Program-made: the position numbers and the translations under genes | Shown: positions 1-64,000 of the stretch, piece after piece | Numbering within the stretch: position 1 is the first letter of the stretch | How the letters are laid out: every line of letters starts with the position of its first letter | Origin: Mobula birostris | Taxonomy: Eukaryota | Reading direction: 5' to 3' | Assembly: GCF_030028105.1 (NCBI RefSeq) | Contig: NC_092395.1 | Span: 1,512,057-1,576,056 of the forward strand | DNA: 64,000 nucleotides | The notes under the pieces: model-generated | The model's input: only the letters and a program-made list of their open reading frames with translations | Database searches by the model: none | Told to the model about the DNA's origin: nothing

Positions 1-260
1 TCATTTCCGGGGACTCTGTGGTTCATGTTCTCTGTGTTATTTCTTAATTTTTTATTATTGTTTGCACGATTTGTTCTTTTTTTGCACATTGGATGTTTGT
101 TGTCATTGTTGTGTGGGGGTTTTCATGGATTCGATCGTGTTTATTTTGTGCCTGCCTGCAAGAAAATGAAGCTCAGGATTGACACAGTATACATACTTAG
201 ATAATAAATTTACTTTCAACTTTGACCCGGCATACAGGTTTAATACTTGGTCTCTTAGAA

Positions 261-533
261 CAGTGGTCCCCACCCTCTGGGCCACGAAGCATGCAGGGGT
301 GCAGCAGTAGCCGGAACGCACCCAGCACATCTTTAAGAAAAAAGCTGAAATAAATAAGCTAATTAATTAGGTGTCACCCAGTCATCCTCTGATCTGGGCC
401 GACATTTACGTGCAGGGCGGCACCTAATTAATTAGCTTGTTTATTTCAGCTTTTTTCTTAAAGATGTGCTGGGTGCGTCCCGGCTACTGCTGCACCCCTG
501 CATGCTTCGCGGCCCGGTAGTTGGGGACCACTG
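261..533. mobile_element. hAT-superfamily MITE (273 bp, almost fully palindromic)
   Basis: Ends CAGTGGTCCCC...GGGGACCACTG, inverted arms of about 110 bp, 8-bp TSD TCTTAGAA at 253-260 and 534-541. Confidence 0.9.
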
Positions 534-713
534 TCTTAGAACACATTCCAATAATTAACCCACCACAGACATCAGGCTCAACAGTCTACAATTTCCTAGC
601 TAATTCTTAGAGCCTTTCTTGAACAACAGAACAACATTGGTTTTCCTCCAATCCTCTGGTACCTCACCCATGGCCAAAAATGATTCAAATACCTCTGCAA
701 TTTCTGCACTAAC

Positions 714-1152
714 CGGGGCCGGGGTCGAAGCGCTCGGCAGAGATGGTGCTTGGTGTCAGAGGGCTGGTCGGAGGCTCGAAGTTTTCGGACAGATTCAAGA
801 GAAAACTGTGGTCGGGTGCTTCCAGGGTGCTGCATCGGCAAGTTTGTGGCGCTGGAGGTTCATGGCAGGGAGAGTTTTTCTTCCTTCTACTGTCTGCATG
901 AGATGATGGGACTTTTGAGAGACTTTTGAGACTTTTTTTTTACCATGCCCATGGTCTATTCTTTATCAAATTATGGTATTGCTTTGCACTGTTGTAACTA
1001 TATGTTATAATTATGTGTTTTTTGTCAGTTTTTCAGTTTTTGTTTGTCTTGTGTTTCTGTGGTATCATACTGGAGGAACATTGTATCATTTCTTAATGCA
1101 TGCATTATTAAATGATACAAGTTATATGTGTGTCCTCATAATCTAATCTAAC
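714..1152 (+). mobile_element. Non-LTR element 3' fragment with (AATCT)n tail, nested in a CR1 fragment (about 540-1310, minus strand)
   Basis: The CR1-like sequence gcaatttctgcact...cctcccacaggtcc is split by the insert; GC-rich 5' part, T-rich 3' part, tandem tail. Confidence 0.5.
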
Positions 1153-1309
1153 CTCCCACAGGTCCAAGGGAACACCTTGTCAGGCCCTGGTGATTTATCC
1201 ACCCTAATTTGCCTCAAGACAGCAAGCACCACCTCCTCTGTCATCTGTATCGTGTCTATGACCTCACCGCTTTTTTGCCTCAGTTCTATAGACTCTGTGT
1301 CCTGTGTCC

Positions 1310-1556
1310 AGTAAAGGAGGAGGTGCGTGTGAATCTTTGCCTCACCTGGTTACCTGGAAGGGCAGTTTATGGCCCTCGGCACAGGAGGTGTGTGTGAATC
1401 TTTGCCTCACCTGGAAGGGCTGTTCATATCCCTGGACACAGGAGGAGGTTTGTGAGAATCTTTGCCTCACGTGGAAGGGCTTTTTATGTCCCTCGACTAC
1501 CTTAGCCGTATCTGAAAGAGCTGTTCATGTCCCTGGACTCAGGAAGTGTGTGTGAC
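1310..1556 (-). repeat. Degenerate ~60-bp tandem repeat (3-4 copies) derived from a Penelope-like GIY-YIG segment
   Basis: gaatctttgcctcac[c/g]tgg x3; minus strand reads QPFQVRQRFTHTS, resembling the region just before the GIY-YIG motif of fish PLEs. Confidence 0.55.
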
Positions 1557-2679
1557 TGTGTGTTTTTTCCTCCAGATGCTCCAGTTTCCTCTCTGATTCC
1601 AAAGATGCACAGTTATTACGTTAATTGATCATTGTAAATTATGATTTAAATTATAAACTGCGGTTAGGCTAGGGTTGCTGGGCAGCATGTTCTATGCTGT
1701 ATTTTGAAATAAATGAGCACTTTTCATACAGATAATGTAGTTCAATTACTTTACAATGGGTCAAGGTACAACCACGAAAATCAATTAAAAATAAAAACAA
1801 ACATGAAAATAAAAGACAAAAAGATGTAAGAGCAAGGTTGAATAATGCATCATGAAGGACCCCATCCACTCTGCTCATGGACTGTCTGTCCCATTCCCAT
1901 CAGGGAGGCGACTGCATAGCATTCACGCCAGGACCACCTCAGTCAAAAATAGTCTCTCTCCCCAAGCAGTAAGGCTGATCAACACTTCCACCCACTAATC
2001 CACCCACTACACCTCCAACCAACACTACTTTATCATTTCCTGTCAGTTATCTTATGTACAGACACTTCTATGATTAGTGTCAATTTATGGACATAAATCA
2101 ATGTATATAAGCTATCTTAGGTAGCTATATTTATTGTGTTTTTTATTATTATTGTTTTCTTTATCTTATAGTGTTTTTTTGTGCTTCATCAGATCCAGAG
2201 TAACAATTATTTTGTTCTCCTTTACACCTGTGTACTAGAAATGACATTGAACAAGGGGTTCCCAACTTGGGGTCCATGGACCCCTCGGTTAATGGTAGGC
2301 ATCCACATCATACAAAAGGATGGGAACCCCTGTATTAAACAATCTTTGAATTTTGAAAGAGTTGAGGAATGGTACCAGAGAAGGTATCCAGTCCCATCAC
2401 TACCCCTTCTCTTTATACCGGCTATCTCATTTCTCAGTCCTGATGCACAGCTTCTACCCGAAACATTGACAATTCTCCTACCCCGTAGATCCACCAAGTT
2501 CCTCTGCCATGCAGATTCCAGCATCTGTATTTCCCCGTGTCTGCAGCTCAGACCACACTTGTGCAGTGCTGGTTGCCCCATTACGGGATGGGATGGGTGT
2601 GGAGGCTTTGGAGAGAGTGCAGAAGAGATTTCCCTAGGATGAGCTACAAGGAGAGGTTGGATGAGCACGGATTGATTTA

Positions 2680-4635
2680 CAGTTGTGAGAAAAAGTTTGT
2701 GAACCTTTTGCAATTACCTGGTTTTCTGCACTAATCACTCAAAGTGTGGTTAATCTTAATCTTCGTCACAATAGTAGACAAACACAATCTGCCTAAACTA
2801 ATAACACACAAACAATTGTACTTTTCATATATTTTTTGTTTAATAATTCACAGCCCAGGCTGGAAAAAGTAGGAACCCTTGTGTTTAATAACTGGCATTT
2901 TGGTTGTCCGTCAAATGGAACCACAGGTGACAGCTGGGTGGCAGGTGGGGACCAAAGGTGTATGAACTGTCCCTGGGCAGAGCAGGGCGGAGGTGCAACC
3001 CCTCTCTGGACACCCCATACATCGCTGGTAGCAACTCCTGTAGCAGGAATAACCTCCATCAAACATCCCCTGTAGCTGCTGATCAGACTTGTACAACACC
3101 AAGAGGGAATTTTAGGCCATTCCTCCATACAAAACTGTTTCAGTTCATCAGCAGTCCTGGGATACGTTGCATGAACAGCCCTATTCAGGTCATGCCACAG
3201 CACCTCAATTAGATTAAGGTCTGCGCCCTGAATTGGCCTTTCCAAAACATGGATTTTCTTCTTTTTAAACCATTCTGTTGTTAACTCTTGTGTTTCAGGT
3301 TATTGTCTTGTTGCAACATCCAGGTTCTATTAAACTTATGGTGATGGACTGCTACCCTGACATTCTCCTGTAAAATGTCTGATAGAATTTTGAATTCATT
3401 GTTCTCTAACAACTGCAAGTTCTCCAGGCTCTGAGGCAGCAAAGCAGCCCCAAACTATAATGTTTCTTCCACCATGCTTCACAGTTGGGATGAGGTTTTG
3501 GTGTTAGCGTGCAGTGTCCTTTTTCCTCCAAACATAGCAGTGTGCATTTCTGCCAAAACGTTCATCTTTAATCTCATCTGTCCACAGAACATTATCCCAG
3601 AAAAATGTGGAGCATCCAGGTGGTCTTTTGCAAACTTAAGACATGTAGTAATTTTTTTTGGACATCAGTGGTTTCTTCCATGGTGTCCTAACAAGAAAAC
3701 CATTCTTATTCCGTGTTTTGCTTATACGGACACATGAACAGAGACTTTAGCAAGTTCTAGAGATTAATGCAGGTCTTCTGCTGTTACCCTTGGGTTCTTT
3801 TTAAGTCCTTCAGCATTGCACATTGTGTTCTTAGTGTTATCTTGGCAGGATGCCCACTCCAAGGAGAGTAGCAACAGTACGGAGTTTCCTCCATTTGTAG
3901 ACAATTTCTCTTACCATGGACTGATGAACACTCAGGTCTTTAGAAATGCTTTTGTAGCCTTTTCCAGCTTCATGCATCTCTACAATTCTTCTTCTAAGGT
4001 TCTTTGTTTTGATCGAGGCATGATGCATGTAAACAGATCTTCCTTGAAAAGACGCAAACACGAGGAAATCTGCAGATGCTGGAATTTCAAGCAACACACA
4101 TAAAAGTTGCTGGTGAACACAGCAGGCCAGGCAGCATCTCTAGGAAGAGGTACAGTTGATGTTTCGGGCCGAGACCCTTCGTCAGGCCAATTCTCTGGAT
4201 TCTTTCAAGAAAGAGTTAGATAGAGCTCTTAAAGATAGCAGAGTGAAGGGATATGGGGAGAAGGCAGGAAAAGGGTATGATTGTGGATGATCAGCCATGA
4301 TCACAGTGAATGGTGGTGCTGGCTCAAAGGGCTGAATGGCCTACTCCTGCACCTACTGTCTATTGTCTATTGTCATTCAGTAGAACACCTGACTCCAAAT
4401 AGCTCCTGTAGAAGACATTACCCTAGAGGTTCACATACTTTTTGAACCTAGACTGTGATTGTTTAATTGGCGTACTCAGTATTAACGAGAAGTAGCACAA
4501 TTGTTTGTGTGGTATTAGTTGCAGATTGTGTTTGTCTATTATTGTGACTTAGTTGAAATCAGACCATATTTTATGCATAATTAATGCAGAAAACCAAGTA
4601 ATTGCAAAGGGTTCACAAACTTTTTCTTGCAACTG
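2680..4635 (-). mobile_element. Degenerate Tc1-family DNA transposon with long TIRs, inserted in a CR1 fragment
   Basis: TA|CAGTTG...CAACTG|TA ends, inverted repeats of about 200 bp; transposase remnants RRRIVEMHEAGKGYKSISKDL (3837-4097) and DLNLIEVLWHDLNRAV...EEWPKIP (2793-3245). Confidence 0.9.
4051..4186 (-). mobile_element. Penelope-derived repeat arm with minimal hammerhead-ribozyme motif (best-preserved core in the window)
   Basis: Minus strand CTGACGA-AGGGTCTCGGCCC-GAAAC-ATC; related arms at about 8765, 9745, 17080, 29140, 31185, 33495, 48370, 49485, 51125, 59135 and 60105. Confidence 0.6.
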
Positions 4636-6431
4636 TATCTGGAGTGTTGATGATGCAGAGTCACCTGACAGAAGCACATAAGATTATAAGAGTCATTGGA
4701 GAAGGCTGACAAGAATGATTCCAGGAATTAAAAGGTTAACATATGAGGAGCGTTTGATGTCTCTGAGCCTGTACTCACTGGAGTTTAGAAGAATGAAGAG
4801 AAGATCTCATTGAAACCTGTCGAATATTGAAAGGCCGCACCAACATAGACATGGAAAGGATGTTTCTCCTAGTGGAGGAGTCTAGGACCAGGGGCACAGC
4901 CTCAGCATAAAAGGACACCAATTTAGAATAGAGATGATGAGGAATGTCTTTAGCCAGAGGGTGTATTTAAAGCAGATATCGATAGATTCTTGATTAGTCA
5001 GAGCTTCAAAGGTTACAGGATAGGGAAAAGGCAGGGGAAGGGGGTTGAGAGGGTTAAGTCAGCCATGATGGAATGGCGGAGCAGACTTGATGGGCGGAAT
5101 AGCCTAATTCTGCTCCCAAGTCTTATGGCACAATGCTCTTTTTTGGATGGAAATGTCAAATATTGGAGAGCAGAGGTTTTACATGGGTGGGGAATGTTCA
5201 AGGAAGGTACAGGAGGAACATTTAAGGGAGATGTTAAGGGGGAAGATTGTTTTTAAAAACACAGATTGGTGGATGCCTGAAACATTCTGCCGTGGGAGGT
5301 GGTGGAAGCAAATATGAGAGCGATATTTAAGAGGTATTTAAGGAAAGCATGTAAACAGGCAGGGAATGGAGGGATATGGGCCATGTGCAGGTAAGTGGGG
5401 TTAATTTAAACATAAGAGATTCCACAGATGCTGGAAATCCGAAGAAACGCACACAAAATGCTGGAGGAACTCATAGCCTCCAGATGAGTTTATATTGGCA
5501 TCATGGACAGGTTAAGACATGGTGGTCAAAGACATTAGTATAATGCCAGTGAATGCTGTTCGATTCCTATCGTTGTCAGCAAGGAGTGGGTTTCCTCCTA
5601 TATTCCAAAGACATATAGGGTTAGTAAGTTGTATTGACGCTGGATGTGTGGCAACACTTGTGGGTGGCTCCCAGCACATGCTCAGATGGTGTACACTGTT
5701 GACACAAAACATTTCACCGTACATGTGACAAAGAAAACTGATCTTTCTTTAAATCCCTGATTCTGTAACATTAACCAACAGCCCGAATCACTACAATTAA
5801 CATTAAAATCTCCAAAGCACTTCACAGACCAGCAAACAGGATCACATAGCGATCAGTCTGTGCACAGTGGCGGCAGGCTAGGAAAAAGGGACTGGTACCT
5901 ATCAGCTGGCAAGTTTAATGCCAGGCATGATAGTGGATATACTTCATTAGGCAACTGAGGAGACCAGGTATGTCCCCAAAGACTCTCACAAATTTCAACA
6001 GATGTACTGTGGAGAGCATTCTAACTGGTTACATTACTGTCTGATATGGAGGGGCCACTGCACAGGATCAGAAAAGGCTGCAGAAAGTTGTAAACTCGGC
6101 CAGCTCCATGATGGGCACTAGCCTCCCCAGCATCGACACCTTCAAAAGGCAATGCCTGAAAAGGGTGGCACCCATCATTAAAGATGCCATCACCTCTGTT
6201 CTCATTGCTACCATCAAGGAGGCGGCACAGGAGCCTGAAGACACGCACTCAATATTCTAGGAACAGCTTGCTCTCTGACAGATTTCTGAATAGACAATGA
6301 TCCCATACACGCTATCTCACCACTTTTCTTTCCTCACTTTTTGCACCACTCATTTAAATTCTTTTTGATATACTTAATGTAATTTGTTTTTTTATTATGT
6401 ATTGCAATGCACTGCTGCTGCAAAAACAACA

Positions 6432-8730
6432 GAGTCATAGTGAAATACAGCACAGAAACAGGCCCTTTGGCCCATCTAGTCCATGCTGGAACCATTTAAA
6501 CCGCCTACTCCCAATGACCTGCACAGGGACCAAAGCCCTCCATACCCCTACCATCCACGTACCTATCCAAACTTCTCTTATACGTTGAAATCGAGCTCGC
6601 ATGGACCACTTGTGCTGGCAGCTCATTTCACACTCACGACCCTCTGAGTGAAGAAGTTTCCCCTCATGTTCCCCATAAATTTCTCACCTTATACACTCAA
6701 GCCATGACCTCTCATTGTAGTCCCACAATTTATGTACCTGTATTCCGAGATCCCTTTGTTTCACCACACTCCTCAGTGCCCTACCGTTTACTGTGTTCGT
6801 CCTGTCTGCAATAAATTCCACCTGTCACTAACTATTCAGCCCATTTTTCCAGCTGGTCCAAGTCCCTCTGCAAGCCGTGATAGTCTTTCTCACTGTCCAC
6901 TACACCCCCAATCTTGGTGCCATCTGCAAATTTGCTGATCCAGTTAACTACTTTATCATCCAGATCACTGAAATAAATAACAAACAAAGGATCCTGCATC
7001 GATCCCTGTGGCAAGCCACTCGTCACAGGCCTCCAGTCAGACAGGCAACCCTCTGGCTTCTCCCACAAAGCCAGTGTCTAATCCAATTTACCACCTCATC
7101 TTGAATGCTGAGCGACTGAACCTTCCTCAGCAGTCTCCCATGCGGGACCTTGTCAAACGCCTTGCTAAAGCCCATGTAGACAACATACACTGTTTTGCCT
7201 TCATCCACTTTCCTGGTAACTTCCTCAATAAACTCTATATTGATTGGACAGACACGACCTACCACGCACAAAGCCATGCTTGCTACTCTTAATCTGTCCA
7301 GTACTATCAAAACACTTATATATCTGATCCTTTAGAATACCCTCCAATAACTTTCCTACAACTGATGTCAGACCCACCGGCCTATAATTTCCTGGTTTCT
7401 GTTTCGAGCCTTTTTTAAACAGCGGAATAACATTGGCTATCCTCCAACCCTCTGGTACCTCTCCTGCTGCCAAGAATGTTTTAAATATTTCTGCTAGGGC
7501 CCCGGCAATTCCTTCACTTGCCTCCCGTAGGGTCCGAGGGAATACCTTGTCAGGTCCACCCTGATTTGCCTCAGTGTAGCAAACACCTCCTCCTCCTCTG
7601 CAATCTATACAGTGTTCATGAAATTGATGCTGCTTAGCCTTACTTCTATTGACTCTGTACCCATCACCCAAGTAAATACAGATGTAAATGTAATGGCTTC
7701 TCTGTAATGTTAGCTGCTGAGGTAATGGTTTTTTAGGGCAGCGATGTTTGATAACGGGTGGCTAACCAATGCGAGACATGTCATTCTTTCTTGTATGTCT
7801 GAGCGTGGGGTTTCTCGCAGGGTTTTCGGTTGAGGAGGAATGAGAGGAAGGACGTGTGTGGAGAGCGGGCAGACTACCGGATGGTGGAGACGGGAATCCG
7901 AGGGTCCGAGTGTCGGCGGCGTTTTCGGCAGAGGTTGTTTAGTGGAGGAATACCTGTTGCGTGAGCTCCAACAATTTAATGTGCACGAACTATTTTATTA
8001 AAAGTGGTGCCTTTTTCTTTATATTCTGTTTCTCTACTAACCACATAGCCAAAGTAAGAATTATAAAGTGTAATCATTTAATCGCATATTGTGTACTGTC
8101 TGATATGTTACATTGTGGGTTTCCACACAAACATGATTACACCTTTTGGCGGGGCAGACGGCAGTAAACGAAGGTGAGTTAATCGAGCCTGAGAATGCAT
8201 TTAAGATCTTACCCATCTGTTTTGGCTCCACACATGGATTACCATTCTGGTCTTCCAGAGAACCAATTTTGCCCCTAACAATCCTTTTGCTCTCAACATA
8301 CCTGTAGAACCCCTTACGATTCCCCTTCACCTTTTCCACTAGAGCAACTTCATGCCTTCTTTTAGCCTTCTTGATTTCTTTCTTAAGTGCTCTCTTTCAT
8401 TTCTTCTACTCTATAAGCACCTCATTTGTTCCTCTTGGCTATACACTTCCTTTTTTCTCTTAACCAGGGACTCAATATCTCTTGAAAACCAAGTTCCTCT
8501 ACACGTGTTATGTTTACCTTTTATTCTGATAGGCACATACAAGCTTTGTACTCTCAAAATTTCACTTTTGAAGGCCTCCCACTTATTAAGTACGTCTTTG
8601 CCAGAAAACATCCTGTCTCAATCCACACTTCCCTGATCATTTCTGATACCATCAAAATTTACCTTTCTCCAATTTAGAACCCAGACCTATCTCTTTGCAG
8701 ATTTACTTTGAAACTAATGACATATGCCAG
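6432..8730 (-). mobile_element. Fragmented CR1 LINE (ORF2 remnants and 3' end)
   Basis: PGNYRPVGLTSVVGKLLE, FSKAFDKVPH, VTSGLPQGS, ISKFAD fragments. Confidence 0.85.
7689..8193 (+). mobile_element. LTR-like insertion nested in CR1
   Basis: CR1 flanks join across it; TGTAAT (7689)...ATTACA (8141) inverted termini; CCAAT and ATTAAA inside; about 50 nt extra containing tttggcgggg. Confidence 0.5.
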
Positions 8731-9393
8731 TGATATTAAAATTGATTCTGATTCTATGGTCACACACAAGAGAAAATCTGCAGGTGCTGGAAATACAAGC
8801 AACACACACAAAATACTGAAGGGTGTCGGCCTTAAACATCGACTGTACTCTTTTCCATAGATGCTGCCCAGCCTGATGAGTTCCTCCAGCACTTGGTGTG
8901 GGTAGCTCTGATTCTAAGGTGTTAGGTGACTGCAAGAGAGAAACTCTTAAGTACGGTGTTAAAAGCTTTAATAGACACATGTGGAAGGAAGTTATCTTGA
9001 AACGTTTTCCACTCTGCTACTGTACCTCCATGGACAGCACAGTGCAGGTGGGTCACAGAACAATGGAATATCCAAACTATATTACCTGCCGCACTGAGGG
9101 AACGTTCAGATCTGTTAACTCTCAGTAGAAATTGTTGGGTGAAATGCCTCCTCGTCGTGTGTCCTTCTATCTCTCTGCCTCTCTTCAGTGGAGTCGAGGG
9201 TAAGGGGATGTAGGGGAGTGGAGACTGTTCAAATTTTAACTCATTGTAATGATGCAATCACCCCAGAGATGCCCCAGTTTAACTCAAATCACATCTCAGA
9301 TGGTCAGTGAGAAGCACTGGATAAACCAGCAATGAATATCTGAGCCGAGGGGGTTAATGTCTTGGCCGATTCCAGTGTGATCTCTGGGAGAGA

Positions 9394-9606
9394 TTAACGG
9401 GAGATGTCGCCTTTCTGTCCTGTCCAGAGCTCCCGAAGCTCCAAGTTGCAGCCGAGGTCTCTCAGGGCAGCTTTGGCCAGGTCCTCACAGTCCTGGTGCG
9501 TGGCCTTGGCCTGTCGTATCAGCACCTCTGCTCCCAACTCAAGGATCGACTGTGAAAAGTCAGGTTTCCGTGCCACCAGGTTCCGCAGCAGCATGCAAGC
9601 CTGCTT
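9394..9606 (-). CDS. ARMC6: ARMC6 last coding exon
   Basis: [70 protein letters not shown]-stop; cctcttcgcag| acceptor. Confidence 0.93.
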
Positions 9607-12600
9607 CTGCGAAGAGGACAGGTTGGTCAGTCTCGATGCTGCTCCCGGAATGGAGTCGTCCTACCCCTCCTGCAGAATGTGCATTCAACAGCCCCATTCT
9701 CTCCAATGCCAGCATCAAACACCCCCAACAATATTCTCCCAATAAAATACAGAAAATGCTGGGGAAATCAGCAAGTCAAGCACCATCTATGGACGGGAAT
9801 AAACTGTCAACGCTTTGGGCTAAGACCCATCATCAGAACTGAAAAGTTGAGCTGCCAGATGAAGTGGTAAATGCAGGCTCAGTTTTAACATTTAAGAAAA
9901 ACTTGGACAGGTACATGGATGAGAGGTGTATGGAGGGATATGGTCCAGGTGCAGGTCAGTGGGACTAGGCAGAAAAATGGTTCGGCACAGCCAAGAAGGG
10001 CCAAAAGGCCTATTTCTGTGCTGTAATGCTGTATGGTTCTATGGTTCTATTCCTCTCCGTAGATGCTGCCTGACCTGCTGAGTTCCTTCAGCATTTCTGT
10101 GTGTTGCTCTGGATATCCAGAATCTTTTGTATTTATAATGCTCTCCTACTCCATTATCCACGCCTTAAATCTCACACCTCCCAATTACATTCCCCCACTA
10201 ATCACCAACATCCTTTCATTCCCTCATCAGGAAGGAGGCTACATAGCATCCACACCAGGCCCACCAGACTCAAAAAAAGTTACTTTCCCCAAGCAGTAAG
10301 ACTGATCAACACCTCCACCCACTAACCCACCCCTCCACACCCCCAACCACCACTACTTTATCATTTCCTGTCAGTCACCTTATGGACAGACACTCCTGTG
10401 CCTAGCATCACTTTCATGGACCTAAAATCAATATATGTGTATACGCTATATAAAGTATTTACAATATATTGTGTTTTTTAACTATTATTCTATTCTTAAT
10501 TTATTGTGTTTTTTTGTGCTGCATTGTATCTGGAGTAACAATTATTTTGTTCTTACACTTGTGTACTGGAAATGACATTAAACAACCTCAGGCCTCACCT
10601 GCACGTTCACTTCAGCCAGGTGGGATTTCATCGCCTGCAGTGTCAGAAACGCACCCCCAGCCTCCATGATCACCCGGCAATTCTCCGGCTTCCGCAGGGC
10701 AAGCATGCTCAAGGCTGCGCAGCCCTGCTCACACACCTGTAGGAAGAGAGGAAAGAGTGGTGACTGGATCTCATCTCCTTTGCCATGGTAGCAACGCCAG
10801 CCACAGCATGGATTTCAACTCAGATCCTGCTCCTTCCAACTTTCCAAATCAGCACACGGAACAATCCATACCAGGGATGATTGATATCAGATACCAGGGA
10901 CAGCCGATATCAGAGACCTTTCACCCATACCAGGGACCCCATATCCATACCAGGGACAGCCAAACCAGAGACCTCACACCCACACCAGGGACAACAGATA
11001 ACAGCCCAACAACCCATATGCATTTGGGATGTGGGAAGAAACTGGAGCAACAGCAGAGAACTGATGCAGTCACGGAAAACATGCAAAATCCACAGAGAAA
11101 GCAGAAGAGATCAGGATTGAAACTGTTTGGCTCGAATGGTGAAGTACAACTCCACCAGCAATGTCACTATGCTGGTCTTCATTAGAAAAGATGTTTGGCT
11201 TTTAAGGAAAATCAGGTGAGGGTTGTAAATTGGAATTAATTACCAACTGACGGTGATACCAGCAAGGAAAGCAAATTAATTTGAAAAACATTACGTAGCT
11301 ACCGAGGAAGGTGAGAGTGGTGGAGATTGTTGGTACAATGGTAATTCTAGATGTTTCTACAGTGTATATAATCCTAGGAAAGTTTCTGTGGTGGCGTGCA
11401 AATACCTTTCAACCTCAGCATCTTCAGAAATTACTTATTAAACTGTATAGCCCATAACATGCAGTCCAGGATTAGAATATAGACCACTTCAAACCAGTAC
11501 AGGCCCCTTGACCCACAATGTAGTGCCAACCCTTTAACAAACTCCAAGATCAATCCGCTTACACAGCAGCCAGTGTCCTCTCCAGTCTGAGGGAGCAGAG
11601 ACACAGGCCATAAGAGCAATGTGAAAGTGAATTCATAGACCATGGAGAAATGTCAAAGACTAATGAGGAATGTCACAGTTGATAATAATGGAGTATTAAC
11701 GGAAATGGCACAGTAATATAGCCATTAGTGTAACATTATTACAGTGCCAGCAATCAGGATTCAATTCCCGCCGCTGACTGCAAGGATGTTATACATTCTT
11801 CCCATGACTACATGGCTTTCCTCCCACATTCCACCAAGACCTACATGTCAGGGTTAGTAAGCTGTGGGCATACTATGTTGGCAATAGAAGTATGGCTGCT
11901 CCCAGCACATCTGCGGCTGTGTTAGCCACTGACGCAAATGACACATTTCACTGTATGTTTCAATCTTTCAATGTACAAGTAACAAATAAAAGATCATCTT
12001 TAATTTCTTGGAATCCTGAAGCAGTGAATTGGCCATTTGGAGTATGAAGTGATATTGCTAATTAAGGTTTTGTAAATCTTGATATACAAAATATGCAATT
12101 TAATGTTAAAAAATCTAAAAAGTTTAAAGTTTTGCCTGAATTTGCTGATTCCACAGGAGTAAAGAAAGATGAAATTTCAACATAGCTCATTACTGCCACC
12201 CACTGTTCACAGAGGGTAAGCTCATGTTAACATAAGAAACCCCAGTGGGTTGTTCCTTGAACTGAACTTTCACTGGAGGAAATCTGACATTAACTGTGAC
12301 AGATAATAATTCTGTTTATTGCGAGACAAGTTTTAACATCATAGATAGGTACAGATAGAGAAAAATGCTTATTTATTTATTCTTCTATATTATGCATTGC
12401 ATTGAACTGCTGCTGCTAAGTTAATGAATTTCAGGAAACATCAGAATCAGGTTTATTATCACTGGCATGTAACATGAAATTTGTTAACTTAGCAGCAGCA
12501 GTTCAATGCAATACATAATATAGAAGAGGAAAAAAAAAAGTAAATCAATTTGTATATTGAACAGATTTTAAACCACGTGCAAAAACAGAAATACTGTATG

Positions 12601-15600
12601 TTAAAAAAAAAGTGAGGTAGTGTCCAAAGATTCAATCTCCATTTAGGAATCGGATGGCAGAGGGGAAGAAGCTGTTCCTGAATCGCTGAGTGTGTGCCTT
12701 CAGGCTTCTGTACCTCCTACCTGATGTTAACAGTGAGAAAAGGGCTTGCCCCGGGTGCTGGAGGTCCTTAATAATTGATGCTGCCTTTCTGAGACACCGG
12801 TCCCTGAAGATGTCCTGGGTACTTTGTAGGCTAGTGCCCAAGGTGGAGCTGACTAGATTTACAATCCTCTGCAGCCTCTTTTGGTCCTGTGCAGTAGTCC
12901 CTTGCCCCCCACCCCCCTCCCCCACCCATGCCAGACAGTGATGCAGTTTGTCAGAATGCTCTCCACGGTACATCTATAGAAGTCTTCGAGTGTATTTGTT
13001 GACATGCCAAATCTCTTCAAATTCCTAATGAAGTATAGCCACTGTCTTGCCTTCTTTATAACTACATCGATACGTTGGACCAGGTTAGATCCTCAGAGAT
13101 CTTGACACCCAGGAACTTGAAACTGCTCACTCTCTCCACTTCTGATCCCTCTAGGAGGATTGGCATGTGTTCCTTCATCTTACTCTTCCTGAAGTCCACA
13201 ATCAGCTCTTTCATCTTACTGACGTTGAGTGCCAGGTTGTTGCTGCGGCACCACTCCACTAGTTGGCATATCTCACTCTTGTATGCCCTCTCGTCACCAC
13301 CTGAGATTCTAACAACAATGGTTATAACATCAGCAAATTTATAGATGGTATTTGGGCTATGCCTAGCCACACAGTCACATGTAGAGAGAGAGTAGAGCAG
13401 TGGGCTAAGCACACACCCGAGGTGCGCCAGTGTTGATCATCAGTAAGGAGGAGATGTTATCACCAATCCACACAGATTGTGGTCTTCCAGTTAGGAAGTC
13501 GAGGATCCAATTGCAGAGGGAAGTACAGAGGCCCAGGTTCTGCAACTTATCAATCAGGATTGTGCGAATGATGGTATTAAATGCTGAGTTATAGTCAATG
13601 AAAGGCATCCTGACGTAGGTGTTTGTGTTATCCAGGTGGTCTAAAGCCATGTGGAGAGCCATTGAGATTGCATCTGCCATTGACCTATTGTGGCAACAGG
13701 CAAATTACAATGGGTCCAGGTCCTTGCTGAGGCAGTTCAGTCTAGTCATGACCAATCTCTCAAAGCATTTCATCACTGTCGATGTGAGTGCTACTGGGTG
13801 ATAGTCATTAAGGCACATGCGGTGATAATAAACCTGATTCTGATTGTGCATGCTTTTTCCACTGAGGTTGAGTTAGACTGCACTCAATGGGTTAAGGATG
13901 AAAGATTAAATGTTTAAAGGTAACATGAGGAGAAACTTCTTCAGTGTCTGGTGAGAACCTGAATGAGCTGCCAGTGCAAGTGGTGAATGCAATTTCGATT
14001 TCAATGTTTGAGAGAAGTTTGGATAGGTACATGGAAGGGAAGGCTATGAAGAGCAATGGTCCAGATGCAAGAAAATGGGACTAGGCAACTTGAATGGTTT
14101 GGAACTGAATGGATGGGCTGAAGTCTGTTTTTGTGCTGTAATTTTCGATGACTCTGACCTGTCTTTGAAAAGTGCGAGATAAGCTAAAAAGTTAAGCCAT
14201 GCCTCTGTAGGACTTTATTTCTTGGAGCATACAAGACTGAGGGGTGATCTTACCGAGTTGTGATAAAATCATGACGAGCTTAGAAAGGTTGAACTCTGCC
14301 ATGGATGGTCTCAAACCCGGCTGTGAAAGGAGGAGAGTTGGGCATGGGGCTAGCAATCCTATTCTGTAAAAACCCAGTGCTACAGAAACACCAACAGAAG
14401 CTCCAAAGACCTCAATCCTGGGAGAGGAAGGATACAACAAGAACCTGGAGACAATGTGAAAGACTGGCCCAGGACAGAGGACTCTGGCAAGCTACTGTCA
14501 GAAGCCCATGCCCCAGTAGAAGAAGAAGATAGGTGGAAGACATAGAGTTGGGAAATGAAGAACAGGGCACAGATTAAAGGTGAGAGGGGAAAGATTTAAA
14601 GGGGACCCAAGGGGCAACTTCTTCACACAGAGGGTGGTGGGAAGACAATGAGCTGCAGGGGGAGGGTACAATTACAACATCTAAAAGACACTTAGACAGG
14701 AACACGGACAGGAAATGTTTAGAGGAAATGCAGGCAAACAGACCCAACTGAAGTCAATATGGTCAGCATGGATGAATTGGGCTGAAGGGTTTGTTTTCGT
14801 GCTGTACAACTCAATGACTATGCCACATCGATAAGATTAGCCTGGGCTTAGCATGGCCAAGTGGTCGTTCAACACTGTGAGAGATTTGGAAGATTATTAT
14901 ATAAATGCTAGAATAATTGTGAGAAATTAATCTCCATACCCCCTCAAAATCTTAGTAGAAGAGAACCTGGGCTTGCTTCCCCTGCTACAACCCCCCAAAC
15001 TTCCACTGTAAAAGCACTGTACCTGCGGACTTCCCATGTGACGGTTCATCGCCAACATAATCAGGTCTGTTCCTCCAGCATTGACGATCGCATCCTTAAC
15101 CTCGTCATTACCTGCGATAGCTCGAAATGCACCCAGCACCTGCCTAACCAGCTCCTACAGTTTGTGGGGGGACAGAGAAACAGGAAGGAAAAAACAAAAT
15201 CAGTCATTGCCATTTCTGCCACAGTGCTGCAGGTCTCATTCGGACAGAGGTTACTATGGTAGCCAGCATGAGCACACAGTGTCTTAGGGGTGCCATGATA
15301 GTGTAGCAGTTAAATAAAATGAAACAAAAAAAGCAGGGCCAGTATATTTGCACATGGCCAGACAGATTTACCAACTGCAGACATGCCAGCACAGTCTGAA
15401 CAGGAACTCCCTCCAGAGGCACAAAAGGTTAAGCAGCTTCCCAGCTAATCTACTAGAAGATCAGCCAGCTATACTGAATTGGGTGTTATGTAATGAACCG
15501 GAGGCAGTTAGGGAACTTAAGGTAAAGGAACCCTTCGGAGGCAGTGATCACAATATGATTCAGTTCAACTTGAAATTTGACAGGGAGAAAGTGAAGTCTG

Positions 15601-18600
15601 ATGTAGCAGTATTTCAGTGCAGTAAAGGAAATTACAGTGGTATGAGAGAGGGCTGGTCCAAACTAAACTGGAAGGAGATGCAGGGAGGGATGACAACAGA
15701 GCAGCAATGTCGTGAGTTTCTGGGGAAAATGAGAAAGGTGCAGAATAGATGTATTCCGAAAACAAATAAATACTTAAATGTTAAAATAGTACAAATGGAA
15801 ATTCAAAGCAAATAGAGAATTAACACAAGTAAAGGGAAAGATTTGGGAAAGGGATAAAAAATGGAAAAATTAAGTAAATAAGTACATAGGGATTGGATAA
15901 TTATGTCTGCGGGCAGGAGCAAGCATGAACAAATTAGGATATAAACACCTACAATGGTTGTTACATAGGCTTATATACAACATTTTGGACCAGTGGAAAT
16001 GGTCCAGAAGAGTTATATGGAAACTATTATTACCATTTTTCTTAACAACTAATACCATTACTTAGCCTAATAGATTAGAATTACCACAGTACATAATTAT
16101 CTATTTAAGTGTCTAATTTCCTTTTATATCATCTCAATGTGTACTTAAGAATGTATAAATAATTATAGTTTTATACATATAAAAAAATGGAAAAGGTTAT
16201 ATGTGTCAAAAAGTACATGATATTTGTGAATTCCTTATCCAAATAAAAATAAAATTTAAAAAAAAGAAAGTTGGAGGGGGAGGGGGAGATCCAAAATGAT
16301 AGGAGAAGACAGGAGGGGGAAGGATGGAGCCAAGAGCTGGACAGGTGATAGGCAAAAGGGATACAAGAGGATCATGGGACAGGAGGTCCGGGAAGAAAGA
16401 CAAGGGGGGGGGGGGGACCCAGAGGATGGGCAAGGAGTATATTCAGAGGGACAGAGGGAGAAAAAGGAGAGAGAGAGAGAATGTGTGTATGAAAATAAGT
16501 AACAGATGGGGTTCTCCAGCCTCATTTTCTCGCAGTTCTATATCCACTCACATCTCTCTCTTATTTTTGTTAATTAATACCGAATATTGAAAAGCCTAGA
16601 TACAGTGGACGTGGACAGGATGTTTCCAATAGTGGGAGAGCCTAGAACTAGAGGGTATAGCTTCAGAATACAAGGGTATCCCTTTAGAACAGAAATGAGG
16701 AGTAATTTCTTTAGCCAGAGAGTGAATCTGTGGAATTCATTGCCACATATAGCTATGGAAGTCAAGTCATTGAGTATATTTAAAGCCGAGGTTGATAGCT
16801 TCTTGAATAGTCAAATTTTATTGGGAGAAGGCAGGAGAATGGGGTTGAGATGATTAAGAACTCAATCATGATGGAATGATGGAGCTGACTTGATAGGCCA
16901 AATGGCATAATTCTGCTCCTATGACTTGTGGTCCTGTGGTCTTACGGCTTTAATTCAGCCACAAATAGTCTTTACTTTGCAGATATTGAGGGTAGTAGTG
17001 GAGACTGTAGGATATAGGTTAGCCAATTGTTCAGAAGTTTGTTTGAGAGAAGTGTTCAATGGGAGAACGACTCTTTGGTAACACACAAACTGCTGGAGGA
17101 ACTCAGCAAGTTAGGCAGCATACATAGATGGGAACAAACAGTCAATATTTATGTCTGAGATCCCTCATATCACTGCCCAAGTATAAATTCACAATTTGTA
17201 ATGATGACATGAAATTCATTTGTACAAAGGTTTCATAATGTTATTTTTAGGTGTGAGAATTGTATTTTAAATAAATCTAGGGAGTCTGTAAAAAAAAAAA
17301 AGGAAATTCAAAGCAAAAAGTAAAAGCAAAAGAGAGGGCATACAACAAAGCAAAAATTAGCGGGAAGATAGAAGATCGGGAAGCTTTTTAAAAGCTACAG
17401 AAAACTAAAAGGATCATTAGGAGGGAAAGATGAAATATCAAAGCAAGCTATCAAACAATATCAAGGTAGATAGAAAAAGCTTTTTCAAATATATAAAAAA
17501 TGAGAGATGAAAGTGGATATAGGACCGCTAGAAAATGAGGCTAGAGAAATAACGGGGACAAGGAGATGGCAGATGAACTAAGTGAGTATCTTCCATCAGT
17601 CGTCACAGTGGTAGACACTAGTAGTGTGCCAGCTGTTGAAAGGTGTGAGGGAAGAGAAATGAGTGCAGTTACTATTACAAGGGAAAGAGTGTTCAAAAAG
17701 TTGAAAGACCTAAAGATACATAAGTCACTTGAACCAGATGAACTGCACCCTAGGATTCTGAAAGAGGTAGCGGTAGATATTGTGGAGGCATTCGTAATAA
17801 TCTCTTAAGAATCATTGGACTCTGGCATGGTTCCAAGAGGTAATGTTGTAGCTGTATAGGACCCTATTCAGACCCCATTTGGAGTACTGTGCTCATTTCT
17901 GGTCGCCTCACTACAGGAAGGATGTGGAAGCCATAGAAAGGGTGCAGAGGAGATTTTACAAGGTTGTTGCCTGGATTGGGGAGCATGCCTTATGAGAATG
18001 GGTTGAGTGAACTAAGCCTTTTCTCCTTGGAGCGACGGAGGATGAGAGATGACCTGATAGAGGTGTATAAGATGATGAGAGGCATTGATTGTGTGGATAA
18101 TCAGAGGCTTTTTCCCAGGGCTGAAATGGCTGCCACAAGAGGACACAGGTTTAAGGTGCTGGGGAGTAGGTACAGAGGAGATGTCTGGGGTAAGTTTTTT
18201 AACTCAGAGAGTGGTGAGTGTGTGGAATGGGCTGCCGGCAACGGGTGGTGGAGGCGGATACGACAGGGTCTTTTAAGAGACTTTTGGATAGGTACATGGA
18301 GCTTAGTAAAATAGAGGGCTATAGGTAAATCTAGTAATTTCTAAGGTAGGGACATGTTCGGCACAACTCTGTGGGCCGAAGGGCCTGTATTGTGCTGTAG
18401 GTTTTCTATGTTTCTATGGTTCCAGAGGACTGGAAAATTGCAAATGTCACTCCACTCTTTAAGAAGGCAGCAGAAAGGAAATTATAGACCAGTTAGCCTG
18501 ACTTCAGTGGTTGGGGAGATGTTCAAGTCAATTGTTAAGGGTGAGTTTATGGAGTACTTGGTGACATAGAACAAGATAGTCATAGTCATAGTCATACTTT

Positions 18601-21600
18601 ATTGATCCCAGGGGAAAATGGTTTTCGTTACAGTTGCACCATAAATAATAAACAGTAATAATAATAGAACAAAGTCAGCATGGTTTCCTTAAGGGAAAAT
18701 CCTGCCTGATGAACCTGTTGGAATTCTTTGAGGAGATTACAAGTAGGATAGATAAAGGGGATGCAGTGGATGTTGTATATTTGGACTTTCAAAAGGCCCT
18801 TGACAAGGTGCCACACATGAGGCTGCTTACCAGGTTAAGAGCTCATGGTACTACAGGAAAGTTATCGGCGAAGTTCGAGCACTGGCTGATTGGTAGATGG
18901 CAGCGAGTGGGAATAAAAGGATCCTTTACTGGTTGGCTGCCAGTGACTAGTGGTGTTCTGCAGGGGTCAGTGTTGGGATCGCTTCTTTTTATGCTGTATA
19001 TCAATGAGTTAGATGATGGAATAGATAGCTTTGTTGCCAAGCTTGCAGGTGATACAAAGGTTGGAAGAGGGGCAGGTGGTGTTGAGGAAACAGGAAGGCT
19101 GCAGAAGGAATTAGACAAATTAGGAGAATGGGCAAGAAAGTAGCAAATGAAATGCGATGTTGGAAAATGCATGGTCATGCACTTTGGTAGAAGAAATAAA
19201 TGTGCAGACATTTTGTTAAATGTGGAAAAAATCCAAAAATCTGAGATGCAAAGGGACTTGGGAGTCCTTGTGCAGAACACCCAAAAGGTTAACTTGCAGG
19301 TTGAGTTGGTGGTGAGGAAGGCAAATGTAAGTGTGGGACCCATAGTAATGTGGAGCATATTAATGGACATTGGATACCCCCCTAATTTTCTTATATTATA
19401 TTCGTATTATTTTTATTGCTTTGGGTTGTTATTTTGTTCATTCACAATTTGATTAATGTTCAGTTGCACTAGCAACGGTAATATTTTAGTGGGTTGGTTG
19501 ATGGTTAAGAGGGGCAAAGCTTATACAAGCACTTGGGGCAGCTGAGGGGTCCTGGGGGGCACGGGAGTGCGCACGTGATGGAGTAGACGGAGACAGCCCG
19601 GCAGCATGCATGGAAAGCCGATGCGCTGTAGTCCGGTATTTCCAAAAAGGAAAATAAAGACGTTATTTTAAACTTCTGCATGCCTGGAAGTCCCTTTTGT
19701 GTCCAAGTGTGCAACATAATGCTACCATTAATTTCAAGAGGTCTAGAATACAAGAGCAGGGATGTGATGCTGAGGCTTTATAAGGCACTGGTGAGGCCTC
19801 ACCTTGAGTATTGTGAACAGTTTTCGGCTCCTGATCTAAGAAAAGATGTGCTGGCATTGGAGAAGGTTCAGAGGACGTTCACAAGGATGATTCCAGGAAT
19901 GAGGGTTACCATACGAGGAGTGTTTGATGGCTCTGGGTCTGTACTCGCTGGAATTCAGAAGGATGGGGGGAATCTCATTGAAACCTTTCGAATGTTGAAA
20001 GACTGATACAGTGTAGATGTGGGAAGGATGTTTCCCATGGTAGGGGTGTCTAGAACAAGAGAGCACAGCCTCAGATAGAGGGGCATCCATTTAAAACAGA
20101 AATGCGGGGAAATTTCTTTAGCCAGAGGGTGGTGAATTTGTGGAGTTTGTTACCACAGGCAGCTGTGGAGGCCAGGACGTTGAGCGTATTTAAGGCGGTG
20201 ATTGATAGGTTCTTGATTGGCCACAGCATCAAAGGTTACGGGGAGAAGGCCGGAGAGTTGGGAAAATAAAGGATCAGCCATGATTGAATGGTGGAGCAGA
20301 CTCAATGGGCCAAAATGGCCTAATTCTGCTCGTACGTCTTATGCTAATTCAGCATCAGCCATAGACAGTGCTCTCAACTTGCTGGTCTTGGTCATGGAGA
20401 ATAGGGTTGAGAGAGACAATAAATCAGCCATGATAGAATGCAGGAACAGACTCAATGGGCTGAGTAGTCTAATTATGCTTCTGACCTATCGTCGTCTGGT
20501 CAAACGAGGAATTGGTCAACTGACTGGTTCTAGGCACAGAATCACAACTCGTCCCATCCAAAGTTTCCCACCACTTACACCTTCCTTTTCCTCAAAGTGC
20601 GAACCTCAAGTTTTTGGTTCATTTTCTTCTCAACACCAGCCGCTTTTCCAAATGCTGTCCAGCCACCTTTCCTTTCCTCCCACTCCAGCACCAGAAGTAT
20701 TTCCAGTTGCCAGATCTCTACACTCACTCCACCATGGACAAGCCCAGATGGGAAAGGAGGAGGGTTGTGCATTGGGCTAGCAACCCAATCCCGTAAAAAC
20801 CCAGAGCTCAGAAACGCCAACAGAAGATGCAAAGACCTCATCCCTGGGAAAGGAATAATCTTTGAAGATGGGTTACACCTGGGGGCAACGTGAAAGACTG
20901 GCTCAGATCACAAAATTCTGGCAAGCTGTTTTCGGCACTCAATGCCCAGTAGTGGTGATGGGCCCAAGAAGACCTCTACACCTACGGTCTGCGAAAATAA
21001 TTTTTACTGCTTTCCTTTACCTTCGTAGGTCTTCATTAACACCTTTCTTTGAATAGAACTTCCAATCCCCTCCACGTCACTCTCTCATGATGTGCTTGGG
21101 ATATTTGTTAATTAAATTTTAATTGCGTTTAGATATGAATATTGTGTAAAATTAATCAGATTACTACATTGCATGCTAGAAAGCACACCACGGTAATGTA
21201 GTGATTAGCATGACACCATTACAGCTCGGAGTTTGGCGTTCAACTCCGATGTCATCTGCATGGAGTGGGTTTCCTCCCACAGTCCAAAGAGGTACAGTTT
21301 AATTGTCCTGTGATTTTAGGCTAGGGTTAAATCGAGGGTTGCTGGTGGAGCGGCTCGAAGGACCAGAAGGGCCTATTCAGCACTGTATCTCAATAAACAA
21401 TAAATACGAAAGTCTGAATGCCCTTCCTTCACCGATATGGGCACAGCTCATAAGGTCTGCTGAGACCACTGTCAACCAGATTTCTAGTGCTTGGGAGAAT
21501 TGCTACACATTTAATTGATTACAGCAGTGTACACTGGATAAATTCCTCTGTTAATAACTATTACAAACTAATACATTTTTGTAGTACTGTAGTACTATTA

Positions 21601-24600
21601 GTAATGTTCCAATTTGTTCTGTCTTTCATGTAAATACATAATTTGTTTCTCAGTTAGTCTTCTTTATACCTCTAACTAGTTTCATGACACTTTGGCTGAT
21701 TGGAGCAGCCACTTGATTGGGCCAAAATGTACTAGTCCTGATGTGTCCCAAATCACTAGAATCTACTGTGTTAAAAAAAACTCCCAACTCCTAATTCATC
21801 TAATCAGTGACTGCTGTAAATGCCAACCCTGGGCATTCTCTCTTCTCCCCTCTCCCACTGGGCAGAAGACACAAAAGCATGAAAGTACACATTACCAGGT
21901 TCAAGGATCACCTCTACAGCACTTTTATAAGACTATTGACTGGGCCTCTTGTCCTCATGATCTACCTCATTATGACCTTGCACTTTATCATTTACCCACG
22001 TTTTTCCAATAGCTCAAAATTCAAGATTTAAGTTTATTTGTCGGCTGTGCAAATGGTGTTCAGCTCACTACTCCACAGGGTTTACTCACTTCAGTGCTGA
22101 GCTGACTCTGTAGCCATGGCCTGTAAATATCAGCTCTCACCTCAGCGCTGAACTGGCTCTGTGACTGTGGACTCTGCCATTAATGCTCTGTGTGCTATTT
22201 GTTTACTTTTTTATTGCTTGCACAATTTGTTCTCTTTTCACCCCACACATTGGGTGTTTGATGGGCTTTGCTGTGTGGCGTTTTTTTAAAATGGGTTCTA
22301 TTGTGTTTCTTTCTTTTGTGGCTGCCTGCAACAAGACAAATCTCAAGGATGTATACAGTATACTGTACATACTTTGATAATAAACATACTTTGAACTTTG
22401 TACATTTTTATTCTACATTGCTATTGTTTTATCTTGCTCTACCTCGGTGCACAGTGTAATGATTTGATCTGTCTGAACTGTACACAAGACAAGGTTTTCA
22501 CTGTATCACGGTATGTGTGACAATAATAAACCCATACCAGTTCCAATTTAAGGCCCCTGGCTTTGGACAACTCGACAAACAGAAACATCCTCTCTATATC
22601 TACCCTACTGAACCCCTGCTTAATTCTGAGACCCTCTAATCTAGCGGTGGTGGAAATGAAGGAGGGGTTACACACCCGATGTATCGAGCAGTGGTGGAAA
22701 TGAAGGAGGGGTTACACACCCGATGTATCTAGCGGTGGTGGAAATGAAGGAGGGGTTACACACCCGATGTATCTAGCGGTGGTGGAAATGAAGGAGGGTG
22801 GAAATGAAGGAGGGGTTACACACCCGATGTATCGAGCAGTGGTGGAAATAAAGGAGGGGTTACACACCCGATGTATCTAGCGGTGGTGGAAGTGAAGGAG
22901 GGGTTACACACCCGATGTATCTATCAGTGGTGGAAATGAAGAAGGGGTTACACACCCGATGTTCGATACAGTGGTGGAAATGAAGGTGCAGCTACACACC
23001 CGATGTATCTATCAGTGGTGGAAATGAAGAAGGGGTTACACACCCGATGTTCGATACAGTCGGCCAGCAGAGCAACCATGAAGTTCAGACCTCCCAGATC
23101 CACAATGTCTTGGCAGAACTCATTCCTGACAGCAAGACGCGACAGGGTGCAGCACAGCTCACTGAGGACGGTGGGGTTTTCTGTGAAAGCTGCATTGGAG
23201 AGAAGATAATTGCAATAATAAAACATCTTTCACTGTGCTTTACAATCAATGCATTGTTGTAATACAAGTATGCAGGCTAACTAATTTGGGCACATCTAGC
23301 TCTCAAAGTTTGCCACTATTACATGCTAACTGAAACTCAGTTACAGACACTGTTAGTAAATATACTGTATGGGGATGATACCTAGTTGTATGAGGAGAAA
23401 GATCCTTGGCTTATATGAATCTTGAGCTGGATAGTGGATGTGGGTACAACAAGACATAGGAACATAATTAGGCCATTCCGTCCATCGAGTCTGTTCCGTC
23501 ATTCCATCAACACTGACTTATTATCCCTCTCAAGTCCCATTCTTTTGCCTTCTCCCAGTAACCTTTGATGCCCTTAATAATCAGGAACCTATCAACCACC
23601 GCTTTAATTATACTCAATGTCTTGGGCTCCACAGCCATCCTCGGCAATGAATTCCACTGATCCATCACACTCTGGCTAAGGAAATTCTTCCTCATCTCTG
23701 TTCTAAGTGGACATCCTTCTATTCTGAGGCTGTGCCCTCTGGTCCTAGACTCCCCCACTAAAGGAAACATCCTCTCTACAACCACTCTATCTAGGCCTTT
23801 CAATATGTTGCAATGACAACCCCACCCCCCAATCTTCTAACCTTCAGCGAGTACAGGCACAGAGCTACTAAATGCTCCTCATACATTAACCCTTTCATTC
23901 CCAGGATCATTCTCAGGAACATCCTCTGGACCCTCTCCAACGGCTGCACATTCTTAGATAAGGGGCCCAAAACTGCTCATTATGCTCCAAGAAAGCAGCC
24001 AAGTCAACCTCTCACTCAGTGGCAGCCAAGGAACTAATTATTGACTTCAGGAGGAAAGCGGAGGTCCATGAGCCAGTCCTCACTGAGGAATCAGAGGTGG
24101 AGAGTGTCAGCAACTTTAAATTCTTGGGAGTTATCATTTCAGAGGATCTGTCCTGGGCCAAGCACATAAATGCAATTACAAAGGAAAAAATGGCAGGAGT
24201 TCTAATTCCTTAGAGGTTTGCAAAGATTTGGCATGACATCTAAAAGTTTTGGATAAAATTCTATAGAAGTGCAGTGGACAGATATTGACTGGTTGCAGCA
24301 CAGCCTGGTATAGAAATACCAATGCCCTTAAATGGAAAAACCTACGAAGAGCAGTGGATATGGCCTAGTCCATCACCAGTAAAGTCCTCCACACCATTAA
24401 GCACATCTACACAGAACGCTGTTGTAGAAAAGCAGCATCCATTATCAAGGACTCCCCACACCCCTAGCCAGCTCTCTTCTCATTCTGCCAAAAGGAAAGC
24501 GATGTAGGAGCCTCAGGAACCATATGCCCAAGTTCAGAAACAGTTATTACCCCTCAACCATTAGGCTATTGAACCAAAGGGGATAACTTCACTTGCCCGT

Positions 24601-27600
24601 CATTGAAATGTTCCCACAACCAATGAACTCACTTTCAAAGACTTTCATCTTTCATCTCATGTTCTCGGTATTTATTGCTTATTTTTTTTTTTCTTTTGTA
24701 TTTGCCCAGTTTGTTGTCTTTAGCACATTGGTTGTTTGTCTCTAATGTTGTACAACAAATTGTGCAAATATAAAAGAAAAAAACAAAATAATAATAATAA
24801 ATAAATGATATTGAGCACATCTGAATGGACAAGGAACTCAAACATACTAAATCACTGTTCTGCACTAAATTTGCATACCTTTCCTAATTTATAATCTTTT
24901 ACTATGTATTGCAATATACTGCTGCCACAGAACAAAAAGTTTCACGACTTTCGTCAGTGATATTAAACCTGATTCTGATTCAACAGGTGAATTAGTACCG
25001 GAACCTTTTGCAGCTTCGATGATGACCCGAAGTCCATTGTTCTCCATTACTATCATCTTTGCGTGATCATGGGCGTGGCCAAAGGGCACTCGGATGTCAT
25101 CGTCATAGGTCATGACCCTCAGGACACCAGCCGCCTCTCTGACCACGTCAGCACTGGTGCCATGCCTGACGATAGCACCAGTCAGCAGTGGCAGCATGCC
25201 ACGCTGCACCAGGTCTTGCCGGTTCTGCTCGTGCTTCAGGCAGCTGTGATGGATGGCACGGAAGGTGGCCGCATTCAGAACGGCCAGCTCCTGATGCTGC
25301 TTTAAAATGTCCAGGAGCAAGTGCTGGCCCTCCAAGTCCAGGAGGTCCGGCTGACCGTCCAGAAGAGCAGCCAAGGCCTGGACTCCCTTCAGCAGGCGCT
25401 GACCATCGGACATCATTGTTCTGCAGGAGGACAGCACCGTGGAGTAGGCAGACTTCTCAGCGGCCAGATGGCGGTGAGCAAAATTGAGGCTGCACTGTTC
25501 AGTAAAATGAGTCAGGTGTTCCTCCATTTCATCGAGAGCCAACATATCCAGAGCTTTCTGAAGAGCATCCAGTACCTATAAACACACAATCCATCAATTG
25601 ATAACTCAGAAACAACTTGTGCTTATAAAGAACTACTATCATAATATGGGATGGCACAATAGCACAGCAGTTAGTGTAATGTTACTGGGGTGCATGGGGT
25701 ATCCAGGGAAGGGTATCACCTCTGGTGAAGCGGCTTGCTATGTCCATTCCTGGGCAGCTCACTCAGCTTTGGTCCCCACCAGACATTCAGCTCTCAGCTG
25801 TGGCTCCAAGTAGCTGTTTGCATGTACTGTGACAGCAGAAACATGCTGGTACACTGCTTTGACAGGTGGGCTATACCAGGTGAGGGTAGCCGGTGGCCTC
25901 ATACCCTAGTGAGACCAGGATATGCCTGTCCTAAATATGAAGTCAGCTCTGGTGGACTGGGCAGATGAGATCTACAGTGCGATCCAATGGCCAAGAAAGC
26001 AGTTTTGCAATACTTCGTGGAAACATAGCAAGGCACAAAAGTAGTCAACCAAGGAAGACCCCATTTGTTTTTTTTATTATTTTTTTTAGCCATCCCCCAA
26101 CCTTCAACACCATCCCCCTTCACCTCTCTCCCCCCATCCCTCTCCCCTCCACCAATCAACTGTGTAGTACATACACAGACAAAGTATTCCTATTTTAACA
26201 AAAGATCTTTTAAGTTCGATATCAAATTTGTCCACGTTAAGATTGTGTTTGGTCGTGCATCATTTACTCTTGCTGATGAAAGTTCCAGGTAAGAAGTGTC
26301 CAAAAAGCTCCGAAGCCAGTGAGTATTTGAAATATCATGGGGAGGTTTCCAACGCTGGACTACAATCTTCTTAGCTGCAGTCAGGCCAGCCAGCCAGATT
26401 TTGCATGTTTTCTGCATAAGGGAAAGGTGGGAGTCATCACTTAGAAGATGTACAGCGGGGTCCATTGGTAATTGTACCTGTGAGTACTGATGACCTTCCC
26501 CCACAAACCAAAAACCCCTGGACATTCCCATACAACATGTATAAGGAAGACCCCATTTGTGACGACTACTTGTACCACTGGACCCAGACTTCGGACGTCG
26601 AGAGAGCAGCACCACCCCAGTGCAATGGCCTTTTCACTTTCAAAGCTCTCCCGCACAGGTTTCACTGTCATTGTCGGATACGACGGCGCCACCAACCCAG
26701 GTTCAATTGGCACCACTGTCTGTAGGGAGTTTGTCTGTTCTTCCCATGACCACTTTCCTCCAGAAGCTCTGGTTTCCTTCCATGTTCCACAGACGTTCAG
26801 GTGAGAGGCAGTAAGCTGTGGGCATGCTGTGTTGGTGCCAGAAACCGGGCGACACTTGTAGGCTGTCCCCAGCACATCCTTGGACTGCGCTGGTCATTGG
26901 CGCAAAGAATGCATTTCACTCTGTGTTTCAACGTTTCGACATAATAAATAAAGCCAATCTTAAAAAAACTTGTCACAGAACTTGCCAATAAAATTTGACA
27001 GAGGAAAGAGTCAACAAAATCACTTTAGGGCACATCTGATAACAGAGAGTTGGAAATGATTAGGAAAGGAATTCTATAATCCCCAATGCCTTCAGCTTTT
27101 TATGGAAAACACAAAGGATGATGGTGTCAATGTGCAAATGAATATGCAATCAAATAGTGTTTTATGTTCTATTCAAGCACCTCAAAGCACTGTATACATT
27201 TCAGGACTCAAGATTCAAGACTGTTTAATGTAATTTCCAGAGAACGAAATGACTGTTACTCTGGATCCAATGCAACACAAAAAACACAATAAATATAAAT
27301 ACATAAAACAGCTTATACACATAGATTGATCGTATGTCCAGAAAATGGCACTAGGTAGAGGAATGTCTGTACATCAGGTAACCGGCAGGAAATGATAAAG
27401 CAGCAGTGGTTGCGAATGTAGAGGTGGGTTAGTGGGTGGAAGTGTTGATCAGATTTACTACTTGGGTAAAGTAACTGCTTTTGAGTATGCTGGTCCTGGC
27501 ATGGATGCTACATAGCCTCCTCCACAATGGGAGTGGGACAAACAGTCCATGAACGGGACATGTTACTGACACTTTCCAGCACTGCAGACAGGTGGTAAAG

Positions 27601-30600
27601 AAGGAGTGCCAGGAGTGAGGGTGGCATGGGTACAGACACACCCAGCCCTGAGACACCAGGCAAGGTCATTCGATTCCAAACAATTGGCTTATTGTTCATT
27701 ACAGCATGTCTTTCTGGTGCTTTCCACTCCCTCTCTTTTCCTTTCCCCTTTTCCCAACCATGATTCTCCTCCTCCTGCCTCCTTTGCGCTCTCAGTCCAC
27801 AACAGACCCATATCAGAATCAGGTTTATCATCACTCACATTGATCATGAAATTTGTTTTTGTTTTACAGCAACAGTCAGTGCAATATATAAAATTACTAC
27901 AGTCCATGATTTTAGCATAGACTAGATGGGCTGAAGGGCCCACTTCTGTGTTGTATTTCTCTATGACTCTACTGTGCAGAAGTCATGTGTGTGTATAACA
28001 CACACACACACACACACACATACACGAGTTTAAAATCAAGAGGAGCTTGGTTTGACCCTGGAAACTCTGAGGCAGAGCAGAGTCTGACAATGGATGAGTA
28101 ACTGGAGGGGAAGATCAAGTTAATGAAAAGTCTGTGTGGCCAAGTTTGTGGACAATACAAAGTTGAAGGAACAGGTAGTTGTGGGGAAGTAGAGAGGCTA
28201 CAGAAGGACTTAGACAGATTAGGAGAATGGGCAAAGAAATGGCAGATGGAATACAGCGTTGGAAAGTGTATGGTCATGCACTTCAGTAGAAGAAATGAAT
28301 GGGTAGACTATTCAAAGCGTAGAAAATTCAAAAATCTGAGATGCAAAACGATTTGGGAATCCTCATGCAAGATTCCCTAAAAGTTAATCTTATAGGTTGA
28401 GTAGGTGGTGAGGAAGGCAAATACAATGTTAATATTCATTGCGAGAGGACTAGAATATAAAAGTAAGGATGTAATGTTGAGGCTTCTTAAAGCACTAGTG
28501 ACACCTCATTGTGGGCAGTTTTCAGCCCCTTATCTTAGAAGGGATGTGCAGACACTGGAGAGGATTCAAATACGGTTCACAAAAATGATTCCAGGATTGA
28601 ATGTATTGCCATATGAAGAGTGCCTGATGACTCTGGGCCTGTATTCACTAGAATTCAGAAAAATGAGAGGTGACTGAATTGAAACCTATCAAATGGTGAA
28701 AGGGCTTGATAGAGTGGACGCGGAGAGAATGTTTCCTACGGTAGGAGAGTCTAGGACCAGAGAAGACTGTCTCAGAATAAAGGGGCGTCTTTTAAAATGG
28801 AGATAAGGAGGAATTTCTTTAGCCATAGAGTGGTGAATCTGTGGATTTCTTGGCCATAGACTGCTGTGCAGACCACACCATTGAGTTATACTTAAGGCAG
28901 AGTTTGATGGGTTCTTAATTAATCAGGGCGTCAAAGATTATGCAGGGAAGGCAGGAGATTGGGGCTGAGAGGGAAAATGGATCAACAATAATGAAATGGC
29001 GGAAAAGACTCTGTGGGCCAAATGGCTTAAGTCTGCTCCTATATCTTATGGTCTTACAGCACATGCAGGTTGGTGTAGGCAGAATAATCAAGTATTATCA
29101 TCACAGAAGAGAGGCAATGGAGGCTAATGAAGAGGTTCACACACAAAATGCTGGAGGAGCTCAGAAGGTCAGCCTGCATCAATAGAGAGGAATAAGCAGT
29201 CGCGGTGTTTCAGTCTGAGACCCTCCATCAGGACAGGAAAGGAAGGAGGAAGATACCAGAATAAGATGGAGGGAAGTGAAGGTGGACAAGCTCGAAGCAA
29301 GTGGGTGAGGGAGGAAAGCTGAAGTAAGAATCCAGAAGGACTAGATAAAGAGTCTGATAAGAGAGGACAGTGGACCATGAATGAAAGGGAAGAAGGAGAG
29401 GCACCAGGGAGAGGTGATCTGCAGGTGAGGAGAAGAGGTGAGAGAGGCCGGAAAGGTTGTCTTCATTGAAGAGTCCGTGGGTTTCCTCCCACAGTCCAAA
29501 GATGTACTGGTCAGTAGGTTAATGAGTCAACGGAAATCGTCCTGTGTTCAGGCTAGGGTTAACCAGGTGGGTCGCCGGGCAGTGGGGCTCATCAGGCTGT
29601 ATTTCTTAATAAATAAACAAACAAACAGGATCACTGAAGAGGGCAAAGAGGGAACAAAGTGATGTGGTTGCAGTAGTAGGGGATGCAATTACCAACTCAG
29701 ACCACAGTAGTCTGATTGCAGAGAGAAACTTTACCAACAGGATATGAACATGTATGAGACTGACTTGATAGAGATGTAGATGTGGATAAAAGGCATAGAG
29801 TGGACAGCCAGAGAAATTTGTCCAGGGCAGGAATGGCTAATACGAGGGGATATAATTTTAAGGTGATTGGAGCAGTGCGGGGTGGGGGGAGAGAATGTCA
29901 GAGGTAGATTTTTTTTTAAAAAACACAGTGAGTGGAAGAAGTGTGGAAAGTGCTACCAGGAGTGGTGGTAGATGCAGATACGTATATTCGGGACATTAGG
30001 AATGCAGTACCAGGAGTGAGCGTAGGGGTAGATATGTCAGGGACATTTAAGGGACTCACAGACAGGCATGTGGACGATAAGAAAAATGGAGGGCTATGTG
30101 GGAGGGAATAGTTAGATTGACTTTGGAGTAGGTTAAAAGGTCAACACATCATGACTGAAGAACCTGTACTGTTCTACATTCTATACAGATAAGACTGGTG
30201 GACGTGGCAAGCGCATGTGTTAATTGTTAATTAACAACGGAAAGGCAACTAGTGATGATGCAGCAGCTGGAGTGTTGAAGATAAATGTTTTAAACCAGAC
30301 TGGGCAGTGATAAAATTGTTCCTGGGTGACTGGTAGTCAGATATTTGGGTGGGACAGGTTGGTGAGTTAATTTACTTTATTAAATTTTCATTTTAGAAAA
30401 GGAAAAGCTAGCACAAGAACATTTACCAAGTGTAAGTTTTTTAAACATTCAATGGGTTTATTTAAATCACAGGTGAAACGTGCTCTTTGTGCATACTCTC
30501 TTACCTGTAGGACATGGTGCTTCCGGTTGCTATCATCAGATGTAAAATTCTGCACAGTTTTCACCACGTTGACAAGATCAACTCCTGGAGGGAGATAAAG

Positions 30601-33600
30601 GAAATTAAAGGTTCCCAGCATAGAGGCAGTTTGCGTCTGGCCCAATGGGTATTTGTTCAATCACTCTGCCCTGAACATTGAAAGCTGCTTGGTTGTATCG
30701 TGTCTGGTATGTCCATTGAAATATAATGTAAGAAACTGCACTCTACCCAGTACATCACAGGCTCACCCCTCCCCACCACCAGTAGTATCTACAGAAGGCA
30801 ACATCCAGCAAAGATCCCATGTCGCCTTCTCAAAGCTCCCGTTGGGTAGGAGGTACTGAATCTGAACCTGATGTCCCACACCACCAGCAATATCTACCTC
30901 CCTTCAACCATTCGGTGCTTGAACAAGCTGGCAAAACCCTAAACTCCAATTTAGCAACAGAGTGAACACTTTGATAACTTTGCACTGAAATAGGTTTATT
31001 ATTGTTCTAATTGTGTTCTTTACTGATCTCCACACATGACAGTAAACTCAACGACTTTATCAACATCAGATGATGAAAATCTGAAATAAAAACAAAGAAA
31101 CACTCAGGTCATGTAGCATCTATTGAAAGAGAAGCTAATTCATCATATCTAGTAAAGAGAGAAAATAAGTTTGTTTTAAATCCAAAGCAACACACACAAA
31201 ATTCTGGAGGAACTCAGCAGATCAGGCAGCACGTATGGAAATGAATAAACAGTCGACGTTTTTGGGCCAAGACCCTCCATCAGGACTGGAAAGGAAGGGG
31301 AAAGATGCCAAAATAAGATGGGGGGAGGTGAAGGAAGAAATTACAGGCAGGGCAAGGTAGGGCTGGATAGAACAAAGGGAAAACACAAAAATAATCAGAC
31401 AAACCTGGGTCTTTATAATGCCTGCATAGCAGATGTTCTAGAATATTGGTTGTTAATCATATTAACATCCTGATACTTTCATTTCAATTTTACATGTTAC
31501 AGGACACGCCTCTTCTCTTTGCTACCATCAAGGAGGTGGTACAGGAGCCTGAAGACACACATTCAACATTTCGGGATCAGCCATCAGATTTCTGAACAGA
31601 CAACGAACCCATAAACATGACCTCCCTATTTTTTTTTGCACAACTCACTTAATTTGATTTTTTATATACAGTTCTTATTGTGATTTGTAGTATTATTTTA
31701 AAATTATAACTAATGTATTCAATATACTGCTGTGTAAAACAACACATTTCACAACATATGATATTAAACCTGATTCTGATGCGCACAGTGGTACAATCAA
31801 TATTCTGCAGAACTGAGTGAGTTTATGGGAGCAGAAAAGAGAACCCTGGTGAACTTAGGAGCTTGGGAAAGTGGCACTTGGTGATACTAAAGGGAGCACT
31901 GTGAGTACAGTGAGACGGTTGGGTTGAAAGGGAGCAGAGCCCTCGAGCTACAGTGGATGGCATAAGAGAAACAATGCCTGGCAAGACATCTTGAAGTAGA
32001 AGAATGCGCTTGAGCAGAAAACTGATCCTAATGAGACCACCATCAGGATCACCATAATCAGACCCTGGAAATACTGGAGGATTTCTGATAAGGTGAGACC
32101 AGGAGCATCTCCACTTCCTCGGGAGATTGAGACACCGCCCTCACCCCCATTCTAACTAATTTTGCAGGACATCTGAGTGTCCTGACTGTGATTTGAACCA
32201 CAAGGCATCTGACAAGGATTGCAAGGACTGCTGAAAGGACCATCAGGATTGTGAGGGGCTGCTAAGAGGATCATTGGGACTACAAAGAGTTGCGAGGACT
32301 GCTGAGAAGTCTCTCTTCCACCATTAGAGACATTTATCAGGTGTGCTGTATACACAGGGCCCTTAGCATTGTCAATGATCCTTCCCACCTGTCTAACAAT
32401 CTCTTTAACCTCCTACCATCAGCCAGGAGGTACCGCAGCACAAGGACAAGAACTGTTAGGTTGGAAAACAGCTTCTTCTACCGAACTCCCTGCCACCACC
32501 CAGGTCTCACCATGTATGAAGTGCAGGTAACATCATACTGTTTACTTTTTAACGAGTCATAAATTCACCTCATTATTTGTGAATTTATTTGTGGTATAAT
32601 TACTTTGTGTTGTGTGTAAGTTATATGTACTGTGTTGTGTACCTTGGTCTGGAGCAACATTGTTTTGCTTGGCAGGATACATGTGGTACCTCAAGGTTGT
32701 TCTAGCTGGGGGTGGTAATGGGGACAAGCTCACACTACCTATTAAATGCTCCCAATGGCATACACCTCTGACAACCAAGTCCGGCTACTGGCCTTCACGT
32801 CTGGTTTAGCTACAAGGCCCGGTGGAACTGTTTCTACTGACAGGGGAAGGGACAACGGCGGGTCAGTGATGCCTTAAAACCAGTCGCTTCAGGCAGATAG
32901 GGCTCATCAGCCGTGATTGGCAGCTTATCTGGAAGAAGGAAAACTCTGGTCTCAAACCTCCACTGCCTTGTGGCTATAACCACTCATGGGGAAGGCTTCA
33001 GGAGTAAACCCTGAGGGAAAAATCCGGAGCTGGAGCCCCTAAAGCAATTCTACATTGAGTACAATGTTGACTGGCAACTCCTGTGATGCTGCTGGTGCCA
33101 AACTGTACTGGTCTCCGTCACTCCTTTGGGTTCATCAGATGCGTGGAGAGGGGGAGCTTGCTACATGGGCAACAGCTCGCTCTCCATATCGTACTGCCCT
33201 GGCTTACGTATCTAGACAGCTAGGATTCAATATCTATGGTCAACTCTGACCGAAGGAGGCCTCAGACTCAGACATACATATGTAGGGCTGAATGACAATA
33301 AAATAAACTTAAACTTGAGCTGCTGTGGTGTGAAGCTCTTGATGGCCAGCTAGTCGATAAATTAAAGGAGGTGGTTAGAAGGAGAACATCAACAGAGGAA
33401 CAGGAAAGAGCTGTGAGATGCAGAGCTGTAGGTAATGCCCGGCAGGTCCAGATGTACTAGTTTACAGAGAAAAAACTAAGTCAACCTTACTGGTCAAACT
33501 GCTGGAGGAACTCAGTGGATTGAGCAGCCTCTGGAGGGGGAAAATAAATTGTTGAGGTTTCAGATGAAGACCCTGCATCAGGTTTGAAGGGTGCAGCAAA

Positions 33601-35109
33601 GGAGAGGGCAGGAGGAGCGAGACAGGGTCTGTAGCTGATAAGTGGGCAGAGGAGGGCTGAAGGAGCCAGGTGGGGAGAGGTGAGGTGGAGTCGGAAGATG
33701 CGGACAGGTAGCTGTGGGAGGAAGAAGCACACGGAGTTGTAGGGAGGTGAGGAGGAAGGTGCCGATACAAATAAGTGGGCCACATGTCCTGAAATCTGGA
33801 AACTAAGTAAAAAGTGATAATGGGAACCATTAAAGGACAGAACCAGATGGAGGAGAGATAGAGTGGGTGAACTGTGGAAGTGGTGGGTGGGTGGGTGGAA
33901 CCAGGCGGTAGGAAGGGCCAAAAATGGGAGGTGGGGTACTGGAAAGGGAACAAAAATGAGAAGATGAGCAGGAACCAGAGAAAGAAGAAAGTAGGAAACG
34001 GCACTGAAAGTGGAAAATTCAATGTTTACACCACTGGCTTGTAGACAATTCAGATGTTATATAAGGAGTTGTTCCTCTGCACTCTGGCACTGGAGAGGTT
34101 AGGGGACAAATAGGTTGGTGAGGGAATATGAAATGGCACATAACTGGGAGTTGAGAAGGCCACATGGGAGTCAATATCACACAACAACCAGATAGTTTGA
34201 AAATGAACAGGGTTCCCTGAAATTGTTAACTTTGAAATCAAGTTCTGGTCGCTATACTTGAGGAAGGATATACTGGCTTTGGAGGCAGTGCAGAGGAGGT
34301 TCACCAGGTTGATTCCAGAAATGAAGGGGAGATTGAATCGCCTGGGACTATACTCTCTGGAATTCAGAAGAATGAGAGGGGATCTTATAGAAACATACAA
34401 AATTTTGAAAGGGACAGATAAAAGTAGGAAAGTTGTTTCCATTGGTAGGTGAGACTAGAACTAGGGGACATTGCCTCAAGATTCAGGGGAGAAGATTTAG
34501 GACGGAGATGAGGAGAAACTGTTTTTCCCAGAGAGTGGTGAATCTGTAGAATTCTCTGCTCAGGGAAGCAGTTGAGGCTTCTTCACTAAATATATTTAAA
34601 ATACAGTTAGATAGATTTTTACATAGTAGGGGAATTAAGGGTTATGGGGAAAGGGCAGGTAGATGGAGCTGAGTTTACGGACAGATCAGCCATGATCTTA
34701 TTGAATGGGGGGCAGGCTCGATGGGCCAGATGGCCTACTCCTGCTCCTATTTCTTATGTTCTTATGTTACTAAGTTCCAAACTCTATAAACAGCCAGAGT
34801 GGAGGGTGATGGGTTCTTCCACAGTGCAGGAGGGCACTGACAGGTCAGGGTGGGAGTGGGTGAACAATTAAAGTGGCATAGATGTGGAAACTCTGAATGG
34901 CCATGCTGAACACCCAAAGTGCATTTGATATCTCCAAAGAGGAGAAGGGATTCAAAACAGGGAATGTCAGGATAAAGACTTCACCTACCTTGTGATTCAA
35001 ACTGTTGTATGGCCTCTTTCAAAGCCTCCTCTGGTTCCATCTCAAACTCAATCATGTTTTCTCGCACTACACTATCAAACGTCTCCTGAGTAATTCGTCT
35101 GCTCGCCAT
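9394..35109 (-). CDS. ARMC6: Armadillo repeat-containing protein 6, spliced CDS of 7 coding exons (34989-35109, 30505-30584, 25005-25575, 23044-23189, 15023-15154, 10599-10736, 9394-9606); 466 aa
   Basis: Exon lengths 121+80+571+146+132+138+213=1401 nt, all GT-AG, phases join into one ORF. The N-terminus [49 protein letters not shown] and C-terminus [27 protein letters not shown] match vertebrate ARMC6 as I recall it. Confidence 0.95.
10599..10736 (-). CDS. ARMC6: ARMC6 coding exon 6
   Basis: [46 protein letters not shown]; ctctcttcctacag| acceptor, CAG|gtgagg donor. Confidence 0.92.
12441..13813 (-). mobile_element. Rex1/Babar-type LINE 3' portion
   Basis: [23 protein letters not shown]...YKFAD...[38 protein letters not shown]; (CTGATT)-type tail. 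Confidence 0.8.
14300..14530 (+). mobile_element. Short RTE-derived non-autonomous element (second copy at about 20730-20975)
   Basis: Shared gggctagcaa...gtaaaaacccag...gaaagactggc; encodes [12 protein letters not shown], like an RTE C-terminus; (AGA)n tail. Confidence 0.5.
15023..15154 (-). CDS. ARMC6: ARMC6 coding exon 5
   Basis: [44 protein letters not shown]; ctgtag| acceptor, CAG|gtacag donor. Confidence 0.92.
15813..17301 (+). mobile_element. Retrotransposed insert with 3' transduction (two polyA tails, 16-bp TSD)
   Basis: TSD GGAAATTCAAAGCAAA at 15797-15812 and 17302-17317; internal AATAAA plus A-tail at about 16242-16265; terminal AATAAA at 17270-17275 plus A12 at 17290-17301. Confidence 0.8.
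17839..18417 (+). mobile_element. 5'-truncated CR1 inserted into CR1
   Basis: CR1 3' end with (TTTCTATG)n tail; host sequence atggttcca(a)gag duplicated on both sides. Confidence 0.75.
19326..19716 (+). mobile_element. Solo-LTR-like insertion in CR1
   Basis: TG...CA ends, AATAAA at about 19653, host CR1 reads through across it; no clear TSD. Confidence 0.5.
22639..23060. repeat. 44-bp minisatellite spanning the ARMC6 coding exon 4 donor
   Basis: cacacccgatgt recurs at 22671, 22715, 22759, 22819, 22863, 22907, 22951, 22995 and 23039. Confidence 0.95.
23044..23189 (-). CDS. ARMC6: ARMC6 coding exon 4
   Basis: (A)[48 protein letters not shown]; ctctccaatgcag| acceptor, CGG|gtgtgt donor. Confidence 0.92.
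23455..23985 (-). mobile_element. CR1 3' fragment
   Basis: [28 protein letters not shown]...RTEMRKNF. Confidence 0.8.
23995..24981 (+). mobile_element. Rex1/Babar-type LINE 3' fragments ending about 25 nt from an ARMC6 donor
   Basis: [10 protein letters not shown]...[16 protein letters not shown]; aaacctgattctgatt tail. Confidence 0.7.
25005..25575 (-). CDS. ARMC6: ARMC6 coding exon 3 (large ARM-repeat exon)
   Basis: [12 protein letters not shown]...[12 protein letters not shown]...[22 protein letters not shown]...IIEAAK; in frame with ORF 24889..25545; gtttatag| acceptor, AAG|gttccg donor. Confidence 0.93.
26069..26542 (-). mobile_element. 5'-truncated L1/Tx1-clade LINE with 18-bp TSD
   Basis: TSD AAGGAAGACCCCATTTGT at 26051-26068 and 26543-26560; polyT at the left end; HVVWECP and [14 protein letters not shown]2 C-terminal remnants. 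Confidence 0.8.
27985..28025. repeat. (TG)n-(CA)n microsatellite
   Basis: Directly visible. Confidence 0.85.
28115..29056 (+). mobile_element. CR1 3' portion
   Basis: [32 protein letters not shown]; tcttatggtctta tail. Confidence 0.85.
30505..30584 (-). CDS. ARMC6: ARMC6 coding exon 2
   Basis: (G)[26 protein letters not shown]; ctccctccag| acceptor, CAG|gtaaga donor. Confidence 0.92.
34240..34768 (+). mobile_element. CR1 3' fragment
   Basis: [14 protein letters not shown]...[20 protein letters not shown]; tcttatgttcttatg tail. Confidence 0.85.
34989..35109 (-). CDS. ARMC6: ARMC6 coding exon 1 (ATG at 35109; exon probably starts at 35134)
   Basis: [41 protein letters not shown]; acceptor tcttatcacag before 35134; donor AAG|gtaggt. 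Confidence 0.93.
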
Positions 35110-35334
35110 TCTTCCAGAACTTCACTTTCGGCAACTGTGATAAGATTTCACACTCAATGTACAGGAACGAAATTTTAATATTTTTTACTTTTTTTTAAAG
35201 AATGTTTAAGATTTAACTAGGACAGGTATGTAACATCTTTCTTCAAACATTTCAGGATGGATATATATTTCAGATACCTCCCACCCCCCACCCCTCATAT
35301 AGCTTAATTGAGTCTACCACAGCTTCAAGTTGCA

Positions 35335-38300
35335 GAGGAATGGAAGGTCGGGGTGAGGAAAGGGCCAGGATGGAATAAGGGGGAATGAGGGATGAGTGAA
35401 ATCAGGGAGGCCGGGCAAGGTTGGGATGAGATGAGGAGGATGAGGGAGATCAGGGAGGTGGGCATGGCCGTGTTGGGATGAGATGAGGAGGATGAGGGAT
35501 GAGGGAGATCGGGGAGGCTGAAGCCGGGCAGGGTTGGGATGAGATGAGGAGGATGAGGGATGAGGGAGATCGGGGAGGCTCGGGCCGGGATGGAATGAGA
35601 TGGGGAGGATGAGGGATGCGGGAGATCGGGGAGGCTGAAGCCGGGCAGGGTTGGGATGAGATGAGGAGCATGAGGTATGAGGGAGATCGGGGAGGCTCAA
35701 GCCGGGCCGGGTTGGGATGAGATGAGGAGGATGAGGGATGAGGGAGATCGGGGAGGTGGGCCGGGTTGGGATGGGATGAGGAGGATGAGGGATGAGGGAG
35801 ATCAGGGAGGCTGAAGCCGGGCAGGGTTGGGATGAGATGGGGAGGATGAGGGATGAAGGAGATCGGGGAGGTGGGCCGGGCCGGGTTGGTATGAGATGAG
35901 GAGGATGAGGGATGAGGGAGATCGGGGAGGCGGGCCGGGTTGGGATGAGATGAGGAGGATGAGGGATGAGGGAGATCGGGGAGGTGGGCCGGGCCGGGTT
36001 GGGATGAGATGAGGAGGATGAGGGATGAGGGATGAGGGAGATCGGGGAGGTGGGCCAGGCCGGGTTGGTATGAGATGAGGAGGATGAGGAAGATGAGGGA
36101 TGAGGGAGATTCAGGAGGCTCAAGCCGGGCCGGGTTGGTATGAGATGAGGAGGATGAGGGATGAGGGAGATCGGGGAGGCGGGCCGGGTTGGGATGAGAT
36201 GAGGAGGATGAGGGATGAGGGAGATCGGGGAGGTGGGCCAGGCCGGGTTGGTATGAGATGAGGAGGATGATGAGGATGAGGGATGAGGGAGATCGGGGAG
36301 GCTCAAGCCGGGCCGGGTTGGTATGAGATGAGGAGGATGAGGGATGAGGGAGATCGGGGAGGCGGGCCGGGTTGGGATGAGATGAGGAGGATGAGGGATG
36401 AGGGATGAGGGAGATCGGGGAGGTGGGCCGGGCCGGGTTGGTATGAGATGAGGAGGATGAAGGATGAGGGAGATCGGGGAGGTGGGCCGGGTTGGTATGA
36501 GATGAAGAGGATGAGGGATGAGGGAGATCGGGGAGGCGGGCCGGGCCGGGTTGGTATGAGATGAGGAGGATGAGGGATGAGGGAGATCGGGGAGGCTGAA
36601 GCCGGGCAGGGTTGGGATGAGATGAGGAGCATGAGGTATGAGGGAGATCGGGGAGGCTCAAGCCGGGCCGGGTTGGGATGAGATGAGGAGGATGAGGGAT
36701 GAGGGAGATCGGGGAGGTGGGCCGGGTTGGGATGGGATGAGGAGGATGAGGGATGAGGGAGATCAGGGAGGCTGAAGCCGGGCAGGGTTGGGATGAGATG
36801 GGGAGGATGAGGGATGAAGGAGATCGGGGAGGTGGGCCGGGCCGGGTTGGTATGAGATGAGGAGGATGAGGGATGAGGGAGATCGGGGAGGCGGGCCGGG
36901 TTGGGATGAGATGAGGAGGATGAGGGATGAGGGAGATCGGGGAGGTGGGCCGGGCCGGGTTGGGATGAGATGAGGAGGATGAGGGATGAGGGATGAGGGA
37001 GATCGGGGAGGTGGGCCAGGCCGGGTTGGTATGAGATGAGGAGGATGAGGAAGATGAGGGATGAGGGAGATTCAGGAGGCTCAAGCCGGGCCGGGTTGGT
37101 ATGAGATGAGGAGGATGAGGGATGAGGGAGATCGGGGAGGCGGGCCGGGTTGGGATGAGATGAGGAGGATGAGGGATGAGGGAGATCGGGGAGGTGGGCC
37201 AGGCCGGGTTGGTATGAGATGAGGAGGATGATGAGGATGAGGGATGAGGGAGATCGGGGAGGCTCAAGCCGGGCCGGGTTGGTATGAGATGAGGAGGATG
37301 AGGGATGAGGGAGATCGGGGAGGCGGGCCGGGTTGGGATGAGATGAGGAGGATGAGGGATGAGGGATGAGGGAGATCGGGGAGGTGGGCCGGGCCGGGTT
37401 GGTATGAGATGAGGAGGATGAAGGATGAGGGAGATCGGGGAGGTGGGCCGGGTTGGTATGAGATGAAGAGGATGAGGGATGAGGGAGATCGGGGAGGCGG
37501 GCCGGGCCGGGTTGGTATGAGATGAGGAGGATGAGGGATGAGGGAGATCGGGGAGGCTCAAGCCGGGCAGAGTTGGTATGAGATGAGGAGGATGAGGGAT
37601 GAGGGAGATCGGGGAGGTGGGCCGGGTTGGGTTGGTATGAGATGGGGAGGATGAGGGATGAGGGAGATCGGGGAGGCTCAAGCCGGGCCGGGTTGGTATG
37701 AGATGAGGAGGATGAGGGATGAGGGAGATCGGGGAGGCAGGCCGGGTTGGGATGAGATGAGGAGGATGAGGGATGAGGGATGAGGGAGATCGGGGAGGTG
37801 GGCCGGGTTGGGATGGTATGAGATGAGGAGGATGAGGGATGAGGGATGAGGGAGATCGGGGAGGTGGGCCGGGTTGGGATGGTATGAGATGAGGAGGATG
37901 AGGGATGAGGGATGAGGGAGATCAGGGAGGTGGGCCGGGTTGGGATGGTATGAGATGAGGAGGATGAGGGATGAGGGAGATCGGGGAGGTGGGCCGGGTT
38001 GGGTTGGTATGAGATGAGGAGGATGAGGGATGAGGGAGATCGGGGAGGCGGGCCGGGTTGGTATGAGATGAGGAGGATGAGGGATGAGGGAGATCGGGGA
38101 GGCGGGCCGGGTTGGTATGAGATGAGGAGGATGAGGGATGAGGGAGATCGGGGAGGCGGGCCGGGTTGGTATGAGATGAGGAGGATGAGGGATGAGGGAT
38201 GAGGGATGAGGGATGAGGGAGATCGGGGAGGTGGGCCGGGTTGGGATGGTATGAGATGAGGAGGATGAGGGATGAGGGATGAGGGAGATCGGGGAGGTGG

Positions 38301-41300
38301 GCCGGGTTGGGATAGTATGAGATGAGGAGGATGAGGGATGAGGGATGAGGGAGATCGGGGAGGTGGGCCGGGTTGGGATGGTATGAGATGAGGAGGATGA
38401 GGGATGAGGGAGATCGGGGAGGTGGGCCGGGTTGGGTTGGTATGAGATGAGGAGGATGAGGGATGAGGGAGATCGGGGAGGCGGGCCGGGTTGGTATGAG
38501 ATGAGGAGGATGAGGGATGAGGGAGATCGGGGAGGCGGGCCGGGTTGGTATGAGATGAGGAGGATGAGGGATGAGGGAGATCGGGGAGGCGGGCCGGGCC
38601 GGGTTGGTATGAGATGAGGAGGATGAGGGATGAGGGAGATCGGGGAGGCTCAAGCCGGGCCGAGTTGGTATGAGATGAGGAGGATGAGGGATGAGGGATG
38701 AGGGAGATCGGGGAGGTGGGCCGGGTTGGGATGGTATGAGATGAGGAGGATGAGGGATGAGGGAGATCGGGGAGGTGGGCCGGGTTGGGTTGGTATGAGA
38801 TGAGGAGGATGGGGGATGAGGGAGATCGGGGAGGCGGGCCGGGTTGGTATGAGATGAGGAGGATGAGGGATGAGGGAGATCGGGGAGGCGGGCCGGGCCG
38901 AGTTGGTATGAGATGAGGAGGATGAGGGATGAGGGATGAGGGAGATCGGGGAGGTGGGCCGGGTTGGGATGGTATGAGATGAGGAGGATGAGGGATGAGG
39001 GATGAGGGAGATCGGGGAGGTGGGCCGGGTTGGGATGGTATGAGATGAGGAGGATGAGGGATGAGGGATGAGGGAGATCGGGGAGGTGGGCCGGGTTGGG
39101 ATGGTATGAGATGAGGAGGATGAGGGAGATCGGGGAGGCTCAAGCCGGGCCGGGTTGGTATGAGATGGGGAGGATGAGGGATGAGGGATGAGGGATGAGG
39201 GAGATCGGGGAGGTGGGCCGGGTTGGGTTGGTATGAGATGAGGAGCATGAGGGATGAGGGAGATCGGGGAGGCTCAAGCCGGGCCGGGTTGGTATGAGAT
39301 GAGGAGGATGAGGGATGAGGGATGAGGGATGAGGGAGATCGGGGAGGTGGGCCGGGCCGGGTTGGTATGAGATGAGGAGGATGAGGGATGAGGGAGATCG
39401 GGGAGGCTCAAGCCGGGCCGAGTTGGTATGAGATGAGGAGGATGAGGGATGAGGGATGAGGGAGATCGGGGAGGTGGGCCGGGTTGGGATGGTATGAGAT
39501 GAGGAGGATGAGGGATGAGGGAGATCGGGGAGGCTCAAGCCGGGCCGGGTTGGTATGAGATGGGGAGGATGAGGGATGAGGGAGATCGGGGAGGCTCAAG
39601 CCGGGCCGGGTTGGTATGAGATGAGGAGGATGAGGGATGAGGGAGATCGGGGAGGTGGGCCGGGTTGGGTTGGTATGAGATGAGGAGGATGAGGGATGAG
39701 GGAGATCGGGGAGGTGGGCCGGGTTGGGTTGGTATGAGATGGGGAGGATGAGGGATGAGGGAGATCGGGGAGGTGGGCCGGGTTGGGTTGGTATGAGATG
39801 AGGAGGATGAGGGATGAGGGATGAGGGATGAGGGAGATCGGGGAGGTGGGCCGGGCCGGGTTGGTATGAGATGAGGAGGATGAGGGATGAGGGAGATCGG
39901 GGAGGCTCAAGCCGGGCCGAGTTGGTATGAGATGAGGAGGATGAGGGATGAGGGAGATCGGGGAGGCGGGCCAGGCCGGGTTGGTATGAGATGAGGAGGA
40001 TGAGGGATGAGGGAGATCGGGGAGGCGGGCCGGGTTGGTATGAGATGAGGAGGATGAGGGATGAGGGATGAGGGAGATCGGGGAGGTGGGCCGGGTTGGG
40101 ATGGTATGAGATGAGGAGGATGAGGGATGAGGGATGAGGGAGATCGGGGAGGTGGGCCAGGTTGGGATGGTATGAGATGAGGAGGATGAGGGATGAGGGA
40201 TGAGGGAGATCGGGGAGGTGGGCTGGGTTGGGATGGTATGAGATGAGGAGGATGAGGGATGAGGGATGAGGGAGATCGGGGAGGTGGGCCGGGTTGGGAT
40301 GGTATGAGATGAGGAGGATGAGGGATGAGGGATGAGGGAGATCGGGGAGGTGGGCCGGGTTGGGATGGTATGAGATGAGGAGGATGAGGGATGAGGGAGA
40401 TCGGGGAGGCTCAAGCCGGGCCGGGTTGGTATGAGATGAGGAGGATGAGGGATGAGGGATGAGGGATGAGGGAGATCGGGGAGGCTCAAGCCGGGCCGGG
40501 TTGGGATGAGATGAGGAGGATGAGGGATGAGGGAGATCGGGGAGGCTCAAGCCGGGCGGGGTTGGTATGAGATGGGGAGGATGAGGGATGAGGGAGATCG
40601 GGGAGGCGGGCCGGGCCGAGTTGGTATGAGATGAGGAGGATGAGGGATGAGGGATGAGGGAGATCGGGGAGGCGGGCCGGGCCGATTTGGTATGAGATGA
40701 GGAGGATGAGGGATGAGGGAGATCGGGGAGGCTCAAGCCGGGCCGGGCTGGTATGAGATGGGGAGGATGAGGGATGAGGGAGATCGGGGAGGCGGGCCGG
40801 GCCGGGCCGGGTTGGTATGAGATGAGGAGGATGAGGGATGAGGGAGATCGGGGAGGTGGGCCGGGTTGGGTAGGTATGAGATGAGGAGGATGAGGGATGA
40901 GGGAGATCGGGGAGGCTCAAGCCGGGCCGAGTTGGTATGAGATGAGGAGGATGAGGGATGAGGGATGAGGGAGATCGGGGAGGCTCAAGCCGGGCCGGGC
41001 CGAGTTGGTATGAGATGAGGAGGATGAGGGATGAGGGATGAGGGATGAGGGAGATCGGGGAGGTGGGCCGGGTTGGGTTGGTATGAGATGAGGAGGATGA
41101 GGGATGAGGGAGATCGGGGAGGTGGGCCGGGTTGGGTTGGTATGAGATGAGGAGGATGAGGGATGAGGGAGATCGGGGAGGTGGGCCGGGTTGGTATGAG
41201 ATGAGGAGGATGAGGGATGAGGGAGATCGGGGAGGTGGGCCGGGTTGGGTTGGTATGAGATGAGGAGGATGAGGGATGAGTGAGATCGGAGAGGTGGGCC

Positions 41301-44300
41301 GGGTTGGTATGAGATGAGGAGGATGAGGGATGAGGGAGATCGAGGAGGTGGGCCGGGTTGGGTTGGTATGAGATGAGGAGGATGAGGGATGAGGGAGATC
41401 GGGGAGGCTCAAGCCGGGCCGGGTTCGTATGAGATGAGGAGGATGAGGGATGAGGGATGAGGGAGATCAGGGAGGCGGGCCGGGCCGGGTTGGGATGAGA
41501 TGAGGAGGATGAGGGATGAGGGATGAGGGAGATCGGGGAGGCGGGCCGGGTTGGGTTGGTATGAGATGGGGAGGATGAGGGATGAGGGAGATCGGGGAGG
41601 TGGGCCGGGTTGGGTTGGTATGAGATGAGGATGATGAGGGATGAGGGATGAGGGAGATCGGGGAGGTGGGCCGGGCCGGGTTGGTATGAGATGGGGAGGA
41701 TGAGGGATGAGGGATGAGGGAGATCGGGGAGGCTCAAGCCGGGCCGGGTTGGTATGAGATGGGGAGGATGAGGGATGAGGGAGATCGGGGAGGCGGGCCG
41801 GGCCGAGTTGGTATGAGATGAGGAGGATGAGGGATGAGGGATGAGGGATGAGGGAGATCGGGGAGGCTCAAGCTGGGCCGGGTTGGTATGAGATGAGGAG
41901 GATGAGGGATGAGGGAGATCGGGGAGGCTCAAGCCGGGCCGGGTTGGTATGAGATGAGGAGGATGAGGGATGAGGGAGATCGGGGAGGTGGGCCGGGTTG
42001 GGATGGTATGAGATGGGGAGGATGAGGGATGAGGGAGATCGGGGAGGTGGGCCGGGTTGGGATGGTATGAGATGGGGAGGATGAGGGATGAGGGAGATCG
42101 GGGAGGCGGGCCGGGTTGGGTTGGTATGAGATGGGGAGGATGAGGGATGAGGGAGATCGGGGAGGTGGGCCGGGTTGGGATGGTATGAGATGAGGAGGAT
42201 GAGGGATGAGGGATGAGGGAGATCGGGGAGGCGGGCCGGGTTGGGTTGGTATGAGATGGGGAGGATGAGGGATGAGGGAGATCGGGGAGGTGGGCCGTGT
42301 TGGGATGGTATGAGATGGGGAGGATGAGGGATGAGGGAGATCGGGGAGGCGGGCCGGGCCGAGTTGGTATGAGATGAGGAGGATGAGGGATGAGGGAGAT
42401 CGGGGAGGCGGGCCGGGTTGGTATGAGATGAGGAGGATGAGGGATGAGGGAGATCGGGGAGGCGGGCCGGGCCGAGTTGGTATGAGATGAGGAGGATGAG
42501 GGATGAGGGAGATCGGGGAGGCTCAAGCCGGGCCGAGTTGGTATGAGATGAGGAGGATGAGGGATGAGGGAGATCGGGGAGGCGGGCCGGGTTGATATGA
42601 GATGGGGAGGATGAGGGATGAGGGAGATCGGGGAGGCGGGCCGGGTTGGTATGAGATGAGGAGGATGAGGGATGAGGGAGATCGGGGAGGCGGGCCGGGT
42701 TGGTATGAGATGAGGAGGATGAGCGATGAGGGATGAGGGATGAGGGAGATCGGGGAGGTGGGCCGGGCCGGGTTGGTATGAGATGAGGAGGATGAGGGAT
42801 GAGGGACATCGGGGAGGCGGGCCGGGTTGGGATGAGATGAGGAGGATGAGGGATGAGGGAGATCGGGGAGGTGGGCAGGGTTGGGATGGTATGAGATGAG
42901 GAGGATGAGGGATGAGGGAGATCGGGGAGGCGGGCCGGGCCGAGTTGGTATGAGATGAGGAGGATGAGGGATGAGGGAGATCGGGGAGGCGGACCGGGTT
43001 GGGATGAGATGAGGAGGATGAGGGATGAGGGATGAGGGATGAGGGAGATCGGGGAGGCGGGCCGGGTTGGGATGAGATGAGGAGGATGACGGATGAGGGA
43101 TGAGGGATGAGGGGGATCGGGGAGGCGGGCCGGGTTGGTATGAGATGAGGAGGATGAGGGATGAGGGATGAGGGAGATCGGGGAGGTGGGCCGGGTTGGG
43201 TTGGTATGAGATGAGGAGGATGAGGGATGAGGGATGAGGGAGATCGGGGAGGTGGGCCGGGCCGGGTTGGGTTGGGATGAGATGAGGAGGATGAGGGATG
43301 AGGGAGATCGGGGAGGCTCAAGCCGTGCCGGGTTGGTATGAGATGGGGAGGATGAGGGATGAGGGAGATCGGGGAGGTGGGCCGGGTTGGGTTGGTATGA
43401 GATGAGGACGATGAGGGATGAGGGATGAGGGATGAGGGAGATCGGGGAGGTGGGCCGGGCCGGGTTGGGTTGGGATGAGATGAGGAGGATGAGGGATGAG
43501 GGAGATCGGGGAGGCTCAAGCCGGGCCGGGTTGGTATGAGATGGGGAGGATGAGGGATGAGGGATGAGGGATGAGGGAGATCGGGGAGGTGGGCCGGGCC
43601 GGGTTGGGTTGGGATGAGATGAGGAGGATGAGGGATGAGGGAGATCGGGGAGGCTCAAGCCGGGCCGAGTTGGTATGAGATGGGGAGGATGAGGGATGAG
43701 GGATGAGGGATGAGGGAGATCGGGGAGGCGGGCCGGGCCAGGCCGGGTTGGTATGAGATGGGGAGGATGAGGGATGAGGGAGATCGGGGAGGCGGGCCGG
43801 GCCGGGTTGGGATGAGATGAGGAGGATGAGGGATGAGGGATGAGGGAGATCGGGGAGGCTCAAGCCGGGCCGAGTTGGTATGAGATGAGGAGGATGAGGG
43901 ATGAGGGAGATCGGGGAGGCGGGCCGGGTTGGTATGAGATGAGGAGGATGAGGGATGAGGGAGATCGGGGAGGCGGGCCGGGTTGGGATGAGATGAGGAG
44001 GATGAGGGATGAGGGATGAGGGATGAGGGAGATCGGGGAGGCGGGCCGGGTTGGTATGAGATGAGGAGGATGAGGGATGAGGGATGAGGGATGAGGGAGA
44101 TCGGGGAGGTGGGCCGGGTTGGTATGAGATGAGGAGGATGAGGGATGAGGGATGAGGGATGAGGGAGATCGGGGAGGCGGGCCGGGTTGGTATGAGATGA
44201 GGAGGATGAGGGATGAGGGATGAGGGAGATCGGGGAGGTGGGCCGGGTTGGGTTGGTATGAGATGAGGAGGATGAGGGATGAGGGAGATCGGGGAGGTGG

Positions 44301-47300
44301 GCCGGGTTGGGATGGTATGAGATGAGGAGGATGAGGGATGAGAGATGAGGGAGATCGGGGAGGTGGGCCGGGTTGGGATGGTATGAGATGAGGAGGATGA
44401 GGGATGAGGGATGAGGGAGATCGGGGAGGTGGGCCGGGTTGGGATGGTATGAGATGAGGAGGATGAGGAGGATGAGGGATGAGGGAGATCGGGGAGGCTC
44501 AAGCCGGGCCGGGTTGGTATGAGATGGGGAGGATGAGGGATGAGGGAGATCGGGGAGGCCGGCCGGGTTGGTATGAGATGAGGAGGATGAGGGATGAGGG
44601 ATGAGGGATGAGGGAGATCGGGGAGGCGGGCCGGGTTGGTATGAGATGAGGAGGATGAGGGATGAGGGATGAGGGATGAGGGAGATCGGGGAGGTGGGCC
44701 GGGTTGGGTTGGTATGAGATGAGGAGGATGAGGGATGAGGGAGATCGGGGAGGCTCAAGCCGGGCCGGGTTGGGATGAGATGAGGAGGATGAGGGATGAG
44801 GGAGATCGGGGAGGTGGGCCGGGCCGGGTTGGTATGAGATGAGGAGGATGAGGGATGAGGGAGATCGGGGAGGCGGGCCGGGTTGGGATGAGATGAGGAG
44901 GATGAGGGATGAGGGAGATCGGGGAGGCTCAAGCCGGGCCGGGTTGGTATGAGATGGGGAGGATGAGGGATGAGGGAGATCGGGGAGGCGGGCCGGGCCG
45001 GGTTGGTATGAGATGAGGAGGATGAGGGATGAGGGAGATCGGGGAGGCTCAAGCCGGGCCGGGTTGGGATGAGATGAGGAGGATGAGGGATGAGGGAGAT
45101 CGGGGAGGTGGGCTGGGCCGGGTTGGTATGAGATGAGGAGGATGAGGGATGAGGGAGATCGGGGATGCGGGCCGGGCCGGGTTGGTATGAGATGAGGAGG
45201 ATGAGGGATGAGGGATGAGGGAGATCGGGGAGGCGGGCCGGGCCGGGTTGGTATGAGATGAGGAGGATGAGGGATGAGGGAGATCGGGGAGGCGGGCCGG
45301 GCCGGGTTGGTATGAGATGAGGAGGATGAGGGATGAGGGATGAGGGAGATCGGGGAGGCGGGCCGGGCCGGGTTGGTATGAGATGAGGAGGATGAGGGAT
45401 GGGGAGGATGAGGGAGATCGGGGAGGTGGGCCGGGTTGGGATGGTATGAGATGAGGAGGATGAGGAGGATGAGGGATGAGGGAGATCGGGGAGGCTCAAG
45501 CCGGGCCGGGTTGGTATGAGATGGGGAGGATGAGGGATGAGGGAGATCGGGGAGGCTCAAGCCGGGCCGGGTTGGTATGAGATGGGGAGGATGAGGGATG
45601 AGGGAGATCGGGGAGGCTCAAGCCGGGCCGGGTTGGTATGAGATGGGGAGGATGAGGGATGAGGGAGATCGGGGAGGCTCAAGCCGGGCCGGGTTGGTAT
45701 GAGATGGGGAGGATGAGGGATGAGGGATGAGGGAGATCGGGGAGGCTCAAGCCGGGCCGGGTTGGTATGAGATGGGGAGGATGAGGGATGAGGGATGAGG
45801 GAGATCGGGGAGGTGGGCCAGGCCGGGTTGGTATGAGATGGGGAGGATGAGGGATGAGGGATGAGGGAGATCGGGGAGGCTCAGGCCGGGCCGGGTTGGG
45901 ATGAGATGAGGAGGATGAGGGATGAGGGAGATCGGGGAGGTGGGCCGGGTTGGGTTGGTATGAGATGAGGAGGATGAGGGATGAGGGATGAGGGAGATCG
46001 GGGAGGTGGGCCGGGTTGGGTTGGTATGAGATGGGGAGGATGAGGGATGAGGGATGAGGGAGATCGGGGAGGCTCAAGCCGGGCCGGGTTGGTATGAGAT
46101 GGGGAGGATGAGGGATGAGGGAGATCGGGGAGGCTCAAGCCGGGCCGGGTTGGTATGAGATGGGGAGGATGAGGGATGAGGGAGATCGGGGAGGCTCAAG
46201 CCGGGTTGGGTTGGTATGAGATGGGGAGGATGAGGGATGAGGGATGAGGGAGATCGGGGAGGCTCAAGCCGGGCCGGGTTGGTATGAGATGGGGAGGATG
46301 AGGGATGAGGGAGATCGGGGAGGCTCAAGCCGGGCCGGGTTGGTATGAGATGAGGAGGATGAGGGATCAGGGATGAGGGAGATCGGGGAGGTGGGCCGGG
46401 TTGGGATGGTATGAGATGAGGAGGATGAGGAGGATGAGGGATGAGGGAGATCGGGGAGGCTCAAGCCGGGCCGGGTTGGTATGAGATGGGGAGGATGAGG
46501 GATGAGGGATGAGGGAGATCGGGGAGGTGGGCCGGGTTGGGTTGGTATGAGATGAGGAGGATGAGGAGGATGAGGGAGATCGGGGAGGCGGGCCGGGCCG
46601 GGTTGGTATGAGATGGGGAGGATGAGGGATGAGGGATGAGGGAGATCGGGGAGGCTCAAGCCGGGTTGGGTTGGTATGAGATGGGGAGGATGAGGGATGA
46701 GGGATGAGGGAGATCGGGGAGGTGGGCCGGGTTGGGTTGGTATGAGATGGGGAGGATGAGGGATGAGGGAGATCGGGGAGGTGGGCCGGGCCGGGTTGGT
46801 ATGAGATGGGGAGGATGAGGGATGAGGGAGATCGGGGAGGCTCAAGCCGGGCCGGGTTGGGATGAGATGAGGAGGATGAGGGATCAGGGATGAGGGAGAT
46901 CGGGGAGGTGGGCCGGGTTGGGATGAGATGAGGAGGATGAGGAGGATGAGGGATGAGGGAGATCGGGGAGGCAGGCCGGGTTGGGATGAGATGAGGAGGA
47001 TGAGGAGGATGAGGGATGAGGGATGAGGGAGATCGGGGAGGTGGGCCGGGTTGGGTTGGTATGAGATGGGGAGGATGAGGGATGAGGGAGATCGGGGAGG
47101 CGGGCCGGGCCGGGTTGGTATGAGATGGGGAGGATGAGGGATGAGGGAGATCGGGGAGGCTCAAGCCGGGCCGGGTTGGTATGAGATGAGGAGGATGAGG
47201 GATGAGGGATGAGGGAGATCGGGGAGGCGGGCCGGGTTGGGTTGGTATGAGATGAGGAGGATGAGGGATGGGGAGGATGAGGGAGATCGGGGAGGTGGGC

Positions 47301-47850
47301 CGGGTTGGGATGGTATGAGATGAGGAGGATGAGGGATCAGGGATGAGGGAGATCGGGGAGGCGGGCCGGGTTGGGTTGGGATGAGATGAGGAGGATGAGG
47401 GATGGGGAGGATGAGGGAGATCGGGGAGGTGGGCCGGGTTGGGATGGTATGAGATGAGGAGGATGAGGGATGAGGGATGAGGGAGATCGGGGAGGTGGGC
47501 CGGGTTGGGATGGTATGAGATGAGGAGGATGAGGGATCAGGGATGAGGGAGATCGGGGAGGCGGGCCGGGTTGGGTTGGTATGAGATGAGGAGGATGAGG
47601 GATGGGGAGGATGAGGGAGATCGGGGAGGTGGGCCGGGTTGGGATGGTATGAGATGAGGAGGATGGGGAGGATGAGGGATGAGGGAGATCGGGGAGGCTC
47701 AAGCCGGGTTGGGTTGGTATGAGATGAGGAGGATGAGGGATGAGGGATGAGGGAGATCGAGGAGGCGGGCCGGGCCGGGTTGGTATGAGATGAGGAGGAT
47801 GAGGAGGATGAGGGAGATCGGGGAGGCGGGCCGGGCCGGGCCGGGCCGAG
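35335..47850. repeat. ~12.5-kb G-rich modular minisatellite (about 200 units, mostly 54-75 bp) filling ARMC6 intron 1
   Basis: Near-invariant anchor GAGGGAGATCGGGGAGG plus variable slots: CTCAAGCC/TGGGCC/CGGGCC; pentamers GGGCC/GGGTT/GAGTT/GGGAT; GGTATGAGAT; GAGGAGGAT; (GAGGGAT)0-4. Confidence 0.97.
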
Positions 47851-48340
47851 GGAGCGGTCGGTACCTCGACAAACCGCTGGACGAATCGGCCACCTTCACC
47901 CACTTCAGCACCGCCGGCTGTGCAACACTTTTCCCTTCCCCTCTCCCCACCCTCTGGGTCTCCGTAAGACGGCCGATTGGTTCCTATGTACGGCGGAACG
48001 CTTGCCAAACGCACTCACTTCCGGTTCCAGCCTTGGGGCGCGATGAACGACAGAGGAGAGAGGGGAGGGCGGTTTTGTTCTGTTCTGGTTTCTCCCTGCG
48101 GGGTCACACGAAGTTCAAGTTCAGACCGAGGTGCGCCACACAGAACATATACTGTCTGTAACTCACACATTTAACACAAAGTAATATTTCCGCAAACAAT
48201 AAGGTGCATTTACGGCACAAGTTATAAAGTAAGCGGTGTAACGCTGCCGGTGCTTCGTGATGGGACGTGTTTGGTGGTAGGGAGCGCGGTAGTCCGTCTC
48301 CGACCGGGGGAAAGGAGCTCCTCCTGCCTGACCGGTGGGG
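47850..48340 (-). promoter_or_regulatory. CpG-island promoter and probable non-coding exon 1 of ARMC6
   Basis: CpG-rich unique sequence. Minus-strand candidate donors GAG|gtaccg (exon end 47865) and GAA|gtgagt (exon end 48019). CCAAT box at 47976-47980 (minus strand) and ETS motif CCGGAAGTG at 48016-48024. The first coding exon has an upstream acceptor, so a 5' exon is expected. Confidence 0.6.
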
Positions 48341-49780
48341 GTCATACTCCCCTCGCAAAACGGTGGAGGAACCAAGCAGGTCAGGCGGTGTCTATGGAAA
48401 GAAATGAACAGCGGGCGAGACCCTTCATCAGGACTGCATGCCAAGGCACGGAAGATGGGAAATTGGAAAGTCACTATTTAAAAACGGAGAGTAGAATTGG
48501 TTACCCAGTATCAGGGGAAAGGAAACTGATTCAGCCACAAAAGATGCTATAAACATACCTAGTAAATATCAGTGAGACGAAAGATTTTTAGACAAAGTGC
48601 CACATAAGAAGTAGACGCATGAAATAAACCTTATGGGTTTTGGGGTAACTTACTGGCAGAGGTTGGGAACTGGTTAATAGGAGAAAGAAAACAGGAATAA
48701 AGTTTTTTTCCCCCTCTGAGGGGGCAGTGGTAATCAGTACAGTACCAGAGGGATCGATATAAGTCCCCTTCCATAAGGCATAGGAGCAAAATTAGGCCGT
48801 TTGGCCCATCGAGTCTGTTCCACCATTCCATCATGGCTGCTTTATTATCACTCTCAACCCCATTCCCCCCACTGTACAGCAGTGGTCAGACAGGGTGAGA
48901 ACACAGAACTGGGTAAGATTGTAAATCGTGAAGAGGAAACAAAGCAAAGACCAGGTGACTGTATGGGCAACAACAAAACAACTTGGTAAAGTCTGAACGC
49001 AAAACACTGCAGCACCATACAAGACCTTTAGTCGCAATTTGACCCAACCTCCTGACCACCATATACAACCCTGAGACTCATTTTCTTGCAGGCGTTCACA
49101 GTAGGTACAAAGAAACACAATAGAATCAATGAAAGACCTCACCCAATGAGATGAACAAACAACCAATTTGCAAAAGACAAACTGTTCAAATACAAAAGGA
49201 AAAATAATGAATAAGGAATAAATGTCAAGAACATGAAATGGATAATGTTATCTGGAGAATAGTAGAGAGCTAGTTGTGAACAAAGGCAGCTAACCCTGAA
49301 CACACGGCCTGCAGACAACAAAAAGAGGAATTAATCTATATTTTTTTTTAAAACTCTACTTTGTGTGAGGTGCTTCCCCCAAAATCCAGAGACACAAAAT
49401 GTTGGAGTTATTCACTGGCCTGAGGTGACAGGGTCATAAGACAATGCCAAACTTCCTCAGACTTTGCCTTCCTAAGAACACTACACACAAAATGCTGGAG
49501 GAACTCAGTAGGTCCAGCAGCATGAATAGAGGGGATAAAGAGTCGATGTATATTCCCCTCCATAGATACTGCCGGACCTGCTGAGCTCCTCCAGCATTTT
49601 GTGTGAGTTGGTCGAGACCTCCCCCATCTGCAGAATCCCTTGTGTTTATACCTTTCGAAGAAACTATCGTTCAGTTCTTCCGGCCCAGCCTCCGGTCAAA
49701 CCCCCACAATCCCCGCACAGATTCTCAAGAATAGAAAAGGCGCAGAGTTTCTCAAGAGTTGAAAACTTATTTCCCGAGCC

Positions 49781-49848
49781 CATGTCCATAAATGGCCGCA
49801 GGGTTCATGATGTCCCGGGAAACTTCACAATTACAAATTGTTACAGCA
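49781..49848 (+). promoter_or_regulatory. TSSK6 copy A core promoter / leader block
   Basis: catgtccataaatgg (TATA-like) followed by gggaaacttcacaattacaaattgttacagca; both are conserved upstream of copy B. Confidence 0.6.
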
Positions 49849-49873
49849 CTCGTGTGAACCGCTACACACGTAA

Positions 49874-50734
<861 letters not shown>

Positions 50735-52651
50735 GAGGCCACACCCCACAAGCAATCACCGTTAGTTTCCTCGTAGCGTTACCGTAACGGATGTAACAAC
50801 CTCTATCTAAAACCATTCTCAATTAAACCTTTGAAAGTGAACGAGCTCATTTATCAAATTATTATTAAGCTGTAATCTGCCAGCGTGCTCCCCGCATCTG
50901 GTCTCTTCCCTCTTCGATTTCAGTCTTGAAGAAGGGCCTTTATTTATTTAGAGCCTAATCACAGAACAACTTACAATGACCGGTTAACCTACTAACCCGC
51001 GCGTCTTTGGACTTGGGAGGAAACCCCTGCGCACACAGAAAGAACGCACACACTTCGTACAGATGGCGCCGGCACTGAAATGCAAACTCCGATGCCCTGC
51101 ATCGCGCTAACGGTTACGCATCGTGATGCTGGCTGTTTATTCATTTCCATGCATGCTGCCCGGCCTGCTGAGCTCCTCCAGCATTTTGTGTGTGATGCTG
51201 TGGATTTCCAGCATCTGCAGAAGCTCTTGTGTGTATGCACTCTTCAGAGTGGCCTCCCGTGACCTTGACCATTGCCTCTTCTCTCCCCACCCATACCTGT
51301 TGCCATCCTTTGACATTTTTGGCCCCCAACACCTCCCGTCTGTGGTCCCTCCTCAGCCCATGCCCCACACACTGCGAGAACCACCCCTGGGATCCATGTA
51401 CATCTGTCCAATGGAAAACATGGCACACTAACCATACCTACACCCCTTCCCTTCTCACTGAGAAAACAGGTTCTGCTCACTTCCCCGCTAATACATAGAA
51501 GCAGAATGAGGCCATTCAGCCATCAAATCTGCTCTGCCATTCTATCACGTCTGATTTATTATCCCTCTCAACCCCATTCTCCTGTCTTCTTCCCATAACC
51601 TTTGATGCCCTGACTAATCAAGAACCTATCAACCTCCATTTTAAATCTAGCTAATGACTTGTCCTCCACAGCTGTCTGTGACAATGAGTTCCTCAGATTC
51701 ACTATCGTCTGGCTAAAGAAATTTCTCCTCATCTCTGTTCTAAATGAACATCCCTCTGAGTGTGTGCCCTCTGCTCCTAGCTCCCCCACTACAGAAAACA
51801 TCCTCTCTAAATCAACTCTATCTGGAACATCCCGGCTTCTCGACCCTCATGAATCCTAGGCACACAGTCACGCGCTCGAACCCGAAGAATCCCTATCCAG
51901 TGCAGGAGCGAAGGGTGGGATGTATCTGGAGACTACTCGCTCAACTCTTCAACCCAGTTCAGTTTTGCAGACTATACTTAGTGACCCACAAAGTTCAAAC
52001 TAAATTTACCCTGAGACTCATTTTCTTCTGGGCATTTACAAGAAACTAATGAAACACAACAGAATTTATGAAAAACTACACATAGAAGGACTGACAAACA
52101 ACCAATGTGCAAAGGAAGACAAATTGTGCAAAATAAAAATGAATACTGAGAACATGAGTTGTATAACTCACGGAGCCGACGGCTTCAAACATCTCGGCTT
52201 ACTTTGCCTTTGTGTCCATCACAGAAAGGTATTCTCTATAACTTGCTCTCTGCACTGTGGCCCTCGTTCCATCTCTGACCCCATCTTCACAAGTTGGATG
52301 TTCAAAGCCAAGCGTGCACTCAGGTTGTCAGTTTGCCTGGATGAGATGGGCTGTGGGGGTCCTGTGCTGTGTGCCTCTGAGACTGGATGCAGCGATGTGA
52401 TGTGGGTGATAAGGGTATCTGTTTATTCCTGTCCCATGAGCTAATGTGCCCAAACAATAACGGTGAACTAGGTTGAGAGAGGCAGCCGACTGAGGTTTCT
52501 CGGAAACATCTCAGAAGATTGGGAACGTCTCTGTTGGGCTTCCCCCTCTAAAGGGGTTTTCAAGGTGAACATGCTTCACTTTAACTGTGAATGCCTGGTT
52601 GAAATAGGTGAGCATCATGCAGGAACCCCAACAAGACCCAGATCTGATCGA

Positions 52652-55282
52652 TCATAAGACCATAAGACAAAGGAGCAGAAGTCGGCCATTCGGCCCATCG
52701 AGTCTGCTCCGCCATTTTATCATGAGCTGATCCATTCTCCCATTTAGTCCCACTGCCCTGCCTTCTCACCATAACCTTTGATGCCCCGGCTACTCAGATA
52801 CCTATCAATCTGCCTTAAATACACCCAGTGACTTGGCCTCCACTGCTGCCCGTGGCAACAAATTCCATAGATCCACCACCCTCTGGCTAAAAAAATTTCT
52901 TCGCATTTCTGTTCTGAATGGGCGCCCTTCAATCCTTAAGTCATGCCCCCTCGTACTAGACTCCCCCATCATGGGAAACAACTTTGCCACATCCACTCTG
53001 TCCATGCCTTTCAACATTCGAAATATTTCTATAAGGTCTCCCCTCATTCTTCTAAACTCCAAGGAATACAGTCCAAGAGCAGACAAATGTTCCTCATGTG
53101 TTAACCCTCTCATTCCCGGAATCATTCTAGTGAATCTTCTCTGTACCCTCTCCAACGTCAGCACATCCTTTCTTAAATAAGGAGACCAAAACTGCCCACA
53201 GTACTCCAAGTGAGGTCTCACCAGTGCCTTATAGACCCTCAACATCACATCCCTGCTCCTATACTCTATTCCTCTAGAAATGAATGCCAACATTGCATTC
53301 GCCTTCTTCACTACTGACTCAACCTGGAGGTTAACCCTAAGGGTATCCTGTACGAGGACTCCCAAGTCCCGTTGCATCTCAGAACTTTGAATTCTTTCCC
53401 CATTTAAATAATAGTCTGCTCATTTATTTCTTCTGCCAAAGTGCATAACCACACACTTTCCAATATTGTACTTCATTTGCCACCTCTCTGCCCATTCTTC
53501 CAATCTATCCAAGTCTCTCTGCAGACTCTCCGTTTCCTCAGCACTACCAGCCCCTCCACCTATCTTCGTATCGTCAGCAAACTTAGCAACAAAGCCATCT
53601 ATTCCATAATCCAAATCATTGATGTACAATGTAAAAAGAAGCGGCCCCAACACTGATCCCTGTGGAACACCACTGGTAACCGGCAGCCAACCAGAATAGG
53701 ATCCCTTTATTCCCACTCTCTGTTTCCTGCCAATCAGCCAACGTTCTATCCACATATGTAACTTTCCCGTAATTCCATGGGCTCTTATCTTGTTAAGTAG
53801 CCTCATGTGCGGCACCTTGTCAAAGGCCTTCTGAAAATCCAAATATACAACATCCACTGCATCTCTCTTGTCTAGCCTACTGGTAATTTCCTCAAAAAAT
53901 TGTAATAGGTTTGTCAGGCAGGATTTTCCTTTAAGGAAACCATGCTGAGTTCTGCCTATCTTGTCATATGCCTCCAGGTACTCTGTAACCTCATCCTTGA
54001 CAATCGACTCCAACAACTTCCCAACCACCGATGTCAAGCTAACAGGTCTATAATTTCCTTTTTGCTTCCTTGCCCCCTTCTTAAATAGCAGAGTGACATT
54101 TGCAATCTTCCAGTCCTCCAGGACCATGCCAGAATCTATCGACTTTTGAATGGTCATTGCTAGTGCCTCCGCAATCTCCACAGCTACTTCCTTCAGAACA
54201 CGCGGGTCCATCTGGTCTGGGAGATTTATCTACCTTTAGACTATTCAGCTTCCTGAGTACTTTCTCTGTCATAATTGTGACTGCGCACACTTCTCTTCCC
54301 TGCCACCCTTGAGTGCCCGTATACTGCTGATGTCTTCCTCAGTGAAGAGTGGTGCAAAATACTCGTTCAATTCCTCTGCCATCTCCTTATCTCCCATTAC
54401 AATTTCTCCAGCATCATTTTATCATCCTATATCTACTCGTACCTGTCTTTTACTCTTTATATACTTGAAAAAGCTTTTAGTATCCTCTTTGATATTATTT
54501 GCTAGCTTCCTTTCATAGTTCATCTTTTCCCTCTTAATGACCTTCTTAGTTTCCTTTTGTAAGGTTTTAAAAACTTCCCAATCCTCTGTCTTCCCACTAA
54601 TTTTTGCTTCCTTGTATGCCCTCTCCTTTGCTCTAACTTTGGCTTTGACTTCTCTTGTCAGCCACGGTTGCATCCTTTTCCCATTCGAAAATTTCTTCAT
54701 TTTTGGAATATACTTGTCTTGCACTTTCCTCACTTCTCGCATAAACTTCAGCCAATGCTGCTCTGCTGTCTTTCCTGCCAGTGTCCCTTTCCAGTCAACT
54801 TTGGCCAGTTCCTCTCTCATGCCACTGTAATTTCCTTTACTCCGCTGAAATACTGACACATCAGATTTCAGCTTCTCTTTTTCAAATTTCACAGTGAACT
54901 CAATCATGTTATGATCACTGCCTCCTAAGTTCCTTCATCTCAATCTCTCCAATCACCTCCGGTTCATTACACAATACCCAATCCAGTACAGCCGATCCCC
55001 TAGTGGGCTCAACAACAAGCTGTTCTAAAAAGCCATCTCGCAGACATTCTACAAATTCTCTCTCTTGAGATCCAGTGCCAACCTGATTTTCCCAATCCAC
55101 TCGCATGTTAAAATCCCCCACAATTATCATAACACTGCCCTTCTGACAAGCCTTTTCTATCTCCTGTTGTAATTTGTAGTCCACATCCCTGCAGCTGTTT
55201 GGAGGCCTATAAATAACTGCCATCAGGGTCCTTCTACCCCTGCGATTTCTTAGCTCAACTCATAAGGATTCTGCACCTTCTG
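52652..55282 (-). mobile_element. Relatively young 5'-truncated CR1 LINE (endonuclease C-terminal part, RT, 3' UTR) between the TSSK6 copies
   Basis: ORF2 in four long pieces (54915-55223 YRPP/GDFN, 54422-54907, 53420-54211 PQGSVLGP/FADD, 52805-53377); (TCTTATGG) tail at about 52652-52668. Confidence 0.92.
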
Positions 55283-55865
55283 GCTTCACCTGGCTTCAAC
55301 ATAACATCTTCAAATGGGTTCTTCTTTTGAAATAAAGGGGGTTCTAATCTTCACAATGGGCCTTCCTCCCTTTTGGATTGTCACTGAGGGCAAGATATTT
55401 GTCATGCCTTTCCAGAAAGTTCCATTCATAGAGGTGGTTGAGGCCTCTGATAAACATTTCCAGGTCATCCAGGAGGGAACGAGCTGGCTTTCTTCATGGC
55501 CATCCACTAGAAATCGGGAGGAATGAAGGTTCATCCAACTGGCACATACTTTCCAGAGGACAGTTTGGCCCTTTGACCTCAACAGCAGGTCATGCCCCCT
55601 GACACCTCCATGTTGGAGGTGACCTCATAAATACCGAGTGTCATGGATTGGATCAGAAGCACCTCACACTGCCCCCACCCGATGGGAAACAAGGCTCAAC
55701 AAGACCTTCTGCGTGCAGGTTCCATCCTTACACGTCTTTCTGCAAAGCAGCAGCAAGCTCGATTGTGTCTTGGAATGTGTGGAGCTGGGTTCCTCCCATG
55801 AACTCAAGGGGGAAAAGGCAACAGCCTGAAGCACCAAATCATTTCATAGTTATCAGCACAGTGAA

Positions 55866-55965
55866 GCCAATCATTTTTTGAAAGCATTTCAGGACATGTC
55901 TATAAAAGGTGATGGGGATGAGATGTGACACAGGGAAAACTTCACAACAGCAAATTATTACAGCA
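55866..55965 (+). promoter_or_regulatory. TSSK6 copy B core promoter / leader block
   Basis: CCAAT at 55867-55871, catgtcTATAAAAgg at 55895-55909, gggaaaacttcacaacagcaaattattacagca at 55933-55965. Confidence 0.65.
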
Positions 55966-55978
55966 GGCGCATTGATAG

Positions 55979-56839
<861 letters not shown>

Positions 56840-56977
56840 AGGAATATGCTCTAAAGTGGCTTAGCTCAGGGTCCTTGCTGCATTATTGTCCAACCAGCGC
56901 AGTGTCCAGGTACCGTGGCTGGTACGTTTGCCTCAGGCAAAGACAGTGTCCTCTGCTGAGAACGGCAGTCCTTCTCA

Positions 56978-57069
56978 GTGTGCGTGTGTGCGTGTGAGTG
57001 TGTGTGTGTGTGTGCGTGTGTGCGTGTGAGTGTGTGTGTGTGTGTGAGAGAGAGAGAGAAAGAAAAGAG
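56978..57069. repeat. (GT)n/(GA)n compound microsatellite downstream of TSSK6 copy B
   Basis: Directly visible. Confidence 0.9.
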
Positions 57070-57699
57070 ATTAGGTAGAATTAGAGAAAGAAGCACAAGA
57101 GATTACAAGGAGGGCGAGAGGGGCTTGAGATATTCGAGAGAACAAGGAGGATGGAAACATTAGCCAGCAAAGGATAAGATTTTTTTCTTGTTTATTTTTG
57201 GCTCTCTTTACATATGGGATTTATGATTTTTTAAAAACTGTTTATGCATTGCAAAGAACTGCTGCCACAAAAGATTTCAAGACAAATGCCAGTGAACCGC
57301 TGCTGAGTTTCTGAACCACTGCAGTCATCTCCATCGAGGTAGGAGTAGCTGGTGGAGGCTCCGAGTGCAGGAGTTATCAAAGTTCATATATGTCACCATA
57401 TACAACCCAGAGCCATTTAGGAACAGCCTCTTCCCCTCTGCCATCTGATTCCAAAATGGATATTGAAGCTTTGGCCACTACCTCACTTTTTAAAAAAATA
57501 TACAGTATTTCTGTTTTTGCACATTTTAAAAAATCTATTCCATATACATAATTGATTTACTATTTATTATGTTTTATTTTATTCATTATTACTATTTTTT
57601 TCTCTCTCTGCTATATTATGTATTGCATTGAACTGCTGCTGCTAAGTTAACAAATTTCATGTCACATGCCAATGATAATAAACCTGATTCTGATTCTAA

Positions 57700-58550
57700 A
57701 TACAAAGGAACAAAAATATATCAATAAGCAAAAAATATTGAGAACGCGAGGTGAAGAGTCCTTGAGTCCTTAGTATGTGGGAACAGTTCTGTGAAGTTGA
57801 GTGAAGTTATCCCCTTTGGTTCAACAGTCTTATGGTTGAGGGGTAATAACTGTTCCTGAACCCGATGCTGTGAGCCCTGAGGCTCCTGTACCTTCTTCCT
57901 GATGGCAGCAGTGAGAAGAAGGCAGTCCTGGTTGGTGGGGGTCCCGGATAATGGATGCTGCTTTCCTGCAACAACACACTGTGTTGATGTGCACAATACT
58001 GTGGAGGGTTTTACCCAAACTGGACTGCCCCTGTATCCACTAATTTTTATTGGATTTTCTGTTCAAGGCCATTGGTGATTCCGTACCAGACCATGATGCA
58101 ACCAGTCAGTATACTCTCTACTGCACATTTATTAAAGTTTGTCACATTTTAGATGTCATACCAAATCTTTGCAAACTGCTATGGAAGTAGAGGCACTGCC
58201 GTGCTTTCTTCATAATTGTACTTGCATGCTGGGCCCAGAACGGGTCCGCTGAAACGATAACACTGAGGAACTTAAAGCTGCCGACCCTCTCCCCCTCTGA
58301 TCGTCCAATGAGTCTGGTCTCGGACTTCTGGTTTCCTTAAGACAACAATCAGTTCTTCGGTCTTACTGACACTGAGTGAGAGGTTGTTGTTACGGCACCA
58401 GCCAGCTAGATTGTGAATCTCCCCCCTCTGTGCTGATTGACCACCATCTTTGATTTGGTCAACAACAGTGGTGTCATTAGCAGACGTGAATATGGCATTG
58501 GAGCTGTGCTTAGCCACACAGTCATGAGTGTGAAGGCCAAGCACAGCAGC
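57700..58550 (-). mobile_element. Rex1/Babar-type LINE fragment
   Basis: THDCVAKHSSNAI...WCRNNNLSLSVSKTEELIV. Confidence 0.7.
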
Positions 58551-59132
58551 CACTCTATGACTCTCAACACTGGGGATAATCAGGAGGGCGAGGTCAATGG
58601 AGGTGACTTCATTAAGTCAACAAGAATGGGAATTCCCAATTTATGGTCCCATTCCTGCCCCCCCCCAATAGAGCATAGACCCCAGTACAGTACAGGAACA
58701 GGGCCTCTGGCCCTCAATGTTGTGTCAAACCAATTAAATTAGTAATCAAACAGCCAACTAAACTAATCTCTTCTGCCTATGCAATGCCCGTATCTTTCTA
58801 TTTTCCTCACATTCATGTGCCAATCTAGGAAAATTTATATACTTCCCCATACCGTCTGTTCCTTTCCTTCCCCAAGCCTAGAGTAAAAGTCAGTGAATTG
58901 TGGTCAACATCTCCAAATCACTCTCCCTGTGAGAGACGTGTCACCTGACCTCATTCGTTGGGAATCGGAGTGGGATTCGGCACGAGGCAGACGGGAGCAA
59001 TGGAGCAGAGGTAGCTGTACCCAAGTGGTGGGAGGTCATTACATGAGAACACAGTTAGTTATGGAGCTGTAACAGTGGGTAGAACAATGTGCTAGGCTAA
59101 TGCATCTCTAAAATAACCAGGCAATACAATCT

Positions 59133-59520
59133 ACACACATAAAAATTGCTGGTGAATGCAGCAGGCCAGGCAGCATCTCTAGGGAGAGGTATAGTCGACT
59201 AAGAGAGAGTTAGATATGGCCCTTGTGGCTAAAGGGATCAGGGGGTATGGAGAAAAGGCAGGTACAGGGTTCTGAGTTGGATGATCAGCCATGATCATAC
59301 TGAATGGCTTGCAGGCTTGAAGGGCCAAATGGCCTACTCCTGTACCTATTTTCTATGTTTCTATGTTTTGGGCTGGCACCCTTCATCAGGACTTACGAAG
59401 GGTTTTGGCCCAAAGTGTCGACTGTACCTCTTCCTACAGATGCTGCCTGGCCTGCTGCGTTCACCAGCAACTTTGATGTGTGTTGCTTGAAATTCCAGCA
59501 TCTGCAGATTTCCTCGTGTC
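59133..59520. mobile_element. Palindromic Penelope-derived element with a CR1 3' tail inserted at 59201-59365
   Basis: The left arm gctggtgaatgcagcaggccaggcagcatct is the reverse complement of the right arm agatgctgcctggcctgctgcgttcaccagc. Confidence 0.7.
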
Positions 59521-60883
59521 TGCAATACAATCTATTTATTGTTTTTGGGGAGGTCGATATTAAGGTAATAATAGAAACATGTGTGAAGCTTTATCACCAC
59601 AAGTAATTCATGAGTGAAGAGTTGAACACAAATTGTTTTAGTCTGATAAATAACAGCTTTGTATAATTAGTCACTTGCATCTTGCTACAGTACCATGGAA
59701 AAGTCTTAGGCACATATATTTAAATAGGATGCCTAAGACTTTTGCACAATACTGTATTTGTCAACGAGAGAGAGTTTGTAAATCTGGGGAGAGCAAAGGA
59801 TGTTGGGGATGGCGAGGGTGGAACATTGCGGGAGGGGTGTTGTACAAGTGGCAGAGAAGTGCCAAGGGTGGGGCGATGGGTTGTGAGGGTGCAGACACAC
59901 CCAGCCCTGAGACACCAGGCAATATCATTTGATCCCAAACAACTGGTCTATTGATCATTACAGAATCTCTCTTGGTGTTTCCTGCTCCCTCCCCTCTTCC
60001 TTCCCCTTTCCCCAACCTAGATACCCCTCTCTCTGCCCCCTTCCCACTCTCAGACCACAGTAGAGACCCAGATCAGAATCAGGTTTGTCATCAGCAACAC
60101 ACACACACACACACAATACTGGAGGAACTCAGCAGGTCAGGCAGCATCCACGGAAATGAATAGATGTTTTGGGCCGAAACCTGCTTCGGACTGAGAAGGA
60201 AGGGGAAGGTACCTGCAGAGAAAGGTCAGGTGAAGGGAAGCAGGCGAGATGGACGATGTTAGGTGAAGGTCAAGGTCTGGAGAGGAAGGAATCTGGTAGG
60301 AGAGGAGGGTGGGCCATAGGAGAAAGGGGAGGAGGAGGGGGCCCAGGGGACACATAGGCTGGCGAGGTCAAAGGTGAACGTGGGGAATAAAGGAAGCTGG
60401 GGGGCGCGGGGCTTGGAATTTGTGTACTGTAAAGAGAAATCAATATTCATGCTATCAGGCCGGAGAAAAACAGGGTGTTGCTCCTCCACTGATGGTGGCT
60501 GCATCTTTGCACAAGAGGTGGCCATGGACTGACACTCACGTCATGAAATCTGTTTTTTTTTGTGGTAGCAGTACAGTGCAATACTTAAAATTACTACAGT
60601 ACTGTAAAAACCTTAGGCACCTTAGCTATACATATGTGCTTAAAACTTCTGCACAGTACTGTCCATCCATAAGTAGATGAAGGCTGATGTGGTGAGCTGT
60701 AAATATTGGCTGTTGGTATGGGACTGTTACTCTTCATTAGGCAGAATCAGTGAAGTGTGTGGGGATAACCCCCCTCTGGCGTTAACAGTCACCTCCAGCC
60801 AAAGACAGCCCCTAACATGGCAACACCACCAACGATGCAACAGAGAAGAGAGGGTGAAGGTGAGGTTGTGGGGGAAGAGAATT

Positions 60884-61607
60884 GTGTGGGAACGGGATGG
60901 GGTAGTTGTGGGAATGGGATGGGGTAGGTGTGGGAATAGGATGGGGGTAGGTGTGGGAACGGGATGGGGTAGTTGTGGGAACGGGATGGGGGTAGGTGTG
61001 GGAATGGGATGGGGTAGGTGTGGGAACGGGATGGGGTAGTTGTGGGAACGGGATGGGGTAGGTGTGGGAATGGGATGGGGTAGGTGTGGGAACGGGATGG
61101 GGGTAGGTGTGGGAACGGGATGGGGTAGTTGTGGGAACGGGATGGGGGTAGGTGTGGGAACGGGATGGGGGTAGGTGTGGGAACGGGCTGAGGGTAGGTG
61201 TGGGAATGGGATGGGGTAGGTGTGGGAATGGGATGGGGTAGTTGTGGGAATGGGATGGGGGTAGGTGTGGGAATGGGATGGGGGTAGTTGTGGGAACGGG
61301 ATGGGGGTAGTTGTGGGAACGGGATGGGGGTAGGTGTGGGAACGGGATGGGGGTAGGTGTGGGAATGGGATGGGGGTAGTTGTGGGAATGGGATGGGGTA
61401 GTTGTGGGAATGGGATGGGGGTAGGTGTGGGAATGGGATGGGGATAGGTGTGGGGATGGGGATAGGTGTGGGAATGGGATGGGGATAGTTGTGGGAATGG
61501 GATGGGAGTAGGTTTGGGAATGGGATGGGGGTAGGTTTGGGAATGGGATGGGGTAGGTGTGGGAATGGAATGGGGTAGGTGTGGGAATGGGATGGGGGTA
61601 GGTGGGG
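60884..61607. repeat. 22-23-bp G-rich minisatellite (GTGGGAAYGGGATGGGG(G)TAGKT)n, about 32 copies
   Basis: Directly visible tandem units. Confidence 0.95.
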
Positions 61608-62599
61608 AGAACCTTTCCAGCACTGAGGACACATTCAAAAGGGGATGACTCAAACAGGCAGCATCCATCACCCTCACCACCCTGGACTTGCCCTCTGCTC
61701 ATTGCTACCATCTTTTTGCTCTCCTCCTGCACAATGTATTTAATTAAAAAATATATTGGTTATTATAATTTCTGGTATTTTATTATTATGTACTGCACTG
61801 AACTGCTGCTGCAAAACAACCAATTGCACGATATATGCCAGTGATGTTAAACCTAGTTCTCATTCTGAGGGTTCAAAACCAGGTTCAGGAATGGCTACTT
61901 TCCTTCGAACATTCTGTTCTTAAACCAACTGGCACAACCCAAATCACTGCCTCAGTATAGCAACACTGAACACTGTGATCACTTTCCACTACAAGGGATA
62001 TTTTTGTTCTAATTGTGTTCTTTCTTGTAGAAATTATATATAATTTATTTGTTTGTTGTGACGCTGCTTATCTGATGTGGTGAGCATGTGATGCTGCTGC
62101 AAATAAGTTTTTTTTATTGCACCTGTGCCAACATGCACTTGTGCAGGTGATGGTAAACACGGCTTTTACTTTGGAAACTTAGTTGTGCAGACATTCATTA
62201 CGAGCATCCAACTTTGCAGACCAGCTCCGGAACCAGTATCAGGTTTAATGTAGTCATAGAACACTACAGCACAGAAACAAGCCCTTTGGCCCATCTAGTC
62301 TACCACCAAACTATTATTCTGCCTAGACCCATCGACCTGCACCCAGACCATAGCCCTCTGCACCTCTCCCATTCATGTACCTATCCAAATTTCTCTTAAA
62401 TGTTGAAATTAAACCTGCATCCACCACTTCCACTGGCAGCTTGCTCCACACTCTCACCACCATTATGTTCCCTAGATGCAAAGTGTTTCCCTTACACAAA
62501 CTTCTTTCACCTGCCCTGTCTCATTCTCTAATAGGAGATCTAGTATCACAGTCGCTCTAGCTGGGATTTCTATTTGCTGATTAATAAAACTTTTCTGAA

Positions 62600-63150
62600 T
62601 TCATTTGACAAACTCTTTCCCATCTAGCCCTTTTACAGTATGGGAATCCCAGTCAATATGTGGAAAGTTAAAATCACCTACTATAATAACGCTATGTTTC
62701 TTGCAACAGCCCGCGATCTCTCTATAGATTTGTTCTTCTAAATCCCTCAGACTGTTGGGTGGTCTATAATATAATTCCATGAACATAGTCACACCTTTCT
62801 TGTTCTCAGTTCCACCCATTAGGGTCTCACGAGACGAGCTCTCCAGTCTGTCCTGACTGAGCACTACTGTGATATTTTCCCTAATAATGCCATCTTTCTT
62901 CCTTTAATCCTCCCACTCTGTTCCGTCTAAAACAACTGAACGTCGGCGCATTGAGCTGCCAGTCCTATCCTTCCTGTATTCAAGTCTCACTTATGGCAAC
63001 AATGTAGTCCTTCCATATGCTGATCCATGTCTTCTCTTCCTCCTTTCCAACTATACTCATTGCATTGAAATATACAGCTTCCAACATTAGTCCTACCATG
63101 CTTGAGCTTTCGATTGCTGACTCTATATGTAGGCTTAACATCTTTTTTCA
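62600..63150 (-). mobile_element. CR1 endonuclease-region fragment
   Basis: LYYRPPNSLRDLEEQI...IIVGDFNFPHIDW. Confidence 0.8.
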
Positions 63151-64000
63151 CCACTGGGACAGGGCGAAGCTGTCGATCACAGGCAGTGCCGTGCACTTGT
63201 AATGCCTGTCAGTGGCGAGAGAACGTCCCACGGTGACATTGTGTCCATGACCAGAACATGAGTGTTTTTTATAAATGAGGAGACAGAGCTGACAGGCTGG
63301 TTCCTGGGATCTACAATGGGATGGCTGCCACAGCAACGTGGTCACAGTGCTGCTACTCCGGTGACGTCACAGAGAGTGTATTTCATTCTCAGCTTCATTC
63401 ACAAAGTGACAATCTGTTCAGTTCCGGTCGCTTCATTATAGGAAGGATGTGGAAGCTTTAGAAAAGGTGCAGAAGAGATTTACCAGAACGCTGCCTGGAC
63501 TACAGAGCATGTCTTACGATAATAGGTTGATTGAGCAACAGCAAAGGAGGATGAGAGGTGACTTGATAGAGGTGTACAAGGTGATAAGGGGCATAGATTG
63601 AGTGGACAGCCAGAGACTTTTTCCCAGAGCTAAAATGAGAGAGCGTTCTATTATTGCGATTGAAGGAAAGTATAGGGGGTATGTCAGAGGTGTTTTTTTT
63701 TAAACACAGAAGGGTAGTTGCATGGATTGTGTGGCCTAGGGTAGTGGTAGAGGAAGATACATAGGTGCATATATGAAATAAGAGGAGGACCACATGATTG
63801 ATTTTAGCGGGTTAAAAAGTTGGCACAACATTGTAGGTCCAAGTTGCACTGTGCTGTACTCTTGTCCTATCCTGCATGGGAATGGAGCTGATTGGATGAT
63901 CACATGTGGAAGCTACAGAGTACCCAGTCATTGGATAGCATCGCTTGTTGGAGGAAATGGGAGGAAACATGGCCACCAAGATCCAACTGTTCCTTCACAC

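Follow-up and report, generated by a model that had tools for sequence, protein, structure and literature searches.

The ARMC6 locus

The window, i.e., the whole stretch of DNA that was analysed, comprises 64,000 nt of Mobula birostris sequence (NC_092395.1), and the ARMC6 gene with its array is read on the minus strand. It contains an intact ARMC6 gene, the coding span of which (9394-35109, minus strand) consists of seven exons encoding 466 aa (35109-34989, 30584-30505, 25575-25005, 23189-23044, 15154-15023, 10736-10599 and 9606-9394), all bordered by AG and GT. The spliced translation shows no difference to RefSeq XP_072100560.1, the M. birostris ARMC6 protein, which confirms the gene, the coding exon 4 and the donor that an earlier sequence-only reading of this DNA had named; the protein is intact and has the length of its relatives. 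A query with the large upstream exon retrieved ARMC6 proteins, those of stingrays being best with 96% and 95% (best 120 of 404 matches), and a Pfam search of the exon 3 open reading frame found no family.

Coding exon 4 (23044-23189, 146 nt) ends in the authentic donor CGG/GTGTGT and is joined in phase 0 to coding exon 5 (15023-15154), whose acceptor at 15154 pairs with donor 23044. Intron 4 in between spans ~7.9 kb and is rich in interspersed repeats. None of the six M. birostris RefSeq isoform proteins of the cluster carries an insertion at the exon 4-5 junction, nor do the 15 orthologues examined, of 120 listed; RefSeq proteins are weak evidence on splicing, as isoforms that contain stops need not be listed as proteins. 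Annotated alternative donor use is found at exon 3, not at exon 4: RefSeq isoforms have two (four ray species) or twelve (M. birostris) additional amino acids there, which match donors 24999 (+6) and 24969 (+36) on the minus strand. The regular exon 3 donor at 25005 (minus strand) pairs very weakly with U1 (-4.4 kcal/mol).

Upstream of the gene, a strongly purine-skewed satellite of 12.4 kb (35438-47840, ~200 copies of a ~59-bp unit) sits between a CpG-rich block (47800-48400) and the ARMC6 ATG exon. If a candidate donor on the minus strand (47865) is combined with an acceptor at 35134, the satellite would fall inside an ARMC6 5'-UTR intron; the contig from sequencing run X7 (see below) extends by arithmetic ~74 nt 5' of the ATG, only 25 of which lie behind acceptor 35134. 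The window also holds two tandem intronless protein-kinase ORFs (49874-50731 and 55979-56836, plus strand; 70% identity over 266 aa), which we take to resemble testis-specific serine kinase (TSSK) paralogues, and a G-rich 23-bp minisatellite of ~32 copies (60884-61608).

A minisatellite built from the exon 4 donor

The boundary between exon 4 and intron 4 is straddled by the first unit of a 44-bp minisatellite of ~9.5 units (22639-23060, minus strand; TRF period 44, scores 306 and 388). A 14-mer made of the last seven letters of the exon and the first seven of the intron occurs nine times on the minus strand, within the 64-kb window always inside the array, and is absent from the plus strand; the 9-mer donor has one further occurrence in the window outside the array, at 13419. 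Positions -7 to +7 around the donor are invariant in all nine units. The last exon-like bases of the copies lie at 23044 (the real donor), 23000, 22956, 22912, 22868, 22824, 22764, 22720 and 22676 (minus strand), i.e., the 14-mer search recovers all nine places given by the sequence-only reading at its coordinates plus 5. Successive copies are spaced by 44, 44, 44, 44, 44, 60, 44 and 44 bp, the single 60-bp step being due to a 16-bp internal duplication (22781-22814, from TRF and the copy positions), and the eight decoys are accordingly offset from the real donor by +44, +88, +132, +176, +220, +280, +324 and +368.

The most diverged unit is the second one (22963-23006, minus strand), which contains pseudo-donor 1 (22994-23002, +44); it has 10-13 mismatches in 44 positions to all other units, most others showing 0-4, and may be old or recombined. 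An exact twin of the real donor region, 68 nt long (22905-22972, minus strand; 17 exon and 51 intron nt), contains pseudo-donor 2 (+88) and extends across pseudo-donor 3 (+132). The match to the real donor in the upstream direction amounts to 17 nt for this copy (22956) and to 7 nt for the other seven; the exact 17-nt exon match had been recognised before, and the identity also continues for 51 nt downstream. The twin is probably the product of an 88-bp higher-order duplication.

The original unit presumably comprised ~7 exon and 37 intron bases, duplicated by slippage and then expanded, and the 88-bp duplication, which took along 17 exon bases and gave rise to the twin, would be a younger event. 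A crude chance estimate, based on seven arrays (period of at least 20) in the window, six coding donors and 36 starts per donor, yields ~2% per window, so that many cases per genome are expected.

Reality and age of the array

Twenty-four sequencing runs were listed, none of them on record as RNA, and four (X1, X5, X7 and X10) were mapped onto 14950-25150. In the DNA run X1, which represents organism A with a single DNA sample in the form of short-word contigs, the flanking contigs stop at 23031 and 22668, exactly the two positions at which a 31-mer graph of the window predicts breaks; the break at 23031 requires the 68-nt twin to occur in the reads. X1 possibly stems from the sample used for the assembly, in which case it tests the assembly, not the population. 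The DNA run X5 stems from a close relative (organism B), with eight differences in 544 flank bases (~98.5% identity), and its contigs cover 23021-23564 and 22443-22719, running into the array from either side. The contig stop at 23021 fits a repeat that starts at 23050, i.e., one with a 7-base exon part; low depth or a variant may also be the cause of this break.

At least the ends of the array are shared with relative B, and the array presumably predates the split of organisms A and B. The contig break points suggest that its internal structure differs between the two. An assembly artefact could be argued from the possible origin of X1 and from the fact that no listed contig spans the array, but its probability is practically negligible given the predicted contig ends in X1, the patterned differences between units (0-13 letters) and the entry of the relative's contigs from both sides. 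The array is real.

Donor usage in transcripts

X7 and X10 are RNA-type runs, two samples from one study, whose RNA nature was guessed and of which X7 was flagged 'probably DNA'. Record 9 of X10 (1814 nt) and record 23 of X7 (2030 nt) each join exons 3, 4 and 5 with no mismatch, the joined pieces (25150-25005, 23189-23043 and 15153-15021) being contiguous in both contig records; the offset of one base (23043/15153) arises because a G is common to both sides of the junction. The dominant contig, which reports the major form only, thus joins 23044 to 15154 in both RNA-type runs. The major mature ARMC6 mRNA uses donor 23044, and the earlier statement that the most upstream of the nine donors is picked holds for the dominant spliced contig in each of these two runs.

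Contigs lose rare variants, and steady-state RNA conceals forms that are destroyed by NMD. Interspersed repeats dominated the tables (15 of 3,159 joints, 24 of 9,167 loose ends and 32 of 359,049 pieces listed), and only the longest contigs were informative. None of the 15 joints listed, of 3,159, lies at an array donor; this absence is uninformative, since the known exon 3 donors at +6 and +36, which can serve as controls, are likewise missing from the listed rows. After subtraction of the spliced contig, the residual depth per intronic base in the bin 22793-23133 was 4.4 (X7) and 2.1 (X10), the depth of the spliced contig being 49.1 (X7) and 65.4 (X10) and that of three intronic X10 contigs 2.0-6.4. 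This depth arithmetic was discarded as evidence because contig depth is no measure for ranking the parts of a gene, and the larger share of words in X7 and X10 (0.30 and 0.26) was not accepted as a sign of decoy use either.

Consequences of splicing at the downstream copies

Use of the decoys would extend exon 4 from its normal 146 nt to 190-514 nt, pseudo-donors 3-8 (22670-22914, minus strand) accounting for exons of 278-514 nt. As the sequence-only reading had claimed, all eight are unproductive: splicing at +44 or +88 causes a frameshift with a stop in exon 5, after 351 and 338 aa, respectively, and each of the six donors from +132 on takes in a TGA of the exon 4 frame (22948-22950, minus strand), giving an in-frame stop after 337 aa. 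The distance from each of the eight stops to the last junction downstream is 176 nt or more. According to the usual 50-nt rule, stops that far before the last junction mark a transcript for NMD, and all eight decoy products would be NMD targets on this basis.

Every unit contains three GTs, two bases apart, and the secondary GTs at +48 and +90 are in frame and stop-free. Their U1 pairing (-1.9 and -6.3 kcal/mol, vs -8.6 kcal/mol for the main donor) is weak, and the corresponding insertion occurs in none of the six M. birostris RefSeq proteins; they were rejected as used sites on both grounds.

The uniformly unproductive outcome was likewise rejected as a mark of selection. The non-triplet unit of 44 nt is read in three frames, and of the latent donors that lie in coding introns of human genes, more than 98% are preceded by an in-frame stop (PMC3510495), so that the outcome needs no selection. 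Another explanation, surveillance of the reading frame ('suppression of splicing'), holds that the decoys are silent because splicing at them would introduce a stop codon. Six of the eight decoys indeed have an in-frame stop upstream, as do those human latent donors, and removal of the stop has been reported to activate latent donors (PMC3510495). However, the two nearest decoys (+44 and +88) are free of an upstream in-frame stop, and pseudo-sites of the human F7 gene without a premature stop are described as silent, too (PMC1557585), which renders frame surveillance highly improbable here.

Strength, folding and context of the nine donors

Donor strength was rejected as a discriminator, the U1 duplex energy being the same for all nine donors (-8.6 kcal/mol). 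The exon 4 donor is weaker than four of the five other ARMC6 coding donors (-9.1 to -11.6 kcal/mol; exon 3 donor, -4.4 kcal/mol). A latent donor outside the repeat, at 22141 (minus strand) and ~900 nt into intron 4, has a U1 energy of -9.7 kcal/mol vs -8.6 kcal/mol for the real one.

Masking of the decoys by RNA structure was rejected as well, since the real donor is not singled out as more open. The predicted opening energy of the -3 to +6 site varies between 6.0 and 9.1 kcal/mol over four window sizes, with the real donor in mid-range, and only the +44 and +220 copies are consistently more buried; opening the +44 donor is predicted to cost 0.7-1.5 kcal/mol more than opening the real one, and the +88 copy requires 6.4-7.1 kcal/mol vs 6.8-7.6 kcal/mol for the real donor.

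The sequence in front of the donors does differ, as a descriptive contrast of composition and not as a validated measure of enhancer activity. The 73 nt preceding the real donor contain 30% G, three GAA/GGA triplets and one C/U motif, whereas those before decoys 2-8 contain 12-15% G, 0-1 triplets and 9-12 C/U motifs; decoy 1, whose 73-nt stretch overlaps the exon, is intermediate (22% G, one triplet, six C/U motifs). The context of the real donor is closer to that of the other five ARMC6 exon ends (25-37% G, 4-7 triplets, 0-2 motifs).

Why the extra donors may be passed over

The reading that we favour, with a probability of roughly 0.8, is that the extra donors are passed over because the spliceosome settles on the first weak donor that follows real exon sequence, the array being a harmless passenger. 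The nine donors are moderate and equal in sequence, and position would then decide between them. Only the first has an exon acceptor 146 nt upstream and exon-like sequence before it; it is also transcribed first, and the later copies, preceded by C/U-rich repeat, would lengthen the exon. The choice may thus be made by exon definition combined with transcription order. A few percent of transcripts probably use +44 or +88 and are removed by NMD, as judged from the human genes ABCA7 and CBS, and this leak would be largely independent of the number of further copies.

In an alternative reading, a sizeable share of nascent transcripts would be spliced at a downstream copy, most likely the 68-nt twin at +88, and destroyed by NMD, lowering ARMC6 output behind an apparently normal mature RNA. 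With duplicated strong donors, the downstream, intron-proximal site is reported to take ~100% of splicing at distances of at least 45 nt (PMC3413131), and seven of the eight decoys are at least 45 nt away from the real donor (the step in F7 is 37 bp). From -17 to +51, the +88 copy is identical to the real donor, and it is no less accessible in folding; all decoy products have their stops at least 176 nt before the last junction; furthermore, cycloheximide substantially raised stop-containing isoforms of ABCA7 (PMC5954066), and CBS and the interferon-inducible gene 6-16 are cited as using two pseudo-sites (PMC1557585). The proximal bias was, however, reported for strong donors, the upstream (distal) site being active if the downstream one is weak (PMC3413131), and the ray donor is moderate. 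For LMNB2 and PDGF, whose units exceed 45 nt, the authentic donor is cited as the only one used (PMC1557585), and the dominant contig uses 23044 in both RNA-type runs. Such a hidden diversion is therefore considered unlikely.

A further proposal of the sequence-only reading was that copy number acts as a dial: the array would vary among individuals, and more copies would send more transcripts to NMD, tuning the ARMC6 level. In humans, cis effects of tandem repeats on splicing are common (9,537 such repeats catalogued; PMC10078293), the title of a paper cited in PMC2630376 ties the CBS 31-bp VNTR to lower CBS activity, skipping of the downstream exon in ABCA7 does depend on repeat length (PMC5954066), and the break points discussed above suggest that internal array structure differs between A and B. 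Donor choice itself, on the other hand, remained the same in F7 with 1-12 monomers (PMC1557585), use of the second ABCA7 donor is independent of length (PMC5954066), and copies past the second or third are those least likely to be used (PMC1557585). The dial is hence unsupported and very unlikely; if true, it would represent a natural tuning of expression by donor copy number, which F7 and ABCA7 did not show. A further reading is that of an allele-tunable poison switch, in which the +88 twin would capture a substantial nascent share for NMD, with ARMC6 dosage, both among rays and from species to species, depending on units gained or lost. The twin, on which this switch would be based, lies beyond the 45-nt switch distance and seems to be absent in the close relative B; the switch is judged quite unlikely.

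With its spacings of 44 and 88 nt and its 68-nt twin, the ray array is situated where two published rules conflict, namely the upstream-first choice in F7 and the downstream-first choice of strong twins at distances of at least 45 nt; this conflict can equally be addressed with synthetic or human constructs.

Comparison with known systems

The closest counterpart of the favoured first-donor reading is the 37-bp VNTR in intron 7 (IVS7) of human F7, the first unit of which spans the exon-intron boundary and which was studied with 50 minigenes (Borensztajn et al. 2006, PMC1557585). In these constructs, splicing invariably went to the functional donor lying furthest upstream, 1-12 monomers made no change, splicing efficiency fell with distance, and a variant with the -2 to +6 letters of the ray donor was spliced normally (PMC1557585). 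The same layout having been published for F7, the idea of an unexplained or new mechanism in the sequence-only reading is not supported. The ray array shows the traits of the F7 type, i.e., a tandem minisatellite, a boundary-spanning first unit, exact repeats of the donor and the upstream donor in the dominant mRNA, and in both systems the donor is moderate (CGG/gtgtgt in the ray; TGG/gtgggt, in 5-9 identical copies, in F7), the unit is not a multiple of three and no structure explains the choice. They differ in the host (a cartilaginous fish vs human), in unit length (44 bp, at the edge of the 45-nt switch distance for strong twins, vs 37 bp) and in the number of exon bases copied (7-17 vs 4); moreover, every one of the eight main decoys of the ray leads to a stop, which is not the case for two of the F7 pseudo-sites.

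The 25-bp VNTR in ABCA7 intron 18 resembles the ray array in that its C-rich, non-triplet unit holds the donor GT and the donor of the next unit shifts the frame and feeds NMD (PMC5954066, PMC13747324). The second-unit donor accounts for 2 +/- 1% of transcripts, independent of length, and its product is an NMD target, whereas skipping of exon 19 varies with repeat length (De Roeck et al. 2018, PMC5954066). Unlike the ray array with its nine donors, the ABCA7 repeat starts its unit at the GT and has hundreds of copies, and its length affects exon 19 skipping and disease risk.

Donors reiterated in a minisatellite are also cited for CBS intron 13 (31-bp VNTR) and 6-16, in which two pseudo-sites are used (PMC1557585, for CBS also PMC2630376), and for LMNB2 (100-bp unit) and PDGF intron 4 (81-bp unit), in which only the authentic donor is used according to the citing text (PMC1557585). 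As in the ray, use falls within the first one to three donors; in CBS and 6-16, use of the two pseudo-sites is detectable, whereas only the major form is visible in the ray. Latent 5' splice sites, of which there are about nine per human coding intron (Nevo et al. 2012, PMC3510495), are similar in being unused intronic donors less than 1 kb from the real donor, most of them preceded by an in-frame stop. They are chance matches to the consensus, whereas the ray decoys are copies of the authentic donor, two of the eight lacking an upstream in-frame stop. Repeats at exon-intron boundaries have furthermore been catalogued in human duplicated genes (PMC2812944).

All of the mechanistic precedent is mammalian. 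No paper on the ray ARMC6 array was found in the freely accessible literature searched. For the most part, the interpretation is already known from human genes. The importance of the array is modest: a cartilaginous fish is added to a class with at least six human genes on record, an indication that the rule of 'first donor wins' extends to jawed vertebrates in general.

Follow-up and report, generated by a model that had tools for sequence, protein, structure and literature searches.

A variant-repeat minisatellite of about 200 units very likely lies in the first intron of ARMC6 in Mobula birostris

Variant-repeat minisatellites, the loci to which MVR mapping is applied, consist of intermingled GC-rich variant units of 10 to more than 100 bp in arrays of 100 bp to more than 20 kb, and MVR mapping already reads a variant-repeat code for each allele at such ordinary minisatellites (PMC1929145, in the part of its text available to us). 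When the G4-forming human minisatellite CEB1 is carried in yeast it rearranges through Rad51/Rad52-dependent repair and yields hybrid units (PMC2673046, available sections), and for human minisatellite loci conversion by strand annealing has been put forward as a model (PMC2599865, available sections). A core motif of human hypervariable minisatellites is listed in PMC9069542. Lineage-specific intronic VNTRs with variable unit composition are also described, among them the 30-bp TRACT repeat of CACNA1C, a 69-bp repeat in WDR7 and a 25-bp repeat in ABCA7 (PMC13196383, available sections). Shark and ray genomes hold many simple tandem repeats, which are more frequent near the ends of chromosomes and on the shorter ones (PMC10620051; bioRxiv 10.1101/2025.06.08.657570; accessible portions of both).

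We analysed a 64,000-nucleotide stretch of M. birostris DNA (the window), for which an earlier note had described a minisatellite of about 200 units at 35335-47850. This large G-rich array is real in the window sequence. TRF reports it as a single array at 35438-47840 (period 59, 198.6 copies, score 12125). Its 17-mer anchor occurs in 183 exact copies, or 200 at up to 3 mismatches, over both strands of the 64 kb; all lie within the array, and the remaining 51.5 kb of the window contain none on either strand. Cutting from anchor to anchor gives 198 units between 35442 and 47809, 107 of them distinct, and a fixed-length token parse succeeds for 197, the one unparsed unit being left out of every slot count. 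The described array was therefore borne out by TRF, anchor search and parse alike, and so was the set of slots named for it, although an extra tail 9-mer (16 of 197 units) and a 961-bp duplication had been overlooked. Units are strung together from short G-rich words of 5, 7 and 9 nt. The 135 units that are pure slot strings carry no other change, and units differ in length only by whole words gained or lost (197/197 parsed units), a regularity partly built into the parser. The G-rich strand of the array is the plus strand, which serves ARMC6 as template; a partial unit at 47810-47850 closes the array with (GGGCC)4. The coordinates of these and neighbouring features are collected in Table 1.

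Table 1. Features of the ARMC6 intron 1 region, in window coordinates
Feature	Position	Strand	Basis
ARMC6 exon 2, first coding, ATG at 35109	34989..35134	-	exon mapping, named isoforms
ARMC6 intron 1 (putative), 12,730 bp, GT 47864-47863, AG 35136-35135	35135..47864	-	contig arithmetic
Minisatellite of about 200 units, 52-80 bp each (most often 59, 61, 66, 68, 54)	35334..47850		TRF, anchor search, parse
Two degenerate units, acceptor-side edge	35334..35441		unit comparison
Exact tandem duplication, 961 bp, 16 units	35620..37541 (copies 35620-36580, 36581-37541)		0 differences
7-unit duplication, 433-bp period, 241 bp exact, older	37925..38598		exact-repeat search
ARMC6 exon 1 (putative), non-coding	47865..47913	-	RNA-like contig starts 47913 (X6), 47908 (X13)
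CpG-island promoter, CpG o/e 0.79-1.05	47851..48450		200-bp windows starting 47851-48251
CCAAT box (presumed)	47980-47976	-	motif
ETS-type CCGGAAGTG (presumed)	48024-48016	-	motif

The array is a variant-repeat (MVR-type) minisatellite, a known kind at a new locus and in unusually clean form. Its head-to-tail units of 52-80 bp and its length of 12.5 kb fall within the ranges of about 10-100 bp and 0.1 to more than 20 kb; recurrent unit variants are intermingled (62 slot codes among 197 units, with short-range clustering); and hybrid units occur together with block duplications (7 of 9 site pairs show all four gametes; the 961-bp and 433-bp duplications). The junction of the 961-bp duplication lies inside an anchor plus 2 nt, and the duplication is either a recent event or a duplication made by the assembly. 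The literature searched held no earlier description of the array, although supplementary repeat tables could list it; the main text of bioRxiv 10.64898/2026.10.27.761883 does not describe it. A 30-mer from the array gave 0 matches in metagenome contigs, which says little about the ray genome.

The gene that surrounds the array is ARMC6. The nearest named matches of its large exon are stingray ARMC6 sequences (97% in Hemitrygon), and Mobula birostris ARMC6 records agree with the exons in the window except at positions beyond exon ends. Seven coding exons, all on the minus strand, run from 35109 to 9397. At the end of the large exon, alternative donors at 25005, 24999 and about 24969 (minus strand; the third position estimated from a 12-residue insert) add 0, 2 or 12 residues in named isoforms. 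Further along the gene, a 44-bp minisatellite (22639-23060, minus strand) stands at the start of the intron that follows the exon ending at 23044. The exon-intron junction falls inside its first unit, so that nine copies of the donor word occur across 22639-23060, and the first of the nine donors is used in all 8 named Mobula ARMC6 isoforms aligned. The human F7 intron 7 VNTR is reported to have the same design (PMC1557585).

The upstream boundary of ARMC6 was placed with contigs from 4 of 24 sequencing runs, compared with 652 bp at the right end of the array. Two minus-strand contigs, which we guess to be RNA, start close together: X6 (223 nt) at 47913 and X13 (841 nt) at 47908, one per run. 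They come from two organisms and two studies, the sample of X6 differing from the window's possible source, and each matches the genome for only 51-56 letters; their starts give a weak hint of the ARMC6 start site. A DNA contig of organism B (X9 record 25) continues through the promoter and for 28 further letters towards the array. Run X1, the possible source of the window, has no contig over the promoter among those listed, a gap that carries no weight as evidence. The RNA-like contigs carry 2 differences from the genome; with the donor at 47864, exactly 2 would fall in the first 7 letters after it for only 1 of 14 candidate acceptors, 35134; the mismatch positions in these contigs are themselves deduced, and the left end of the alignment coincides with the repeat edge, where alignment stops. 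From 47908 through acceptor 35134 to the first of two known alternative donors, the predicted length is 44 + 146 + 80 + 571 = 841 nt, exactly that of X13, whereas the other candidate acceptors predict 817-1029 nt; this exact fit belongs to organism B, and the array itself is known from this window's assembly only. X13 would stop at that length because a contig is expected to end at an alternative-donor branch. From the mismatch fit and the 841-nt length we infer intron 1 as given in Table 1.

On this contig arithmetic the array very likely lies within an intron, with a non-coding exon 1 on one side and the first coding exon on the other, and the contig starts, mismatches and 841-nt length place it inside an intron of a gene that would be expressed. 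It occupies 12,461 of the 12,730 bp of the putative intron (97.9%), which agrees with the earlier statement of about 98%. The distances given for its edges hold as well: it begins 14 nt from the exon-1 donor, and its other edge is about 200 nt short of the acceptor when the degenerate units are included, or 255 nt counted to 35390. Minus-strand ORFs of 981 and 313 aa within the array are low-complexity by-products and not coding sequence; all 8 aligned Mobula ARMC6 isoforms are without an N-terminal extension. The sense strand of the array contains 4 GT dinucleotides against 216 expected from composition, a scarcity that we do not attribute to selection against cryptic donors; the array repeats a single unit 200 times, and GT is likewise missing from 49% of shuffled units.

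On the promoter side the array adjoins the CpG island, in which we take two motifs to be a CCAAT box and an ETS-type site (Table 1). Short dispersed-repeat fragments at 48145-48250 and 48345-48400, just upstream of the ARMC6 promoter, match hundreds of contigs of both organisms. For a possible divergent partner gene at 48040-48130, neither RNA-like contig cover nor a Pfam match was found there. In the Pfam scan, which covered 122 of the 181 stop-free frames right of the array, the only matches were to two kinases, part of a LINE endonuclease and, below threshold, one other. The kinases are two intronless TSSK6-like genes (49922-50734 and 56027-56839, plus strand) of 270 aa each, 70% identical and divergent from ARMC6; paired TSSK6-like relatives are named in sharks, skates and rays. 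ORFs resembling fragments of LINE reverse transcriptase or endonuclease lie at 52805-54907 (minus), 18709-19143 (plus) and 15354-15815 (plus), and presumably belong to a CR1-like family.

The earlier note had pictured a near-fixed anchor with separately varying slots. Once the units are decomposed and slot independence is checked, that picture does not stand for neighbouring slots: 62 slot strings are observed in 197 units where independent slots would give 96.8±3.1, the lowest of 2000 shuffles being 86, and the mutual information between head and pentamers is 0.62 against 0.065, part of this linkage depending on where the slots are cut. GGGTT-GGGAT follows the T head only (30/30), and the CTCAAG head precedes a single pentamer in 0 of 38 cases. 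Distant slots, by contrast, are near independent (c1 with tail, p = 0.63; 9-mer with tail, p = 0.18), so that near-independence survives only for the distant tail count. Recombination among slots, on the other hand, was upheld. All four gametes are present in 7 of 9 pairs of substitution sites (r2 0.001-0.106); of these seven pairs, five have at least 7 units per class, two depend on just one unit, and a CpG site is involved in two. The slots are in partial linkage broken by recombination. Nor is the anchor special, with 0.52% of its bases substituted against 0.25%, 0.54% and 1.07% in the other fixed parts of the unit. We therefore set aside a designed-looking combinatorial cassette of fixed anchor and independent slots, given the 62 codes where 97±3 would be expected and an unexceptional anchor. 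The window also provides an internal control, a second G-rich array at 60884-61608 with about 32 units of 22-23 bp and three two-state slots. There, all 8 of 8 three-slot combinations of the 23-bp repeat occur in the 22 pure units of 31, and free mixing of slots is thus a generic pattern.

To describe how the array grew, we dropped the 16 units of the second 961-bp copy from the recombination, local-spread, CpG and spectrum counts, which leaves 181 units in the spectrum. All of the array statistics have one allele of one assembly as their basis. Similarity between units falls with distance along the array: of 181 pairs of neighbours, 32 have the same four-slot code, compared with 81 of 1484 pairs separated by at least 128 units, and runs of at least 3 matching units number 33, where 300 shuffles give 3.8 on average and never more than 12. 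The frequency spectrum is split. Of 52 variable sites, 35 are singletons, 11 are present in 2-5 copies, none in 6-14 and 6 in at least 15, where steady neutral turnover would predict 9.6, 12.1, 9.4 and 20.9, respectively. A Tajima-type D is -2.07, with 0 of 600 simulations as low; with the left end and all CpG sites removed, singletons still make up 21 of the 28 sites and D is -1.78 (P = 0.008), under a coalescent null that ignores recombination and local structure and with a count to which assembly errors would also contribute singletons. In a toy simulation, low linkage together with about 90% singletons arises only if mixing occurs during growth and later overwriting stays at or below about 0.5 per base, although in this high-singleton regime the mean r2 of the model is 0.09 at best against 0.037 observed. 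The split spectrum points to burst growth with in-register recombination and slower change afterwards.

Active slot shuffling, as the earlier note had it, is accordingly only partly retained: the singleton excess and the toy simulation place most of the shuffling in the growth phase, and recent change takes the form of block duplication. Non-slot variants are concentrated at the acceptor end (23 of 65 lie in 35400-36650), which is for that reason likely to be the oldest part of the array. Singletons amount to 0.2-0.3% per base against a promoter divergence of 2.3% between organisms A and B. By this rough comparison, the present array is probably younger than the split of the two organisms.

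The array holds about 540 CpGs. Transitions affect 17 of 1014 CpG sites against 12 of 6116 other C/G sites, an 8.5-fold excess that rises to 10.5-fold beyond 37540; nanopore errors at methyl-CpG could mimic such transitions, yet these would imply methylation too. The excess therefore implies an array that is presumably methylated. Transversions outside the slots fall almost only at C/G positions (23 of 6116 non-CpG C/G sites against 2 of 4221 A/T sites, 35390-47850), possibly through guanine oxidation or consensus error. On the plus strand, canonical G4 motifs number 178 in the array and 23 in the rest of the window, and 59.5% of array windows reach a G4Hunter score of at least 1.2 against 1.5% in the flanks; G4 potential is thus predicted. 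A 13-nt stretch of the human hypervariable minisatellite core has 75 sites in the array within 1 mismatch and none elsewhere in the window. Units with the T head share 12 of its 13 letters, a match that one unit attains by chance in 10-13 of 4000 shuffles, for a motif chosen after looking. Computationally, then, the array has the G-rich strand with core-like motif and G4 potential that characterizes the CEB1/MS32 class.

From these observations, we hypothesize that a variant-repeat minisatellite fills ARMC6 intron 1, that in-register recombination and slippage expanded it in a burst from a small number of founders, and that it is a neutral passenger that is spliced out; we give this reading a probability of about 0.75. 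The common slots would be differences among the few founder units, supplemented by products of word-level slippage. Fork stalling at G-quadruplexes would lead to homology-directed repair that copies from out-of-register units, and such copying would create hybrid units and mix the founder variants while the array grew. By analogy, repair of the CEB1 type is the likely mechanism. After the burst, change would have consisted mostly of single point changes, many by deamination of methyl-CpG, with occasional block duplications. ARMC6 would tolerate the array, since splicing of exon 1 to exon 2 apparently persists.

Several other readings have to be weighed against neutral growth in a burst. The array might be a currently hypermutable germline minisatellite of the CEB1/MS32 type, in which alleles exchange repeats every few generations and maps differ between animals. 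It is G-rich, G4-prone and beside a CpG-island promoter, it has the 75 core-like sites found nowhere else in the window (for a motif picked post hoc), and the exact 961-bp duplication, if real, is a recent change. We nevertheless consider current hypermutability unlikely, because fast steady shuffling would spread new mutations: 21 of 23 non-slot, non-CpG sites are singletons, against 27-58% in the toy model at 3-10 overwrites per base.

A more far-reaching proposal, which we regard as a long shot, is that a methylated, G4-rich block of 12.5 kb was gained after this ray split from its close relative, 14 nt from exon 1 of a housekeeping-type gene, that its length or slot composition would set ARMC6 output for each allele, and that the array would be a frozen record of one recombination burst. 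If the frozen-burst part were true, the array would offer a unit-by-unit record and a direct test of minisatellite birth at CpG-island edges.

That the array is a promoter-proximal regulator, with ARMC6 transcription or splicing adjusted to its length or slot composition through spreading of methylation, pausing at G4 structures or factor binding, we find harder still to credit. Its position fits such a role, starting 14 nt from the exon-1 donor and adjoining the CpG island, as do the approximately 540 CpGs with their methylation signature, and there are human precedents in CACNA1C, ABCA7 and WDR7 (PMC13196383, sections available) and in TMCO1, CUL4A and SIRT3 (PMC12776774, sections available). 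However, no part of the unit is conserved above the rest, the scarcity of sense-strand GT is matched by a fraction of 0.49 of shuffled units, and the array seems young, with singletons at 0.2% per base against the 2.3% promoter divergence.

Least probable of all is an array inflated or scrambled by the assembly and in reality much shorter: the copies of the 961-bp duplication do differ at 0 positions where about 5 would be expected if they were as old as the rest (0.27% singleton rate), but the array has just 3 exact repeats of at least 190 bp, which limits the part that looks duplicated to about 1 kb. Moreover, the 198 units include 107 different ones, all but one of the 198 parse with no single-base indel although G runs are frequent, and the private variants are CpG-biased.

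We consider the overall biological weight of the array to be modest. If alleles differ, it could serve as an informative single-locus long-read marker for manta and devil rays. It would be a clean case of a methylated repeat beside an active CpG-island promoter, and equally a clean case for separating the variant-repeat patterns left by a growth burst from those of steady turnover, a question that the split spectrum makes testable with few more alleles.

Among described systems, the closest are the minisatellites mapped by MVR-PCR (human MS32, CEB1 and MS205; mouse MMS24/26/30/80), which have intermingled GC-rich variants like those of the 12.5-kb array (PMC1929145, available part). They share hybrid units with it, formed at those loci by conversion-type repair (PMC2599865, PMC2673046, available parts), as well as a core-like motif and G4 potential. 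It differs in that its variants are often whole-word length changes, built from nested 5-, 7- and 9-mers, and not only base substitutions, and, unlike the hypervariable MVR loci, its variant spectrum, as seen in one allele, suggests slower present turnover. With the VNTRs of CACNA1C, WDR7 and ABCA7 it has in common a long intronic array of variant units; for those loci, however, effects on expression, splicing or disease have been measured (PMC13196383, for both points in the sections available), whereas the ARMC6 array is known from its sequence alone. In contrast to them, it very likely takes up 98% of a first intron and lies directly beside the promoter. As in the repeat-rich genomes of elasmobranchs, the window carries two minisatellites besides the ARMC6 intron-1 array; the papers on those genomes, in their accessible portions, treat repeats in bulk and not this locus (PMC10620051; bioRxiv 10.1101/2025.06.08.657570).
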